From: Candidatus Peregrinibacteria bacterium
Lineage (GTDB): Bacteria > Patescibacteriota > Gracilibacteria > UBA1369 > JABINC01
Direction of reading: 5' to 3'
Length of the DNA: 64,000 nucleotides
NCBI GenBank assembly: GCA_030700255.1
Contig: JAUYJN010000043.1
Coordinates: 16,785-80,784 of the forward strand
In this document: in pieces, positions 1 through 64,000 of the stretch
Layout of the letters: each line of letters begins with the position of its first letter
How positions within the stretch are numbered: position 1 is the first letter of the stretch
Notes under the pieces: generated by a model
Told to the model about the DNA's origin: nothing
Databases searched by the model: none
The model's input: only the letters and a program-made list of their open reading frames with translations
Position numbers and translations under genes: made by a program

Positions 1-1990
1 CTGTTCCAACTACCGGAGCACTTGGTCTAAGTAGAGGTACTGCTTGACGTTGCATGTTCGATCCCATAGATGCACGAGTATTATCATCATGCTCGAGGAA
101 TGGAATAAGTGCAGTCGTTACAGATATAATTTGTTTTGGTGATATATCGATATGTGTAACATCATCTATATGCATAGATCCCGGCTCTCCATCCTTTCTT
201 GCCGCAACACGATTTGTTGTGAATTCCCACATATCATTTATTTCTGAACTTGCTTGCGCAATCACTAAAACTTTTTCTTTTTCCGCATCGAAATATTCAA
301 TTTTAGTTCCAACATATGGATCAACTTTTACCTCATCAAGATTTTTGATTTTTTCAATTTTCTCAGCAAGTTTTTCATCTATTACCGTACCTGATTTAAT
401 TATTACAGACTCCCCTTTCTTTACAGTCTCCCTTATAGTTCTTCCTACTAAATCTTTTGCTTTGTTTTTGACAGTTCTAAGTACCGGTCTAAATGGAGTT
501 TCAATAAATCCATATTGGTTTACTTTCGCATATGTCGCCAAATGAACCACAAGTCCGATATTTGGACCTTCCGGAGTTGCAATAGGACAGATACGCCCAT
601 AATGAGAAGCATGCACATCACGAACGTCAAACGACGCACGCTCTCTCGAAAGTCCACCAGGTCCCATAGCAGAAAGCCTTCTTTTATGAGCAAGTTCTGA
701 TAGTGGGTTTGTCTGATCCATGAACTGTGATAATTGAGAGCTTGAGAAAAATTCTCTAAGCGCCGCAGTTATTGGACGAGAATTAACCAGTTGTGTAGGT
801 GTGATAGTATCTAGGTCCATTACAGTCATACGGTCTTTAGCAATTCTTTCCGTACGAAGTAGACCAACTCTGAATTTGTTTTGCACAAGTTCTCCAACTG
901 ATCTAACACGACGATTTGCCAAATGATCGATATCATCAGGCCCAGCTTGTTTGTTATTTATCGCTATAAGATGTTTTAAAATTAAAATAAAATCATCTAC
1001 TTGGAAAACGTGATTTTTTCTTACGTTCTTAACATCAAGTCCGAATCTGTTATTTAATTTGTATCTTGCTACGTTACCCATGTCATATTTCTTGTAATCA
1101 AAGAACATAGATTCAACCAATGATTTTGCATTTTCGGTTGTAGCCATGTCTCCAGGTCGTAGTTTTTTGTAAATACTTTTAAGAGCTTCTTCGACTGTTT
1201 TAGCAGAATCCTTCTCAAGTGTATTTAAAATATAATTAGCTTCCGGATTTATGTTTAATTCATCTTTGAATAAACCTAGGATATCTTTGTCTTTTTCGTA
1301 TCCGAATACTCGAAGTAGAGATGTTACAGGAATCTTTCTTTTACGATCTATCTTTACATATATAATACCTTTCTTGTCAGTTTCAACTTCTAGCCACACT
1401 CCACGTTTTGGAATTATTTTCGCACTTCCAAATTGAGGTGCAGCCGGATTGAGTGAGAAGAAAACACCGGTTGATCTAACTATCTGAGATACAACGACTC
1501 TTTCAATTCCATTAACAATGAATGTACCTTTGTCAGTCATAAGTGGGACAGATCCCAGGAATACATCTTGCTCTTTAATTTCACCACTCTCTTTATTAAT
1601 AAGTTGAACGTGTACTTTCAATGGTGCTTCGAATGATAAATTCTTTCTTCTTGCTACTTTTGGATCGTATTTTGCTTCACCAATTTCGTGATCCAGGAAA
1701 TGCAGTTCGATTTTTTTACCGGAGAAATCTGTAATTGGAGTTACTTCGTCAAGAAGTTCTCTAATTCCGTTTTCTAGGAAATCCTTATATGAATTGAGTT
1801 GTACCTCAATCAAATTTGGAATATGTGAATCGAACGGGTCAGCAGAAAAACACACTCTGCCATTTTTTAACCTTGGTAAGTGAAGTTTCTTTGTACCGCC
1901 TTTCTTTGAACCGTCTTTCTTTGGTGCCGCATTCGGCTTTACCACTTTTGCTGAGCTTGTTTTTGGGCTCACAGTTTTCTCTTTGGCCAT
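1..1990 (-). CDS. rpoB: DNA-directed RNA polymerase subunit beta, N-terminal ~663 codons (gene runs off the left edge)
   Basis: Own translation of the minus strand from ATG at 1988-1990 (MAKEKTVSPK...). It contains the blocks GTFIVNGIERVVVSQ, RRLSAMGPGGLSRERA and HASHYGRICPIATPEGPNIGL. It is missing from the ORF track only because no stop lies inside the window. Confidence 0.95.
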   Translation of the reverse strand, partial: MAKEKTVSPKTSSAKVVKPNAAPKKDGSKKGGTKKLHLPRLKNGRVCFSADPFDSHIPNLIEVQLNSYKDFLENGIRELLDEVTPITDFSGKKIELHFLDHEIGEAKYDPKVARRKNLSFEAPLKVHVQLINKESGEIKEQDVFLGSVPLMTDKGTFIVNGIERVVVSQIVRSTGVFFSLNPAAPQFGSAKIIPKRGVWLEVETDKKGIIYVKIDRKRKIPVTSLLRVFGYEKDKDILGLFKDELNINPEANYILNTLEKDSAKTVEEALKSIYKKLRPGDMATTENAKSLVESMFFDYKKYDMGNVARYKLNNRFGLDVKNVRKNHVFQVDDFILILKHLIAINNKQAGPDDIDHLANRRVRSVGELVQNKFRVGLLRTERIAKDRMTVMDLDTITPTQLVNSRPITAALREFFSSSQLSQFMDQTNPLSELAHKRRLSAMGPGGLSRERASFDVRDVHASHYGRICPIATPEGPNIGLVVHLATYAKVNQYGFIETPFRPVLRTVKNKAKDLVGRTIRETVKKGESVIIKSGTVIDEKLAEKIEKIKNLDEVKVDPYVGTKIEYFDAEKEKVLVIAQASSEINDMWEFTTNRVAARKDGEPGSMHIDDVTHIDISPKQIISVTTALIPFLEHDDNTRASMGSNMQRQAVPLLRPSAPVVGT

Positions 1991-2039
1991 GTAGATGTAA
2001 TTAATTGTAATTTTTTTTCACAGTTTAAATCGCATGGTT

Positions 2040-2215
2040 TGTTTGGCCGTATGAGAAACTTTTGGGTTTCTTCATAGTCCCGTGAGGGAGCAGGGCCACC
2101 ATGCAATAACACAATCGAAATGTATCTCGCGAATTTGCGAGACGGTGGGCGGTATGTGCGAACTAAAAGGATACACGCGCACAGGATTCTAAAGGCTCGT
2201 GTCGCCGAAGTCAAA
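2040..2215. other. GC-rich hairpin-dense spacer between the pilin-like ORF and rpoB (rpoB leader or small RNA; strand unresolved)
   Basis: Local GC is clearly above the flanks. Hairpins: 2051-2075; CCC-GUGA-GGG at 2079-2088; TCTCGC/GCGAGA at 2125-2142; TGTGCG/CGCACA at 2155-2183. The track ORF 1969..2214 (-) has no recognisable family and looks spurious. Confidence 0.3.
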
Positions 2216-2220
2216 CGATT

Positions 2221-2373
2221 TTACTTGTTTTTATAAAGTTCGTGAGATGGTATCAAAATAGAAGCTGAACCATCTGTCGAATTATTCTTACTTAAGATGG
2301 CGAGGGCTATGACTCCTGCGAGTAATACTATAACGATAACTATTTCTATAGCTGTAAAAGCTTGTTTATTCAT
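2221..2373 (-). CDS. 50-aa protein with a type IV prepilin-like N-terminus
   Basis: Own translation: MNKQAFTAIEIVIVIVLLAGVIALAILSKNNSTDGSASILIPSHELYKNK*. QA/FTAIE followed by a hydrophobic helix matches the prepilin cleavage/methylation motif. It is below the ORF-track length cutoff. Confidence 0.5.
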   Translation of the reverse strand: MNKQAFTAIEIVIVIVLLAGVIALAILSKNNSTDGSASILIPSHELYKNK

Positions 2374-2446
2374 AATTTATTTCTATTGGTTTCGCATTGT
2401 AGCATCTTTGTCTGCTTTGTAAAAAGAAAATTGGGATTTTAAGGAA

Positions 2447-2477
2447 ATGAAAAACCCCTTATTCAGGGGTTTTTCAT
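2447..2477. terminator. Intrinsic-terminator-like hairpin with flanking A/T runs (bidirectional shape)
   Basis: GAAAAACCCCT-tattc-AGGGGTTTTTC, with A-run upstream and T-run downstream. It lies about 65 nt after the stop of the 2541..3287 (-) gene. Confidence 0.5.
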
Positions 2478-2540
2478 TTTGATTCGAGGATAGGTGGCAT
2501 GAACAGCATTAATTAATGGCTTTGTGTTTTGGTTTTATTT

Positions 2541-3287
2541 CTATTTTGCGAGATATTTTTTACAGAATGCTATGCTATCTTTCAAACTTTTGAGCACCGC
2601 ATCATCAGCTCCTATTTGTAAATGTTTCGGGTTAATTTTTATAGATAGTGAACCTTTGTAGCCTTCTTCCGTTAGTTTGGTAAGGAAGCTTTCCATAGGT
2701 AAGAGTCCATCATGTGGTGGATATCCTCCATGACCTTTTTTAACATTTGAAATATGTATATGCACCAAATATTTCATCATTTTCTTGAGGGTAGTTATTA
2801 GGTCTTCTTTTTTGTCTACAGTTCTACCTGTATCGAGACATGCATGTTTGAACTTTTTTAATTCTGAAAGATTGTTCATCGCGTGTTCAGGGAAAATTCC
2901 AAGTATTGTAGTCGATGGGGCATTCTCCATGGCGATAGATATTCTTTCTTCTTTCCTTATTCTTGGAACTTCGTTTTTTAGCCAGTTTGTTAGTTTCACT
3001 TCATAAACTTTTGGTGATTGAAGTATAAGTATCTTCGCACCTATTTCTTTTGTGAGTTCTATGTATTCAAGTATTTTTTTCTGACCGGTACTCTCAGGAA
3101 CTTGCACTGAAATTATTTCTACACCAAACTCATTGATTAGCTCTTTTAAGTAATGTGCATTTTTTGTATCAAAATCCTTTTCTATAACTTGTAAATCTAC
3201 ACCGTCAAAACCAGCTTCTTTCGCAAATTCGAAGACTCTGTTTAGTCCGTACCCTCGGAGGCTGTCTGTTGATAAGACGATTTTCAT
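2541..3287 (-). CDS. Sugar phosphate isomerase/epimerase (xylose isomerase-like TIM barrel) family protein
   Basis: 248-aa ORF. The N-terminal pattern LNRVFEFAKEAGFDGVDL and overall layout resemble the AP endonuclease 2 / xylose isomerase-like TIM-barrel family. Confidence 0.65.
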   Translation of the reverse strand: MKIVLSTDSLRGYGLNRVFEFAKEAGFDGVDLQVIEKDFDTKNAHYLKELINEFGVEIISVQVPESTGQKKILEYIELTKEIGAKILILQSPKVYEVKLTNWLKNEVPRIRKEERISIAMENAPSTTILGIFPEHAMNNLSELKKFKHACLDTGRTVDKKEDLITTLKKMMKYLVHIHISNVKKGHGGYPPHDGLLPMESFLTKLTEEGYKGSLSIKINPKHLQIGADDAVLKSLKDSIAFCKKYLAK

Positions 3288-3392
3288 AATTTTGTTTGTA
3301 TTTGTTTTAACTGTCCGAAATATAGTAACAAATTTTTACGATTGCAACAAGAAAAGTTAATTGATTTGACAAATCTACTTGAATCATTATAA

Positions 3393-3767
3393 ATGAGTAT
3401 AGTTTTATTAAATTATCTGATTTATATGTCCATTGAAGCTTATGAAGATTTAGATGGTACCTTGGATTACTTTCTAAGGGTAGAGAGTGGTGAGGTTGAT
3501 TATGTCGTTTGGAATCAACTGGTAAGATATGAATTGTTTAGAGTATTAAATCAAGGTGGGTTGTATTATTTGGAATTGATGAGGGATCTAGGCCTGCAAA
3601 AATTGAATGATTTGTCGAATTGTGAATTGACTGATGAAGAGCCTATTTTAAACAATTTAGCCGTACCACCAGCGCAACCTTTTACTAGGTCTCTAGGTGA
3701 TAATTTTGAAAAAATCCCTAAACCAACGAGGTGGCGTAAGAGAGATAGAAGAGGTATTTTACCTTAA
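3393..3767 (+). CDS. Hypothetical protein (124 aa)
   Basis: Intact ORF in an otherwise empty gap. No family recognised. The start is uncertain (an internal Met is at codon 12). Confidence 0.35.
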   Translation: MSIVLLNYLIYMSIEAYEDLDGTLDYFLRVESGEVDYVVWNQLVRYELFRVLNQGGLYYLELMRDLGLQKLNDLSNCELTDEEPILNNLAVPPAQPFTRSLGDNFEKIPKPTRWRKRDRRGILP

Positions 3768-3779
3768 ATGTGTAAATAG

Positions 3780-5060
3780 CTATACTTTACTAGCTTGCTT
3801 TATAGTCGTTCTTCCCTCCATGTAGTCTTGAAGTACTTCAGGGATATTTATAGAGCCATCGGCGTTTTGGTTGTTTTCGATTAGTGCGATGAGGAAGCGA
3901 GGCGTCGCTATCGCTGTGTTGTTGAGTGTGTAGCAGAATTTGATTTTGCCTTCAGAGTCTTTGTATCGTAGGTTCAGACGTCGAGCTTGAAAGTCTTTGA
4001 ATGAAGTAGCTGAGTGTGTTTCGCCATATCCGTTGCGTGACGGCATCCAGCATTCGATGTCATGCGAAGTGTATTTGCCAAGTGCGAGATCCCCCGTGCA
4101 AAGTTGAAGCAGCCTGTATGGGATTTTCAAATCATCCAATACCTCCTGCGCATTATTTAAAATTGTTTCATGCCATTTGTCAGATTGTTCTGTATCCGCC
4201 GCAAGAACTACTACTTGTTCCACTTTGTTAAATTGATGGATTCTATAAAGTCCTTTGGTGTCCTTGCCATAACTTCCCGCTTCGCGGCGGAAGCATGGCG
4301 ACATCGCGACATATGTTTTTGGTAATTCATCTTCAGATAAAATTTCATCTTTGTGGTATGCGGTTAGTGGTATTTCAGCTGTCGCGATGAGCCATTTGTC
4401 ATCACGTTCCAGATTGTATGCATCATCCTCCCCTCCAGGGAAATATCCGGTGCCACGCAAACAATCTGTGTCTACCATGTATGGCACAAGCATAGGTGTA
4501 AATCCTTTTCCTACAATTTTTTTAAATGTGTATTGAAGTACCGCTTGTTCGAGAAGAGCCCCATCTCCTTTGAGGAAATAGCTCCTTGCACCTGATAATT
4601 TCACTCCGCGTTCAACATCGACCATATCATGCATTTCCATAAGCGTCATGTGATCCTTTGGTTCAAAACCAAACGCAGGGATTTCACCACGAGTATAAAC
4701 TTCTACATTTTCAGTTTCATCTTTTCCGATTGGAGTGTCCTCTCTAACCGGCATAGGCACTCTGAGCATAAGCGTTTCAAACTCTTCCAGAATTCCTCGC
4801 AATTTTTCATCCGCTTCTTTTTCTTTGTCTCCAACCATTTTCATTTCCAGTATCGCTTCTTGTTTTCCCGTTCCTTCCAGCACCGCTATTTTTTCGGATG
4901 CCTTGTTTTTTTCAGCTTTTAATTCTTCTGTTTGTTGAATAAGTGTACGACGTTCTTCATCCACCTCAAGTAATCGATCTATATCAACAGTGGATTTTTT
5001 TTGTCCACACGTTTTCTTGATCAGATCTACGTTTTCGCGAATGAATTTTATGTCGAGCAT
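3780..5060 (-). CDS. serS: Serine--tRNA ligase
   Basis: 426 aa. N-terminal coiled-coil arm (MLDIKFIRENVD...) and a class II core (FRREAGSYGKDTKGLYRIHQFNKVE, GETHSATS). Confidence 0.95.
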   Translation of the reverse strand: MLDIKFIRENVDLIKKTCGQKKSTVDIDRLLEVDEERRTLIQQTEELKAEKNKASEKIAVLEGTGKQEAILEMKMVGDKEKEADEKLRGILEEFETLMLRVPMPVREDTPIGKDETENVEVYTRGEIPAFGFEPKDHMTLMEMHDMVDVERGVKLSGARSYFLKGDGALLEQAVLQYTFKKIVGKGFTPMLVPYMVDTDCLRGTGYFPGGEDDAYNLERDDKWLIATAEIPLTAYHKDEILSEDELPKTYVAMSPCFRREAGSYGKDTKGLYRIHQFNKVEQVVVLAADTEQSDKWHETILNNAQEVLDDLKIPYRLLQLCTGDLALGKYTSHDIECWMPSRNGYGETHSATSFKDFQARRLNLRYKDSEGKIKFCYTLNNTAIATPRFLIALIENNQNADGSINIPEVLQDYMEGRTTIKQASKV

Positions 5061-5128
5061 GTATATGTGGTTATTGGAAAAAACGTGTATATCTTAATAG
5101 AGGTCTGGATGTATTGCAACGTGGGTAT

Positions 5129-5401
5129 TCATCCTGTTCCTAATCGATTGTGTGTGCCAGCATATCTGATAAATATATTTTTATCGTCTATACGGAAAAT
5201 AATTCTATAATCTTTGTTCATTTTTATCTCAAGGTATTTGAATTTTTTAAATTCACCTTTGAGAGTGTCAATAGGGTATGGAAAATTAGTGGTTCCATTT
5301 TCAATAAAATGTTCAAAACAAACCAGCGTCTTTTTTCGTATATGCTTAGGCGCCTTCCTCAATTCTTTTTGAGCATCTTTATGTAGGTGGAGGGTAAACA
5401 T
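5129..5401 (-). CDS. RelE/ParE-superfamily type II toxin
   Basis: 90 aa. ...KDYRIIFRIDDKNIFIRYAGTHNRL is the typical RelE/StbE C-terminal pattern. It sits 3 nt downstream of a RelB/DinJ-like ORF. Confidence 0.75.
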   Translation of the reverse strand: MFTLHLHKDAQKELRKAPKHIRKKTLVCFEHFIENGTTNFPYPIDTLKGEFKKFKYLEIKMNKDYRIIFRIDDKNIFIRYAGTHNRLGTG

Positions 5402-5404
5402 ACA

Positions 5405-5641
5405 TTAATCTATGTCGAGTAGGGATTTTAAATGTTTTTTTGATTTGATTTTTGTGTAATTTGTTAGTGTGTCATTCTCCTCCAAATTAAGTTCAAATGG
5501 AACCTTTTTTTTAAGAATGATTTGTTTATAGAAAATTGTAATTGCTTGAGTATGATTCATCCCAAGAGCTTCTAGAATGTTTTCAGCGTCTTTTTTTAAT
5601 TTTGGTTCAATTCTTGCATGAATCATTGATGTTTTTGGCAT
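5405..5641 (-). CDS. RelB/DinJ-family antitoxin
   Basis: 78 aa. The N-terminus MIHARIEPKLKKDAENILEALGMNHTQAITIFYKQI matches the DinJ/RelB ribbon-helix-helix pattern. It is paired with the downstream toxin. Confidence 0.75.
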   Translation of the reverse strand: MPKTSMIHARIEPKLKKDAENILEALGMNHTQAITIFYKQIILKKKVPFELNLEENDTLTNYTKIKSKKHLKSLLDID

Positions 5642-5658
5642 TTTTTAATATTAAAAAT

Positions 5659-5696
5659 TGTGTACACATCGTATCACGTTTGATATACAAGATCAA
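5659..5696 (-). promoter_or_regulatory. Sigma70-like promoter plus palindromic operator for the relBE-like pair
   Basis: Minus strand: TTGATC (5691-5696), 17-nt spacer, TACGAT (5668-5673). A 10-bp perfect palindrome TGTGTACACA (5659-5668) abuts the -10 element. Confidence 0.45.
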
Positions 5697-5876
5697 GGTT
5701 AAGAATTTGTTATTTTTTTAACTCTCCGCCCCATTTGTCCACACCGAGTACGTCGTAAAGCTCTTCAATTTGCGCTATTTCCCTACCAATTGCCTATTTG
5801 CATGAATGTTTCGGACGGAGCGTTGTTTTTTCCGCATGATGAGTTACGTGATACTGTCCAAGGGATTATTCTTATA

Positions 5877-6163
5877 TTACCCAAAAAGATTCGAGTGATT
5901 GTCAGTTGCACAAAAAGTCATTGTTTCGGTTTGATCCGGATTTTGGTCTACTCTATATATCAAAAGCCAATTGCCTTCGATGTGGCATTCTCTGTATTTC
6001 GCCATTTCTCCTTGCAGTGCGTGATCTTTATGTGAAGGATTTAATTTCTCACCATCAATAAGCATATCCATAACATTTTTGAGTTTTCGCATATCTCTTC
6101 TGCCGGAATTTCTCAATTTCTTATAATCTTTCAGAAATTTTTCCCGTAAATTATTTCTCTCAT
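5877..6163 (-). pseudogene. yafQ: YafQ-family toxin gene interrupted by a 1-nt frameshift in an A5 run
   Basis: ATG at 6161-6163 reads MREIIYGKNF* (stop at 6131-6133). The -1 frame continues ...EKFLKDYKKLRNSGRRDMRKLKNVMDMLIDGEKLNPSHKDHALQGEMAKYRECHIEGNWLLIYRV...NLFG. Both parts align to YafQ (E. coli MIQRDIEYSGQYSKDVK...KDHPLQG..YRD.H.EPDW.LIY). One extra A in the run at 6138-6142 would restore a single 95-aa ORF. Confidence 0.7.
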
Positions 6164-6190
6164 AGCGATTGGTGATGAGAGAGAATTATC

Positions 6191-6454
6191 TTAAAGCTTA
6201 TCCAAAAAGTCAAACGCATCTTTTTTATTCTTGAATCTTACAGAGCCTTTATTTTTTTCTATATCTTTTAAAGCTTTTGCGAGCTCCGCATTCGGTACTT
6301 TTGAAGGCAAAAAGGGGAAACCCTGAGCCCTTTTGATTTCCGTGTAGAATATGGTGATCGCTTGCGCCGGTTTGATACCCTGTCCTTCCAGAATCATCTC
6401 CGCTTCTTTTTTGAGATTCGAATCTATGCGATGCTGTATTCGAGTTGATGGCAT
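6191..6454 (-). CDS. dinJ: DinJ/RelB-family antitoxin
   Basis: 87 aa. RIQHRIDSNLKKEAEMILEGQGIKPAQAITIFYTEI matches the DinJ fold pattern. It lies directly upstream of the yafQ-like gene. Confidence 0.8.
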   Translation of the reverse strand: MPSTRIQHRIDSNLKKEAEMILEGQGIKPAQAITIFYTEIKRAQGFPFLPSKVPNAELAKALKDIEKNKGSVRFKNKKDAFDFLDKL

Positions 6455-6521
6455 GTGAATGTTTTATTAATTGGTGACGTTTGCACCCTAATTGTACTCC
6501 AAGTTTCAAATATGGTCAAAC

Positions 6522-6713
6522 AAAAAGTCTGCCCGCCAAGTTCTATAATAAAGTCGACCACTTTGAGTTTAAATAGGTATACACAATAGAAATTGATTGA
6601 TGTCAAAAATTTCGGTGCCGAAAAAATGGACGGAGCGGGGTGGATATTGTGAGATGTTATTTCCATGCGTTCATCGAGTATTATGCACGGCCTCCGCGCG
6701 GAGGGTCAGAGAG
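6522..6713 (+). repeat. Mosaic intergenic repeat, copy A (modules M4-fragment, M1, M2, M6)
   Basis: Shares M1+M2 with 9657-9743 (about 5 mismatches in 87 nt by eye). Contains the palindromes TTTCGGTGCCGAAA (6610-6623) and CCTCCGCGCGGAGG (6691-6704). M6 (6688-6713) is identical to 7907-7932. Confidence 0.85.
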
Positions 6714-7545
6714 CTTTTTTTATGCTCTTCTCTCTTTTCAAATAATTCTTTTGGCTCACGATTTTTTGTCCGGTTTGTTGTTCGAGTTCGAGCCGTGCTT
6801 TTTTTGAGATACCTCCGCCGATTTTGCCTGCAATTTTATTTTCAGTCATTCCGGTCGCTTCTACACTTTGTGCGATTTGTCTTGTCGAAAGTTCCGCGAG
6901 AGCGGTGAATATTAATTCGGCTTCAGTCATATGGTCACGTAGATTTTGAGTTTTCAATCCTTTGATTTTTTTGTGATTTTTTACGCTTAAGTCAGTCCAC
7001 TCTTTGTGTATAATGTCTGTTAAAATAGCAAATTCCCGTCCTTCTTTTATATCATGTACGCTCCAATAGTCGGTGAGTTTATTGCGTGTTTCTTGTCCCA
7101 TCATCCTTTGTTCTATCCACTTCTTGCTTCGGCCGTGCTTCTGCCAGTTTTCTCTTGCGCGATTGAGAGATTTTTCCGGATCGGAAATTTCTTGTACTCG
7201 TTCATACCCGACTTTTGCCAGCCAGAGCTTGACCGGTTCGGCCTTTGGAGAAGGAACGGATTGGATGAGGCGGAGAAGGGTTTCTACATCAGCCACATCT
7301 GTGAGGTATTTTTTGCCATCCGCAGCCTCTAATTTCAGTTTGTCACATTTTGTGACAGACTCATTTCCCTCTTTTTTTAAGCGATTTTTCAAGGTAGTCC
7401 AATAACTTTGAGCTTTTTTAAAATCCTGTTGTTCAGTTAAGGCGGCGATAATATCTATTACCGAAAAATACCATGTTTCTGTTTTTTCATCGTAATGCCT
7501 GCGAATTCTGAAATTTTCAAATATAGCGAGTGTACTCTGTTCCAT
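6706..7545 (-). CDS. Bro-N domain protein / DNA-damage-inducible protein D (DinD)-like
   Basis: 279 aa. The N-terminus FENFRIRRHYDEKTETWYFSVIDIIAALT...VETLLRLIQSVPSPKAEPVKLWLA is a typical Bro-N (antirepressor-type) domain. The C-terminal half resembles DinD-family proteins. Confidence 0.7.
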   Translation of the reverse strand: MEQSTLAIFENFRIRRHYDEKTETWYFSVIDIIAALTEQQDFKKAQSYWTTLKNRLKKEGNESVTKCDKLKLEAADGKKYLTDVADVETLLRLIQSVPSPKAEPVKLWLAKVGYERVQEISDPEKSLNRARENWQKHGRSKKWIEQRMMGQETRNKLTDYWSVHDIKEGREFAILTDIIHKEWTDLSVKNHKKIKGLKTQNLRDHMTEAELIFTALAELSTRQIAQSVEATGMTENKIAGKIGGGISKKARLELEQQTGQKIVSQKNYLKREKSIKKAL

Positions 7546-7659
7546 AAATTATCGGGTTATTTTTTCACATAAATGATCGTGGAAAAGAAGTATCCTGAAG
7601 ATTTTTACGAAAGTCAAAGATTTTAGGATTAGTTTAAGAATTGTTTAGAACTATCACTA

Positions 7660-8016
7660 TACGTTTGAATATTTGCCATGGTGAATGAAGTCGACCGATG
7701 TCAAAAATTTCGGCGCCGAAAAAATGGACAAGTGTTGCGAGATATTGCGTTTTATCTTATTCCCCCTCTGTACGAAAAAGTCTGCCCGCTCGTCCCGCCT
7801 TGGCGGTGTGGCAGACTTTCATGGTCGATTTTTGGCTTGTGGCGGGGGTTATGGCATCATATACTGCGTTCGTCGAGTTTTCGCATGAATGTTAATGCAT
7901 TATGTACGGCCTCCGCGCGGAGGGTCAGAGAGTCGAATGACAAAATGAGAATATGTCAAAAATTTCTGCACCGAAAAAATGGACAAGTATTGCGAGGTGT
8001 GGTGTGAAGTGTTGTT
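7660..8016 (+). repeat. Mosaic intergenic repeat, copies B and B' (diverged M1, M2, M3, M4, M5, M6, then a second M2/M3')
   Basis: TTTCGGCGCCGAAA at 7708-7721 and TTTCTGCACCGAAA at 7963-7976 (255-nt period). Hairpin AAGTCTGCC..GGCAGACTT at 7778-7818. CCTCCGCGCGGAGG at 7910-7923. 7730-7828 matches 9744-9819. Confidence 0.85.
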
Positions 8017-8155
8017 TGTTATAAAAACTCATTTTCTTTCTTAACTATAAATAACACCTACAGGTTTTTGCAACGGTTTCAGTGACAGTACGTACGTAGA
8101 CATCTTGTACGGACCAGTATATAAGGCTTGTTACAGTTTAATATTTATTTATGAC

Positions 8156-9169
8156 ATGGCTTACAGTCTAAGGGATAGCAATTGGGTTGCTTCCAAAAAC
8201 TTGAATAAAAAAAGGATGATTTTTCTTGACACTTGTTTTTGGACGAAGTTCGTTGATGGCGAAAAAAGTTTTAAAGACTTGGTAGTTCTACTTGCAAGAC
8301 TTGTTGCCGAGGGCAAGGTGCATGTAGTTGTGAATGGTTTTTTATTAAGTGAGATTGCAGCCATTGGAGATGATGCCCAGGTTGATACAATATTTAACTT
8401 GATACAAAAATTGTCATCCAATGTATATATGCGACGTTTTGTAACGATCTTAGAATTAGAATTTGATGCACAAAAAGTTATCATGAATCATGATACTGCA
8501 TCGGTGAGCCATTTGAAATTAGAAGAAATTTTCGGTTGTTTTTGGGAATCCGTACATGCGTTTGAATATGAATCTGAGGAGGAGCTTAAGGATATGTCTA
8601 TTGAAGATAGGGACTATATTTTACGAGGCGTAGCGGAGAAATTTTATGCCGATTTGCCGATCAATTATTCAAAAACGATGTTGAGAGAATGTGGGCGAAA
8701 ATTCAAAGTGGCAATGCAGGATCTTTGTAAAAAATGTAAGAATGACAAAATAGCTGTTCTTCAAAAGGCTATTCTTGATGCCCAAAAGCAGTCGTTTGCC
8801 TCGTTCCTTGTCAAAGATACTGCAGAGGCGATTAAAATGCTTTCGAGTTTACCGAGAGCGAGTAGTGACAAGGAGGAAGCGGAGGTATCAATGGAAAAAA
8901 TTCGTAATGCATATTGCTCCAGGTCTACACATGATGGGTTGCTTTTACTCCTTGGACATTTCAAGAGAAATAAAGGGAAGCATCTCAAGTCAAATGATAT
9001 TTATGATACTCTTAACGTAGGAACAGTTATTCCGTATTGCGATATGATTTTTTGTGATTTATCTACCAGAAACCACTGTATGCAGTCAGGATTAGATAAA
9101 AAATTTCAGGTTGAAATTTATTCTGAGCGAGAGATAGATCTTTTTAAGCAAAAGCTCGAGCAGTTGTAA
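8156..9169 (+). CDS. Hypothetical protein with possible split PIN-like signature
   Basis: ORF-track frame 8105..9169 starts at TTG; the first ATG is 8156 and another is at 8216 (MIFLDTCFW...). An N-terminal IFLDTCFW and a C-terminal DMIFCDLSTRN are reminiscent of the first and last acidic motifs of PIN-like (DUF4935-type) domains. This is a weak assignment. Confidence 0.5.
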   Translation: MAYSLRDSNWVASKNLNKKRMIFLDTCFWTKFVDGEKSFKDLVVLLARLVAEGKVHVVVNGFLLSEIAAIGDDAQVDTIFNLIQKLSSNVYMRRFVTILELEFDAQKVIMNHDTASVSHLKLEEIFGCFWESVHAFEYESEEELKDMSIEDRDYILRGVAEKFYADLPINYSKTMLRECGRKFKVAMQDLCKKCKNDKIAVLQKAILDAQKQSFASFLVKDTAEAIKMLSSLPRASSDKEEAEVSMEKIRNAYCSRSTHDGLLLLLGHFKRNKGKHLKSNDIYDTLNVGTVIPYCDMIFCDLSTRNHCMQSGLDKKFQVEIYSEREIDLFKQKLEQL

Positions 9170-9273
9170 ATCTGTGATTATAATCTTTTGTCGCCTGAGG
9201 GGAGTAAATGGTAGGTCTTTTTGCCAATTTTGAGTGAATGCAAGTATGCCTTCACTTCAGGTGTAGGTCTCAT

Positions 9274-9462
9274 TCATTGCAATTTTATTTTTTTACTCAA
9301 TTTTCCGATCACTTTCGTTACTTTAACTTTAATTACATTATCAATTTGCTCAAGTGGAGCTGTATCAAAATTTATGGATGGTTTTTCATTCTCATGTTTT
9401 TTCAAAAATGATTCGCCATCTTTCCCCCGTAAGCACCCATTGTCAATTTTTATTTGAGCCAT
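9274..9462 (-). CDS. Small hypothetical ORF, probably the 3' remnant of a truncated gene
   Basis: The frame stays open upstream to 9582 (DKIKKPDPEAQRTLYAENLKSFADAIDGFIKEF...) with no start codon. It is preceded by tandem TAA TAA. No family recognised. Confidence 0.25.
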   Translation of the reverse strand: MAQIKIDNGCLRGKDGESFLKKHENEKPSINFDTAPLEQIDNVIKVKVTKVIGKLSKKIKLQ

Positions 9463-9654
9463 AATTTCAATAACTTGTCCTATGAATTCTTTTATAAATC
9501 CATCTATGGCGTCTGCGAATGATTTAAGATTTTCGGCATATAAAGTTCTTTGTGCTTCAGGATCAGGTTTTTTTATTTTATCTTATTAAGTTGACGTGCA
9601 TTTCATTTTTTCTTGTAAATCAAGCGTATAAAATACACCAAATGAACAAAATAT

Positions 9655-9841
9655 TAATAATAAAGCCGACCACTTTGAGTTTAAATAGGTATACACAATA
9701 GAAGTTGACCGATGTCAAAAATTTCGGCGCCGAAAAAATGGACAAGTGTTGCGAGATATTGCGTTTTGTCCTATTTCCCCTCTGTACGAAAGTCTGCCCG
9801 GGCAGAGATTCATGGTCGGTTAATCGCTCAAATAAGCGATT
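9655..9841 (+). repeat. Mosaic intergenic repeat, copy D (M1-M2-M3-M4), with 7-nt inverted termini
   Basis: CCGACCA (9666-9672) and TGGTCGG (9813-9819) bound a 154-bp unit. Contains TTTCGGCGCCGAAA (9722-9735) and the perfect palindrome TCTGCCCGGGCAGA (9793-9806). It is followed by the hairpin AATCGCT-caaata-AGCGATT (9822-9841). Confidence 0.85.
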
Positions 9842-9892
9842 TGACTATAAAAACGTGGTTTATACACCACAATTAGCGGGGAGGTTTTTTTC

Positions 9893-10216
9893 TTACTTCC
9901 CGAGTGCGAGATCTCGAAGGAAACTGGAGATTGAGTTATAACCTGATTCGACAGCTTTTCTTTCAATTGCTTTTTTATCCTCTGGCGCGACTCTGAAACG
10001 GATCAATTCAGCGTGCTGTTTTTTATATTTTTGTTCGGCGAGAATAAGTTTCGGAAGATCATTAAGCAAATCAACTATATCTTCATTCAAAAATTCTTGT
10101 TTGATATGAGCATCTTTACATTCGATAATTGTAGTCTTTTTATCTATCGGCGAAATCGTATAAGAGTACTTCTTATTTTTCAAAGTAATAAAATGTTTGA
10201 TTGATGATTTTTTCAT
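9893..10216 (-). CDS. hicB: HicB-position antitoxin with C-terminal ribbon-helix-helix domain
   Basis: 107 aa, immediately downstream of hicA. The C-terminus IRFRVAPEDKKAIERKAVESGYNSISSFLRDLALGK is an RHH/CopG-type DNA-binding motif. Confidence 0.6.
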   Translation of the reverse strand: MKKSSIKHFITLKNKKYSYTISPIDKKTTIIECKDAHIKQEFLNEDIVDLLNDLPKLILAEQKYKKQHAELIRFRVAPEDKKAIERKAVESGYNSISSFLRDLALGK

Positions 10217-10239
10217 AAATTGATTAGTGATTGAGGATC

Positions 10240-10485
10240 TTAATAAAGATGATTTTTGATAATTAATTTTGCCGCTAAGTCCTTATAAAAGGTTTTGCAA
10301 TCGTTGTGATGGAGGGGAATAACGAGGTCTCTATCCAGAGAATGGTGTTTAAACTTTTCATGGCTTCCACCTTGAACGGGCAAATACTCAAAGCCTAATT
10401 TCAAAAGAATTTTTTTAATTTGGTCATAACGTACACTGCCGGGATTTTTCAGGAATTTAACAATCAGCTTTTCTATCTGTGTCAT
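10240..10485 (-). CDS. hicA: HicA-family mRNA interferase toxin
   Basis: 81 aa. LKLGFEYLPVQGGSHEKFKHHSLDRDLVIPLHHNDCKTFYKDL matches the HicA (YcfA) GSH..F.H...IP.H pattern. Confidence 0.8.
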   Translation of the reverse strand: MTQIEKLIVKFLKNPGSVRYDQIKKILLKLGFEYLPVQGGSHEKFKHHSLDRDLVIPLHHNDCKTFYKDLAAKLIIKNHLY

Positions 10486-10504
10486 CTTTCATAACAAGAA
10501 TAAT

Positions 10505-10541
10505 GTGGCTACATTATATATGGATGTAGCTACGAAGTCAA
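10505..10541 (-). promoter_or_regulatory. Sigma70-type promoter with overlapping inverted-repeat operator for hicAB
   Basis: Minus strand: TTGACT (10536-10541), 17-nt spacer, TATAAT (10513-10518). The inverted repeat GTAGCTACAT / ATGTAGCCAC (10524-10533 and 10505-10514, 9/10 match) flanks the -10. Confidence 0.6.
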
Positions 10542-10575
10542 TGGTCGATTTTTGGTTTGTGGCAGGGGTTTTGCT
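10536..10575 (+). repeat. Partial mosaic repeat, copy E (M4 end + M5)
   Basis: atggtcgatttttggtttgtggcaggggtt (10541-10570) matches 7821-7850 with 2 mismatches. Confidence 0.75.
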
Positions 10576-10584
10576 ATTTTTTCG

Positions 10585-11085
10585 CTATCTCAAGTTGAAA
10601 AGAGTGTAAAGAATAAATCCGCTTAATGTTAAAAGAACTAAATATGTTGATCTTTTTCTGTCGAATTTGTATTTTTTAGTACGATTTTCAATATAGTCTT
10701 CATATCTTTCGACTACTTCTCCTTTTATAAAAGTGCCGTCTTCTAATGGTTGTTGTAAAGGGATTGCGGAAGTTTTAGCCTCAGGAGTGTCAGGTAATGC
10801 GAACGCACTATATTTCCCAAGCTGACGCACCGCCTCGCCTGAAAATGTAAGCCCACGAGCTTCTAAATTATTTTGAGTATCTTCGATTTCTTTTTGAAGT
10901 CTGGCCCCCGCTTCTTTCATATCATATTCAAATTCATTTTTTAGTCGAGCGCGATCATTTAGCCATAAAAATATGTGTAAAACTAATACCGAAATAAAAA
11001 AGAAGATAACAGTACCGTCTGATTCCCAAATTTTTGAAGTCATCTCCATGAATTTCCAGTCTACATCTTTAGTTGCATCTTCCAT
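10585..11085 (-). CDS. Hypothetical membrane protein (two predicted TM helices)
   Basis: 166 aa, located 11 nt downstream of dnaK. Hydrophobic segments VIFFFISVLVLHIFLWL and LVLLTLSGFILYTLF. Confidence 0.5.
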   Translation of the reverse strand: MEDATKDVDWKFMEMTSKIWESDGTVIFFFISVLVLHIFLWLNDRARLKNEFEYDMKEAGARLQKEIEDTQNNLEARGLTFSGEAVRQLGKYSAFALPDTPEAKTSAIPLQQPLEDGTFIKGEVVERYEDYIENRTKKYKFDRKRSTYLVLLTLSGFILYTLFNLR

Positions 11086-11096
11086 TTATATATATT

Positions 11097-13064
11097 TTAC
11101 TTCCCCTCATCCACAACCTCTCCTTCAACTACTTCTTCGTCTTTGTTGTTGTCGGTGACTTTTACGCCATCATCCGCGCTATCGCCGGAGGTGCCGCCTT
11201 CTTCAGATGAGCCTTCATGCGAAGCATTCGCTTCGCTGGTCTTAGCGGCTTCGTACATTGCCGCACCGACTTTTTGGATTTCTTCGGAGAGTGATTCCGT
11301 TGCTTTTTTGAGAGCGTCGAGATCGAGGTCGGGTTTTGCCAGTTCGTCTTTTACTGCTTGTATTTTTTCTTCAACCGGTTTCTTGACGTCGTCTGCAACT
11401 TTGTCTCCAGAATCCTTAAGAAGTTTTTCGGATTGGAATATCAGTGACTCGGCTTGGTTTTTCACTTCGGCGAGATCTTTTTTCTTTGCGTCTTCTTCGG
11501 CGTGAATTTCGGCTTCTTTCCTTAGTTTCTCTACTTCTTCGTCAGAGAGTCCAGAGCTTCCGGTGATTGTAATGTGTTGCTCTTTGTTTGTTGCTTTGTC
11601 TTTTGCTCGTACGCTAAGTATACCGTTGGCATCGATGTCAAATGCGACCTCTACCTGTGGCACTCCGCGCGGAGCCGGTGGAATTCCGTCCAGTATAAAT
11701 CTACCGAGAGATTTGTTGTCTGCGGCCATTGGTCGTTCACCTTGAAGTACGTTTATTTCAACTGAAGGCTGATTGTCAGAATAAGTTGAGAATGTTTGTG
11801 CTTTTGAAGTTGGTATAGTTGAGTTTCTCTCAATCATTGGAGTTGCTACTCCTCCTGCAGTTTCGATACTTAGAGTAAGTGGGGTTACGTCGAGTAGGAG
11901 AATGTCTTTAACATCTCCCTGAAGTACTCCACCTTGGATAGCGGCACCAAGTGCAACTACTTCGTCCGGATTAATTCCTTTGTGAGGCTCTTTTCCGAAA
12001 ATTTCTTTTACTTTTGCTTGAACTGCCGGCATACGAGTAGTTCCACCAACCAGTAAAACCTCTTCAATATCGCTCGCAGAAAGTTTTGCATCCTTGAGTG
12101 CGGCTTTACATGGTGCGACAACTTTTTCTATTACATCGCTCACGAGTTCTTCGAACTTCGCTCGCGTAATTTTCATATTAAGATGCTTTGGGCCACTTGC
12201 ATCTGCCGTGATAAACGGTTGGTTGATTGTAGTTTCTTGCGCAGTCGAAAGTTCGATTTTTGCTTTCTCAGCATCTTCTTTAACTCTTTGAAGAGCCATG
12301 TTGTCCTTACTCAGATCAACTCCTGTTTCTTTTTTGAATTCTTGAATTATATAGTCGATAAGCACTTCGTCGAAATCATCCCCACCGAGGGTTGTGTCAC
12401 CGTTTGTAGATAAAACTTCAAATTGTTTTTCACCTTCTACATTGTCGATTTCGAGAATTGATACGTCGAAAGTACCTCCACCAAAGTCGAATACTGCAAC
12501 TTTGTGCTCACCTTGTTTTTTGTCGATCCCATATGCGAGAGCAGCTGCCGTTGGTTCGTTGATAATACGTTTTACTTCAAGCCCTGCGATTTTACCCGCA
12601 TCCTTAGTCGCTTGTCTCTGTGAATCATTGAAGTATGCAGGAACTGTTATTACAGCCTCTGTAACTTCCTGACCGAGGTATGCCTCTGCATCCGCTTTGA
12701 GTTTTTGAAGAACCATAGCTGAGATTTCAGCTGGTCGCCTCATCTCTCCGCCCAGCTCGATTTCAGCCTCATTCTTTTTACCTTTAGCCACCTTAAAAGG
12801 CATTCTTTTTACGAGTCCTGATTTCTCTACTTCTGCAAATGTTTTACCAATAAATCTTTTTGCAGAGAAAATTGTTTGTTCCGGATTAGTAATTGCTTGG
12901 CGTTTTGCTAAAGTTCCTACGAATCTTTCACCATCTTTCATAGCTACGACTGATGGAGTAGTACGGTTACCTTCCGCATTTGTAATAATGACAGCTTCAC
13001 CGCCTTCCATAACAGCCATACAAGAGTTAGTTGTCCCGAGGTCGATTCCGATTATCTTTCCCAT
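11097..13064 (-). CDS. dnaK: Molecular chaperone DnaK (Hsp70)
   Basis: 655 aa. Contains [39 protein letters not shown] and other canonical Hsp70 signatures. Confidence 0.97.
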
Positions 13065-13157
13065 GTTATTTGAAATTAAAGTTTAAATATTTTGAGTATT
13101 TGCTAATTGTTGGCTTCGCCTCCTTACTCGCAAACGAAGCTTTCGCCGCTTGCGTTA

Positions 13158-13184
13158 TTAGCACTCATCATTGTAGAGTGCTAA
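13158..13184. promoter_or_regulatory. Perfect CIRCE operator (HrcA binding site)
   Basis: TTAGCACTC-atcattgta-GAGTGCTAA equals the consensus TTAGCACTC-N9-GAGTGCTAA. It lies in the grpE-dnaK spacer. Confidence 0.85.
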
Positions 13185-13198
13185 ACCCCTTTGGTCAA
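13170..13198 (-). promoter_or_regulatory. Sigma70-type promoter for dnaK overlapping the CIRCE element
   Basis: Minus strand: TTGACC (13193-13198), 17-nt spacer, TACAAT (13170-13175). The -10 sits inside the CIRCE spacer. Confidence 0.6.
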
Positions 13199-13206
13199 GA
13201 GTAATT

Positions 13207-13734
13207 TTAAGCCGCTTCTCCGTTTCCGACTTTTACTTTAGTTGGTCTAAGTATGCGAGTCCCCATCATGTATCCTTTCTCCAGTTCTTCGAGAATTATG
13301 TCTTTTTCGCCAGGTCCTTGCATGAGGGCTTCGTGGAGGTTGAGGTCTAGTTTTTGGCCGATAGCTTGGATCGGTGCGACTCCTTGTTTTTGCAAAATCC
13401 CGTGAAATTGTTGATCGATTCCCTGTATTCCTTGGTGCCATTCATTTCCTTTGATTTCTTCCGGGACATTTTGAAGTGCTCGGTCAAAATTATCAGTTAC
13501 TTGGAGTAGTTCGAGTACTAGATTTGCCGTCGCAAATTGTGCGAAAGCTTTTTTTTCTTCCTCACTTCTTCTTTTGAAATTAGCCAGGTCCGCAGTTGCT
13601 TGTTGAGCGAGGTTTGTGAGTTGAGCGATTTTGGCATCTATTTCCGCTTGTTCATTTAGTTCTTCTTGTTCCTTGATCTTTTGTTGAATCTCATCGAGTG
13701 GCTCAACCTGATTATCGTCTTGTTGTGTATTCAT
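13207..13734 (-). CDS. grpE: Nucleotide exchange factor GrpE
   Basis: 175 aa. Coiled-coil N-terminus, then FKRRSEEEKKAFAQFATANLVLELLQVTDNFDRAL and C-terminal GYMMGTRILRPTKVKV, as in GrpE. Confidence 0.9.
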   Translation of the reverse strand: MNTQQDDNQVEPLDEIQQKIKEQEELNEQAEIDAKIAQLTNLAQQATADLANFKRRSEEEKKAFAQFATANLVLELLQVTDNFDRALQNVPEEIKGNEWHQGIQGIDQQFHGILQKQGVAPIQAIGQKLDLNLHEALMQGPGEKDIILEELEKGYMMGTRILRPTKVKVGNGEAA

Positions 13735-13746
13735 TATATATAAGTG

Positions 13747-14451
13747 TTAGAGCATGTTTTTAATTTCTTCGAGAACGGCTTTGTTGTATGCGTAGCTCAT
13801 GCGAGTAGGGCCGAGGATTCCGATGTGGCCACCAAAGCCATCTAGTTCGTATTCGGTTACGATTATTGAGCAGCTTTCTATTTCTTTGATCAAGTTCTCT
13901 TTTCCTATAAATATTTTTACGTCTTTGTCAGTTGGAAGTTTTTTTAGAATGTTTCTGAATTTTGTGCCATTTTCAAGCACTTCGATTACTTGACTCGCGC
14001 GCATTGGTTCATCGAGAAATTCTTGATTCCGTAGAATCTTTGAAGTCCCAAGAAAGAATGCTCTCTCATTATTGGGTACAGTTGCAAAACATAAATTTTC
14101 AACTGCTTGAGATAATATATTCATTGCCTCATAGAGTTTTTGCTTAGCTTGATGCGCTTGGTTTTGCTCTATCAAATGAGTAATTGTCGTTTTTGCAATT
14201 TTTTGAGCATGTTTGTAATCAGCGAGTTCGTTAACGAAAAGTCTATAACCTTGATCTGTTGGAATACGACCTGCCGAAGTATGTGGTTGGAATATCAGAC
14301 CTTCTTTTTCGAGAGTAGCCATGTCATTTCGAATAGTTGCAGGACTTACATTGAGGTTAAATCTCACTACTATACTTTTTGAACCGACCGGTTCCGCAGT
14401 CTGTATAAACTGCTCAACGATTGCACGTAAAATTTCTATCCTTCTGTCCAT
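13747..14451 (-). CDS. hrcA: Heat-inducible transcription repressor HrcA (compact, 234 aa)
   Basis: N-terminal winged helix [26 protein letters not shown]...[18 protein letters not shown] and C-terminal [13 protein letters not shown]. It is about 100 aa shorter than typical HrcA. Confidence 0.85.
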
Positions 14452-14478
14452 AATGGTTCACTTAATGCAGAAAGTATT

Positions 14479-14505
14479 TTAGCACTTCAAGCGTGACAGT
14501 GCCAG
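14479..14505. promoter_or_regulatory. Degenerate CIRCE-like element upstream of hrcA
   Basis: TTAGCACTt-caagcgtga-cAGTGCcAg. The left arm matches 8/9 and the right arm 6/9 of the consensus. It starts 28 nt upstream of the hrcA start codon. Confidence 0.4.
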
Positions 14506-14610
14506 TATTTTTTTTGTCGCTCTTAAATTTTCCAGATATCGTTTTTAAAAAATTGTAATTTTCTTTATGTCTATGTATTGTAAGGTGCGAGTATTTTTTA
14601 ATTATTTATA

Positions 14611-16098
14611 ATGACTTTTAAAACACGCCTTGTTGCGATGCTTGTGTCTGTGATTGGTTTGATGTTTCTATCTACATCTTTAGCGTTTGCAGCGGATATA
14701 GAAGTGGATATAGTGGTTCGTGGAGAAAGTACTGTTGCCGTTCCAAACGCCACAGTGACTATGTTTGTACGTGATGATGCGACAGGGGTTTATTCGCAAT
14801 ATGGTTCTCCGTATGTGACCAATTCAGCTGGTCGTGCTAACAATGTAATGGTGCCGTCCGGGTCAACTTTTTACGGTTTGGCTACAGATGCTTCAGATAA
14901 TTATTACGCATGGTCCGGATATGGTTTTGATAATATTTGGATAGCACAGGCTGATGGAAGCATAATTAATGCCGGTAATGGTATTGTTCGTGGCCCGGCT
15001 TCTACATATGTACATTTATATCCTGGTGATAATTCTGTTACTGCCGCGGTTGATCCGGCCCCAGTGGACGAACCTGTCGTACCACCTACTACCGTAGATG
15101 AACCCGTTGTTGTTGATACTCCAACTACTATAGATGGAGCTGAGGATTTTGAAGTGCAAGTGACTGTGTACAATAATCACAGAGATCCTATAATTGGCGC
15201 ACATGTAACACTTTATGTTGTTGGGCATGGTGCGTACACCACCGGTATTACGGATGGAGCAGGTAGGACGCATGAAATCATGGCGCCGCTTGGTTATAAT
15301 TTTTATGCAAGTGCGGTTGATGATACAGGTCAAACTTATGGTGGTACTTATGATTATTACTATAAACGACAAAATATATGGACTGGAGGGGATAGTGGAG
15401 AAAGCATTTCTAATATTTCTACAGGAACTACTCGGTTGCCTTATTTACATTTATATCCAGAGGAATTTTTGCCGGCAAGTGTCACAGATACACCTGGTGC
15501 TTCAGAATTGTTTGATCCCCATACATACTTGTGTGGAGGTTTCCCGGATGCAGTTTATGAGGATATTACTCCTGAAGAATGTACTGCTGTTGGATACGTC
15601 ACCGATGGAGGGATCTTTAGTGGGACAGATGCCGGTATGCTTGAGTGGAACCGCCCGATCAATCGTGCAGAAGTTACAAAAGTTATGCTTGAGGCATATC
15701 ATTATTCGGTTGGTACACCTGCGAGTTATTCGCGAATTTTCCCTGATGTGCCAAAAGTAGGGAGGTGGTTTAGCAATTATGTTTATAACGCTCTTGCAAA
15801 TTCTATCGTTGGTGGCTATCCGGATGGATTTTTCCGACCGGAAAACCCTATCAATCGCGTCGAGCTGCTTCGAATTTTTATAGAAGCTTCAAAGATGAGC
15901 TATGCTGATGTACCGACAAATTTTACATTTTGGCATGATGTGGATGTAAACGAGAGTACCGCTTGGTTTATTCCATATGCAAATTTTGCATTTTATAACG
16001 AACTACTTGAAAACGATGGAAATCTCGAACCTGCCAAAGCAATGACTCGCATGGACGTTATCAAACTTCTGTATCGAGCAAGCTTGATTGGTGCGTAA
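14611..16098 (+). CDS. Secreted surface protein with duplicated N-terminal beta-rich domains and three C-terminal SLH-like repeats
   Basis: Signal peptide MTFKTRLVAMLVSVIGLMFLSTSLAFA. Internal repeat DIEVDIVVRG.../DFEVQVTVYNN.... Linker VDEPVVPPTTVDEPVVVDTP. SLH-like segments such as FPDVPKVGRWFSNYVYNALANSIVGGYPDGFFRPENPINRVELL. Confidence 0.75.
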   Translation: MTFKTRLVAMLVSVIGLMFLSTSLAFAADIEVDIVVRGESTVAVPNATVTMFVRDDATGVYSQYGSPYVTNSAGRANNVMVPSGSTFYGLATDASDNYYAWSGYGFDNIWIAQADGSIINAGNGIVRGPASTYVHLYPGDNSVTAAVDPAPVDEPVVPPTTVDEPVVVDTPTTIDGAEDFEVQVTVYNNHRDPIIGAHVTLYVVGHGAYTTGITDGAGRTHEIMAPLGYNFYASAVDDTGQTYGGTYDYYYKRQNIWTGGDSGESISNISTGTTRLPYLHLYPEEFLPASVTDTPGASELFDPHTYLCGGFPDAVYEDITPEECTAVGYVTDGGIFSGTDAGMLEWNRPINRAEVTKVMLEAYHYSVGTPASYSRIFPDVPKVGRWFSNYVYNALANSIVGGYPDGFFRPENPINRVELLRIFIEASKMSYADVPTNFTFWHDVDVNESTAWFIPYANFAFYNELLENDGNLEPAKAMTRMDVIKLLYRASLIGA

Positions 16099-16112
16099 AA
16101 AATGACTAGTTA

Positions 16113-17117
16113 TTAAGCCCACATAAGTTCTGCGAGATCTACAGTGCGGACTGAGTAGCCCCATTCGTTGTCGTACCATGATGCGACTTTGATGAGGTCG
16201 CCGCCCATTACTTCTGTGAGGGCTGAGTCAACTATTGAAGAATTGTTATTTCCTGTGAAATCGATTGAAACCAGTGGTCGAGTTTCTACTGCGAGAATTC
16301 CTTTGAGCTCTCCGTTTGCCGCCTTCAAAAATGCTGCATTGACTTCTTCAACCGTTGTGCTTTTCTCAACTTCAACTGTCAGGTCTACAAATGATACATC
16401 CGGTGTTGGGACGCGGACCGCGAATCCATTTAATTTACCTGCAAGGTCTGGGAGTACTAGTCCGACAGCCTTAGCAGCTCCGGTTGAAGTTGGGATCATA
16501 GACATTCCTGCGGCACGAGCTCTGCGTAAGTCTTTGTGTGGTAAGTCTAGGATCATCTGGTCATTTGTATACGAATGAATTGTCGTCATGAGCCCTCTCT
16601 TGATGCCAAATGATTCATGTAAAACTTTTGCAACCGGAGCTAGACAGTTTGTAGTACAAGAAGCGTTTGAAACAATATGATGCGTCTCTTTGTCATAAGC
16701 TTTGTCGTTTACTCCCATAACAATTGTTAAGTCGATTTCATCTTTTGCCGGAGCTGAGATTATTACTTTTTTCGCCCCTGCTGTTATATGCATTCCAGCT
16801 TTTTCACGAGTTCTAAAAACCCCTGTACATTCGATAACTATATCAACACCTAGCTCTTCCCATGGAAGATTAAGTGGGTCTCTTTCTGAAAGTGCTTTCA
16901 TTTCTTTGCCATTTACAACAATCGTATCATCTCCTTTTACTTGAATGTCAGCATCGAGTGTTCCATGTACTGAATCAAACTCTAGAAGATGTGCTAAAGC
17001 ATGGTTGTCAGTGAGGTCGTTGATAGCAACGATATCTAGCTGCTCTGAGAGTAGGTTAGCTCGAAAAACAAGTCGACCAATACGACCGAACCCATTGATT
17101 GCAACGCGTGGTTTCAT
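16113..17117 (-). CDS. gap: Type I glyceraldehyde-3-phosphate dehydrogenase (paralog 1)
   Basis: 334 aa. Contains [21 protein letters not shown] and WYDNEWGYS. Confidence 0.95.
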
Positions 17118-17198
17118 ACTAGAGGGAGTTAAAATGTATGTTTAATAAATCACTCCAAAACTTACCAGAGAGGGTTTAAAAATCAATGCTAAGTTTTT

Positions 17199-17480
17199 TT
17201 ATGTCATTATTATTGGCCCACATCCAAGTGCGATTCGAGCCTCTTCTATTTCATACATCAGATTGCCAAGATCATCATCGCTTAAATCATAAACTTTATC
17301 TTGATCTGTGCTACTCCCGTTTATGCAATCCGGGATTGCGCTCACTAGCATTGCTAATACTAAACCCATGGCTATTGCAAGCTGCCTTCCACTAGTTGTA
17401 TGCTCCGAGCCGTCTTGATGTTCGTTCATTGTTTCGATGTTAATAGTGTCGCAATATATACACATATTTAATTCTGTCAA
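17199..17480 (-). CDS. Hypothetical small protein (one TM-like segment)
   Basis: 93-aa ORF filling the gap between gap and tsaC. No family recognised. Confidence 0.3.
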   Translation of the reverse strand: MTELNMCIYCDTINIETMNEHQDGSEHTTSGRQLAIAMGLVLAMLVSAIPDCINGSSTDQDKVYDLSDDDLGNLMYEIEEARIALGCGPIIMT

Positions 17481-17533
17481 CTCTTGTTGTTTTATTTTCT
17501 TTATATATATTGTATGTGATTTTAAATCTATGT

Positions 17534-18106
17534 ATGGAAAAAATTGTTGAAGCTTTAAAAGCTGGGAAGATAATAGTTCACAATACAGATACTTGCCTTG
17601 GGATGGCGGTAGATATTTTAAATGAAGAGGTAATCACTTTGTTGTATAAGGTGAAGAGGATGAGTAAAGATAAGCCGGTTAGTATTTCGTGTAGCGATAT
17701 TGAGATGGCTAGTCGGTACGGACTTTTTTCTGAAAAAGCTTTGGAGCTTGCTGAGAAATGTCTGCCAGGAGCTCTGACTTTGATTGTGCCTCGTACGAAA
17801 AATTTGCCAGAGTGGATAAATCCAGGTTTAGATAGTATAGGGATAAGAATTCCTAACGATGAATTTTCTTTAAAGATGGTGTGCGACTTTGGAAACCCGG
17901 TGACCACTACAAGTTGTAATGTATCCGGAGAACAGGTGTGTTTGTCTGATTCTCAGGTGAGAGGGGTTTTTGGTAAATATGTTGATAGTGGAGAGTTAAT
18001 TGTAGCTTTTGACGGCGATACTCATCCAAAAATCTCAACTATTATAAAGGTAGTAGGTGATTCTATTGAAATTATTCGGCAGGGAGAGGTTCGGCTCGAC
18101 GTTTAA
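17534..18106 (+). CDS. tsaC: L-threonylcarbamoyladenylate synthase (TsaC/YrdC/Sua5 family)
   Basis: Contains TDTCLGMAVD, KRMSKDKPVSI, ALTLIVPR, IGIRIPN and TTSCNVSGE. The first ATG is at 17534; the track ORF starts at TTG 17510. Confidence 0.85.
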   Translation: MEKIVEALKAGKIIVHNTDTCLGMAVDILNEEVITLLYKVKRMSKDKPVSISCSDIEMASRYGLFSEKALELAEKCLPGALTLIVPRTKNLPEWINPGLDSIGIRIPNDEFSLKMVCDFGNPVTTTSCNVSGEQVCLSDSQVRGVFGKYVDSGELIVAFDGDTHPKISTIIKVVGDSIEIIRQGEVRLDV

Positions 18107-18621
18107 TTTGCAAATAGCCCCATAATTGCTCCGACTAAGCCATCGATTCCGGTAGTTAGGCTTGTGACTATAACCGCCGCCCCGAGCACCCCTAAGAATA
18201 TAAGGCCGATTGCTCTCCAGTAAGGGACTTCAAAAAGATATGCAACCAAGCATCCCGTCCATGATCCAGATCCTGGTATTGGTACTGCAACAAAAGATAC
18301 TAGAAATACAGCTCCTACGGCTAAGAATTTCGCTGAGTGCTTGGTATGAGTTTTGTCTATTACATGCTTGTAAAGTCTATCCATCCATTTGACACGACTT
18401 GTAAAAAAATCCCTTATTGGTTCTAGAAATTTAAGTACAAAGAAAACCGGTAGCATATTTCCTATTACTGCTATCCCGACAGTTGTGAGTAGTGGAAGTT
18501 TGTATGCAAGTAGGCCGACCGGTATTGCTCCTCTGAGTTCTATTACCGGAGTAATGCTTAAAATTAAAACACCAAGGTGCGGATTGATATCTTTGAAAAA
18601 TTCTGCGAGAAATTGAATCAT
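18103..18621 (-). CDS. Small multidrug-export-family membrane protein (COG2426-like)
   Basis: 172 aa, polytopic. ITPVIELRGAIPVGL is characteristic of the Sm_multidrug_ex family. Confidence 0.65.
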   Translation of the reverse strand: MIQFLAEFFKDINPHLGVLILSITPVIELRGAIPVGLLAYKLPLLTTVGIAVIGNMLPVFFVLKFLEPIRDFFTSRVKWMDRLYKHVIDKTHTKHSAKFLAVGAVFLVSFVAVPIPGSGSWTGCLVAYLFEVPYWRAIGLIFLGVLGAAVIVTSLTTGIDGLVGAIMGLFAN

Positions 18622-18837
18622 TTATAGTGTGGTCTATAGTGAAGCCAAGTTTATGTTGTTCTATTTTAAATAACAACAGATTTTTTGTGTATAAAAATAT
18701 TGCACAATTATTTGAAATACGATGCAACTAAAAAAGTGAGTTGCCAACTAAGGCTTGTGTAAGGGCGAAAGTGCGGGCTTCGCCCGCATCGTGAACACAT
18801 TTTTTGAACCCTAGTTGTACTTTTGCACATAAAGTGT

Positions 18838-18864
18838 TTGACATCGGCTGTGCAAAGCTATAAT
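18838..18864 (+). promoter_or_regulatory. Candidate sigma70-type promoter upstream of rsmH
   Basis: TTGACA (18838-18843) and TATAAT (18859-18864), but the spacer is only 15 nt. Confidence 0.35.
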
Positions 18865-18950
18865 TTTGGATACAGCACACAGTTCAAAAAAGTTATACAC
18901 GATTCGTGCACAAGTTTTGAACAGTTGTACGGTACTTATTCCCGAAAAGC

Positions 18951-19865
18951 ATGGTATCTCAGCCAAAAAATCACGTACCAGTATTACTGTCAGAGACGCT
19001 AGAATACTTGAAAATAAGGTCAAATTCCGTAATTGTAGATTGCACCCTTGGACTTGGTGGTCATAGTATGGGAATCCTCCATTCAAATGACACTGTAAAA
19101 GTTATAGGGATTGATCAAGACGCAAGTAATCTCAAGGAAGCAAAAGAGCGTCTTAAGCCATACGGAGATCGAGTGAGTTTGCACCATAGGAACTTTGAAG
19201 AGTTATATAGTGTAATCGAAGAGGAGGGATTGGTTGGAAGGATTGACGGAATACTTCTGGATCTCGGAATATGTTCTACACATATAGATAATCCGGAAAG
19301 AGGGTTTTCATTTAGACAAGAAGGTCCGCTAGATATGAGATTTGATAGGACGAAAGATTTTACAGCAGCAGATATAATAAGAGAATATTCAGCGGAAAAA
19401 CTACAAGAAACGTTCTCGAAATATGGAGAAGAGCAAGAGTCGAAGACTGTAGCTGAAGCAATAGTAGAGGCTAGAAAAAAAACTGATATACAAACGACAA
19501 CACAGTTAATTGAGATCATTGAAAATGCGAAACGGTTCAGGAAGCCAGGGAAATCAGCAGGTACAAATGTTTTCCAAGCTCTCCGTATAGAAGTAAATCA
19601 GGAGTTCAGAGTGTTAGAAAAAGCATTGGAAGATGCTATTAAGATACTTGCCCCAGGTGGTCGAATCGTTGTAATCGCATATCATTCACTTGAAGATAGG
19701 ATCGTGAAATTATGTTTTAAAAAGTATGAGGCTAAAGGAAAAAAAGATGATGAATGGAAACTTGTAAAATTCATTGTCAAAACTCCACTTAAGCCAACTG
19801 AAGAGGAGGTGCAGAGTAATCCCAGATCTAGAAGTGCGATGATGAGGGTCGTCGAAAGAGTGTAA
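18951..19865 (+). CDS. rsmH: 16S rRNA (cytosine1402-N4)-methyltransferase
   Basis: 304 aa. Contains HVPVLL.E.L, DCTLGLGGHS, LLDLGICS, ED..VK and the NPRSRSA C-terminal block. Confidence 0.92.
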   Translation: MVSQPKNHVPVLLSETLEYLKIRSNSVIVDCTLGLGGHSMGILHSNDTVKVIGIDQDASNLKEAKERLKPYGDRVSLHHRNFEELYSVIEEEGLVGRIDGILLDLGICSTHIDNPERGFSFRQEGPLDMRFDRTKDFTAADIIREYSAEKLQETFSKYGEEQESKTVAEAIVEARKKTDIQTTTQLIEIIENAKRFRKPGKSAGTNVFQALRIEVNQEFRVLEKALEDAIKILAPGGRIVVIAYHSLEDRIVKLCFKKYEAKGKKDDEWKLVKFIVKTPLKPTEEEVQSNPRSRSAMMRVVERV

Positions 19866-19924
19866 GTCCGGCTCGACTATAAAGAGCATAACAATATAAA
19901 TCTCAGAACGAGATTCAAAAACAA

Positions 19925-20245
19925 AAAGCAAAAAACAAATAGTTTTTGGGGGACCAGGATACGGAGAGGGATTCTGGTCCACCCCAAAAACGCCATCCCG
20001 CCGAAGGCGGGACTCCCTACCGCTCGTCGGCTCCTAAAACCACACCCAAGTTTTGCTCAATATTTTTTACCCCACGCAACTCGCTGCAAGCTTGAGTTGC
20101 GAAATAGGGCGCTTAAGCTCCTTATCCCCCTCAAAATGAACGTCGGCCCGTATCTACCATGAGAAAGCATCACCCATTGTCTCCGCGTCAATAACGGAGG
20201 CTCCGCTTTCACCCCACTTTCGCTCAATATTTTTCACCCATTTTT
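19925..20245. other. GC-rich structured spacer: candidate minus-strand sRNA with intrinsic terminator, or a CACCC-box regulatory region for the downstream gene
   Basis: Long hairpin at 19943-19990, followed by U-runs only on the minus strand. Further hairpins at 19997-20011 and 20076-20100. Direct repeat cacccNNNtttYgctcaatatttttYaccc at 20043-20073 and 20210-20240. The minus strand is G-rich. No ORF. Confidence 0.3.
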
Positions 20246-20247
20246 CG

Positions 20248-20643
20248 ATGACTAACGCCGCAGTCCTTGAACGTAAACAACGGAATACTATAATTGGTAA
20301 GATGTCTGAATTCCGAGCCGGTCTTCAAGACTGGAGAGCTTCTTTACGTAGTCTTAGCACTATAAGTTCAATTACTATAATAGTTATTCAAATAGCTGTT
20401 TTTTCAGTTCTTTGTTTGCTTTATTTGGCATTTTCAAACAGGTATGTAACTCAAGGATATGTTGTGAATAGACTTGAATCTGAGCGTGAACATTTGATTA
20501 TCCAAAACGAAGTTGCAAATCGTCGCGTTGAAGAATCAAAGTCATTATCTTTGATTCGTGAATTCTCAGATAAGGAGATGCTTATCGCATCAAACAGAAT
20601 TTACGTAGAAACTCGTGATACTCAGATCGCTATAGCGAGGTAG
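20248..20643 (+). CDS. FtsL-like single-pass membrane protein (position and architecture only)
   Basis: 131 aa. One TM segment (ITIIVIQIAVFSVLCLLYLAF) followed by a coiled-coil-like segment. It is downstream of rsmH, as ftsL is in dcw clusters. No sequence signature. Confidence 0.45.
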   Translation: MTNAAVLERKQRNTIIGKMSEFRAGLQDWRASLRSLSTISSITIIVIQIAVFSVLCLLYLAFSNRYVTQGYVVNRLESEREHLIIQNEVANRRVEESKSLSLIREFSDKEMLIASNRIYVETRDTQIAIAR

Positions 20644-20722
20644 TCTTAAATCTATTGAACTTCGGCGTACACTTATATATCTTGTGTGCGTTTGTGTTTT
20701 CTTTACATTTTAATTCGCTAAA

Positions 20723-21721
20723 ATGACAATTAATATTGCTATTAATGGCTATGGGCGTATAGGACGGGATCTTCATCGTCAGTTAATTGGGCACCCAAAT
20801 ATTAAGGTTAAAGCGATAAATTCCAGAGCGGATGCGGAGTCTCATGCCCATCTTCTTAAGTACGATTCTCTTTATGGTACACTTCAAGCCGATATAAGCT
20901 CGACGGAAGGTTTGTTGAAAGTAAATGGTGATGAGACGAAAGTTTTGCAAATTGAGGAACCGGTTGATCTTCCTTGGGGCGAGCTTGGGATAGATGTTGT
21001 CATAGAATCTACAGGTAAATTTACAAAAAAAGATGAAGCGGCATGTCATTTGACGGCCGGTGCCAAGCGAGTACTTATAACCGCTCCTTGCAAGGACAAA
21101 GATGTTGAAACTATTGTAATGGGTGTAAATGAAAATAGTTTTAATCCTTCTGAGGATAAAATAGTTTCAAATGCATCGTGTACTACAAACTGCCTTGCTC
21201 CGGTTATGAAGGCTTTGCACGACGCTTTCAAAGTTGAGCAGGCTTTTGTTACTACTATTCACGCACTTACTCACACTCAAAATCTTCTTGATAATTCTCA
21301 CAAGGATCCGCGTCGTGCACGCGCTACAAATTCTTCGATAATTCCGACAACGACAGGTGCTATGAAGGCTATTGGTCAAGTGATTCCGGATTTGGATGGC
21401 AAGATTGACGGTATGGCTTTCCGAGTTCCTGTGCAGACAGGGTCATGCGTTGACATAGTTGCTAAACTTTCAAAAGAAGTAACAGTTGAAGAGCTAAACG
21501 ATATGTTTAGAGCTGCGGCCAAGGCTAACCCGGAAGTGTTTGGAGTTTCCGAAGAGCCACTAGTCTCTATAGATTACAAAGGAGATACTCATTCAACTAC
21601 AGTCGATTTGCTTTCTACAAAAGTTATGAATAATGGTTTTGTAAAAATAATTGCTTGGTATGATAACGAATGGGGTTATGTTGCTAGAGTTTTGGATTTG
21701 ATAGAGTGGATCACTAAATAG
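20723..21721 (+). CDS. gap: Type I glyceraldehyde-3-phosphate dehydrogenase (paralog 2)
   Basis: 332 aa. Contains [21 protein letters not shown] and WYDNEWGY. It lies 18 nt upstream of fbp. Confidence 0.93.
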   Translation: MTINIAINGYGRIGRDLHRQLIGHPNIKVKAINSRADAESHAHLLKYDSLYGTLQADISSTEGLLKVNGDETKVLQIEEPVDLPWGELGIDVVIESTGKFTKKDEAACHLTAGAKRVLITAPCKDKDVETIVMGVNENSFNPSEDKIVSNASCTTNCLAPVMKALHDAFKVEQAFVTTIHALTHTQNLLDNSHKDPRRARATNSSIIPTTTGAMKAIGQVIPDLDGKIDGMAFRVPVQTGSCVDIVAKLSKEVTVEELNDMFRAAAKANPEVFGVSEEPLVSIDYKGDTHSTTVDLLSTKVMNNGFVKIIAWYDNEWGYVARVLDLIEWITK

Positions 21722-21739
21722 TTTGTTAATTCCCAATTT

Positions 21740-22636
21740 ATGAATTTAGAACAATACCTTGAATCAGCCGGATGTGAGAGTGGTCTTATTTCTGTTGTCC
21801 TTGATCTTGCAGAGTGTGGAAAAGGTATAATGGATGCTATCCGTACGACAGAAACCGGTGCGAAATTGCATTCTGAAAACTCTTCCGGGGAAACTCAGAT
21901 GGCACTTGATGTTGTATCGAATGATATTCTTACAAAGGCACTTGAAGCCAATGGAAACGTATCAGTTGTCGGGTCGGAAGAACTAGAAGATCTGCCTGCG
22001 TTTAGAGATAGCGGTTATGCGGTCGTTTACGATCCACTTGATGGCTCTTCACTTCTCGATGTAAATCTTGCTGTGGGGACTATTGTAGGGATATATAAAG
22101 GAACAGAAATTATTGGTCATACCGGAGAAACTCAGGTGGCATCTTTGATTTTGGTATATGGGCCTCGACTAACTATGATGTTGACTGTGAGACAAGGTAC
22201 GCATGAATTTAGACTTGAGAATGATGAGTTTGTTAGAACTAAATCTGATATAAAATTGGATTCAGATGAAAAGATGTTTTCTCCAGGGAATTTGCGTGCA
22301 GCCGCACATAATGAAGGATACAGAAATCTTGTAAATTACTGGCTTGATAACGAATACAAACTTCGATACTCAGGAGGGATGGTACCAGATATAAATCAAA
22401 TTCTACTTAAGGGATGTGGAAGTTTCATATATCCGGGATACGACGCCCAGCCAAATGGAAAGCTTCGCTTACTCTTTGAATGTGCGCCGATGGCATTACT
22501 TGTGGAACAGGCCGGTGGAAAGGCAAGTGATGGGACTATGCGTATTCTTGACTTAACAATTGATAAGATCCACCAAAGAACTCCTATCTTGATTGGGAGG
22601 ACTGAAGATGTAGATAAGGCTCTCGAGTACTTATAG
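21740..22636 (+). CDS. fbp: Class I fructose-1,6-bisphosphatase
   Basis: 298 aa. Contains VVYDPLDGSSLLDVNLAVGTIVGIY, LRYSGGMVPDINQILLKG and LRLLFECAPMALLVEQAGG. Confidence 0.9.
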   Translation: MNLEQYLESAGCESGLISVVLDLAECGKGIMDAIRTTETGAKLHSENSSGETQMALDVVSNDILTKALEANGNVSVVGSEELEDLPAFRDSGYAVVYDPLDGSSLLDVNLAVGTIVGIYKGTEIIGHTGETQVASLILVYGPRLTMMLTVRQGTHEFRLENDEFVRTKSDIKLDSDEKMFSPGNLRAAAHNEGYRNLVNYWLDNEYKLRYSGGMVPDINQILLKGCGSFIYPGYDAQPNGKLRLLFECAPMALLVEQAGGKASDGTMRILDLTIDKIHQRTPILIGRTEDVDKALEYL

Positions 22637-22714
22637 AACAAATAGGACGTTTCGCAACCCATAGTCTCTTGCAATGAATTGAGAGGTAGGTAGTATCTGC
22701 TACTGAATTAATTT

Positions 22715-24241
22715 ATGTATATGAATCCAGATGAGTGTCCTCGTGCGTATGAGTATTATGGCAAACCTCTTACCATCGCAGGTTTCAACTTAATTGATGA
22801 GGTTGGGATACTTGGCTCACTTTCATCCGGTTTTCAGTTGTCTCGTGATGAATGTATGCAGCTTTTGATTGATAAGACCGGAGACATGGTTCTCGCAGAA
22901 AGATATCTTGGTTCGACTTTGGATTATTTGTATATCCAAGGAATCTTAGATTTTAATGGTGGAAGATATAGCTTGACCTCTTCCGGTGGGGATCTTTTGT
23001 ATAATAAAAAAAACTTGAAAGAGTTGGTTGGTACTTATGGTCCGCTTTCTGCGCTCAGTGCCTATGAAAGTTTCGGAGAGGGTGAGGTTATGACGTTGCG
23101 AGATTGTAATGTGGATGTTGGTCAAATTGTTGGGAATGAATTTTTACAAGACGTTTTGGTAGTGCCTGCGATTGCGATTTTAAGAGAGGTTCGGCTTGAA
23201 CTTGAGGAGTTGAATTTGACTCAGGCGTTAGTTCAGAGGGGAAGATTTGATATGCAAGATATTGAACGAAGGGGTGAGCCGGCAAATTTACATTTTTTAT
23301 TAGATGCGCTTAAAGCTAAAGGTTTGATAACCGGTAGTGGTGGCCGAGTCATAGCGACCAAGGCTGGTATGGAGGTTTTTAAAAATCCCGGCTATGCACA
23401 ATATATATTATCTTATTATGCAACATATGGAGCACTTCCAGAGCTTGGAATCGGTCAAGTTATATACGATCAAGTAAAATGGGATCAGCCTGGATTTGTT
23501 GGGAGACATCCAGGGCATAACGCCAAAGGTTCCGGGGATATTTTAGGTTATAGAGTTTTACCTTTTATAGAAACTCTTTTTCGTGAAGATGGGGCGTTAT
23601 ATGACTATGCTTTGGAGTCCGGCTTCGATGGTTTAACTCTTGTGAGTTTTGGTCCAGGGGATGGTAAAGTTTGTAGAAGTACTGTTGGTGATACTGATGG
23701 ATGTGTACAACGTTCAGTTGGCGTGGAGTTGAGTGTTGGAGCAATTGCTCATGCGACCGCATTGGATGCAAGCGCTGGATTATCTTCCAATATCGGATAT
23801 ATTCATGGAAGTATGATTAATGAAGATGACGTGCGAAGGTTGGGTGAGATGGCGCAAAGTTCTTCTCTTGGCATTGTTGGTGAGACGTCATTTATTCCTC
23901 ATGATATTGGTCTTGCTAATACCGGTGAATTTTTACATTTGTATAGGAAGTATTTTCCCGGTAGCCCTATTATAATTAATGAATCCTTTGAGGTCCCAAT
24001 AGAAGTTATGCATAAGTGTCGATCCCATCAGCCTCCTTCATTTTGGTATTCACATAAAGTGTCCGGTCAGCAGCTCGCACCATCCCAGGTATGGAGGGAC
24101 TTATTTAGAGAATGTGGGTTTAGGGAAATGGTAGCGGCTAATGGTGATTTGGTGGGTAGGGTGCATTCTTCTATAGCAGATCGCACTATCCCAACTATTA
24201 AAACTATGGTTTTGGAACCGATTAGTGGCTTTACTTCGTAA
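22715..24241 (+). CDS. Hypothetical 508-aa protein; C-terminal half resembles a class I SAM-dependent methyltransferase fold
   Basis: LTLVSFGPGDG (motif I-like), then GVELS (acidic end of beta2) and IHGSM. The N-terminal half has no recognised family. Assigned by motif pattern only. Confidence 0.5.
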   Translation: MYMNPDECPRAYEYYGKPLTIAGFNLIDEVGILGSLSSGFQLSRDECMQLLIDKTGDMVLAERYLGSTLDYLYIQGILDFNGGRYSLTSSGGDLLYNKKNLKELVGTYGPLSALSAYESFGEGEVMTLRDCNVDVGQIVGNEFLQDVLVVPAIAILREVRLELEELNLTQALVQRGRFDMQDIERRGEPANLHFLLDALKAKGLITGSGGRVIATKAGMEVFKNPGYAQYILSYYATYGALPELGIGQVIYDQVKWDQPGFVGRHPGHNAKGSGDILGYRVLPFIETLFREDGALYDYALESGFDGLTLVSFGPGDGKVCRSTVGDTDGCVQRSVGVELSVGAIAHATALDASAGLSSNIGYIHGSMINEDDVRRLGEMAQSSSLGIVGETSFIPHDIGLANTGEFLHLYRKYFPGSPIIINESFEVPIEVMHKCRSHQPPSFWYSHKVSGQQLAPSQVWRDLFRECGFREMVAANGDLVGRVHSSIADRTIPTIKTMVLEPISGFTS

Positions 24242-24345
24242 AATCTTGTAACGATTTTGACGTTTTTTTGTTATTACACCTATGGTAGAGTTCTTTTCCG
24301 AGACTTGATTCTATTCATAGTTTTTGTATAAACTTCAAGATACTT

Positions 24346-24927
24346 ATGGCACTCAAATACAACAAAGATAAAATTGAAAAATTGGTTTTACGCAGTCAGC
24401 AAGGTGACAGCGAAGCCTTTGGTCAGATTTATGATGTATTTGTAGATGCGATTTATCGTTATGTTTATTACCGTGTAAAAAATGAAGAGGTTGAGGATTT
24501 GGTAGAGATCGTTTTTCTTAAATCTTGGGAAAATATCAATAAGTACAAAAAAGGAAAATATTCTTTTTCCGCTTGGATATTTCGTATAGCACATAATTTG
24601 GTTATAGATTATTACAGAGGTAAAGAGGCAAGGGTAGATACTCTTCAATTGGATGAAGTTCTTGAGGAGACGATTCAGTCTTATCAGCGTGAGCACAAAC
24701 CTATAGGATGTACAGAATTAAATTTGAATAATGAGATTCTTATTCGGGCACTTGGCACTTTGAAAAAAACGCATTATGACTTTATAGTACTCAAATTTAT
24801 CAATCAGCTTTCCAATGAGGAGATAGCTGAAATCTTGGGTAAAAATGAATCAGCACTTAGAGTTATGCAGTTTAGAGCTCTAAAAGAACTCAGGACTGTT
24901 TTACAAGCATTTGAATTTGACATCTGA
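24346..24927 (+). CDS. ECF-type RNA polymerase sigma factor
   Basis: 193 aa. Region 2 FGQIYDVFVDAIYRYVYYRV...SAWIFRIAHNLVIDYYR and region 4 LSNEEIAEILGKNESALRVMQFRALKELR. Confidence 0.9.
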   Translation: MALKYNKDKIEKLVLRSQQGDSEAFGQIYDVFVDAIYRYVYYRVKNEEVEDLVEIVFLKSWENINKYKKGKYSFSAWIFRIAHNLVIDYYRGKEARVDTLQLDEVLEETIQSYQREHKPIGCTELNLNNEILIRALGTLKKTHYDFIVLKFINQLSNEEIAEILGKNESALRVMQFRALKELRTVLQAFEFDI

Positions 24928-24931
24928 ATAT

Positions 24932-24957
24932 TGTAACAAAACCCTTTAATTACCGTA
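24932..24957 (+). promoter_or_regulatory. ECF-type promoter-like motif TGTAAC-N16-CGTA between the sigma and anti-sigma genes
   Basis: TGTAAC (24932-24937), 16 nt, CGTA (24954-24957). It resembles Bacillus sigX/sigW-type promoters (TGTAAC-N17-CGAC, TGAAAC-N16-CGTA). It ends 29 nt before the 24986 start codon. Confidence 0.35.
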
Positions 24958-24985
24958 TTAAATAGCGAAAACCCCTATAATATAT

Positions 24986-26863
24986 ATGAATTTCTTTAAG
25001 ACAGATAACGGTGATGATGAATTGAAGCTTGAAAAAGGTATAACAAACCTTGCTTCTTTTGGGTTGCCAAGTAAGTCTGTCAAGAAGGTTATGAAATCAC
25101 GTTTGATGAGTTCTATAAATGATCAAGCGGAATTAGCTCAATATGAAAAAATGATTTCTCCGATCCGGAAACTTGCTGATTCTTTGCAGGTACCACGTGA
25201 AGTTAATATGAGTATGAGAAGACGTCTTATGAACCGTATTTCTCTCGACCTTGGTTCGTTTTCTTGGTTTGATGTTTGTGAAAAAAGTATTTTTGGTAGA
25301 GCTTCCATCGCGACCGCTATGATTATAATGATTTCTTTTGTAAGTATTTTTACATTCCAATTGAATACGCCTATTTCATATGCCAAAGATAGTCTGCTTT
25401 TTAATATCTCCGGAGATGTTTATGTATATCGAGCAGGTATGTTGATTCCGGTAGTGGATGGTTTTGTTTTGCAAGAGGGCGATAAAATCCATACCGGATA
25501 TGGTTCCGGTGTTACAGCTATATTTATGGACAGGACTATGAGCAGGGTTGATGAAGAATCAAAGTTAAATCTGAGTAAGTTATATAGTGACGATTTCGGT
25601 AACACGGAAGTTACTCTTGGAGTAGCAGCGGGGCGTATATGGTCTAAAGTCCCATCGTTAATTGTTGGATCTTTCAATGTTGCAACCCTGCATACGGTTG
25701 TAAAGGTGCGGAGAAATGCTACTTTTGATGTGGATGTTGATAAAGAAGAGCAGGTGGCAATATCTGTAGTGGAGAATTTTGTTGACGTTGAGCTTTCTTC
25801 TTATAATCCAGCTGTTAAGACTACTGTCGTTGAAGGCGAAAGTTTGATTGTAAGTGAAGGGAAAAATAAGATTGTAAGTTTGGATGATAAGGACTTATGG
25901 CTTCGTATGAATATGTCAAAAGATGAGTTCGAAGGTCAACTTCTTGCTCAACAAGGTTCATCTGATCTTGAAGATGCAGTTGGATTCCTTCCAACTGATA
26001 AATTATATGGAGTTAAGATGTTCAAAGAAAATCTTGGTATGGTTCTTGGTATTAATCAACGTGAGAAACTTGAAAATCAGCTTAATATAGCTAGTAAAAG
26101 ACTCGCCGAAGCTGAGGTTTTGATTCAAAAAGGTTTGAGTGGAAATGCTGAAGAAGTTCTCAAAGAGTATAAGCAAATAATGCTTGATATTACTCATGAA
26201 TATAGTGATCTTATAGGTATAGAAGACGTAGAAAGACAGCTTTCTGCTATGATGGCACAGGACAAAAGAAGGTATTACACAACTCTACCAGGATCCAGTT
26301 TATCCGATGTAAAAAAAGTTGTTGGAGAAGTTGAGTTCTTGCTCGCAAATGATCGTGTTCGTGCAAACCAAATAGCTTTGAACCATGCATCTGATGATCT
26401 TTATCAAGTGTTTAATCTTTTGAAGCATGGTGGAGCAACTATGGCTGAAGTCTCAATTGAAGATTATCCAAATATTCTTCAAAATACATTACGTGATTTG
26501 GTCGCTTACAATCAGCATGATCAAGATGGATATTTTAGAGCGGCGTTCGTCACCGCTTTGTCAGATTTAAAAACAATTAATGCATTACATGAGGTTGTCG
26601 GCTTTAATGGAATTATAAATGTTGAAAGCGTACAAAGTAGAGTGATCGATACGCTTGATGAATATTTTGTTATAGCAAATACTGATTCTTCTTACGATGA
26701 TTTGCTTGCTGAGTTCATGGTCTTACAAAAGGATAATCTTGATGAACTGGTTGAATTAAGTGAATTCGTAGGTGTGAACGATCAAAATGCTGCGACTGTA
26801 GATATCGCTTTGGTTGGACAGACGGTAGTTTCTGATGAGCTAGATTTGAGTGATACCGAGTAG
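24986..26863 (+). CDS. Putative membrane-anchored anti-sigma factor with FecR-like extracytoplasmic domain
   Basis: 625 aa, directly downstream of the ECF sigma gene. One TM segment (ASIATAMIIMISFVSIFTF). FecR-like segment VYVYRAGMLIPVVDGFVLQEGDKIHTGYGSGVTAIFMD. Confidence 0.6.
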   Translation: MNFFKTDNGDDELKLEKGITNLASFGLPSKSVKKVMKSRLMSSINDQAELAQYEKMISPIRKLADSLQVPREVNMSMRRRLMNRISLDLGSFSWFDVCEKSIFGRASIATAMIIMISFVSIFTFQLNTPISYAKDSLLFNISGDVYVYRAGMLIPVVDGFVLQEGDKIHTGYGSGVTAIFMDRTMSRVDEESKLNLSKLYSDDFGNTEVTLGVAAGRIWSKVPSLIVGSFNVATLHTVVKVRRNATFDVDVDKEEQVAISVVENFVDVELSSYNPAVKTTVVEGESLIVSEGKNKIVSLDDKDLWLRMNMSKDEFEGQLLAQQGSSDLEDAVGFLPTDKLYGVKMFKENLGMVLGINQREKLENQLNIASKRLAEAEVLIQKGLSGNAEEVLKEYKQIMLDITHEYSDLIGIEDVERQLSAMMAQDKRRYYTTLPGSSLSDVKKVVGEVEFLLANDRVRANQIALNHASDDLYQVFNLLKHGGATMAEVSIEDYPNILQNTLRDLVAYNQHDQDGYFRAAFVTALSDLKTINALHEVVGFNGIINVESVQSRVIDTLDEYFVIANTDSSYDDLLAEFMVLQKDNLDELVELSEFVGVNDQNAATVDIALVGQTVVSDELDLSDTE

Positions 26864-27886
26864 GGTCCCAAGCCCTGCGAAGAAGGCTCCGATTATCCAA
26901 AACCTCATGGTTACCTGATGAGCAGGCCAGCCGATGTGTTCGAAGTGGTGATGTATTGGTGCGATGTAAAATACCTTTTTTCCATTTCTTAGTTTTTTGG
27001 AAGTGAGTTGAATGATTATAGAAAGAGTTTCAATTACGAAGATAAACATTATAAGTGGAAATACGACAACTGAGTTTGTGAGCATGGCAATAACCCCCAT
27101 AGTTCCGCCGAGGGCTATTGAGCCCGTGTCGCCCATAAAGAATTTGGCGGGAGGTATGTTGAACCATAAGAATGCGAGCAGAGCCCCTATCAGTACGCCA
27201 CAAAATGCTGTTAATATGAGTAGGCCTTGAGAATAAGCAATGATTCCCAGTGATAGTAGAGCGAGTATCGATAGCCCTCCGGCAAGGCCATCAAGCCCAT
27301 CGGTAAAATTCACTGAATTTGCAGAGGCGATTATTATAAATATGAAAAGTGGTATGTACCATAGTCCAATAAAATAATCTCCGAAAAATGGGATGTGAAT
27401 AGTGTCGTATCCAAGTTTGAAATAAAACCAATAAGATCCAAGTGCAGCAAAAAAAGTAAGCCATAAAAACTTTGGCCTCATATTTATACCATGTGATTTG
27501 CCCCAGCCACGGATGTTGAAATAATCGTCTACCGCACCGAGTAGTCCTAATGTAACGAGAGTGAAAATTGGAAGATATGTTTCTTTCCTGTTGATTAATG
27601 AATGATCTACTACTCCAATATAAGATATAAATCGAGTTGCGAGTACGATGATCAAAGTAGTTACCCAAATCAATATTCCACCCATTGTTGGAGTTCCGGC
27701 CTTGTGTTTGTGAAGTACATTAAACAGTATCGCCTTTCCACTAGATGCTTCGGTACGAATTCTTTTACTTATTTTTAATTTAATCAGAAGGCTTATGAAA
27801 ATTGGGCATATAAAATATGCAAGTAAAAATGAACTCACTGTTCCGCCGAAGATAAGGATAAGATTTATAATATGTTCTTCTATCAT
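26840..27886 (-). CDS. mraY: Phospho-N-acetylmuramoyl-pentapeptide transferase
   Basis: 348 aa. Contains KAGTPTMGG, NFTDGLDGLA, FMGDTGS and APIHHHFE. Confidence 0.95.
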   Translation of the reverse strand: MIEEHIINLILIFGGTVSSFLLAYFICPIFISLLIKLKISKRIRTEASSGKAILFNVLHKHKAGTPTMGGILIWVTTLIIVLATRFISYIGVVDHSLINRKETYLPIFTLVTLGLLGAVDDYFNIRGWGKSHGINMRPKFLWLTFFAALGSYWFYFKLGYDTIHIPFFGDYFIGLWYIPLFIFIIIASANSVNFTDGLDGLAGGLSILALLSLGIIAYSQGLLILTAFCGVLIGALLAFLWFNIPPAKFFMGDTGSIALGGTMGVIAMLTNSVVVFPLIMFIFVIETLSIIIQLTSKKLRNGKKVFYIAPIHHHFEHIGWPAHQVTMRFWIIGAFFAGLGTLLGITQI

Positions 27887-27900
27887 CGTTATTTATTATA

Positions 27901-28785
27901 TCACCATACGTAGGTTTCCCAAATTTTATCTTTGAGATATTGAGTCTCATTAAACCGAGCAGAGCTATTTAGAATTACAGTTACGATTTCATTCCCGTAT
28001 GGATTTATAGCAAGTGAGATGAGGCATTCCCCTGCAGATAAAGTAGATCCTGTTTTGAGTCCTTTGATTTCAGGGTCAACCCCCAGAAGTTTATTAGTGT
28101 TTATGAGCTTGTGAGTAATCCCACTTACACTTTGAAATTCCATTTCTTTTATGTCTATTATTGATCTTATAAAACTTTTTTTAATAGCATATCCTGCGAG
28201 GATCCCAAGATCTTTTGCTGTTGAATAATTATCAGGGTCATCAAGTCCATGTGGGTTTGCAAAATGTGTGTTTTGCATTCCAAGATTCTCCGCTTTTGCA
28301 TTCATCTTTTGTACAAATAATTCTTCTGAACCGGAGATGTTCTCCGCTATCGCAACCGCCGCATCATTCCCTGAATTGATTAGCATTGAATAAAGTAGAT
28401 TTTTATAAGTAATTTTCTCACCTTGTTGTAACCAGGCTCTAGAGCCGGTAATTAATGCTGCATTCCTTGATACGGTAGCGACATCATCTAAGTTGTCGAC
28501 GCTTTCTATTGCAACTATTGCAGTCATAATTTTTGTTAAACTTGCTATAGGTAGTTTTTGTTCAATATTTTTTTCGTATAGTATTTTGTTGGAATTTACA
28601 TCGAGCACTAGCGCTGATACGGCGGTCAATCTTATTGGGATATCTTCAGATTTAATCGGAATTGGACTCAAGCTTAAAATCTCAATACCTGCAGACCTAT
28701 GAGGCATATTATAAATAAGTGGCATGTTAGTATTCGTGCCATTTAGAAGTGCGCTTAAGTAAAGTGTAATTAAGGTTGAAAGCAT
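27901..28785 (-). CDS. D-alanyl-D-alanine carboxypeptidase (S11, PBP5-like)
   Basis: 294 aa. SxxK (ASLTK), SxN (NSGND) and KTG (LKTGST) motifs in canonical order, plus an N-terminal anchor. Confidence 0.85.
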   Translation of the reverse strand: MLSTLITLYLSALLNGTNTNMPLIYNMPHRSAGIEILSLSPIPIKSEDIPIRLTAVSALVLDVNSNKILYEKNIEQKLPIASLTKIMTAIVAIESVDNLDDVATVSRNAALITGSRAWLQQGEKITYKNLLYSMLINSGNDAAVAIAENISGSEELFVQKMNAKAENLGMQNTHFANPHGLDDPDNYSTAKDLGILAGYAIKKSFIRSIIDIKEMEFQSVSGITHKLINTNKLLGVDPEIKGLKTGSTLSAGECLISLAINPYGNEIVTVILNSSARFNETQYLKDKIWETYVW

Positions 28786-29559
28786 TTAATGTAATAAAGA
28801 ATTTATTTCATCCTGCGTTAGTGATCTATAAGTCCCGGTTTTCAGGTTCCCGAGTTTTATGCTCCCTATGCGTATTCTTTTCAAATCCATATACTTATAC
28901 CCGATTCGCTCCATCATTAATCTTATTTGTCTTTTTCTCCCTTCTTCAATTGTTATGTGTATTATAGTTGGCTTCCCATCATTTTTTATAGTTTCAACTT
29001 TTTTTGCTTTTGCTATGTATTTTTCAGATGTCTTTCGGTCGGTTTGGATCCTCTCCACTTCAATTTCAATACCATTTTTCAATTTATCTATGTCTTCCTT
29101 TTTAGTTATTTTGTTGATTCTTATTTCGTACTCTTTTTCACATTTATTTGATGGATGCGCTATCTTGTGGAGGAAGTCACCATCGTTTGTAACTATTAGT
29201 AATCCTTCAGTGTTTTTATCAAGGCGCCCAACTGTTGATAATCTCATATCCGGTAATAATTCAGTGACCAATTTATCTTCATGTTGAGTTTCGTTTGCGC
29301 AGATATATCCTTTTGGCTTGTTGAGTAGGTAGTAAACTTTTTCTGGCATGCCGTCGATTTTCACCATGCCTATCATTACTTTGTCGACTTTTGGATTTAT
29401 ACTTATTCCCATTTTATTTACTATGACTCCATTGACTGCGACGGCGCCGGAGGCTATCAAATCATCGGCTTTTCTTCTGGACGTATAGCCGCTCGCTGCT
29501 ATGAATTTATTTAATCTTATTTTGTCGCGTGCCGCCTCCGCACTCTGCTCTGTATTCAA
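28786..29559 (-). CDS. rluB: Pseudouridine synthase, RsuA/RluB family, with S4 domain
   Basis: 257 aa. S4 domain (RLNKFIAASGYTSRRKADDLIASGAVAVNG) and the catalytic block VGRLDKNTEGLLIVTNDG. Confidence 0.85.
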   Translation of the reverse strand: MNTEQSAEAARDKIRLNKFIAASGYTSRRKADDLIASGAVAVNGVIVNKMGISINPKVDKVMIGMVKIDGMPEKVYYLLNKPKGYICANETQHEDKLVTELLPDMRLSTVGRLDKNTEGLLIVTNDGDFLHKIAHPSNKCEKEYEIRINKITKKEDIDKLKNGIEIEVERIQTDRKTSEKYIAKAKKVETIKNDGKPTIIHITIEEGRKRQIRLMMERIGYKYMDLKRIRIGSIKLGNLKTGTYRSLTQDEINSLLH

Positions 29560-29560
29560 T

Positions 29561-30991
29561 TTAAAGTGAGTAAAAAAGTTTAGGATTCTGTTGTTTGAAA
29601 TCTATGAATTGTTGCCCAAATATTACAACTATATCTGCCTGTGAAGAAAATTTCTCTTTAGAATATTCAGTGCCTTCCGCACTCACCGCTTCGACCCCCA
29701 GTAATTCACCTAGGGCTTCCAGTGTAGCTTTACTCGCGTCCTCTGTTCTGTAGTATATTTGATTCGCCTCAACCTTTTCTTCTGAGTTCCCGTATCGCAC
29801 TACGTCAAATCCATACCTCTCAATATAAGTTAAACCGTCAAATGCCAGGTTTGGAGTTTTAGTACCATTGAGTACATGTATAGGAGCATGCTCTATTAAT
29901 ACGTTTGTTTTATACAGTACTATGTTTGCAAATTTTTGTATTTCATCAAATTTATTTGTTTGAGGAACCAATACAAAAGCTCCGCCATAAAATTCACGCT
30001 CAGGTGTATATAATAACCCTCCTTGTTTATATGGGTCATCGTTTATCACTGCATGAGTTATATTTGCACTACTAAATTTTGAAGCTTTTCGACCTAGATA
30101 TATAAATTCATACATCTGTAGGTCAGTTTTTATATTTTCTTGATAACTTTGATATAGTTTTTTTAACTTTGTTTTTGAAAATAAAACTTCAGATGATAAT
30201 AGTTTGCTTTGTATAGCTCCGAGTACATCTTTTTGCCTTCTTGCTCTATCAAAATCCGAAGTTGTTTTTCTACTTCGTACGTATTTCAAAGCCGTTTCTC
30301 CATCTAATTTTTGCACACCTTCTTTTATATAAAATGGTTCATATTCATACGTTTCACCCTTTGGAAAAAATGGATCGTATAATGTTTCCGGTACATTTAC
30401 TTCGATTCCACCTATACTATCTATAACATCTTCAAATCCGGAAAAATCAACTAAAGCATAATAGTGAATTGGTACGTTTAATATTTCTTGAATTTCTTTT
30501 CTCATTAACTCCAGCCCCTCTTCGGCCGTATCACCTTCATTTAGTGAAAGTTCCAATACTTTATTTATTCTGGCTCCTCCAAGGCCTTCTGTTTCTACCC
30601 ATAGATCACGAGGTACGGAAAGTATACCAACCGTATAATCTTTCATGTCTATAGATGCGATCATAATCGTATCCGTAAGGTTTGCTCCATCATGTTGTCC
30701 GCCACCTTCTCCAAGTAATAAAATATTTGTGTGATTGTATTCATCGGTTCGTACAGGCTTGTTCAGTACCGCCATAAACACATCTTTGAAGCTTAATTCT
30801 TTTATAAACATAAAGCCTTTGAACAATAGCAACCCGAATAAAAGTACTACCAATGCACTTACGATCAAGATTACGTTTTTGAATTTCAGGTGTCCTTTTA
30901 GCAATTTCGCATGTTTTTTCGCTGCAATAGAAGCGGTTCTTTTGAACTCAATATGCTTTGATTTGCGTATTTTCTTTACTTTGAAATTCAT
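29561..30991 (-). CDS. LytR/CpsA/Psr (LCP) family protein
   Basis: 476 aa. N-terminal TM segment, then NILLLGEGGGQHDGANLTDTIMIASID...LSVPRDLWV and ALKYVRSRKTTSDFDRARRQ. Confidence 0.85.
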   Translation of the reverse strand: MNFKVKKIRKSKHIEFKRTASIAAKKHAKLLKGHLKFKNVILIVSALVVLLFGLLLFKGFMFIKELSFKDVFMAVLNKPVRTDEYNHTNILLLGEGGGQHDGANLTDTIMIASIDMKDYTVGILSVPRDLWVETEGLGGARINKVLELSLNEGDTAEEGLELMRKEIQEILNVPIHYYALVDFSGFEDVIDSIGGIEVNVPETLYDPFFPKGETYEYEPFYIKEGVQKLDGETALKYVRSRKTTSDFDRARRQKDVLGAIQSKLLSSEVLFSKTKLKKLYQSYQENIKTDLQMYEFIYLGRKASKFSSANITHAVINDDPYKQGGLLYTPEREFYGGAFVLVPQTNKFDEIQKFANIVLYKTNVLIEHAPIHVLNGTKTPNLAFDGLTYIERYGFDVVRYGNSEEKVEANQIYYRTEDASKATLEALGELLGVEAVSAEGTEYSKEKFSSQADIVVIFGQQFIDFKQQNPKLFYSL

Positions 30992-31239
30992 AGTTTACTA
31001 TGTGTTACAGTCTTCCTTTGAAGCCCGCCATATTCTACATATATTTCAGCAGAAAACTATAGTAAATGAGAGTTAATCCACTGGGATTTAAAAAGAACAG
31101 ATTTGAAATCACATACTCCAAGAATTTTGGCATGGATATTATCAACAAAATTGGAATCACAAAGCTGAGCGTACGTGCTTCCCTCGAGTTATTGATCCTG
31201 AGCTATACGATATAAGCTCAAGATGAGGCTGTTTTTTTC

Positions 31240-31539
31240 TTAGAACTCTTCACGAATGTTTTTGATAACCTTCGCAATGACATCATTTGCCTTATTATTA
31301 CTTAGAGTGTTCCGTACGGTTTCTTCAGCATCGTTTCCCAAGACTTTTCGTATTTCATTGGTGATATTGGGATTGCCTGCGACTGCGGCACGCACAAGCG
31401 CATTACTATGCCTCGCCAACGCAATGAGTATTTCCGGGTCTGTATGCGATTGCGCTATAGCTACCAAGTTCACAGTAGATTGATTATTAAGATCATCAAC
31501 GGTTCCAAAGTCTTCTAAATTAATTGTCATTTGAGTCAT
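31240..31539 (-). CDS. Hypothetical protein with HEAT/LRV-like repeat
   Basis: 99 aa. DPEILIALARHSNALVRAAVAGNPN resembles leucine-rich-variant/HEAT_PBS repeats. Confidence 0.45.
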   Translation of the reverse strand: MTQMTINLEDFGTVDDLNNQSTVNLVAIAQSHTDPEILIALARHSNALVRAAVAGNPNITNEIRKVLGNDAEETVRNTLSNNKANDVIAKVIKNIREEF

Positions 31540-31567
31540 TATAGTAAGAGAGAATTAAATCATATTT

Positions 31568-32245
31568 TTATTTATTTTCAAAGCGAATATTGCATTCTTT
31601 GCATGCCTTGCAAATTCTATTGAGCGACACTCCTTTTTTTAAAAGGTCTGTTATTTCATTTTTTATCCATATTTTGCCGGAAACTGAGCTGAGTGCAAAT
31701 CCTTTCATTTCCGCTTGCGGATCCGTCCATTTCCCATGACTCCCTTTACCTGTGTTTGGAACGGATTCGAGTCCGACTGCTATGAAAAAACGTTCCATTT
31801 TACTTCTATCTATCATGATGTTCGGTACCCGATATTTATTATAAATATTGGTACTTTTAGATTGCTCCTCAAAATCCATAGTATTCAGATTTAGATATTT
31901 GAAGATTTCGGAAAGAAAATATTTGTAAACATTGGGCTCCATGGAAAGCGATGTTCGAAGATTGCTAAACAAATCCCTTATGGTTTCTATGACGTTGGGA
32001 TCGGTTTTTGTGGCCTCGCTCAGCTCTGTCTTAAGGCTTTCAGTGACTTCTTCGGCGACCTCATCTATGTCTTCGACGCAGTTGGAAATAGCATTTGGAT
32101 TATTTGTATACAAATCCACACCTTCGAAATCTTTAAGCGTTATAAAAAGTAGTTCCAAATATTCGCCGGTTTCCGGCAAAATCCGGTGGATTTCGGTTAA
32201 GAGTTGATTGAACGGTATGTCGTGTTTTTGTGTTTCTGTGTTCAT
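31568..32245 (-). CDS. Hypothetical protein with C-terminal HicA-like domain
   Basis: 225 aa. The C-terminus MERFFIAVGLESVPNTGKGSHGKWTDPQAEMKGFALSS...ITDLLKKG follows the HicA pattern (G-SH-..-hP). The N-terminal ~150 aa have no recognised family. Confidence 0.5.
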   Translation of the reverse strand: MNTETQKHDIPFNQLLTEIHRILPETGEYLELLFITLKDFEGVDLYTNNPNAISNCVEDIDEVAEEVTESLKTELSEATKTDPNVIETIRDLFSNLRTSLSMEPNVYKYFLSEIFKYLNLNTMDFEEQSKSTNIYNKYRVPNIMIDRSKMERFFIAVGLESVPNTGKGSHGKWTDPQAEMKGFALSSVSGKIWIKNEITDLLKKGVSLNRICKACKECNIRFENK

Positions 32246-32340
32246 TTTTTCAAATTATCATCGAATTATACCAAAAATCCTGTTCATTTTGAAGGGGAAG
32301 GAGTTCAAGCTTCACCATTTTTTAAAACCTGCCTCCAACC

Positions 32341-32667
32341 TTAACTTTTCGTGGCACATACCTTGAAACCTCTTTTTCGGCTATCTCTTGCGATATTCGT
32401 ATTGTCATTTTCGCCTTCATCGATCCCCCCTTTCTCAAAAATGAGATTGGCTTGCCCTTGCGGTTTATCGGGCACAAAAGTGTGCGGCCGCACACTTTTC
32501 ATCTCGGCTATCGATACGCTTACATCGCTCAGGACTCGTATACCATTCGCTTCATTTTCCTGCGCCGGAAGAGCGCTTGAGTGCCGTATTTTTTGCAAAG
32601 AGTGAGGAGTTTTACTCTTAAGAGTAACATTTGAAGGTAAATCATATATTCTAAATAATAAAAACAT
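32341..32667 (-). CDS. Doubtful ORF in a GC-rich spacer
   Basis: 108 aa. Codon choice is noticeably GC-richer than neighbouring genes (CGG, GCG, GCC, GGG). A 24-bp perfect palindrome lies inside it, and an antisense ORF is almost equally long. It may be non-coding. Confidence 0.2.
   Translation of the reverse strand: MFLLFRIYDLPSNVTLKSKTPHSLQKIRHSSALPAQENEANGIRVLSDVSVSIAEMKSVRPHTFVPDKPQGQANLIFEKGGIDEGENDNTNIARDSRKRGFKVCATKS
32476..32499. repeat. 24-bp perfect palindrome AAAAGTGTGCGGCCGCACACTTTT
   Basis: Read directly from the sequence. GCGGCCGC core, with T/A runs on both sides (bidirectional terminator shape or a protein-binding site). Confidence 0.9.
32612..32627. repeat. 16-bp perfect palindrome TTACTCTTAAGAGTAA
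   Basis: Read directly from the sequence. Same spacer as the 24-bp palindrome. Confidence 0.9.
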
Positions 32668-32860
32668 ATTTTGACTTTAGACTTAAATAAAAAGGGTCGA
32701 ATTAGGACGGGGGGCGAAACACCGGCGCAAAAAATGGTGAACACTTTTGAAAGCTAGAAAACAGGTGAAAAAACCGATTTACCTTGGTTTGGGAGTTTTT
32801 TAGAGTTTTTTTAAATGATGTACTGTTGGATTTTAAAGAAATTTTAATTTCGTTTGGTAT

Positions 32861-34321
32861 ATGGTAGTTATGAAATTTTCTTTGAAAGTCACATATGGTG
32901 TTATTGCATTTTTGGGAGGGGTGCTTGCTTCTGAGATGATTTTCTCGATTGTGTTCAAAGCGGATGTGTTTTTTGGAAAATGGATTTGGTTGATAAGTGG
33001 GCTTTTTGTGGGATTGAGTTTTTTGCGTGGTAATGATAGTAGGAGATGGATTATTTGGTTGAAGTTTGTTTTGATTTTTTTTGCCGGAGTGTTTTATTTT
33101 AATGGGAGTTTTTTGCAGGGGGATGATCGGGGAGGGGTGAAATATTATGTGGGGCGAGAGGTTGATTGGCAGGTGCGTGTGGATGGCGAGGTTGATGTGC
33201 GGCGGACCGGTCAGAAGTTGACGGCCATGGTTGATGGGCTAAAGGGGTACGTGCTTCTGAATTTGCCAAAATATCCGCGGTATGAATATGGAGATGTTTT
33301 GAGTGTTTTTGGGTTGCTTGAAGAGCCATTTGAAACGGAGGATTTTTCGTATAAAGATTATTTGGAAAGATATGAGGTGTACGGAGTAATGAAAAATCCG
33401 AGAGTGCGAAAGGTTTCTTCAGGAATGAATAATCCTTTTTATAAATATATATTTTTTGTAAAAGATATTGTGCAGAGAAGGATCAACATTTTATGGAGTG
33501 AGCCGTATGCGAGTTTTGAATCCGGACTTTTGCTTGGTGCTCGCAAGGGGATTCCCGATAAAATTTTGGAAGCTTTTAATATAACAGGGCTCACTCATAT
33601 AATTGCGATTTCCGGATATAATATTAGTCTTGTTATAGTTTTGGTTGGAGCGGCCTTTGCTAGCGTCGCTCGTAAAAAGAGGGTTGTATTGTCGGTGATT
33701 TTTATAGTTGTTTTTACTGTGCTTGTGGGTATGTCGGCCGCAGTAGTGCGCGCGGCTATTATGGGTTCGATTGGGCTCTTTGCCTTGTATTTTGGTAGGT
33801 CGACACGAGTTACTTTGACCCTGCTTATGAGCGCGCTCCTTATGAATTTGTATAATCCAAAAATCATTACATATGATGCCGGATTTCAACTTTCATTTGC
33901 AGCTACTTGTGGAATTATTTATGTTTCTCCGAAAATCGAAAAGTGGTTTGTAAGAGTGCCGGAAATTTGTGGGATTCGGGAAGGACTTCAAATGACTATT
34001 GCCGCTCAAATCAGCACTTTGCCAATTATTTTGTTTCACTTTGGGCGGCTTTCACTCGTTTCACCTCTGGCAAATATAATGGTTGCTCCATTTATTCCAC
34101 TTAGTATGGCCGCAGGTGCTATCGCATTTTTGGTAAGCTTGATTTCAAATTTATTGTCTCAGATTTTTATAGGTATTACATGGATTTTTCTTGAGATTAT
34201 AATTCAAATCACGCTTTTTTGCGCCGCGATACCTTTTGCAAGTTTGGATATTAGTGGATTTGATATTATTTTGCTACTTGGTACTTATACGTTTTTGTAT
34301 ATTTGGTTAAAGGAGAATTGA
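32861..34321 (+). CDS. comEC: ComEC/Rec2-family DNA internalisation channel protein (no beta-lactamase domain)
   Basis: 486 aa, polytopic. Contains GLLLGARKGIPDKILEAFNITGLTHIIAISGYNISLV. Confidence 0.85.
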   Translation: MVVMKFSLKVTYGVIAFLGGVLASEMIFSIVFKADVFFGKWIWLISGLFVGLSFLRGNDSRRWIIWLKFVLIFFAGVFYFNGSFLQGDDRGGVKYYVGREVDWQVRVDGEVDVRRTGQKLTAMVDGLKGYVLLNLPKYPRYEYGDVLSVFGLLEEPFETEDFSYKDYLERYEVYGVMKNPRVRKVSSGMNNPFYKYIFFVKDIVQRRINILWSEPYASFESGLLLGARKGIPDKILEAFNITGLTHIIAISGYNISLVIVLVGAAFASVARKKRVVLSVIFIVVFTVLVGMSAAVVRAAIMGSIGLFALYFGRSTRVTLTLLMSALLMNLYNPKIITYDAGFQLSFAATCGIIYVSPKIEKWFVRVPEICGIREGLQMTIAAQISTLPIILFHFGRLSLVSPLANIMVAPFIPLSMAAGAIAFLVSLISNLLSQIFIGITWIFLEIIIQITLFCAAIPFASLDISGFDIILLLGTYTFLYIWLKEN

Positions 34322-34359
34322 AAGGTGTTTTTTTAAGATTTTCCGAGTATATTTGTTAT

Positions 34360-34995
34360 ATGAAAAAAGAAAAAATCATAGAAATATTTGAAATGCTTCG
34401 TCGATTGTATCCGAATCCAAAACCCGCATTGGATCACAAAGATGCATTTACTTTGCTCATTGCAGTTATTTTGTCGGCTCAATGTACCGATGAGCGTGTA
34501 AATAAAGTGACGCCGAATTTGTTTCCCAAATATGATTCTCCTGAGAAAATTTTGGAACTTGGAATCGAAAAATTAAAAGAAATTATTCATAGCTGTGGAT
34601 TTTTTAATGCGAAGGCCGGAAGTATTATTGGGATGTGCCATGGATTGCTTGAAAATCATAATGGGCAGGTTCCAAGTACTTTGGATGAACTTATCAAACT
34701 TCCAGGTGTTGGGCGTAAGACTGCTTCTGTTGTTCTTTGCCAATGGTTCAAGGTTCCAACAGTCCCTGTTGATACTCATGTGCACCGGATTACAAATCGA
34801 CTTGGATTGGTTAAGACGAAAACTCCGGAAAAAACAGAGTTTGCTTTTCGAAAAGTTGTTCCGGAAAAATATTGGATAGATGGTCATTTGCAGATAATTT
34901 TTCATGGTCGACAAACTTGTATTTCTCGTAAACCAAAATGCAGCGAATGCGCCCTCAAAGATTTGTGTGAGTGGGTGGAAAAAGAGAGGTACTGA
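34360..34995 (+). CDS. nth: Endonuclease III
   Basis: MKKEKIIEIFEMLRRLYPNPKPAL..., LIAVILSAQCTDERVNKV, HhH-GPD LPGVGRKTASVV and a 4Fe-4S Cys cluster CISRKPKCSECALKDLC. The track start 34303 overlaps comEC and is probably an artefactual extension. Confidence 0.92.
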   Translation: MKKEKIIEIFEMLRRLYPNPKPALDHKDAFTLLIAVILSAQCTDERVNKVTPNLFPKYDSPEKILELGIEKLKEIIHSCGFFNAKAGSIIGMCHGLLENHNGQVPSTLDELIKLPGVGRKTASVVLCQWFKVPTVPVDTHVHRITNRLGLVKTKTPEKTEFAFRKVVPEKYWIDGHLQIIFHGRQTCISRKPKCSECALKDLCEWVEKERY

Positions 34996-35109
34996 TTGTT
35001 AGCTGCTTTAATTTTTCAAATTGAGAAATGTAACGCTTTTATTTGGGATTATATGTTTTTTTCTAAGCAAGGATAGATGTAGTTTAATTCATGCATCTCC
35101 ATTTTTTTA

Positions 35110-36186
35110 TCATAGTTTCTTTTCAACATATTTTAAGTTTATCGAATGCACTATATCGTGGTGCTCGCGACAAAGTGGAGCGAGCAAGTGTGGGTCATGA
35201 CTTCCTGAGATAGCAAATGGCACTTTGTGATGAATATGTACTGATTTTTTGGTGCAACTCGACACCGAACATCTATCTCCAAATTCTTGCTTTAAAACTT
35301 TCTTCACCCCCACAGATAATCGTCGATTGGCAGCCTTCCCATCCATTTTTCTCTTCGCCTCTTTCGCATCCTCATTTGCCACCACTTTCGCCTTATTTTC
35401 AGCTAAATCCTCTTTACATTTCTGTAAAAATTCTCTAAATAAATCATCGATGCTTATACCTCTCGCCTGCAGCTCAAGTAGATTTTCAAGTGTTTCTTCG
35501 GACAGTTTTAGCTGAAGTTTTTTGGTCGGCAATGCCTCCCTCAAACCCACATCGATTTGACTTATCGCTGTATTTATTTCTACATAAGATTTGTGCACGT
35601 GCACAGACTTAGGGTCATTCAGCGGCTCAAGAGAGCCATTTTTAGTCTTTGCCTCCGAACTTTTCTCGTCAAAATCGAAACTGTTTTCATCAAAATCATG
35701 CTTCACCCCAAACCTGCTTTTTACATCTCGAACGTACGTTTCAACTGTCCTGCAAGCGAGTTTTGTCACAGCTTCCACCAAGTCAATTTCATCGATCAAG
35801 TCGACTATTGAAGCGATTCTCGCCAATTTATTTGAACTTACTTCTCCATTTACGAGTATTTTACGCAACAATGGTTTCTCAATAAAACGATCACTCAAAT
35901 TAACAACTCGATCGACATGTTCACGACTTACCCCTCCGTATTTGGCTGCGAATTCGTATATGGATTTGCATTTTTTCTTCTCAAAAAGTTTTCTTTTTTT
36001 CACTTCAGGTAAAAGTCCGATAAATTTCCGTCGAAAGCGGATAGCATTCTCTCCATATTCTTTACAGAGACACATAAGTTGTATGTCTGAAAAATTTTCG
36101 ACGTCAGAATCAATTTTTCTTTTAAGATTTATAGGTGTGGTTTGCAAAGTAGCTATATCGGAATTTTTTGTTGCTGCATTTTTCAT
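35110..36186 (-). CDS. HNH endonuclease-domain protein (paralog 1)
   Basis: C-terminus DRCSVSSCTKKSVHIHHKVPFAISGSHDPHLLAPLCREHHDIVH (HNH). Paralogous to 49826..50800. The start is set at the ATG (36184-36186) inside the shared aatcaaaaaaYcATG context. The track ORF extends to 36357. Confidence 0.8.
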   Translation of the reverse strand: MKNAATKNSDIATLQTTPINLKRKIDSDVENFSDIQLMCLCKEYGENAIRFRRKFIGLLPEVKKRKLFEKKKCKSIYEFAAKYGGVSREHVDRVVNLSDRFIEKPLLRKILVNGEVSSNKLARIASIVDLIDEIDLVEAVTKLACRTVETYVRDVKSRFGVKHDFDENSFDFDEKSSEAKTKNGSLEPLNDPKSVHVHKSYVEINTAISQIDVGLREALPTKKLQLKLSEETLENLLELQARGISIDDLFREFLQKCKEDLAENKAKVVANEDAKEAKRKMDGKAANRRLSVGVKKVLKQEFGDRCSVSSCTKKSVHIHHKVPFAISGSHDPHLLAPLCREHHDIVHSINLKYVEKKL

Positions 36187-36404
36187 GGTTTTTTGATTAA
36201 TAAATATTGTTGTTTTATTGATGGTTATGTTTTGCATCCTTTTTTGCTCACCGCTGATGGTAGAATAGGCAATGCAGGTTTTACCTTTTGTTTTGAGATA
36301 GAATAATACCATCCCTTCACCATTCCAGGTCAAGCCTAAAAGGCTGAAAAACGCCAATCAGAAGCCAAAAGTTACAACTTTGGCTTGCGCTAAAATCCAA
36401 ACAT
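36187..36404 (-). repeat. Conserved upstream leader of HNH paralog 1
   Basis: Minus strand tttggattttagcgcaag...ttttggctt...cttgacctggaatggtgaagggatggtattattc aligns with 49686-49825 on the plus strand. The frame is not conserved between the copies. Confidence 0.7.
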
Positions 36405-36417
36405 TACACGGTGAGTA

Positions 36418-36446
36418 TTGACTTACTCGCCTAGTGACGGTATAGT
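36418..36446 (+). promoter_or_regulatory. Sigma70-type promoter for the 36555 gene / flavodoxin-OFOR block
   Basis: TTGACT (36418-36423), 17-nt spacer, TATAGT (36441-36446). Confidence 0.5.
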
Positions 36447-36554
36447 TGAATTTCAGTGTCGTGGAATGTAGTAATTCAGAGGCTTCTTAGATTTCCTGTC
36501 TTGACTTTATGTGGTTTTAAGTTATTGTTACGTCTCTTGTTTTAAGAAATCAAT

Positions 36555-37370
36555 ATGAATAAAAGTGGAAAATTTACAGTTGCTGCATTAGGTGCTCTTG
36601 CACTTATTGGTATTGCTTCACAATGTGGTGATGATACTCAAAACTTTGGACTAGATTCGTCAAATCATGATGGGCCAGGTACGATTAATAGAAAAGCTAA
36701 AGCTCCTAATCAGCTATCTCTAGCAGATCAAAGAAGGCGTGAGTATGCAACGGATCGTTTGAAAACACGAGAGCAATTGAAGGGTTTATTTACAGACCCT
36801 GACGAGCTAGATGCCTTAACTGGCCTTGAGGGCGGTCAATTACCATGTTTTGGAGGAGGTAATATGTCACCGAATAGTATCTATCCTGTGTATGATGAAT
36901 TTACAAGTTGTCTTGATGGCCTTGCCCCGGAAGTAAGGGAGGCAGTTGATGCTTTGTTTTGGAGAAGGGGTGATCTTGATAAAAATGTTCGTAAACTTGA
37001 AGCTCAAGATTATGCTATGGAGACCGTGATGGAAGTGGTGATGCCAGGTGCGTTTAAGTCTTTGCAGGATGACGGATGGACTATTATGGACCGTATTACT
37101 GATGCTAAGACTAATGCTTTTCAAGTTGATTTGAGTGGCGTTGTTCCTGAGGATGATTTGTTTCAAAATATCGATATACGTTTTGGGACGACGTATGGCA
37201 GTGATGACCCTCTTGTGAGAGATCCGAGCGATATCTATGTGCAATACACGGCTCGTATCACTGATTACGGTATCGATCGCGCAAATCGTCCTGATGAATT
37301 TGTTGCAGATTCTCCAGAAGAATTATGGCGTCTTATCGTTGAATGGTTGAATGCGACTTATCGTCGTTAA
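36555..37370 (+). CDS. Hypothetical secreted protein or lipoprotein
   Basis: 271 aa. N-terminus MNKSGKFTVAALGALALIGIASQCGDD (signal peptide with Cys). No family recognised. Confidence 0.55.
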   Translation: MNKSGKFTVAALGALALIGIASQCGDDTQNFGLDSSNHDGPGTINRKAKAPNQLSLADQRRREYATDRLKTREQLKGLFTDPDELDALTGLEGGQLPCFGGGNMSPNSIYPVYDEFTSCLDGLAPEVREAVDALFWRRGDLDKNVRKLEAQDYAMETVMEVVMPGAFKSLQDDGWTIMDRITDAKTNAFQVDLSGVVPEDDLFQNIDIRFGTTYGSDDPLVRDPSDIYVQYTARITDYGIDRANRPDEFVADSPEELWRLIVEWLNATYRR

Positions 37371-37452
37371 TAATTTCTCGAGATTTCCTTATAGGTTGTA
37401 AGATTTTTTGTTTCTGATATGTTTTTATTGTCAAAAATAAAAATATATAAAT

Positions 37453-37920
37453 ATGGCTAGTGTTTCGATTATATATGGTTCGACAGGTGGTAATACCGAG
37501 ATGGTGGCGGAGGCTGTGCAATGCGCCTTAGAAGATGGGGGGTGTAAAGTTGGCTTGATGAGAGTTGAGAGGTATTCTATTGAGGAGCTTTTTTCTGCTA
37601 TTGAAAATAGTGATTTATTTATAATTGCAGCTCCGACTTATGGGCATGGTGAAATGCAGGAGGACTTGAAACCATTTTTGCATGAACTTAAGAGTTATGA
37701 TTTAAAAGGTAAAAAATGTGCGGTTATAGGTCTTGGAGAGGCTAAATATGATGCACATTATCATATTGCGGCCGTGCCGATTATCGAAGAAATTATAAAA
37801 GATGCGAATGGTGAATTTATTTTTAGGCCGCTTCGTATCAGTGGGAGTCCGGTTGCGAACTTGGATCGGTTGATTCCACTTTGGACAAAGGGGCTGATTG
37901 AAGAAATTTCTAAAATTTAA
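37453..37920 (+). CDS. Short-chain flavodoxin
   Basis: 155 aa. SIIYGSTGGNTEMVAE matches the flavodoxin FMN-binding signature. Length is typical. Confidence 0.85.
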   Translation: MASVSIIYGSTGGNTEMVAEAVQCALEDGGCKVGLMRVERYSIEELFSAIENSDLFIIAAPTYGHGEMQEDLKPFLHELKSYDLKGKKCAVIGLGEAKYDAHYHIAAVPIIEEIIKDANGEFIFRPLRISGSPVANLDRLIPLWTKGLIEEISKI

Positions 37921-37925
37921 AGCTA

Positions 37926-39752
37926 ATGTTTAGGACGACGTTAAAAATAGCGGGTGAAAGTGGAATGGGGCTTGTCTCTGTTGGTACGATTTTGACGAAA
38001 GCTCTTAAGAATTTAGGATTTTATATAAATATGGATCGGGAATATCCATCTTTGATTAAGGGTGGACATTCGAATTTGCAAATAGATTTTGATGATGATC
38101 CGGTGCATTGTTTGTCTACAACGATTGATATTGTGATGGCGCTCGATAAGGTTGGACTCGATGCATATGTGGACATAGTGAGAGAGGGTGGGGTTTTGAT
38201 TCATGGATATGAAAAGCGAGAACTTTTGAAAGATCTTGAAGATCGTGCCGCGGCTCGAAATGTTAAATTGGTTTATTTGCCGGCCCGGCAAGTTGCGTAT
38301 TCTTTTGATGGAACTGAATTGATGGTGAATATGGTGCTACTTGGTATGCTTTGGAGAGTGCTTGGATTTGATTATGCTGTTTTGGAGGATTTGGTTAAGG
38401 AGCAGTTTGCAAGCAAGCCGGCTTTATTGAAGATTGATCTTGAATGTCTTGAAGTTGGTTACAAAGGTGAATTTAAATTTGAAGAAATTGATGAGAAAGT
38501 TGATTTTCCTGAGATGAATATTAAACTTCCGGAAAGTAAGCCGGAGACTATCTTGGTCGATGGGAATTGGGCGATCGCGATAGGTGCTATACAGTGTGGG
38601 GTGCGCGCTTACTACGCATATCCTATGAGTCCTGCCAGTTCGATTTTGACACATCTTGCTGAGTATGCTGATGAAACCGGTATGCTTGTAAAACAAGCTG
38701 AAGATGAAATTACTTCTGCACAAATGGCAGTTGGTTCTATGTTTGCAGGGACGCGCGCGCTAGTTGGTACTTCCGGTGGAGGGTTTGACCTTATGACTGA
38801 AACACTTTCACTTGCAGGTATGATTGAGTGTCCATTTGTTGTAGTTATCGCACAGAGGCCGGGTCCTGCAACCGGACTTCCCACTTGGACGGGGCAGGGC
38901 GATTTGAATCTTGCAATTCATAGTTCTCATGGAGAATTTGCTCGCATCGTCATAGCTGCCAGTGATCAAACCTCTTGCTTCGAATTAATTCAACATGCGA
39001 TGAATTACGCTGAAATCTTTCAAGTGCCGGTTGTATTTTTGACAGAAAAAGTTATAGCTGAAACGAAGACTACAGTGCCTGTTTTCAAACAAGGTGAGAT
39101 TCCTATTGAGAGAGGGCTAGTTACAGATGAGGCGGAGTTGGCTACACTTGAAAGTGCAGATAGATTTCGAATTACAGAAAATGGGATTTCAAAACGTTGG
39201 GTACCGGGAAGTACAAAAACATTTTATTTTGGTAATGGGGATGAGCACAAAGAAGATGGGCGTTTGACTGAAGAAGCTTACGCAGCAGCGGCTATGTATG
39301 CGAAACGAATTAGAAAAATGGATGCTATACTTGAAGCTTTGCCTGAGCCGGTTGTATATGGGTTTGATCCAGATAGTGGAACTGTATGTGATGTTTCCAC
39401 GCCAGGGAAAGGACACGCGGATGCGTGTCTGTCATTTATAGGATGGGGTAGCACTAAATCTACGATGATTGATGTGATTGAAGAATGTGAAAAACAAGGA
39501 GTGAAAGTGAATTATTTACACTATGAATATTTGTACCCTTTGAAAACTTCGGTGTTGAAACAATTTATAAAAGCGAATGGTAATGTTTGTTTGATAGAAG
39601 GTAATTATACAGGGCAGCTTGGAGATTTGATAAAATTAAAACTTCAAGATGAAGAGGTGTTATTTAAATTTAAAAAACAATTTTTCAAATATAATGGTCG
39701 ACCATTTTTCCTTGAGGAGGTAATGGAATTTATTATGAAAAATAAAAAATAA
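37926..39752 (+). CDS. 2-oxoacid:ferredoxin/flavodoxin oxidoreductase, fused gamma-alpha subunit
   Basis: 608 aa. N-terminal gamma-type domain (LKIAGESGMGLVSVGTILTKAL...EYPSLIKGGHS), then an alpha domain (GNWAIAIGAIQCGVRAYYAYPMSPASSI). Confidence 0.9.
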   Translation: MFRTTLKIAGESGMGLVSVGTILTKALKNLGFYINMDREYPSLIKGGHSNLQIDFDDDPVHCLSTTIDIVMALDKVGLDAYVDIVREGGVLIHGYEKRELLKDLEDRAAARNVKLVYLPARQVAYSFDGTELMVNMVLLGMLWRVLGFDYAVLEDLVKEQFASKPALLKIDLECLEVGYKGEFKFEEIDEKVDFPEMNIKLPESKPETILVDGNWAIAIGAIQCGVRAYYAYPMSPASSILTHLAEYADETGMLVKQAEDEITSAQMAVGSMFAGTRALVGTSGGGFDLMTETLSLAGMIECPFVVVIAQRPGPATGLPTWTGQGDLNLAIHSSHGEFARIVIAASDQTSCFELIQHAMNYAEIFQVPVVFLTEKVIAETKTTVPVFKQGEIPIERGLVTDEAELATLESADRFRITENGISKRWVPGSTKTFYFGNGDEHKEDGRLTEEAYAAAAMYAKRIRKMDAILEALPEPVVYGFDPDSGTVCDVSTPGKGHADACLSFIGWGSTKSTMIDVIEECEKQGVKVNYLHYEYLYPLKTSVLKQFIKANGNVCLIEGNYTGQLGDLIKLKLQDEEVLFKFKKQFFKYNGRPFFLEEVMEFIMKNKK

Positions 39753-39793
39753 TTTTGTGTATTATGGGATGTAATTCAAATACAAATAGTGAT

Positions 39794-40681
39794 ATGAAAA
39801 AACTTTCAGAGATGAAGGCGGAATATACGGCGTTTGATTATCCTGAGGTTCTGACTTGGTGTGGAGGCTGTGGAAATATGGGTATTCAAAATGCTCTTAG
39901 GAGGGCATTTACATTGGAAGGTTTGACCGTGAATGATCTGCTACTTTGTTATGACATTGGTTGCAATGGAAATGGTTCTGACAAACTTGCGACTTATTCT
40001 TTACATGGATTACATGGCCGTATTATTAGTGCCGCCGCTGGCGTAGCACTCGCTAACTCTAGACTTAAAGTCTTAGCTTTTGCAGGAGATGGTGGGACTA
40101 TGAGTGAAGGTATTAATCACTTAATACATTCTGTTCGTAATGATTATCCTATGGTTTTTGTGCTCCATAACAATCAAAACTACGGGCTTACAACAGGGCA
40201 AGCGTCTGCGACAACTCGCAAAGGATACAAGATGAATGCTTCTCCGGATGGAGTCGCAAATGAGCCGATGAATCCTTCTGAATTTGTGCTTGGTCTTGAT
40301 GCGACATTCGTCGCGCGCACTTTTTCCGGAGATACCAAACACATGACAAAAGTCTTGAGAGCTGCTCTAAATCACAAAGGTTTTGCATTCGTAGAAATTA
40401 TGCAGATGTGTCCGACTTATAACAAAGCAACTCCAATAAATTGGTTCTGGGATAGAATAAAATATGTCGATGATATAGAAGGGTATGACGAGACAAATTT
40501 AAAAATGGCAAAAGATGCAGCGTTTGATATTTATGAAAAATTAAGTATGGGAGTTTTGTATCGCGATAAAAAAACACCTAATTTTGTGGAGCGTTTGATT
40601 TCACGTAAAGATAAAAAAACCGCTCTAATCGATGAAGTACAGCATTATGACGTGAGTCACTTTATGGATAGATTCAAATAG
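39794..40681 (+). CDS. 2-oxoacid:ferredoxin oxidoreductase, beta (TPP-binding) subunit
   Basis: TWCGGCGNMGIQ, GDGG..SEGINHL and other TPP-binding features. The start is ambiguous (TTG 39755, ATG 39764 or ATG 39794); ATG 39794 gives the usual distance to the CxGCG motif. Confidence 0.88.
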   Translation: MKKLSEMKAEYTAFDYPEVLTWCGGCGNMGIQNALRRAFTLEGLTVNDLLLCYDIGCNGNGSDKLATYSLHGLHGRIISAAAGVALANSRLKVLAFAGDGGTMSEGINHLIHSVRNDYPMVFVLHNNQNYGLTTGQASATTRKGYKMNASPDGVANEPMNPSEFVLGLDATFVARTFSGDTKHMTKVLRAALNHKGFAFVEIMQMCPTYNKATPINWFWDRIKYVDDIEGYDETNLKMAKDAAFDIYEKLSMGVLYRDKKTPNFVERLISRKDKKTALIDEVQHYDVSHFMDRFK

Positions 40682-40687
40682 TCGTTT

Positions 40688-41215
40688 TTATTTTTGAAGT
40701 TTTGCGAGAATTGCTTCCCCGAACTCGGTGGCTTTGTCAGGGCCGCTTGCTGTTATAATACGACCGTCTGTGATTACTCCGCTTGATTGGTATAGACAGT
40801 GGCCGGCGCAGAGTTGTGGCTTGGCACCTGACCATACGGTAGCAGCTTTGCCGACCAGTAATCCTGCATTTGCAAGTATTACCGGAGCGAGACAGATAGC
40901 TGCTACGAGTTTACTATTGTTATAAAAATCCCATGATAATTTGTGTGCGTTTTTGTCATTTAGATAAGTCTCCGCTCCTGCTCCACCTATAAATGCTATT
41001 ACATCAAACTCCTCTTCCGGCTTTGCATTCTCTTTGAAAAGTTCATCAAAAAGCATGTCTACATGTACTTCTTTTTTTTCAACTGAACTCACTGCAATTT
41101 TTTCTTTTGAAGTTGTGATAACTTCATGTCCCGCCGCTTCAAGTATTACCTTTGGTTCAAAATATTCCTCATCTCGAAACCCATCATACCCAATTACCAT
41201 TAGAATTTTTGCCAT
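40688..41215 (-). CDS. DJ-1/PfpI family protein
   Basis: 175 aa. Nucleophile-elbow context VAAICLAPVILANAGLL and IAFIGGAG. Confidence 0.85.
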   Translation of the reverse strand: MAKILMVIGYDGFRDEEYFEPKVILEAAGHEVITTSKEKIAVSSVEKKEVHVDMLFDELFKENAKPEEEFDVIAFIGGAGAETYLNDKNAHKLSWDFYNNSKLVAAICLAPVILANAGLLVGKAATVWSGAKPQLCAGHCLYQSSGVITDGRIITASGPDKATEFGEAILAKLQK

Positions 41216-41242
41216 TACGTGAATAGTTAGATTGTCTACATC

Positions 41243-42229
41243 CTATATGATTTTCATTTTTCTTACAATTTCTTCTTCGAGGCGTCCCGGTATTGTGAAG
41301 CCGGCGGCCTTTTTGTGACCACCTCCACCAAATACTCCTGTGATTTGACTTAAGTCGACGTCATCTCTTTGGGTGCGGCATGAGCCTTTTACATTGCCTT
41401 GTAAATCCTCGGATAGGAGTATGCAAAATTTAGATTCCGGTAAAGTATTCAAATAATCTATAACTCCGGAGGCATCGTTTGGTTCCAGATTCAATTCTCT
41501 TAAATCTTTTTCCATTAAGTTTGAGACCAGTACGTTTTTGTCATTTAGGCGCGCGCGCGATAGCGCGCGCCCCCATAATCTTAATTTGTTTACGGACGCT
41601 GTCTTGAATAAATATTTCACAACTTTTTCATAATCAGCTCCGCGTAACATTAGTTCCGACATTACTTGCAACACTTCTGCGGTAGTATTTGAATGTTTGA
41701 ACGAACCGGTATCATAATAAAGCCCTGCAACCAAGCTTGTCGCCATTTCGTTCGTGATGACTATATTTAAAAATCTAAATACAAAATATAGAACTAGTGA
41801 TGTTGCGGCAGCTTCTCGGTCAACGATGTTCACACTTCCAAACATATCATTTGTCGCATGATGATCTATATTTATTAGAGGAGGTTGCCCCTGAAGAATT
41901 TTTGGCATTTTCTCATGGTATTTTACCAAATAATGAGCTCCGCAGTCCACACTGATAAGTAGGTCATAACTACTGATTTCTTCCCAAGTTAAATCTTGTT
42001 TAAATTGGTCACTATATTTTATAAACTTTAGCATTTCAGGGACTGCGTCAGCACATGCACTATCTACAGTTTTCCCGAGGCTCTCAAGTCCCAGTCGGAG
42101 CGCACTATTTGCCCCTACAGAATCAGCATCAGGATTTCTATGAGAAATTATGAGAATACGCTCCGCTTTTTCGATAAGCTCTCGAGCTGATTTTAATTCT
42201 TCTATACTAAGTTGTACTCTGTGATTCAT
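41243..42229 (-). CDS. nrnA: DHH-family phosphoesterase (NrnA-like oligoribonuclease/pAp phosphatase)
   Basis: 328 aa. Contains HRNPDADSVGA, NIDHHATN (DHH) and GGGHKKAAGF (DHHA1). Confidence 0.85.
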   Translation of the reverse strand: MNHRVQLSIEELKSARELIEKAERILIISHRNPDADSVGANSALRLGLESLGKTVDSACADAVPEMLKFIKYSDQFKQDLTWEEISSYDLLISVDCGAHYLVKYHEKMPKILQGQPPLINIDHHATNDMFGSVNIVDREAAATSLVLYFVFRFLNIVITNEMATSLVAGLYYDTGSFKHSNTTAEVLQVMSELMLRGADYEKVVKYLFKTASVNKLRLWGRALSRARLNDKNVLVSNLMEKDLRELNLEPNDASGVIDYLNTLPESKFCILLSEDLQGNVKGSCRTQRDDVDLSQITGVFGGGGHKKAAGFTIPGRLEEEIVRKMKII

Positions 42230-42364
42230 TATGTTCCTTAAAAATAAGACTTCAATATAGTGAAAATAATATCACTAGGGAATCTACTCTTGTTGTGTGT
42301 ATGGCAAAGAAGTTGTACAACCTGCTATCTCTGCAAGGAATTGGTACTTTAGGCAAGATGAATC

Positions 42365-42655
42365 TTAAGATTTCTTGAGTTTTTGTATTTTTTTCTTAAT
42401 TTCTTTTGGAAACATTCGGCCAAAGAGTTTCCCGTTTATCATAGTTGATGGTCCCTGTGAGCAGTTACCTAGACAGCCGCATGCTGTGAGTTCGATGTTT
42501 CCATCAGGAGTTGTATTGCCAATCTCTATGTCGAGCTCTTTTTCTGCAGCTTTGATAGTGTCTGCACAAAAATTTCTTTTACAGGCACCTGATGCACAAA
42601 TTTTAATTGTGTTCTTTGCGTCTGATGGCTCTGTTGTGAGTATGTAGTCCGGCAT
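42365..42655 (-). CDS. Thioredoxin-like [2Fe-2S] ferredoxin
   Basis: 96 aa. Cys pattern CASGAC ... ACGCLGNC (C-x4-C ... C-x3-C) as in the NuoE/2Fe-2S thioredoxin-like family. Confidence 0.7.
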   Translation of the reverse strand: MPDYILTTEPSDAKNTIKICASGACKRNFCADTIKAAEKELDIEIGNTTPDGNIELTACGCLGNCSQGPSTMINGKLFGRMFPKEIKKKIQKLKKS

Positions 42656-42657
42656 AT

Positions 42658-42981
42658 TTATAAATCAAGAATAAATCCAAGCTCAAGTTTAGCATCGTCT
42701 GACATTAGATCCTGTGTCCAGGGTGGTTCAAATACAACTTCGACAATTACATCTTTTGTACCTTCGACTTCACGGACACGCGTTTCGATTTCTATAGGAA
42801 AAGTTTCTGCCACCGGGCAGTTTGGTGTAGTCAGCGTCATCGTAACAACTATATTATTATCATCATCAATATCGACCCCATAAATCAATCCAAGATCATA
42901 TACGTTGATCGCAATCTCCGGATCGTATACGGTTTTTAGTGCTTCTATAATTTCTTGTTTTAATTCCTCTTTAGTTTTCAT
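42658..42981 (-). CDS. sufT: DUF59/SufT-like Fe-S assembly protein
   Basis: 107 aa. Contains VYDPEIAINVYDLGLIY...TLTTPNCPVAE. Confidence 0.8.
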   Translation of the reverse strand: MKTKEELKQEIIEALKTVYDPEIAINVYDLGLIYGVDIDDDNNIVVTMTLTTPNCPVAETFPIEIETRVREVEGTKDVIVEVVFEPPWTQDLMSDDAKLELGFILDL

Positions 42982-43373
42982 TATGTGGATTTGATTTTTT
43001 CTATCATTGCGCTTAGGCCATTTGCGCGAGTAGGGGAGAGATGTTCTTTGAGGCCTATTGTTTCAATAAAATTGAAATCGGTATTTTTTATCTCTTTAGG
43101 AGATTTATCTTGCACTACTTTGAGAATCAGTGCAATGAGTCCTTTTGTTATTATAGCGTCTGAGTCTGCAAAAAAATGTACTGTATCGTTTTGTAATTTT
43201 GGATAAAGCCATACGTTTGATTGGCAGCCGTGTACTTTGAATTCTTCAGTTTTAAAATCTTCCGGCATAGCTGGAAGTGATTTGCCAAGGTCGATAATAT
43301 GCTGGTATTTGTCTTCCCAGTTATCGAAAAATTCGAACTCTGAAATTATTTCTGCTTGAATTTGTTGTGTCAT
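42981..43373 (-). CDS. sufE: Cysteine desulfuration protein SufE
   Basis: 130 aa. Contains KVHGCQSNVWLY with the persulfide-acceptor Cys. Confidence 0.85.
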   Translation of the reverse strand: MTQQIQAEIISEFEFFDNWEDKYQHIIDLGKSLPAMPEDFKTEEFKVHGCQSNVWLYPKLQNDTVHFFADSDAIITKGLIALILKVVQDKSPKEIKNTDFNFIETIGLKEHLSPTRANGLSAMIEKIKST

Positions 43374-43379
43374 TTTAAT

Positions 43380-44615
43380 TTAGCTTAGCATCTCTTTGGC
43401 TTTTTTTATCCCTGCGATTAAGCGGTCTACTTCTTTTTTTGTATTATAACATGCAAATGAAGCGCGGATTGTTCCAGGGACTTTGAGGTATTCCATGAGG
43501 GGTTCGGTGCAATGATTTCCAGTGCGAATTGCGATGCCCATGCGGTCGAGCAAAGCTCCAATATCAGATGGGTGAAGGCATTCATTTGAGTCACCTTTTG
43601 TAATTATAAATGAAATTACTCCGGCTTTGTTTTTTGCAGTTCCGATGATTTTTAAATGTTCAATTTCTTGTAATTTTTTTGTCGCATATTCCAGTAGTTC
43701 TGATTCGTATTTTTGAATTTCTTCGATACCGATTTCTTCTATAAATTCAATTGCGGCCTTGAGGCCGATGGCTCCGGCGACGTTGGGAGTCCCTGCTTCA
43801 AATTTATAAGGAGCGGCTTTGTAAGTGGTTTTTTCAAGTGTGACTTTTTCTATCATTTCGCCTCCGCCCTGATATGGGATCATGTCATTTAGTAATTCTG
43901 ATTTTCCATATAGAACTCCGATCCCCATAGGGCCATACATTTTGTGTCCGGAGAAACAATAAAAATCAGCATTTAGATCTTCGACGTCAATTTTTATGTG
44001 TGGCATAGCTTGAGCTCCATCTACCAAAACCAGTGTTCCATTTTCATGTGCTCCGTGAGCAATTTCCTTGATAGGATTTACTGTGCCGAGTGTATTTGAA
44101 ACGTGCGTAATCGCAACTAATTTAGTTTTTTCATTTAACAAGCTTTCATAATGTTTCATGTCAAATTCACCATTCCCATCTGTTCTTACGGCATGTATTC
44201 GCATTCCTGTGAGTGCTGAAAGCATTTGCCAAGGTACGAAATTACTATGGTGTTCTGCGATAGAAATTATCATCTCATCTCCTTGTAATATATTTCGTCT
44301 TCCAAATGTCATCGCAACCAAGTTGATTGATTCGGTAGTGCCTTTTGTAAAAACTATTTCATCGGTTTTTGCATTTATAAATTCTGCGACTTTGGAGCGA
44401 GCCCCCTCGTATGCATCAGTAGCTTTTTGACTTAAACTGTGTACTCCGCGGTGCACATTCGCATTGCTGGTTTTGTAATAACCACCTATAGCTTCAATTA
44501 CGCTGAGTGGCTTCTGAGTCGTTGCCGCATTGTCTAAATACACAAGCGGAAGTCCGCATACTTCCTCTGTTAGAATTGGAAATTCTTCTCTGATTTTTTC
44601 GATGTTGTATGTCAT
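43380..44615 (-). CDS. sufS: Cysteine desulfurase SufS (class V aminotransferase)
   Basis: MTYNIEKIREEFPIL..., the PLP-Lys context FSGHKMYGP, and the C-terminal RTGNHCTEP active-site Cys loop. The start is set at the ATG 3 nt after the sufD stop. Confidence 0.93.
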   Translation of the reverse strand: MTYNIEKIREEFPILTEEVCGLPLVYLDNAATTQKPLSVIEAIGGYYKTSNANVHRGVHSLSQKATDAYEGARSKVAEFINAKTDEIVFTKGTTESINLVAMTFGRRNILQGDEMIISIAEHHSNFVPWQMLSALTGMRIHAVRTDGNGEFDMKHYESLLNEKTKLVAITHVSNTLGTVNPIKEIAHGAHENGTLVLVDGAQAMPHIKIDVEDLNADFYCFSGHKMYGPMGIGVLYGKSELLNDMIPYQGGGEMIEKVTLEKTTYKAAPYKFEAGTPNVAGAIGLKAAIEFIEEIGIEEIQKYESELLEYATKKLQEIEHLKIIGTAKNKAGVISFIITKGDSNECLHPSDIGALLDRMGIAIRTGNHCTEPLMEYLKVPGTIRASFACYNTKKEVDRLIAGIKKAKEMLS

Positions 44616-44617
44616 TT

Positions 44618-45283
44618 TTATGAATAAATATGTAAGCAACTTTTCTCCAGTTTTCTTTTGATTTTTTTATCGATTTCTTCTTTGAAACTTTCTGAATCTA
44701 TTTTGTCTATGATTTCTTTTGCAAATGCATAGGTGAGAAGTTCTTTTGCTTTTTGCTCACCGATTCCGCGAGAACGCATATAAAATAAAGCTTCCGGATC
44801 CAGTTGTCCACTAGTTGCGCTGTGTGAACACTTAACATCTTCCGCATATATTTCGAGTATCGGCATAGCGCTGGCAGTTGCAGTGTCGGATAATAATATG
44901 TTTTTACTTCCCATTGTTGCGATTACTCCATCCGCATTCTTTGCGACATAGATTTTACCTTCGGCATCCGCTCTCGATTTGTCATCTAAAATCGTTCTGT
45001 AAATCTGCGTGCTCTCCGAATTTCCAACCATATGATTTACTGAGATTTTGCTTTTGTTTTTTGTATTTCCGGAAAGTATGTAAAGCCCATAGATTTTTAC
45101 ATTTGAATTCTCTCCTTCCAAATTAATTGTGATATTTTTTTCTATATCGGTTGATCCGATTTGGATATCATACATTATAAAAGAGGCATCTTTTTCGAGA
45201 GTGATTTCATATGAAAATAAAGAATCCTCAAGTGTGAGTGTTTCAGTTTTTCCTTCTGAAATTTGGATTTTTTTAACCTCCAT
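44618..45283 (-). CDS. sufD: Fe-S cluster assembly protein SufD (short form)
   Basis: 221 aa. Beta-helix SufBD-type repeats and EIYAEDVKCSHSATSGQLDPEALFYMRSRGI. Confidence 0.75.
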   Translation of the reverse strand: MEVKKIQISEGKTETLTLEDSLFSYEITLEKDASFIMYDIQIGSTDIEKNITINLEGENSNVKIYGLYILSGNTKNKSKISVNHMVGNSESTQIYRTILDDKSRADAEGKIYVAKNADGVIATMGSKNILLSDTATASAMPILEIYAEDVKCSHSATSGQLDPEALFYMRSRGIGEQKAKELLTYAFAKEIIDKIDSESFKEEIDKKIKRKLEKSCLHIYS

Positions 45284-45289
45284 AATTTA

Positions 45290-46027
45290 TTATTTTAACC
45301 AGTCATATCCTTTTTCTTCGAGCTCTAGGGCGAGATCTTTGCCTCCTGATTTGACGATTTTGCCATCATGCATCACATGTATATGATCGGGTACGATGTA
45401 ATCAAGGAGCCTTTGGTAATGTGTGACAATTATAAATGCATTATTTGCTGATCTTAATTTATTTACACCATCTGCGACGACTTTTAGCGCATCGATATCG
45501 AGCCCGGAATCAGTTTCGTCCAGTATTGCGAGGGTCGGAGAAAGCACTGCCATTTGGAAAACTTCATTCTTCTTTTTTTCTCCACCGGAGAATCCTTCGT
45601 TAAGTCCGCGCTTCATCAAGTTTTCATCTGCGCTAATTTCATGATTTTTTTCTTTTGCAAACTTTATAAATTCTGCTGATGATAATTCGTCCTTCCCTTG
45701 GTATTTTAATTTTTCATTTATTGCAGTTTTCAAGAAATTCATGGTGTTAACTCCCGGGATTTCAACCGGATATTGAAATGCTAAAAAAATCCCTCCCTGG
45801 GCACGAATCTCTGGATTCATTTTGAGAAGATTTTTGTTTAGGTATTCTATGCCACCATCGGTTACAGCGTATTTTTGTCTGCCCGCGAGCACTGAAGCAA
45901 GCGTACTTTTCCCCGCACCATTTGGCCCCATGATTGCATGGACCTCTCCGGCCTTTACTTCGAGGTTTATTCCTTTGAGGATTTCATATCCTTCAACGCC
46001 TGCATGTAAGTTTGTAATTTTTAGCAT
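45290..46027 (-). CDS. sufC: Fe-S cluster assembly ATPase SufC
   Basis: 245 aa. Walker A GPNGAGKST, ABC signature FSGGEKKK and Walker B LAILDETDSGLD. Confidence 0.95.
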   Translation of the reverse strand: MLKITNLHAGVEGYEILKGINLEVKAGEVHAIMGPNGAGKSTLASVLAGRQKYAVTDGGIEYLNKNLLKMNPEIRAQGGIFLAFQYPVEIPGVNTMNFLKTAINEKLKYQGKDELSSAEFIKFAKEKNHEISADENLMKRGLNEGFSGGEKKKNEVFQMAVLSPTLAILDETDSGLDIDALKVVADGVNKLRSANNAFIIVTHYQRLLDYIVPDHIHVMHDGKIVKSGGKDLALELEEKGYDWLK

Positions 46028-46056
46028 AGTTTTTTATGGTTGTTTCGCACCGTGCA

Positions 46057-47538
46057 TTATCCTACAGTACCTTCGAGTTTTAGTGCCAGTAGGTTTTTTG
46101 CTTCGATGGCGAATTCCAGAGGTAAGTGTTTGAGTACATCTTTGCAGTATCCGTTTACGATCAGGCCGATAGCCTCTTCCATACCGATTCCTCTTTGAAG
46201 ACAGTAGAATAACTGATCTTCTGAGATTTTGGAAGTCGTTGCTTCGTGTTCTATGATTGCGCTCTTGTTTGAGTTTTCAACTTTTGGAAAGGTGTGTGCT
46301 CCACAACCACTTCCTATAAGTAGTGAATCACATTGAGAGTAATTTCTGGCATTGGTTGCGCCTATGCCGATTTTTACCAGACCTCGGTAACTGTTTTGAC
46401 TGTGTCCGGCACTTATACCTTTTGAGATTATTGTACTTTTGGTATTTTTACCAATGTGAATCATTTTTGTACCTGTGTCAGCCTGTTGGTAGTTATTTGT
46501 AAGTGCGACAGAATAAAATTCTCCGACTGAGTTATCGCCTTTGAGGATTACGCTTGGGTATTTCCATGTTATTGCGGATCCGGTTTCGACTTGAGTCCAA
46601 GAGATTTTTGAATTGTCACCTTTGGCAAGTCCGCGCTTTGTTACAAAATTATATATTCCACCTTTCCCTTCTTTGTCTCCGGGATACCAGTTTTGCACTG
46701 TGGAATATTTCACTTCTGCATCCTTGTGAGCAATTATTTCGACGACGGCCGCGTGCAATTGGTTTTCATCTCTTTGTGGAGCCGTACACCCTTCAAGATA
46801 ACTTACATAGCTTCCTTCGTCTGCGACGATGAGGGTTCGTTCAAATTGTCCTGTGTTCATCGCATTGATACGGAAATATGTGGAAAGCTCCATCGGGCAT
46901 TTAATTCCTTTTGGAATAAAGCAAAACGATCCATCCGTGAATACTGCTGAATTTAATGCTGCGTAAAAATTATCATTTTGTGGAACGATTTTCCCGAGAT
47001 ATTCTTTTACTAGATTAGGGTGGTTTTCTACCGCTTCTGAGAATGAGCAAAATATAATCCCATGTTTTGCGAGAGTTTTTTGGAATGTGGTTTTGACGGA
47101 AATGCTGTCTATTACCATATCAACTGCTACTTGTGAATTTCCAACTCCCGCCAAAATTTCTCTTTCATGTATAGGCACTCCAAGTTTTTCAAAAGTTTTT
47201 AAAAGTTCCGGATCTGCTTCATCGAGTGAAGTAGTAGTTTTTTTCTTCGGAGACGCATAGTAAATAATTTCTTGAAAATCTATTTCCGGAAATTTTAAAT
47301 GTGCCCAAGTAGGTGGGCCTTTTTTTTCAACCATTTTAAGCCAAATTTTGTACGCTTCAAGCCTGAACTCAAGGAGCCAATCAGGCTCGTTTTTTTTTGC
47401 TGAAATAAATCGAATGATTTCTTCGCTCAATCCTTTTGGCGCAAAGTCCGTCTCTATATCCGAGCTAAATCCGTATTTGTATTCGGCTGATGTGACACTT
47501 TTGAGTGCAGTATTTTTTTGAGTTGATTTTTTTGTCAT
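46057..47538 (-). CDS. sufB: Fe-S cluster assembly scaffold SufB
   Basis: 493 aa. Contains [23 protein letters not shown] and [22 protein letters not shown]. Confidence 0.95.
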
Positions 47539-47672
47539 CGAGTTTGGCAGATTCGCTTTATTTATGCGCTAAATTGGAGTTTCAATCTACCAGAAATCAT
47601 TTTATGGTCAAGGCCTAGGCATAGCTAATCTTTTGTGTTATAATTTAGTGGATAAATAATCAATTTTATATT

Positions 47673-47978
47673 ATGGCAGATCAAGATGTATCTAGAGTTG
47701 AAGGGCCCCCACAACCATTTACTCAATTAGGTTTACCTGCGCTTAGAGAACAAGACATCGCTCTAGGTTTAAAACAAGGGCCACCCCCTATCCAATTTGA
47801 CCTAGGTGAGCTTGTAGTTGTGGAAGATGTGCGCAATGTTTTTGCTGATGTATTTGTTGATACGCCTGATACTAGTAATACTTTACCTGCATTCCCGGAT
47901 GCAATTATGAAGGAAGTGATTCCTGCAATTAAAGCTGAGCCCGTAAATGGAGTTCCTCCGGTACGTGATGAGTTTTAA
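47673..47978 (+). CDS. Hypothetical Pro-rich protein (101 aa)
   Basis: Intact ORF preceded by an extended -10 (TGTTATAAT near 47637-47645). No family recognised. Confidence 0.4.
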   Translation: MADQDVSRVEGPPQPFTQLGLPALREQDIALGLKQGPPPIQFDLGELVVVEDVRNVFADVFVDTPDTSNTLPAFPDAIMKEVIPAIKAEPVNGVPPVRDEF

Positions 47979-48017
47979 TGCTTCAGAAGATGAGACAGTC
48001 GCTTAATTTTTTATGTT

Positions 48018-48551
48018 ATGAGTAGAAGTGTGAGAGAACTAGATGATCGAGCAAATGGAGGTCCGGAGCGACTTGGTCAAACATTTGTTGATCTTCGAGT
48101 CGTTAGAGCTCGTGAAACCCAAATGATTGATGTTTTGAAAGATGAGATTGGTAAATTGCGAGTAAAATTTTGTTCGATAGACTTACCGGATGATTCAAAA
48201 ATGGATGAAATTGTTGACGCATTCTCTAGTGAAGTTACAACTGAATTAATGGAAAATGGGCAAACTTTAAACTCTGAAGCAATTTCATATATATTAATGA
48301 GTTTTGCTAGATTTTATCCAAATTTATCATTTGAAAGTTTACCTCGATATTTTCGTGCACTTATAGGTGAGATGGAAAATGACTCACAACATCTTATTGT
48401 TAATCATATAGATAATTATTTTGTGAACAAAAAAGCTAAAAAAGGTAGGAGGCAACTTTTGGATGATATGGTTGCCAGCGTCCTCGGTTCTTTTATATCT
48501 GATGATGAATTGAAAGCTTTGAGAGATGATCTTTTTCGTCATCATCATTAA
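48018..48551 (+). CDS. Hypothetical protein (177 aa)
   Basis: Intact ORF co-oriented with 47673..47978. No family recognised. Confidence 0.45.
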   Translation: MSRSVRELDDRANGGPERLGQTFVDLRVVRARETQMIDVLKDEIGKLRVKFCSIDLPDDSKMDEIVDAFSSEVTTELMENGQTLNSEAISYILMSFARFYPNLSFESLPRYFRALIGEMENDSQHLIVNHIDNYFVNKKAKKGRRQLLDDMVASVLGSFISDDELKALRDDLFRHHH

Positions 48552-48562
48552 TATAATTAGCT

Positions 48563-49495
48563 TTATCGTTTCACTTTGTTTACATGGTCGTAGGCGGCGT
48601 AAGCCGCAGCGGCGCCTTCGGCGGCGCATACTACTCCTTGTTTCCATTCTGAGTCAGTGACGTCTCCGGCAGCGTAAACCCCGTCTATATTTGTTCGTGA
48701 GTATCTATCGATGATGATTTGTTTTTTAGGGTCGAGGGCGCAGCCCAATTTTTCGGCGAATTCAGATCTGGCAGTTCCACCGATTTCTACAAATATTCCA
48801 TCAACCGGAAATACTGATCCATCTTGAAGTACAACTTCAGTTACTAGGTTTCCATCGCCTCTTACTTCTGTGATAGAAGTATTTACCATGAGGTCTATTT
48901 TTGGATTTTGTTTGACGCGCTCCGCGTTGATAGGTTCCGGTCTAAGTTTTTCTTCCGGGCCTCTATACATTATAGTTACATGGTCTGCGTGCTCCGCTAC
49001 AAAAAGAGATTCTTTGAAAGCTGAGTCACCTCCGCCAACTACGATTGTTTTTTTGCCTTTAAAAAGTGGTGAGTCACAAGTTGCACAGTATGAAACACCT
49101 TTGTTTGCGTATTCATCTTCTCCAGGTACTTCCAAATGTCTGTGAGCAAGTCCTGTTGCAAGTAGGATTGAATATCCGGTGTATACGTTCCCTTTTTTGT
49201 CTTCAACTTCAAACATTTTGTCTTCTCTTTGTCTTACATCTACAACTTTTGAATTTTTGATTTCAGCTTCTACCGACTTGGCATGTTCCATGAATTTCAT
49301 ACCAAGTTCAAATCCACTGATTGATTTGTATCCAGGATAATTTTCAACCAGATGAGTTTGCGTGATAGTCCCTCCATGTAATTCTCCAAGTACTAGTACA
49401 TTCATTCCAAATCTTCCTGCATAAACCGCAGAAGCCAGTCCGGCCATGCCGGTTCCGAGAATTATCATATCGTAAGTTTTTTGTTCTTCATTCAT
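48563..49495 (-). CDS. trxB: Thioredoxin-disulfide reductase
   Basis: 310 aa. Contains GTGMAGLASA, the redox-active CATCD, and GGGDSA/AAGDV dinucleotide motifs. Confidence 0.93.
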   Translation of the reverse strand: MNEEQKTYDMIILGTGMAGLASAVYAGRFGMNVLVLGELHGGTITQTHLVENYPGYKSISGFELGMKFMEHAKSVEAEIKNSKVVDVRQREDKMFEVEDKKGNVYTGYSILLATGLAHRHLEVPGEDEYANKGVSYCATCDSPLFKGKKTIVVGGGDSAFKESLFVAEHADHVTIMYRGPEEKLRPEPINAERVKQNPKIDLMVNTSITEVRGDGNLVTEVVLQDGSVFPVDGIFVEIGGTARSEFAEKLGCALDPKKQIIIDRYSRTNIDGVYAAGDVTDSEWKQGVVCAAEGAAAAYAAYDHVNKVKR

Positions 49496-49685
49496 GTTGA
49501 TGTAATTAAAAATTATTTTTATTATAGCAATTGTTTCTCGTTGACCGTTTTAGCTCATGCCCACCCATTATCTTGGTAAACGCCTCGTCAGTATAGGGCA
49601 ATTTTAAAAAAAGTTAACTTGAAATTTGGGTAGGTATTAGTACTTCAAATTTTGCGCACAGGGTGAGCGGACTACCACCATATAA

Positions 49686-49825
49686 TATTTGGATTTTAGC
49701 GCAAGTTGAAGTTACGATTTTTGGCTTGAGACTGGTCTTTTTTGACATTCTCACCTTGACTCGAAATGGTGAGCGAATGTTATCATTCCAGTGTAAAAAC
49801 ACTTCTATTTTTTAATCAAAAAATC
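49686..49825 (+). repeat. Conserved upstream leader of HNH paralog 2
   Basis: atttggattttagcgcaag...tttttggctt...ccttgactcgaaatggtgagcgaatgttatcattc aligns with the reverse complement of 36187-36404. Confidence 0.7.
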
Positions 49826-50800
49826 ATGCAACATACAGTATCAAAAAATCCCGACATCGAAAAATTCTCAGATAAACAGCTTCTATATTTCTGCAAAAAA
49901 TACGGCGATCAAACTTTGCTTTGGCGACGAAAGTTCATTGGGCTTCTGCCGGAGGTAAACCGAAGAGGTCTATATGAACGTAAAGGATTCTCTTCGATTT
50001 TTGAATTTGGTAAACGTATGGCAGGTTTGAGCGAAGATCAAATTCGCCTCGCTTTAAATCTCGAAAAACGTTTTGAAGACAAGCCGGTTCTCAAATCAAT
50101 GCTCGTGGCTGGTGAGGTTAGTATCAATAAATTAGCAAGAGTCGTGTCGATTGCAACTTCAGAAAATGAAGAATTTTTGGCGCAGAGTGCAAAGGTTTTA
50201 TCGAAGTCTTCACTTGAAGTTTTTGTAAGGGATATACGACTTGCAAGAAATAACAGCGTTGAAAATAGCTCGACCTTACGAAGTCAAAATGGCTTATTTG
50301 AGCCGCAAATCGAGTTAGAAAGTCTGCCCGGGCAGCATGTCGAAGCGCCGCTTTGGCACCTGTTCGGAGACGATGGGAACGGTACTTGGTTGAAGTTTAA
50401 ATTAAATGATGAGGTAATGAAAAAACTTAATGAACTGCACGACAAAAACTTAGATGTAAACAAAATTCTTCTCGAAATGCTTGAGAAGCGTGAAAAAGAA
50501 TTGGCGGAGAATAAAGTGAAAGTGGCGGTAAATGAGACTGCTAAAGAGGTAAAGAGAAAAATGGATGGTAAAGAGGTCGGTCGGCGATTATCAGTAGGGG
50601 TGAGAAAAGTTTTAAAGCAGGAATTTGGAGATCGATGCTCAGCGTCGGGTTGTGTGAGAGAGGCGAAGCATATTCATCACAAAGTGCCATTCTCAATTTC
50701 TGGAAGTCATGATCCGAATCTGCTCGCTCCACTTTGTCGCGAGCACCATGATATTGTGCACTCGATAAACTCAAAATATGTTGCAAATAAGCTGGGATAA
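49826..50800 (+). CDS. HNH endonuclease-domain protein (paralog 2)
   Basis: MQHTVSKNPDIEKFSDKQLLYFCKKYG.... C-terminus DRCSASGCVREAKHIHHKVPFSISGSHDPNLLAPLCREHHDIVH. By eye, roughly half of N-terminal and about four fifths of C-terminal positions are identical to paralog 1. Confidence 0.8.
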   Translation: MQHTVSKNPDIEKFSDKQLLYFCKKYGDQTLLWRRKFIGLLPEVNRRGLYERKGFSSIFEFGKRMAGLSEDQIRLALNLEKRFEDKPVLKSMLVAGEVSINKLARVVSIATSENEEFLAQSAKVLSKSSLEVFVRDIRLARNNSVENSSTLRSQNGLFEPQIELESLPGQHVEAPLWHLFGDDGNGTWLKFKLNDEVMKKLNELHDKNLDVNKILLEMLEKREKELAENKVKVAVNETAKEVKRKMDGKEVGRRLSVGVRKVLKQEFGDRCSASGCVREAKHIHHKVPFSISGSHDPNLLAPLCREHHDIVHSINSKYVANKLG

Positions 50801-50891
50801 AAATAAGTTAAAAATGTATTAAGACAGCTTAAAGAGTGCGCATTGACATACGTCTATATAAAGCTGGATGGAAATTGTAGGTGGTTAGTGC

Positions 50892-52574
50892 TTAGCCGAG
50901 CATACTATTTATTGCAGTACCCATGTCTTTGAGACGGTCTTTGCGCGTGTTTCTTTTTGATAGTGCGCCAGCTTGTCCGGTTTCGATTCCGGCTGCTATG
51001 GCTTTTTTCCGGATGTGAGTTCCTAGGGCAGCATCTATTTGCCTATCAAGTATGTCTTGCCTTGCTTGTAACCCGCCGTCATCCAGGATTTCTTCGCCCT
51101 TTTGATCTATGACTGCACCGAGTGCCAATCCATCTTTTGCGAGTTGATCGTCCGACATGTCATTAAGTGCACGTGCCATTCTTTGTTGATCGTCGGCATC
51201 TTTTACTCCTATTCCCTCATCCCCTATTACAAACAATTCTTTTCTTGCATCGGTAGATGTGAAAACCTCATGTTCTTTATTTCTTTCTTGCATCGTTACC
51301 TCACTCGATTCTGCTTTGTTGCGTGCAGAATTGTCTTTGATGAAATCAAGTTGATGTCTTCTTTGTTCTGAAAGTTGATCATCTGTTTTACCTTTTCTAA
51401 GTCTCATCTCAACCTTCTTGGCCTCGACAATTTTTCTTTCTAGAAGCAGGGTTTGTATTTCAGAATCACTTACTATGGCTTCTTCTCTCGCACCATCTAT
51501 TAATTTTTTTAGGGAGGCTTCATCCATTTGAGTTATCGCATTTGGGTCTATTGGCGTTTCGGGTTCTTTGCCCTTGAGTTCGTTTTTCTTTGCGAGAATT
51601 GCATCTATGGTTTCATGTTTTGTAATGTCTAGCAGCTCTTTGTCTGTGGTTAGTGCGCTAAGCTCTTTCATAGCTTGGTCTATGTTTGCTATCGCCTGAT
51701 CCATAACTTTGTCACGTGAAGCATAGAGCTTTTCTTGCGTTTCTTTGTTGTATAGTCGTAGGAAAAAATCATGTGCGGCAGGATTGTTTTTTTGTAAATT
51801 TTCTCTGCGAGCATTGAATTTGGTTTCTTTTTGGATGTAGCCTTCTTGATTTTCACCTTTGCCTATTAATTCGTTGAATTCTTGAATTGCTTGCTGTGGA
51901 TTTTTAGCGTTTTTGATGTGGTCGGTCCAAAGCTTTACTGTTTCAGGTGGGAAATGTTCATTTGCCAGCATAGTGTATTCTAATACGATCCGTTGAGTTA
52001 TACCTCTGTCCATGCGGGCTGCGACTTCATCACAATTTGGCATTACGCTATCTATGCGTGCAACTCCATGTTTGCTCATCGCGCGCGTCCGATCGTATTT
52101 CCCATAATATCTTTTGAAATCAGCTTGTAGATTTGCAGGCATTAGCTTGTCCATTGCCTCATATTTTATTTCCCAAACAGCTTCTGCCATAAGTATGCGC
52201 CTGTCGGTTGGTGTAGTTGCTCCTTGTTCTGCTGCAAGTTTTTTGCCTAATCTTTCTTTTAAACCAGGGTATTTTTTTTCTTCCTCAGATACACCCATAG
52301 CCCATAATTTCTCCTTCATAATTATCTCTGAAAGAGGTGGGATATTTTTTTCTCCTATTAGCATTTTGCTAAATTCTTCAGCGGAGCATTGCTCTGCATG
52401 ATCAAGCATGCCTTTTAAATTTTCATCGGTAAATGCGCCGGATGCCATGGTTTGCACGAACATTCTTTGCTTTCGTTGCCTGGCTAGCTTCTCATGACTC
52501 GCCTCTGGTTCGTTGTCTTTTGGTTTTTCCTTTTGGCGTTCGCCCTCCTGATTGTAACTTTGAATTTCTGCCAT
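50892..52574 (-). CDS. Hypothetical 560-aa highly charged, coiled-coil-rich protein
   Basis: Long uninterrupted ORF. No family recognised. Confidence 0.55.
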   Translation of the reverse strand: MAEIQSYNQEGERQKEKPKDNEPEASHEKLARQRKQRMFVQTMASGAFTDENLKGMLDHAEQCSAEEFSKMLIGEKNIPPLSEIIMKEKLWAMGVSEEEKKYPGLKERLGKKLAAEQGATTPTDRRILMAEAVWEIKYEAMDKLMPANLQADFKRYYGKYDRTRAMSKHGVARIDSVMPNCDEVAARMDRGITQRIVLEYTMLANEHFPPETVKLWTDHIKNAKNPQQAIQEFNELIGKGENQEGYIQKETKFNARRENLQKNNPAAHDFFLRLYNKETQEKLYASRDKVMDQAIANIDQAMKELSALTTDKELLDITKHETIDAILAKKNELKGKEPETPIDPNAITQMDEASLKKLIDGAREEAIVSDSEIQTLLLERKIVEAKKVEMRLRKGKTDDQLSEQRRHQLDFIKDNSARNKAESSEVTMQERNKEHEVFTSTDARKELFVIGDEGIGVKDADDQQRMARALNDMSDDQLAKDGLALGAVIDQKGEEILDDGGLQARQDILDRQIDAALGTHIRKKAIAAGIETGQAGALSKRNTRKDRLKDMGTAINSMLG

Positions 52575-52720
52575 AAATTTGTTGAATTCTTTTACTGTAA
52601 ATGAAAATAGATTCTTCGATTGGTAAAAGTAACATCACTTAAACATACGTGCAACATAGTTTAGACTAAAAGGTTTTGATTTCTTCTTTTTAATTGCGTA
52701 TTATCACTATTACCTACCAG

Positions 52721-52754
52721 ATGTAGTGTGTTATACGTTCGCGACATACTACAT
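52721..52754 (+). promoter_or_regulatory. 11-bp inverted repeat / RNA hairpin in the nrdJ upstream region
   Basis: ATGTAGTGTGT (52721-52731), 12 nt, ACATACTACAT (52744-52754). The single non-Watson-Crick position is G-U on the plus strand. Confidence 0.3.
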
Positions 52755-52912
52755 TTGCCGCTTTCGGGCCATTTGAGGCCATTTCGAACCACCATTTTAT
52801 AGTTATTCCCCCTTTCTGTTTGTTTTTTGTTCTTTTGGGGTCTTCTTTCAGGCCCTAATTTACAGGCTAATTCTAATACATTTAATTAAAAATAAAATAT
52901 AACCTAAACGCA

Positions 52913-55900
52913 ATGAACATTAAAATAGCCCCTTCCGAAATTGCGGAAAAAACAAAACTTTCTTCTAACAGGTCTCCAATTGCAAAGGAAACTTTTGAGG
53001 GAGGCCTTTCAATTGATCGTGTTTTTACTAATAAAGGTGAAAATCCTTTGGATAAAGTGAAATATGCGTACCGCCAATCAAAGATTACTGAGCCGGATGG
53101 AAAAATTGTGTTTGCGATGGATGATGTTGAGGTTCCGGAGGATTGGTCTCAGCTTGCAACCGACATTATGGTTTCAAAATATTTTAGAAAAGCAGGAGTC
53201 CCGGATACAGGTCATGAAGTTTCAGCGAAGCAGGTTGTGTATAGGGTTGCGCATACTATCGCGACGTCCGGTAAGAAATGGGGTTATTTCAAAGATGATG
53301 CAGAGGCGCAGACTTTTGAAGATGAACTTCTTTACATGTTGATAACTCAGCGTGGAGCTTTTAATTCACCGGTTTGGTTTAATTGCGGACTTTGGCATGA
53401 ATATGGAATTAGTGGAAATAGTGGAAACTGGTATTTTGATGAAACTTTAAATGATGTTGTTCAGACTGATAATAGTTATCTGCGGCCACAATGTAGTGCA
53501 TGTTTTATTCAAGAGGCAAAAGATGATTTGATGTCTATATTTGAACTTATAAAAAATGAAGCTAGACTCTTCAAATATGGTTCAGGGACCGGTTCGAATT
53601 TTTCTGCAATACGTGGTAGACAAGAATATCTTTCCGGAGGTGGGACGTCTTCAGGGCTTATGTCATTTTTGGATGTTCTAGATCGTGGTGCGGGCGCTAC
53701 AAAATCAGGAGGAACTACCCGTCGTGCCGCAAAGATGGTAATACTTGATATGGACCATCCGGAAATAGTGGATTTCATCAATTGGAAAGTTCGTGAGGAG
53801 AAAAAAGTTGCGGCACTGGTTGCAGCCGGATATTCTTCTGATTTCAATGGTGAAGCTTACAAAACAGTAGGTGGTCAGAATTCAAATAATTCCGTTCGTG
53901 TTACTGATGAATTTATGACTGCGGTAAAAGATAAAGGCAAATGGAATACAACTTTTAGAACTACCGGAGAAGTTTGTGAAACTTTTGAAGCGACTGATCT
54001 TTTTGATCAAATAGCTCATGCGGCTTGGGCTTGTGCCGACCCGGGTGTGCAATACGATACAACAGTAAATAAATGGCATACATGTAAAGTTACAGGGCGT
54101 ATCAACGCTTCGAATCCATGTTCTGAATACATGTTTTTGGATAATACCGCATGTAATCTTTCCTCTATTAATCTTGTGAAATTCCTTAATGAGGACGGTA
54201 CATTCCAAGTTGAAAATTATCGTCATGCATGCGAGGTATTCTTTATTGCTCAAGAAATTTTGGTTGATCTTTCTTCTTATCCTACAAAAGAAATAGCAAA
54301 AAATTCTCATGATTATCGTCCACTTGGGCTTGGTTATGCAAATCTTGGTGCACTTCTTATGATAAATGGAATCCCATATGATTCAGATAAAGGTCGCGTC
54401 GTCGCCGGAGCTCTTACTTCTATATTATGTGGAGCCGGTTATATAGCTTCTGCAAAAATGGCGGCCCATAAGGGTGCGTTTGAAGGGTATGAGGCAAATG
54501 CTAAATCAATGATAGATGTGATGAAAATGCATCGTGAACATTCACTTAAGATTGATCCAACTTTGTGTGAGCCATCAATACTTAATGCTGCTCATAGCGT
54601 TTGGGATGAAGTCATCGAACTTGGAGAGAAATATGGTTACAGGAATGCTCAAGCAACTGTGCTTGCTCCTACAGGGACTATTGGACTTCTTATGGATTGC
54701 GATACAACCGGAGTTGAGCCTGATTTTGCAATTGTTAAATGGAAAAAACTTGCAGGTGGTGGATATTTCAAAATAGTAAATCAATCTATTCCTCGTGCAC
54801 TTGGTCATTTGGGATATACTGAAGGAGAAGTAGACGATATTACTCGGTATGTGCTTGGAGCCGGGTCGCTCGAAGGTGCTCCACATTTAAATGATGATGT
54901 TTTTCAAAAACTTGAGCTTACTGAAACTCAAATTCTTGAAGCAGAAATTCATGTTGAAAAAGTTAAGAATTTTGATGAATTCGTACCACATTTAAATACA
55001 GAAACTTTAAAAAAAGCTCTTTCAAGCGAGCAGATCGCTGCAATCATTTTGTATGTTAATGGAACTCAAACTGTAGAAGGCGCACCTCATCTAAAAGATG
55101 AGCATTTGACTGTGTTTGATTGTGCAAATACTTGTGGTATTGGGACGCGATTTATTGCTCCTATGGGGCATGTTCGCATGATGGCTGCTGCGCAGCCATT
55201 CTTGTCCGGCGCAATTTCAAAAACAGTAAATCTTCCACATGAAGCCACGGAAGAAGAGATAAAAGAAATATATTTTGAAGGATGGAAGCTCGGACTCAAG
55301 GCTATCGCATTGTATCGTGATGGTTGTAAATTATCTCAGCCACTAAATAAAAATGCATCCTCGTCTGATAAAAAAGAAGATGTGTCTTCAAGTGAAGTCG
55401 CTTCCATTGTAAAGTCAGATGACACCATGTCTCCTTTGCACGGTAGTAGAATCGCTATGCCAAAACGTCGTAATGGTATTACTATTGAGGCGACTGTTGG
55501 AGGGCAAAAAATGTTCCTTCGAACAGGTGAATATGCTGATGGTAAAGTTGGTGAAATATTCGTAGATGTCTTCAAAGAAGGAGCTTCTTACAGAAGTCTA
55601 CTTAACTGTTTTGCTGTTTCGATCTCACTTGGGCTTCAACATGGAGTGCCTCTTGAGAAATATGTAGAATCATTTACATTTACTCGTTTTGAACCATCCG
55701 GAATGACAAACCATCCAAATATCAAAACAGCGACATCTATGGTGGACTTTATCTTCCGCGTCCTCGGTATGGAATACCTCGGCCGCACTGACTTCGTCCA
55801 TGTAAAACCGGAAGCAACCCAGATCGACACTATAAATGCCCGTAAAGTTCAAAATGCCGTAGTAAAAGAGCAAACTGTAAGTGCAGAGACTGAAGTTGTG

Positions 55901-56092
55901 GATGAAGTTGTATCGACAACAAAACAAGAGCAGTCAGTTGCCTCTACAGATGACGCATCGGTTGCAAATTTTAACAAGTCTATGTCAGATATGATGGGTG
56001 ATGCACCAATCTGTACTTGTGGACACGTTACTGTGCGCAATGGAGCATGTTACAAATGTCTTAATTGCGGAAACAGTATGGGGTGTAGTTAG
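52913..56092 (+). CDS. nrdJ: Adenosylcobalamin-dependent (class II) ribonucleotide reductase
   Basis: 1059 aa. Contains NSPVWFN, CSACFI, ASNPCSEY, TVNLP and a C-terminal Cys-rich tail CTCGH...CYKCLNCG. Confidence 0.93.
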   Translation: MNIKIAPSEIAEKTKLSSNRSPIAKETFEGGLSIDRVFTNKGENPLDKVKYAYRQSKITEPDGKIVFAMDDVEVPEDWSQLATDIMVSKYFRKAGVPDTGHEVSAKQVVYRVAHTIATSGKKWGYFKDDAEAQTFEDELLYMLITQRGAFNSPVWFNCGLWHEYGISGNSGNWYFDETLNDVVQTDNSYLRPQCSACFIQEAKDDLMSIFELIKNEARLFKYGSGTGSNFSAIRGRQEYLSGGGTSSGLMSFLDVLDRGAGATKSGGTTRRAAKMVILDMDHPEIVDFINWKVREEKKVAALVAAGYSSDFNGEAYKTVGGQNSNNSVRVTDEFMTAVKDKGKWNTTFRTTGEVCETFEATDLFDQIAHAAWACADPGVQYDTTVNKWHTCKVTGRINASNPCSEYMFLDNTACNLSSINLVKFLNEDGTFQVENYRHACEVFFIAQEILVDLSSYPTKEIAKNSHDYRPLGLGYANLGALLMINGIPYDSDKGRVVAGALTSILCGAGYIASAKMAAHKGAFEGYEANAKSMIDVMKMHREHSLKIDPTLCEPSILNAAHSVWDEVIELGEKYGYRNAQATVLAPTGTIGLLMDCDTTGVEPDFAIVKWKKLAGGGYFKIVNQSIPRALGHLGYTEGEVDDITRYVLGAGSLEGAPHLNDDVFQKLELTETQILEAEIHVEKVKNFDEFVPHLNTETLKKALSSEQIAAIILYVNGTQTVEGAPHLKDEHLTVFDCANTCGIGTRFIAPMGHVRMMAAAQPFLSGAISKTVNLPHEATEEEIKEIYFEGWKLGLKAIALYRDGCKLSQPLNKNASSSDKKEDVSSSEVASIVKSDDTMSPLHGSRIAMPKRRNGITIEATVGGQKMFLRTGEYADGKVGEIFVDVFKEGASYRSLLNCFAVSISLGLQHGVPLEKYVESFTFTRFEPSGMTNHPNIKTATSMVDFIFRVLGMEYLGRTDFVHVKPEATQIDTINARKVQNAVVKEQTVSAETEVVDEVVSTTKQEQSVASTDDASVANFNKSMSDMMGDAPICTCGHVTVRNGACYKCLNCGNSMGCS

Positions 56093-56093
56093 A

Positions 56094-56468
56094 TTATATT
56101 TTCAGCAATTCTACTTGTAAATTCTTCACTTTTTTGAATTCTTTATCCGCTGTTATTAATGTGAATTTATGTTCGATTGCGGTTCCTGCTATAAGTAGAT
56201 CTTTAAATTTTAGCGACACTTTATCTTGATGTCTCATATTAAAGGCTTTATCAACTGTTTCATTATAAATTGGTAAAGCAGGATATTTATCAATCATTCG
56301 TATTGTTCTTTCTACCGGTTGATTATGTTTTGCTACACCAAACAGCACTTCCAAACGAGAAATAGCGCTTATAAGACAGGGCTTACCTTCAAACTTCTCC
56401 ATTTGTTTTATTATTTTTTTATTATTACTTATCAAATAAATAATAATATTGCTGTCTATAAGAAACAT
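56094..56468 (-). CDS. vapC: PIN-domain toxin (VapC family)
   Basis: 124 aa. MFLIDSNIIIYL (first Asp), EVLFG, and DLLIAGTAIEHKFTLITADKEF (distal acidic residues). Confidence 0.85.
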   Translation of the reverse strand: MFLIDSNIIIYLISNNKKIIKQMEKFEGKPCLISAISRLEVLFGVAKHNQPVERTIRMIDKYPALPIYNETVDKAFNMRHQDKVSLKFKDLLIAGTAIEHKFTLITADKEFKKVKNLQVELLKI

Positions 56469-56477
56469 AATTTTAGA

Positions 56478-56705
56478 TTACCAATCGAATATATCTTCTT
56501 CTGGCCTTGTAATATTAATAGGCCCTTCTTCTTTTATGATTTTAAGCATATGTTTTAAAGGTGAAAGGCTTTCGATCATTGTTAATTCATATTTTGTGCC
56601 GTCCGTGTCATTTATTAAAACTTTATCAACTTGTCTATTCTTTAATGACATTTTGATATTCTTGAAATTCCTTAGAAGCTCTCTATTGTTTATTGTAATA
56701 TCCAT
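56478..56705 (-). CDS. Antitoxin partner of VapC (Phd/YefM- or VapB-like)
   Basis: 75 aa, 9 nt upstream of vapC and served by an autoregulation-type promoter. The family is not firmly recognisable. Confidence 0.6.
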   Translation of the reverse strand: MDITINNRELLRNFKNIKMSLKNRQVDKVLINDTDGTKYELTMIESLSPLKHMLKIIKEEGPINITRPEEDIFDW

Positions 56706-56726
56706 AATTTTTATTATTCTATGTTA

Positions 56727-56756
56727 ATTATACTATTTGTCAGACAAGTTTGTCAA
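56727..56756 (-). promoter_or_regulatory. Sigma70 consensus promoter with palindromic operator for the vapBC-like pair
   Basis: Minus strand: TTGACA (56751-56756), 18-nt spacer, TATAAT (56727-56732). The palindrome TTGTCAGACAA (56737-56747) lies within the spacer. Confidence 0.6.
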
Positions 56757-56795
56757 ACATTGGCGTGAATTGTAATCTTGAAGTATCTTGAATGT

Positions 56796-56824
56796 TTGAC
56801 TTTTGCAAGCCATTTATCTAGAAT
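56796..56824 (+). promoter_or_regulatory. Sigma70-type promoter for the 56850 gene
   Basis: TTGACT (56796-56801), 17-nt spacer, TAGAAT (56819-56824). Confidence 0.5.
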
Positions 56825-56849
56825 AATACCTCTTCTTATCCCATATATT

Positions 56850-57782
56850 ATGGTGACACGTGAACCAAATGTGACAGCCCCAACGCTCTTACCGGACACA
56901 GTCAAACATGCTCCATCTAATGATGTTGAGGATTTGCGGTTGGTGCACCCTGATGGAATTAATCAGCCATTGTTACAAAAGTTGATTCTTGAAATTAGAC
57001 GATTTTATAGAATTCGTCTTTTTTTGAAAATTCAGGCTTATGAAAAATCTTTGATTAGTCTTATTGCTAAGTATTCAGATTTAAGTGCTTCGGATTTTAT
57101 AGGTAGATATATTCAAGAAGGTGACCGGATGTTTAGAGAGTTTTCTTTTTCCAAAAGTGATGTCGCAGATTTCAGATCTTATGTAAATGCCTTAGGCATG
57201 AGCTTGGAAAAATTTGAAAAGATTGATGATATAGACCTTGAAGTGGAGGAATCTGCTGTCGGTGAAATAGAGGGAGCTTTGGATAGTGATATTGATATGG
57301 CTGACCCAATGGATATTTTGCAGGGTGTGAGTTCAGTGGTATGTCATAGGCTTTCTGATTTATTAGAAATGCCAATCGCTTTTGAACGACCACCGATCGA
57401 TAGGAAAACATATGATGCTTATGATAGAGTTGGTAAGCATGGGCATGGATATTGTGATGGTGGAATTATCATGCTTACCTCAAGAAGTGGAGCTGAGGAA
57501 TTGTGGGATGCTGTAAGATTTTCTAAATCCAATGATCATTTCCCTGAAATTGAAGAATTGGATCCTATTGGAGGTTTTCATGTTATTTCGTTGCCAGGGT
57601 TTAGTTATCGTCTTTCTTCACGAGCTTTTCATGGATTTTCAGAGCTCCCGCTTGCTAGTCAAAACGTACTCATGGGTTTGTCAGATGAAGTACAGCCAGA
57701 TCTTAGTTTTAGTGGAAAAATATTGGCTATTTTTGGCTATAATTCTTCAGGTCGCATCGTTAGATTGTGGACTGGAGTTTAA
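56850..57782 (+). CDS. Hypothetical protein (310 aa from first ATG)
   Basis: The track ORF starts at TTG 56778, upstream of the predicted promoter. The first ATG after the promoter is 56850. No family recognised. Confidence 0.5.
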   Translation: MVTREPNVTAPTLLPDTVKHAPSNDVEDLRLVHPDGINQPLLQKLILEIRRFYRIRLFLKIQAYEKSLISLIAKYSDLSASDFIGRYIQEGDRMFREFSFSKSDVADFRSYVNALGMSLEKFEKIDDIDLEVEESAVGEIEGALDSDIDMADPMDILQGVSSVVCHRLSDLLEMPIAFERPPIDRKTYDAYDRVGKHGHGYCDGGIIMLTSRSGAEELWDAVRFSKSNDHFPEIEELDPIGGFHVISLPGFSYRLSSRAFHGFSELPLASQNVLMGLSDEVQPDLSFSGKILAIFGYNSSGRIVRLWTGV

Positions 57783-57820
57783 TTGTGTATAATATGTTCG
57801 TTATATCTTAAAATAATCTG

Positions 57821-58597
57821 ATGAAAAAATTTCTTATACTTTTTAGCTTGGTTTTACTAGTTGGTCTTTCCGGATGTTCTTTCCTAGGTGGTGAATTAGA
57901 AGACATAGATCCTTCTGATATTACTTCTGAGGGGGATGGCATGGAAGATTTTGATGCCTTGGGGGAAGATGAAGTTGTTAATGATCGTGATTTAACTGCT
58001 GATGAATTGAATGAGACTTTTGATGCGAATGCACCAGTTCCAGCCGTTGCCGCCGGTGGTTGTGGGGTTTTGGCAGGTGAGTGGGTTTTGAATACATACA
58101 TAAGTGATATGGCGACTCCTTCCGGTAGTTTGACTACTTTGCATAATAATAGTGGTAAAACTATGACTATGAATTCTGATTGTACTTATGTTGAAGATTA
58201 TACAACTGAACATTTCGTTCCAGCACGTATGGTTCAATCATTTACAGATAGAGGTATGGATATAAATGCAGTTTCAGCTCTTTTGAATGGGGTTGCTGCC
58301 GAGGATATTGTTTGTAATTACCAAGGGCAAAATACTGGTGAATTCACTGTTAAACCTGGAAGTGGTTATAATTCTCTTTCATTTATGCCAGATGCTGTAA
58401 ATCAAATAACCGGTAGTTGTAGTCCAAACGTAGCAGGTGCTATGAAGGTTGATGGTACTCATTTTACTCCCGGTATAGGAAATACAGCTGTGAAACAATA
58501 TAGTTATATATTGGATGATGATAAACTTACTCTAAAATCTCATTTTGAGCCACAGGCCGGTACAACAATGGATACAACTATAGTTTACACAAAATAG
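57821..58597 (+). CDS. Hypothetical lipoprotein
   Basis: MKKFLILFSLVLLVGLSGCSF: signal peptide with lipobox L-S-G-C, followed by an acidic linker. Confidence 0.65.
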   Translation: MKKFLILFSLVLLVGLSGCSFLGGELEDIDPSDITSEGDGMEDFDALGEDEVVNDRDLTADELNETFDANAPVPAVAAGGCGVLAGEWVLNTYISDMATPSGSLTTLHNNSGKTMTMNSDCTYVEDYTTEHFVPARMVQSFTDRGMDINAVSALLNGVAAEDIVCNYQGQNTGEFTVKPGSGYNSLSFMPDAVNQITGSCSPNVAGAMKVDGTHFTPGIGNTAVKQYSYILDDDKLTLKSHFEPQAGTTMDTTIVYTK

Positions 58598-58675
58598 TAG
58601 TTTTGCGTCTAAGACTATGAAAATGTCTGTTTATATGTTATAATATTGGGAAGTATTAATTAAATCCCCAATGTT

Positions 58676-59383
58676 ATGGCTTCTAAATCAGATATTAATG
58701 AGGTATTCGAGGATGAAGAAAAAAAGAATTGTTTTCGTGTAGTTGTATTTGGTACTGCTAGAAGCAAGCCTGGAGAGAAGGCTTATGATGATGTTTTTGA
58801 GCTTGGTAAAAAGATTGCAGATGCAGGTTTTGATATAGTGACCGGAGGTGGGCCCGGTGCTATGGAAGCGGCCAACATGGGGCATGATGCCTCTGAAAAT
58901 GAAAAGACAGTTGATTCATATGGAATCAATATCAAACTTCCTTTTGAGCAAAGTGTAAATCCCGGAGTAGAGATCGCACATGAACATGAACGTTTTTCTA
59001 CAAGACTTGATGAATTTATGTCTATGGCGAATGTTGTTGTGATCACTCAAGGTGGTATTGGAACTTTACTTGAGCTTTTTTATACTTGGCAATTGATTCA
59101 GATTAAACATATGAACCATATTCCTATTATAGTTGTTGGACAAATGTGGGAAGGGCTGTTTGAATGGATGAAAAAAGACATGCTTTCTCGTGGCACGTTC
59201 AATGAGGAAGATTTGGACACCATTCACATGGTAGATAACGTAGATGCCGCTATGGAGGCAATTATTGGATGGCACGATGCTTGGGAAGAGCTAGGAAGTA
59301 GCACCCTAAAATATGAACTCAAAGGACATCCATATAAAGTTTTGTTTGATCATAATGCAGGTGATGGTCACTATCATGGATAG
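58676..59383 (+). CDS. LOG-family (TIGR00730) nucleotide-binding protein, paralog 1
   Basis: Contains FRVVVFGTARS, IVTGGGPGAMEAAN, and TQGGIGTLLELF (PGGxGTxxE-type motif). Confidence 0.85.
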   Translation: MASKSDINEVFEDEEKKNCFRVVVFGTARSKPGEKAYDDVFELGKKIADAGFDIVTGGGPGAMEAANMGHDASENEKTVDSYGINIKLPFEQSVNPGVEIAHEHERFSTRLDEFMSMANVVVITQGGIGTLLELFYTWQLIQIKHMNHIPIIVVGQMWEGLFEWMKKDMLSRGTFNEEDLDTIHMVDNVDAAMEAIIGWHDAWEELGSSTLKYELKGHPYKVLFDHNAGDGHYHG

Positions 59384-59427
59384 GCCGTTAATTTGCCAGA
59401 TATTTAATTTGAGAGTACTCTTTGAGT

Positions 59428-60099
59428 ATGGTACAAAAAGATATTTTTGCCGAGGAGGCTCTCGATCCGGGACATTTTCGAGTCGTTGTGTTTGGTTCTT
59501 CGCGCACCGTCAAGGACTCACCTCTTTTTAAACAAGTATATAAGTTTGGAGAGGTAATCGCCGATATGGGTTTTGATATAGTGACTGGTGGAGGTCCAGG
59601 TGTTATGGAGGCGGCAAATACCGGACATCAAGATAGAGCTTCTGAGCTTTTGAAAGCTGGCAGGAATGGTCACGTGCATTCTTTTGGAATTAATATAAAA
59701 CTCCCTTTTGAACAGCGTATAAATCCTGGCGTGAAAATCTCTCATGAATATCAGAGATTTTCAGCTCGTCTTGATGAATTCATGTCGCTTGCAAATGTAA
59801 TTGTAATCTTCCCTGGTGGAGTTGGAACTCAGCTTGAGCTTTTTTATACTTGGCAGTTGATTCAAGTTCAGCATATGTGTCATATACCAATAATCTTAGT
59901 AGGTGATAAATGGGATGGCTTGCTCAAATGGTTGCGCGACGTTCCAATGAATGATGGGCTTTTTACGATAGATGATTTCAAAATGTTAAAATGCGTCAAA
60001 GACTCTGACGAGGCAATAACTGCAATCAAGAAATGGCACAAACTATTTGTCGAAGAGGGTGGGGATGTTTGTCTCAATTGGAAGAAGTATAAGATTTGA
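59428..60099 (+). CDS. LOG-family (TIGR00730) nucleotide-binding protein, paralog 2
   Basis: Contains FRVVVFGSSRT, IVTGGGPGVMEAAN and FPGGVGTQLELF. The first ATG is 59428; the track ORF starts at TTG 59422. Confidence 0.85.
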   Translation: MVQKDIFAEEALDPGHFRVVVFGSSRTVKDSPLFKQVYKFGEVIADMGFDIVTGGGPGVMEAANTGHQDRASELLKAGRNGHVHSFGINIKLPFEQRINPGVKISHEYQRFSARLDEFMSLANVIVIFPGGVGTQLELFYTWQLIQVQHMCHIPIILVGDKWDGLLKWLRDVPMNDGLFTIDDFKMLKCVKDSDEAITAIKKWHKLFVEEGGDVCLNWKKYKI

Positions 60100-60220
60100 A
60101 ACACCCTTTTTTTCAATAGTTCTTTTACGCCTTCTTTTTCACTTTTACAGAACCGCATTCACAAGCCAAAACTAAACAGAAATAGGAACTATTTTTTACC
60201 TATATCCCAAGTTTGTCATG

Positions 60221-61165
60221 TTATTTAGTTTTGAATACATGGCCGCCGAAGCCGTTTCGAATTGCGGCGATTACGCGTCCTGCGAAAGTTGGATTGTCCT
60301 CAGTTGTTTTGCGGTAGTTTACGGCGAGCTCTATACTTGGAGCAGGTGTCCCTTGTTCATGCGCTTGCTCGACTGTCCATCGTCCGGTCTCGCCTCCGCC
60401 TATAGTTCCAACGATACTTTCAAGTCGCGGTTCTTTTGCGAATTTTTCTTCTGCAAGTTCAAGCATCCATGAGCGGATTACAGATCCGTGATTCCATACT
60501 TTTGAGATTTTGTGAAAATCCAGCTCTTCTGTATACGGCCCTTCATGCAATATTTGGAATCCGTCCGCGTAGGCTTGTAGAATTGCGTATTCGATTCCGT
60601 TATGTGTCATTTTGACGTAATGCCCTGAGCCACTTGATCCCATGTACGCATATCCGTCAGTCATTGCTATCGCTTCAAATAACCATTTTGATTTGTCGAA
60701 AACTTCCTCAGAGCCGCCGATCATCAGGCAAGCTCCGTTGCGTGCACCGGACATCCCTCCACTTGTTCCACAGTCCAAATAACCGATGCCTTTGTCGGCG
60801 GCGATTTTGCTATGTTTCACGGCTTCTTTATATTGGTTGTTCCCACCATCTATGATTACGTCTCCTTCAGAGAGTAGGGGCAATAACTCTTGAAAAGCCT
60901 CCTCTGTTGGGGCGAGCGAAGGTAAATACATTATGATCGTGCGTGGCCCTGTAAATGCATTAGCTAGTTCTTCAAAAGATTCTACTGCTACGGCGGCACC
61001 TTCAGGTGTTGCCGCTTCTCCTCTTAATTTTTCTGCATCTTCGACAAATTGTACTGCTTTTGAGTGAGTTCTATTATGAGCGATAACTTTGATGCCTTGT
61101 TCAGCAAGATGCAGTGCGATATTCCCTCCCATTTTCCCGAGTCCCAGTATTGCTACTTCTTTCAT
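60221..61165 (-). CDS. gnd: 6-phosphogluconate dehydrogenase, short (about 300 aa) decarboxylating-like form
   Basis: 314 aa. Contains GLGKMGGNIALHL, IIDGGN and HNGIEYAILQAYADG. It is the last gene of the tal-pgi-zwf operon. Confidence 0.85.
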   Translation of the reverse strand: MKEVAILGLGKMGGNIALHLAEQGIKVIAHNRTHSKAVQFVEDAEKLRGEAATPEGAAVAVESFEELANAFTGPRTIIMYLPSLAPTEEAFQELLPLLSEGDVIIDGGNNQYKEAVKHSKIAADKGIGYLDCGTSGGMSGARNGACLMIGGSEEVFDKSKWLFEAIAMTDGYAYMGSSGSGHYVKMTHNGIEYAILQAYADGFQILHEGPYTEELDFHKISKVWNHGSVIRSWMLELAEEKFAKEPRLESIVGTIGGGETGRWTVEQAHEQGTPAPSIELAVNYRKTTEDNPTFAGRVIAAIRNGFGGHVFKTK

Positions 61166-61182
61166 GATTTTTTAATTAAATT

Positions 61183-62601
61183 TTATATTTCGTGCCAGAC
61201 ATTATTTTCTTCTCCGAGAAGTATATTTTGGCCATTTGGCCCTCTGCTTCCGTCTTTGTAGATTTCTAGAGGTAGATTTTGATTTTTTGCTTCATTGAGC
61301 ACGTTGTCGATAAAATGCCAACATGCTATGACTTCATTGAAGCTTAGGAAATGCCTTCGTTCATCCTTGAGTATGTCCATGAGTAGCCTTCCATGTTCCG
61401 GTAAGCAATCATCCCCAAAACATTCGAGTGACTGGCTTGGCGCCATCTGATGATATTCTTCATAAGTACCTCCGTGTTTATTTGTGATTTTAAAATACAC
61501 ATTTGCTTTTGGCTGGAGTTCTATAATCAGTTTGTTGTGTTTTAAATCTTTGATAGCTTCTTGGAAATGAAGTTTTTTAAAAACGATTGTAATGTATGTA
61601 TGTTTTCTATCTACCATTTTTCCTGTGCGAATATATATTGGAACCTCCGCCCACTCCGTCTGATCTATGCAGAGTTTCAATGCCGCATAAGTTTCAGTCT
61701 TTGAATCTATGGCTATTTCATCTTCATTTTTGTATGATTCGTACTGACCTTTTATTAGAAAATTTTCTTTGTCAAATTTGAGTGCTGATAGTATGTGGTA
61801 TTTTTCTCTATGAATAGACTGCGAATTTAGATTGTTTGGCATCGACATAGTTATTAGTGCAAGTAGCTGCAATAAATGTGATTGAATCATATCTTTTATC
61901 ATGCCTACTTCATCAAAATATTTACCTCTTTCTTTGATCCCTATATTTTCAATACCTGTTATTTGTATGTATTTTATTAATTCACCTTTGAGTAGATGGT
62001 TGATTATTGAATTTGCATATCTCATAGAGGTTATGCTTTGTACGGATTCTTTTCCTAAATAATGATCAAGCAAATACACCTGATCTTCTTCGAAATTCTC
62101 TTCAATGATTGCAAACATATCTCTAGCAGAAGCTTCGTTCTCTCCAAATGGTTTTTCGATCACCAGACGCATTGGGAATTCATTTTTGAATTCAGCAAGG
62201 TTACGACTTATATCATTGAATACAGTTGGTGGCGTTGAGTAATAAGCAATTAATGGCGTATTTGAATTAGTTTCTTTTTCTTTTAATTTTTTGAAGAATT
62301 TCTCGTAATCATTTTTCTCATTATATTGTCCGGCAAAATAAAAAACTTTTGAGAGCATATCTTCTAATATTGTTACGTCGATTTCTTTTCCGAATTTTTC
62401 TTTTACGCTTGTTTCAAATTCTTTGCGAAATTGTTCGTCGGTTTTTTCTGAACGAGCGTATCCGTATATTATGTAGTTTTTTGGTAAGCGTTTCTGCCAT
62501 GCAAGTTCATAGATTGCAGGGAAGATTTTGAGCTTTGCCAAATCTCCCGATGCACCAAAGATTGTAAAAATAAACGCTTCTTTTATTATGGTTCTTTCCA
62601 T
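61183..62601 (-). CDS. zwf: Glucose-6-phosphate 1-dehydrogenase
   Basis: 472 aa. Contains FGASGDLAKLKIFPAIYEL, LLDHYLGKE and VQSHLLQLLAL-type blocks. Confidence 0.93.
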   Translation of the reverse strand: MERTIIKEAFIFTIFGASGDLAKLKIFPAIYELAWQKRLPKNYIIYGYARSEKTDEQFRKEFETSVKEKFGKEIDVTILEDMLSKVFYFAGQYNEKNDYEKFFKKLKEKETNSNTPLIAYYSTPPTVFNDISRNLAEFKNEFPMRLVIEKPFGENEASARDMFAIIEENFEEDQVYLLDHYLGKESVQSITSMRYANSIINHLLKGELIKYIQITGIENIGIKERGKYFDEVGMIKDMIQSHLLQLLALITMSMPNNLNSQSIHREKYHILSALKFDKENFLIKGQYESYKNEDEIAIDSKTETYAALKLCIDQTEWAEVPIYIRTGKMVDRKHTYITIVFKKLHFQEAIKDLKHNKLIIELQPKANVYFKITNKHGGTYEEYHQMAPSQSLECFGDDCLPEHGRLLMDILKDERRHFLSFNEVIACWHFIDNVLNEAKNQNLPLEIYKDGSRGPNGQNILLGEENNVWHEI

Positions 62602-62612
62602 TTTTTTTGAAA

Positions 62613-63893
62613 TTATTTTTTTTCTATCAAGTATTGTCTTGTGAGCACTTTGCCAAGTTCAACCCCCGGTTGATTGAATGCATCTATGCCATAAAATTCT
62701 CCTAGGAATGCGGTCGCACCTTCGAATATCAAAAATAACGCTCCAAGATTGTATGCATCTATTTTGTCTAATTTGAATGTTACGTTTGCTTTCTCATATT
62801 TTGTGACAGCGTCTTGTGTCGCATGCAATTCGGTGTTAATCAGGTTCTCAAAAGTGATGCCTTTTAAGAAATCTGTTTTTTCGTGATCTTCCGATACATG
62901 TGGTATTTCAATTTTTGATTCGTGGTTTTCAACTTCTAAAAATATGATCATCTTGTCACGTGGACCTTCGTTATAAAGTTGTACTTGTGAATGTTGGTCG
63001 ACCGTTCCCAGTGCCGCGACAGGAGTTATACCTGTATTAACAATGCTCCCATCTCTTGCAGTTGCTTTACCAATACTTTCAGCGAGTAATTGCGAATACC
63101 AATCCGCAAAAGTCCTAAGTCTGTTTGTGTATGGCATCATGATATTTATATTAACGCCATTTTGATTGAGTAAATATTGGATAGTCGCAAATTGAAAACT
63201 TATGTTTTCATCGAAATTTTCTGATAAAAACTTTGCGGCGAATTCTTTACCGCCTCTTAGTAGTTCTTGGATATCTATTCCTATTAGTGCCGCAGGCAGC
63301 AATCCTACGTTTGTGAGAACTGAGAATCTTCCTCCTACATTTTCCGGCACGGGAAACATCTTGATGCCTTCGCGGACTCCCACGTCATGCAGGAAGCTTG
63401 TGTGTGGTCCGGTTATAAATACGTGATGTTTTTTTGGATCCAGCTCTTTGTCATCTGTTTTTTTTCTAAAATATAGATATTCTGCTACCGGCTCCGGAGT
63501 ATCTCCGGATTTTGAAATCGTTATGAAAAGTGCTCTGTCATAATTGATAATATCATCAAGTTTTTCGATCATGTATGGGTCGACGTTGTCGAGGACGCAG
63601 AGGCGTGGAGCATCTTTGCCATACGGATGAGCGAGGGTGTCTTTGAGGCATATATTCCCGAGTGAAGAACCTCCTATGCCGAGCACTATTATGTCGTCAA
63701 ATTGGCCTTTTAGACTTGCAGCGTATTCAAGTACTTCTGAGACGTCCTCATTTACAATATCATAAAATCCTTGATTTCTAGTTTTGATCAATTCTAAGTA
63801 TGGAGATAGCTTTTCTTCTGTTCCTTTGAAATTCGCCTCAGTAATCTGAGGATTTTTGACTTTGAATAGATTTGAATAATCGAGAGTAATCAT
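62613..63893 (-). CDS. pgi: Glucose-6-phosphate isomerase
   Basis: Contains GIGGSSLG, ISKSGDTPE, GGRFSVL and DQHSQVQLY. The start is set at ATG 63891-63893, 2 nt after the tal stop; the track ORF extends to 63926. Confidence 0.9.
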   Translation of the reverse strand: MITLDYSNLFKVKNPQITEANFKGTEEKLSPYLELIKTRNQGFYDIVNEDVSEVLEYAASLKGQFDDIIVLGIGGSSLGNICLKDTLAHPYGKDAPRLCVLDNVDPYMIEKLDDIINYDRALFITISKSGDTPEPVAEYLYFRKKTDDKELDPKKHHVFITGPHTSFLHDVGVREGIKMFPVPENVGGRFSVLTNVGLLPAALIGIDIQELLRGGKEFAAKFLSENFDENISFQFATIQYLLNQNGVNINIMMPYTNRLRTFADWYSQLLAESIGKATARDGSIVNTGITPVAALGTVDQHSQVQLYNEGPRDKMIIFLEVENHESKIEIPHVSEDHEKTDFLKGITFENLINTELHATQDAVTKYEKANVTFKLDKIDAYNLGALFLIFEGATAFLGEFYGIDAFNQPGVELGKVLTRQYLIEKK

Positions 63894-63895
63894 TG

Positions 63896-64000
63896 TTATT
63901 TTTGCATATTTTTTACTTTTTCCCAATCCGCCAAGAAGTTTTCGAGACCTTTGTCAGTTAGTGGATGTTTGATTAATTTATTGAGAATATCAGCCGGCAT
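63896..64000 (-). CDS. tal: Transaldolase, C-terminal 34 codons (gene runs off the right edge)
   Basis: Own translation of the minus strand: ...[34 protein letters not shown]. Compare the Bacillus-type transaldolase C-terminus ...HPLTDKGIEQFLADWNK. Confidence 0.8.

What the first reader, a model, noticed from the sequence alone, without database searches (positions are those of the whole stretch)
6522..10575. Unannotated family of mosaic, palindrome-rich non-coding repeats separating the cassettes of the serS-dnaK island
Four intergenic stretches share sequence modules, all in the same orientation on the plus strand whatever the orientation of the flanking genes.

Modules:
- M1 (about 55 nt): 6545-6600 and 9657-9712.
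- M2: gatgtcaaaaaTTTCGGYGCCGAAAaaatggac, with a 14-nt palindrome. Four copies at 6610-6623, 7708-7721, 7963-7976 and 9722-9735.
- M3-M4: 7730-7828 matches 9744-9819. It includes the hairpin AAGTCTGCC..GGCAGACTT (7778-7818), which in copy D is collapsed to the perfect palindrome TCTGCCCGGGCAGA (9793-9806).
- M5: tttttggYttgtggcRggggtt, at 7829-7850 and 10549-10570.
- M6: cggCCTCCGCGCGGAGGgtcagagag, identical at 6688-6713 and 7907-7932.

Each locus carries a different combination: A = M1-M2-x-M6; B = M2-M3-M4-M5-M6-M2'; D = M1-M2-M3-M4; E = end of M4 plus M5. This is a BIME-like mosaic rather than a simple duplication.

The M1-M4 unit in copy D (154 bp) is bounded by perfect 7-nt inverted termini, CCGACCA and TGGTCGG. 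The matching T/A variant (TCGACCA at 6554-6560; TGGTCGA at 7822-7828 and 10542-10548) sits at the same module borders in the other copies, which is MITE-like.

Indels between copies destroy any common reading frame, so the family is non-coding. GC-rich palindromes are conspicuous in this AT-rich genome. I cannot match the family to a known RNA, REP/BIME, attC or IS end.
Basis: seen in the sequence. Interest (0 to 1): 0.72.

Follow-up and report, generated by a model that had tools for sequence, protein, structure and literature searches.

The report
Locus-specific junction repeat in toxin-antitoxin island
A roughly 280-base, hairpin-rich non-coding sequence recurs three to four times, always in the same direction, between unrelated toxin-antitoxin and defence genes in one small island of an uncultivated Peregrinibacteria genome; it looks like the seam at which these gene cassettes were joined, not a genome-wide repeat family.

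Summary
The repeats are real, at the stated coordinates, far beyond chance, and reproduced at 100% by an independent assembly. The "BIME-like mosaic of six modules" is not the best description. Every copy is collinear with one roughly 280-nt unit, S, which is complete only in copy B (7655-7932).

- A is S with two internal deletions.
- B2 is the start of a further unit.
- D and E are two halves of one unit, split by the self-contained HicA-RHH cassette (9820-10540), with ATGGTCG repeated directly on both sides.

S is non-coding, with no protein or Rfam match. It holds 5 of the window's 13 perfect palindromes of 14 nt or more. M1-M2-M3 form a roughly 100-nt imperfect palindrome.

No copy was found elsewhere in about 77 kb of this contig, in 82 loci from relatives, or in the GTDB representatives, JGI metagenomes, IMG/VR, phage or plasmid collections. 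Homologous cassettes in another organism lack S. attC, REP/BIME and MITE criteria are not met, and no recombinase was found among the 30 window ORFs screened.

Best reading, at moderate confidence: a lineage-specific cassette-junction sequence that serves as recombination substrate or scar and carries terminator-like hairpins on the gene strand. Interest is modest unless cassette mobility at the ATGGTCG core is shown.

The parts
7655..7932 (+). S(B): the only complete unit, in the order M1' (diverged), M2, M3, M4 hairpin, ATGGTCG core, M5, x, M6 hairpin
   Evidence: It is the reference to which A, D and E align collinearly. Logan contig L089 reproduces 7724-9696 at 100%.
7942..8017 (+). S(B2): start of a further unit (M2' and the first part of M3), 20 nt after M6 of S(B). 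Its palindrome is broken by two changes.
   Evidence: 87% identity to B1 and D over 53 nt.
6545..6713 (+). S(A): M1, M2, diverged M3, x, M6. It equals S(B) minus B 7765-7863 and 7879-7898. M6 overlaps the stop codon of the dinD-like gene.
6522..6536 (+). 15-nt exact copy of the 5' half of the M4 hairpin (AAAAAGTCTGCCCGC). It lies between the dinJ promoter and S(A). ATGGTC is at 6513-6518.
   Evidence: (family D6).
9657..9819 (+). S(D): M1, M2, M3 and M4 (with a 21-nt apical deletion that leaves the palindrome TCTGCCCGGGCAGA), ending at ATGGTCG. Inverted 7-mers CCGACCA (9666-9672) and TGGTCGG (9813-9819).
   Evidence: Folding z-scores are -3.4 (+ strand) and -4.0 (- strand).
10541..10577 (+). 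S(E): ATGGTCG core plus M5, which is the continuation of S(D) on the far side of the HicA-RHH cassette. It ends 8 nt from the stop codon of the 166-aa gene.
9820..10540 (-). HicA (10240-10485) and RHH/NikA-like (9893-10216) cassette, with its own promoter (10541-10513) and terminator (9871-9854). It is inserted into one S unit and flanked by direct ATGGTCG repeats (9812-9818 and 10541-10547).
6706..7545 (-). dinD/BRO-N-like gene (PADLOC PDC-S13 defence candidate), bracketed by S(A) and S(B)
8216..9462 (.). Cassette between S(B2) and S(D): orphan 317-aa gene (+, 8216-9169) and 62-aa ORF (-, 9274-9462)
5129..6519 (-). Two RelB-family toxin-antitoxin cassettes left of S(A): ParE/RelB (5129-5641) and frameshifted YafQ/RelB (5877-6454), the latter with promoter 6519-6491
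7699..7730 (+). M2: TGTC-A5-TTTCGGCGCCGAAA-A6-T-GGACA, the most conserved module (at least 94% in all four copies). It is the centre of an imperfect palindrome of about 100 nt formed by M1 and M3. On the - strand the hairpin is followed by UUUUU.
   Evidence: (I19, I20).
7778..7818 (+). M4 hairpin AAGTCTGCC...GGCAGACTT with an inner CCGCC/GGCGG stem. On the - strand it is followed by UUUUU, which is terminator-like.
7910..7923 (+). M6 palindrome CCTCCGCGCGGAGG, also at 6691-6704
   Evidence: (I13).

Best explanation
**What it is.** A single non-coding unit of about 280 nt, S, specific to this lineage and, as far as could be seen, to this locus. It lies in direct orientation at the junctions of a small island of horizontally acquired toxin-antitoxin and defence cassettes, between the dnaK operon and serS of a Candidatus Peregrinibacteria MAG (GCA_034376305.1). 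Its order is M1, M2, M3, M4, ATGGTCG, M5, x, M6.

**Shown.**
- The apparent mosaic is one unit modified by two deletions (copy A), a hairpin-tip deletion (copy D), a partial tandem restart (copy B2) and one insertion.
- The self-contained HicA-RHH cassette sits inside a unit. It splits the unit into D and E, with ATGGTCG repeated directly on both sides.

**Inferred.**
- S is the sequence at which cassettes are joined, and it acts as recombination substrate or scar. The mechanism would be either site-specific crossover at the ATGGTCG core, or S-by-S homologous recombination of cassette circles.
- Its conserved hairpins read as terminator-like stems followed by U-runs on the minus strand, the strand that carries most of the island's genes. 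M1 carries an outward promoter-like site. Each S would therefore also insulate neighbouring cassettes.
- The responsible recombinase, if any, is unknown and was not found in the window.
For: **One unit, not shuffled modules.**
- A, D and E align collinearly with B.
- D ends and E begins at the same position of the unit. The longest exact stretch shared by D and E is ATGGTCG. Two independent truncations coinciding like this in a 280-nt unit has a chance of about 3% (my estimate).

**The inserted segment is a complete cassette.**
- It has its own 11/12 consensus promoter abutting E and its own terminator.

**S has discrete ends.**
- A and D share the left end, ATAATAAAG.
- A and B share the right end, CAGAGAG.

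**Conservation is uneven.**
- Between A and B, M2, x and M6 match at 84 of 92 positions, against 22 of 35 in M3 (Fisher p = 3e-4).
- This fits constraint or gene conversion on specific modules.

**Structure.**
- S holds 5 of the window's 13 perfect palindromes of 14 nt or more.
- In A and D, M1 and M3 pair around M2. The segment GATATTGYG stays conserved inside the otherwise diverged M3 of copy A.
- Folding z-scores for D are -3.4 and -4.0.
- The hexamer GGTCGA/TCGACC is enriched in S: 4 observed against 0.26 expected.

**The cassettes move independently of S.**
- Contig L085, from another organism, has homologous relB, dinJ-yafQ and dinD cassettes (72-79% nucleotide identity) in a different order and without S.
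- There, homology stops about 20 nt short of S(A), and short of S on both sides of dinD.
- The closest species (SerS 79% identical) has neither the island nor S.

**The sequence is genuine.**
- An independent assembly reproduces it at 100%.
Against: - No integrase, transposase or Y1/HUH enzyme was found among the 30 window ORFs screened with Pfam.
- No inverted core-binding arms are visible around ATGGTCG, and the HicA-RHH segment has no terminal inverted repeats.
- Only one junction pair (D/E) shows the core duplication. The other cassette borders (dinD, the 317-aa gene) do not.
- The ATGGTC at 6513 is followed by an M4-like fragment, not by M5.
- Terminator and promoter roles rest on consensus scans only. 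The M2 stem is weak (5-6 bp). S(B) lies between divergent genes, where minus-strand termination serves no obvious purpose.
- With three to four copies there is no statistical power for covariation.
- Only about 77 kb of the genome could be inspected, so a dispersed family cannot be excluded.
Confidence: 0.45

Rival explanations
1. S, or its M1-M4 core bounded by CCGACCA/TGGTCGG, is a non-autonomous mobile element (MITE-, PATE- or REP/BIME-like). It would be dispersed through the genome and mobilised in trans by a transposase encoded elsewhere. The island would simply have collected several copies.
For: - The unit has discrete shared ends.
- All copies are in the same orientation.
- Hairpins lie near both ends, with the M6 hairpin 9 nt from the right end. 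This resembles IS200/IS605-type ends (my knowledge of that family).
- In copy D both inverted 7-mers read C...G, where A, B and E read T...A. That is a matched double change.
- Logan contigs break at the repeat.
Against: - No copy exists outside the 4-kb island in about 77 kb of the contig.
- There are no matches in any public collection.
- No target-site duplication flanks M1-M4 or S.
- The A/D similarity extends 9 nt beyond the left 7-mer.
- The 7-mer pair is complete in only one copy. TGGTCGR is common in the window, at 17 sites.
- No transposase was found in the window.
Confidence: 0.2
2. S is passive. It would be an ordinary intergenic stretch copied a few times by local segmental or tandem duplication and unequal crossing-over, then eroded by deletions. 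It would have no role in cassette acquisition or expression.
For: - The copies are confined to one 4-kb locus.
- They are collinear, differ by deletions, and include a tandem restart at B2.
- There are no homologues anywhere.
- The right end of M6 includes the last 8 nt of dinD in copy A, and the same bases are present in copy B. This is what copying of a gene-end fragment would produce.
Against: - The genes between the copies are unrelated, so duplication alone does not explain how different cassettes came to lie between copies.
- D and E share one breakpoint with a 7-nt direct repeat.
- The unit ends are shared between copies.
- Conservation is significantly uneven.
- Palindromes are strongly enriched.
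Confidence: 0.2
3. S encodes a product. It could be a small protein starting MSKISAPKKWT at M2 (65 aa in copy B, with a hydrophobic tail that resembles a type I toxin), or a structured small RNA. The other copies would be pseudogenes or paralogues.
For: - The two M2 changes in B2 (TCG to TCT and GCG to GCA) are synonymous in this frame and break the palindrome.
- By my own count, 8 of 13 differences fall on third codon positions (p about 0.035 before correction for the six frames).
- The + strand of copy B folds better than shuffles, with z = -2.8.
Against: - The frame is broken in A and D. The length difference in M4 is 23 nt, and the deletions in A total 119 nt.
- A six-frame query found no protein among 5.8 billion clusters.
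- HMMER against 1.84 billion representatives gave only one spurious repetitive hit.
- Rfam gave nothing, even at E up to 5.
- No + strand promoter was predicted in S.
- GT-rich DNA gives hydrophobic codons in any frame.
Confidence: 0.08
4. The array is an integron-type cassette array (CALIN) and the S units are attC sites.
For: - Repeats in one orientation separate toxin-antitoxin-rich cassettes.
- M1-M2-M3 is an imperfect palindrome of about 100 nt.
Against: - No RYYYAAC...GTTRRRY pair exists at attC spacing anywhere in 5000-11200, on either strand.
- The unit is 280 nt long (154 nt for M1-M4), against 57-141 nt for attC.
- The cassettes have their own promoters and mixed orientation.
- The one visible insertion lies in the middle of the unit, not at an R' box.
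- No IntI-like gene was found.
Confidence: 0.03
5. The repeats are an assembly artefact, either a collapsed or a chimeric repeat in a MAG.
For: - The sequence comes from a metagenome-assembled genome.
- The repeats share exact stretches of 37-61 nt. The order of segments across them depends on the original assembler.
Against: - Three independent Logan contigs match 1-6584, 7724-9696 and 9738-12015 at 100%.
- These contigs include the whole right part of B, B2, the D/HicA junction and the HicA/E junction.
Confidence: 0.02

Closest known systems
Integron attC sites / sedentary chromosomal integron arrays (for example Vibrio VCRs)
   Same: - Highly similar, structured, imperfectly palindromic repeats.
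- One orientation throughout.
- They separate unrelated cassettes, many of them toxin-antitoxin systems.
   Different: - No R''/R' boxes.
- The unit is two to four times longer.
- The cassettes carry their own promoters and lie in both orientations.
- The visible insertion point is mid-unit, with a 7-nt direct repeat.
- No IntI was found.
Composite SCC-type or tandem genomic islands delimited by direct repeats of the attachment site
   Same: - Serial accretion of cassettes next to a conserved gene.
- Every junction is marked by a direct repeat that contains the crossover core.
- The inserted HicA-RHH segment is flanked by a short direct repeat.
   Different: - The attachment repeats of those systems are 15-30 bp and derive from the end of the target gene. 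Here the repeat is about 280 nt.
- Only one cassette shows the core duplication.
- No recombinase gene is present in the island.
Modular intergenic repeats: E. coli BIMEs, pneumococcal BOX (A-B-C), Neisseria NIME/dRS3
   Same: - Non-coding, palindrome-containing intergenic DNA that can be described in modules.
- No sequence match to anything else.
   Different: - Those families have tens to hundreds of dispersed copies and true combinatorial module order.
- Here there are three to four collinear copies at one locus. Module differences are explained by deletions.
IS200/IS605-derived PATEs and MITEs
   Same: - Discrete ends.
- Subterminal hairpins.
- Uniform strand orientation.
- Short inverted 7-mers around M1-M4.
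   Different: - No dispersal was seen.
- No target-site duplication or target motif.
- No cognate transposase.
- The inverted 7-mers are complete in one copy only.
Repeat-embedded type I toxin-antitoxin loci (E. coli LDR and QUAD/Sib-Ibs)
   Same: - Intergenic direct repeats a few hundred nt long.
- A short hydrophobic ORF is possible.
- Strong secondary structure.
   Different: - The ORF is not conserved between copies.
- No homologues were found.

Membership tests
Integron attC / CALIN | R'' (RYYYAAC) and R' (GTTRRRY) boxes as an inverted pair at the ends of the site | tested here: not met
   A regex scan of 5000-11200 on both strands, at spacings of 47-167 nt, found no pair.
Integron attC / CALIN | Site length of 57-141 nt that folds as one imperfect hairpin with extrahelical bases | tested here: not met
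   The unit is about 280 nt long, and M1-M4 is 154 nt. The predicted fold is branched, with the M1/M3 hairpin, the M4 hairpin and a closing stem.
Integron attC / CALIN | Mostly promoterless cassettes in the same orientation as the sites, with intI and attI nearby (not required for CALIN) | tested here: not met
   The cassettes have their own promoter-like sites and lie on both strands. None of the 30 ORFs scanned has an integrase domain.
REP/BIME | Imperfect palindromes of 20-40 nt with a conserved head tetranucleotide, paired in alternating orientation | tested here: not met
   The palindromes M2, M4 and M6 are unrelated to one another. All units are direct, not alternating.
REP/BIME | Tens to hundreds of dispersed genomic copies, often with a RAYT gene | tested here: inconclusive
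   There are no copies outside the island in about 77 kb of the contig, and no Y1 transposase in the window.
MITE | Terminal inverted repeats at the true ends of the repeated unit | tested here: not met
   The pair CCGACCA/TGGTCGG is complete in copy D only. The A/D similarity starts 9 nt outside the left 7-mer. S continues past the right 7-mer in copy B.
MITE | Target-site duplication flanking each copy | tested here: not met
   No direct repeat flanks S or M1-M4. The only duplication, ATGGTCG, flanks the HicA-RHH cassette and not the repeat.
MITE | Multiple dispersed copies | tested here: inconclusive
   None was found in about 77 kb or in the public collections. The whole genome was not searched.
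IS200/IS605-type PATE | Subterminal hairpins at both ends, no inverted termini, no duplication, strand-specific insertion 3' of a short target motif, and a Y1 TnpA in the genome | tested here: inconclusive
   Hairpins lie near the ends and the orientation is uniform. No shared target motif is seen at the left flanks (AAGTTCT against AATATTA). No TnpA is present in the window.
Any Rfam RNA family | A covariance-model match | tested here: not met
   There were no matches at gathering score across the 64-kb window, and none at E up to 5 in 5600-10700.
Type I toxin-antitoxin repeat locus | A conserved short hydrophobic ORF present in the copies | tested here: not met
   The frame is broken in A and D. 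No homologues were found.
Tandem site-specific integration (att-repeat-delimited cassettes) | An identical short core directly repeated at both junctions of an inserted segment, interrupting an otherwise continuous site | tested here: met
   D and E together reconstitute S(B) across ATGGTCG, at 9812-9818 and 10541-10547.
Tandem site-specific integration (att-repeat-delimited cassettes) | A cognate integrase, and the core present at every cassette junction | tested here: not met
   No recombinase is present in the window. The junctions of dinD and of the 317-aa gene lack the core.

The most novel reading that the evidence does not exclude
The island is a working, integron-like cassette platform in a CPR bacterium that uses a different kind of junction. 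The junction would be a structured unit of about 280 nt with a 7-nt crossover core (ATGGTCG). Self-contained toxin-antitoxin and defence cassettes would be integrated and excised there by a recombinase that is not IntI and is encoded elsewhere. Each unit would also supply terminators and an outward promoter.
Probability: 0.12. Interest if true: 0.75.

Novelty: new member of a known kind. Interest (0 to 1): 0.33.

Why it matters
**If S is only a locus-specific scar or duplication.** It is a curiosity of one MAG. It is still useful as a warning that such repeats break assemblies of CPR genomes exactly at accessory islands.

**If cassettes really integrate at the ATGGTCG core.**
- It would show how reduced CPR genomes acquire and shuffle toxin-antitoxin and defence genes without a recognisable integron.
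- It would give a concrete, testable recombination site.
- The same cassettes (relB, dinJ-yafQ, dinD/PDC-S13) occur in another organism in another order. They therefore do circulate as small independent modules, and the mechanism that moves them is an open question.

Tried and rejected
1. **Searches for relatives.**
   - A degenerate M2 pattern found nothing in the GTDB representatives, JGI metagenomes or IMG/VR.
   - M5 found nothing in the metagenomes, and M6 nothing in IMG/VR.
   - blastn of copy B against phages and plasmids gave no match.
   - blastn of all copies against 82 loci around serS of relatives gave no match.
2. **Coding hypothesis.** The six-frame translation of B and D found no hit at E up to 10. 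The 65-aa ORF searched with full HMMER gave one spurious repetitive protein.
3. **RNA family.** Rfam gave nothing at gathering score or at E up to 5, and no tRNA or tmRNA was found.
4. **attC.** No R''/R' pairs were found.
5. **Recombinase hunt.** 30 ORFs across the window were scanned with Pfam, and none is a recombinase. The remaining ORFs were not scanned.
6. **Other assemblies or strains with presence/absence polymorphism.**
   - Exact-protein look-ups returned only the same strain.
   - Look-ups of dinD, the 317-aa protein and the first window ORF were 'not on record'.
   - The 166-aa neighbour of dnaK is an orphan, so no 'ancestral empty site' could be recovered.
7. **A decayed S copy between the two RelB cassettes (5642-5876).** Only an 11-nt match, GCATGAATGTT, was found, which is not convincing.
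8. **A weak M1-like hit beyond the window (L088 2905-2941).** It is an AT-rich chance match (E = 0.06) and no M2 lies next to it.
9. **oriT idea, prompted by the NikA/MobA/TraJ-like RHH.** Only sub-threshold RHH similarity was found, and there is no relaxase.
10. **Covariation.** Three sequences are too few.

Full report
**Context.** The window is the reverse strand of contig JAXMJY010000031.1 (87.9 kb) of GCA_034376305.1. The database labels its proteins Candidatus Peregrinibacteria. The closest representative genome by SerS (79% identity) is a Peregrinibacteria MAG.

The finding lies between serS (3780-5060, minus) and the hrcA-grpE-dnaK operon plus an orphan 166-aa gene (10585-13064, minus). 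The 5.5 kb in between holds small accessory modules:
- ParE/RelB (5129-5641).
- YafQ/RelB (5877-6454). The toxin is frameshifted.
- A dinD/BRO-N-like gene (6706-7545) that matches the PADLOC defence candidate PDC-S13 at E = 7e-117.
- An orphan 317-aa gene on the plus strand (8216-9169).
- A 62-aa ORF (9274-9462).
- HicA with an RHH (NikA-like) partner (9893-10485).

- All copies are on the plus strand, and shuffles give no matches.
- Three contigs assembled independently by Logan from SRR26726065 match window 1-6584, 7724-9696 and 9738-12015 at 100%. They end only inside the longest exact stretches shared between copies: 37 nt for A/D and 61 nt for B/D.
- The repeats are therefore genuine sequence, and they are what breaks short-k-mer assemblies here.

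**Anatomy.** Gapped alignment of each copy to copy B shows strict collinearity. B (7655-7932) carries the whole series: M1' (diverged), M2, M3, the M4 hairpin, ATGGTCG, M5, x and M6.
- Copy A is the same series lacking B 7765-7863 and 7879-7898. Its M3 is strongly diverged.
- Copy D has a 21-nt deletion of the tip of the M4 hairpin, which leaves the perfect palindrome TCTGCCCGGGCAGA. It stops at ATGGTCG.
- Copy E starts at ATGGTCG and carries M5.
- B2 (7942-8017) is the beginning of another unit, 20 nt after M6.

The 'different combination in each locus' is thus one unit of about 280 nt (S) with deletions, a truncation and a restart. It is not combinatorial shuffling as in BIMEs.

D plus E make one S unit interrupted by 721 bp (9820-10540). 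That segment holds HicA-RHH with its own 11/12 consensus promoter and its own terminator. It is flanked by the direct repeat ATGGTCG, which is the longest exact D/E match. Two independent truncations coinciding at the same position of a 280-nt unit has a chance of about 3% (my estimate). I read this as an insertion into S.

**Properties of S.**
- *Non-coding.* The M2-initiated frame (MSKISAPKKWT..., 65 aa in copy B) is broken in A and D. A six-frame query found nothing among 5.8 billion protein clusters. A full HMMER scan of 1.84 billion representatives gave one spurious repetitive hit. A mild excess of third-position changes (8 of 13, my count) is not significant after allowing for six frames.
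- *Not a known RNA.* Rfam gave nothing at gathering score, nor at E up to 5.
- *Palindrome-rich.* 5 of the window's 13 perfect palindromes of 14 nt or more lie in about 1% of the sequence.
- *Larger structure.* M1 and M3 are the arms of an imperfect palindrome of about 100 nt centred on M2 (AAATAGG:CCTATTT, CACAATA:TATTGYG, TGTC:GACA). It is kept in A and D even though the M3 of copy A is otherwise diverged.
- *Uneven conservation.* Between A and B, M2, x and M6 match at 84 of 92 positions, against 22 of 35 in M3 (p = 3e-4).
- *Hexamer enrichment.* GGTCGA/TCGACC occurs 4 times in S against 0.26 expected. The copies are homologous, however, so this is not independent evidence.
- *Minus-strand signals.* The minus strand carries most of the island's genes. 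On it, M4 (in copy B) and M2 read as hairpins followed by five U. M1 contains TTTAAA-17-TATTAT pointing out of the unit, and the A/D similarity ends exactly at that -10 box. These are consensus-level hints only.

**Distribution.**
- There is no further copy in the 64-kb window.
- There is none in the 6 kb and 7 kb of the contig on either side.
- There is none in the 82 loci around serS of relatives.
- Exact-pattern scans found nothing in the GTDB representatives, JGI metagenomes or IMG/VR, and phages and plasmids gave no match.
- The closest species has different genes upstream of serS and no island.
- Contig L085, from another organism, carries homologues of three of the cassettes (relB, dinJ-yafQ with its promoter/operator, and dinD) at 72-79% nucleotide identity. 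They lie in another order and without S. Homology stops at window 6501, 21 nt before S(A), and at 6744 and 7546 around dinD.
- The cassettes are therefore independent, horizontally moving modules. S belongs to this lineage's locus, not to the cassettes.
- This contradicts the 'UTR remnants of duplicated genes' alternative. It also gives no support to a widespread family.

**Comparison with known systems.**
- *attC.* No R''/R' boxes, the wrong size, cassettes with their own promoters in both orientations, and no IntI.
- *REP/BIME, BOX and NIME.* These need dispersal and true modular recombination, and neither was seen.
- *MITE.* The 7-nt inverted termini are complete in copy D only. Similarity overruns the left one by 9 nt, and no target-site duplication flanks the unit. 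The one point in its favour is that both 7-mers of copy D read C...G where the other copies read T...A. This is a matched change, compatible with pairing or with a shared binding protein.
- *IS200/IS605-type PATEs.* They share the subterminal hairpins and the uniform strand, but no target motif or TnpA was found.
- *Closest in logic.* The best analogy is a tandem, att-delimited cassette island (SCC-like or integron-like), with an unusually long and structured junction. Only one junction pair shows the core duplication, and no recombinase was found among the 30 ORFs screened.

**Verdict.**
- Confirmed: a real, non-coding, structured, direct junction repeat.
- Corrected: one unit with indels, locus-specific as far as can be seen, and not a BIME- or MITE-type mosaic family.
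- Best mechanistic reading (confidence about 0.45): S is the sequence at which cassettes are recombined into this island, with ATGGTCG as a crossover point. It incidentally provides terminator-like hairpins between cassettes.
- Rivals: a dispersed non-autonomous element (0.2), passive duplication (0.2), a small ORF or sRNA (0.08), attC (0.03), and an artefact (0.02).
- The decisive test is cheap. Search the SRR26726065 reads and the rest of the MAG for more S copies, for the D-E empty-site junction, and for the HicA-RHH circle junction.

Noticed in passing
window 5877-6190 (-): The YafQ toxin gene is frameshifted. MREIIYGKNF runs into a stop codon, and the YafQ domain then continues in another frame from a TTG. 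By reading the sequence, the homologue in L085 (about 4016-4301) looks uninterrupted; the translation I ran there was one base out of register and does not confirm this. The antitoxin gene of the pair is intact.
   Followed up: partly
window 9178-9462 (-): The database gene call for the NCBI record gives a 94-aa product that reads through an in-frame TGA at 9274-9276. Table 11 gives 62 aa. dnaK, serS and the other large ORFs listed in the window under table 11 are uninterrupted by TGA, so the genome appears to use the standard code. The 94-aa call is probably an annotation quirk.
   Followed up: partly
window 50318-50335 (inside ORF 49766-50800, +): An exact match of 16-18 nt (AAGTCTGCCCGGGCAG) to the M4 palindrome of copy D lies inside a 344-aa ORF that has no Pfam or NCBIfam hit. 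The blastn E-value is 0.03, so it may be chance between GC-rich palindromes.
   Followed up: partly
window 39693-39706: The perfect 14-nt palindrome AATGGTCGACCATT lies at the junction of two pyruvate:ferredoxin oxidoreductase-type genes. It joins the S core ATGGTCG to its reverse complement. This is probably a coincidence.
   Followed up: no
window 6706-7545 (-): The dinD/BRO-N-like protein matches PADLOC PDC-S13 at E = 7e-117. Its homologues are 75-84% identical in Patescibacteria, Omnitrophota and Margulisiibacteriota, an unusually conserved and apparently widely transferred single-gene module.
   Followed up: partly
L085 (Logan SRR22387965) 3660-5712 and 11387-11697: Another organism carries homologues of the window's relB, dinJ-yafQ (including a promoter/operator stretch 97% identical over 30 nt) and dinD cassettes. 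They are in a different order and are interspersed with an acetyltransferase and other genes.
   Followed up: partly
window 58676-60099 (+): Two adjacent paralogous LOG-type (Lysine_decarbox/LDcluster4) genes are about 72% identical at the DNA level. They are the largest direct repeat in the window.
   Followed up: no
window 16113-17117 (-) and 20723-21721 (+): Two full-length glyceraldehyde-3-phosphate dehydrogenase paralogues lie within 5 kb of each other.
   Followed up: no
L088 464-902 (about window 70250-70680, beyond the window end): A second HicB (UPF0150)/HicA pair sits near the end of the contig. No S-like sequence lies next to it.
   Followed up: partly
window 11663-11674 (inside dnaK): The 12-nt palindrome CTCCGCGCGGAG, the core of the M6 palindrome, occurs inside the dnaK coding sequence. 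The surrounding 26 nt are 81% identical to M6 (E = 0.26). This is probably chance.
   Followed up: no
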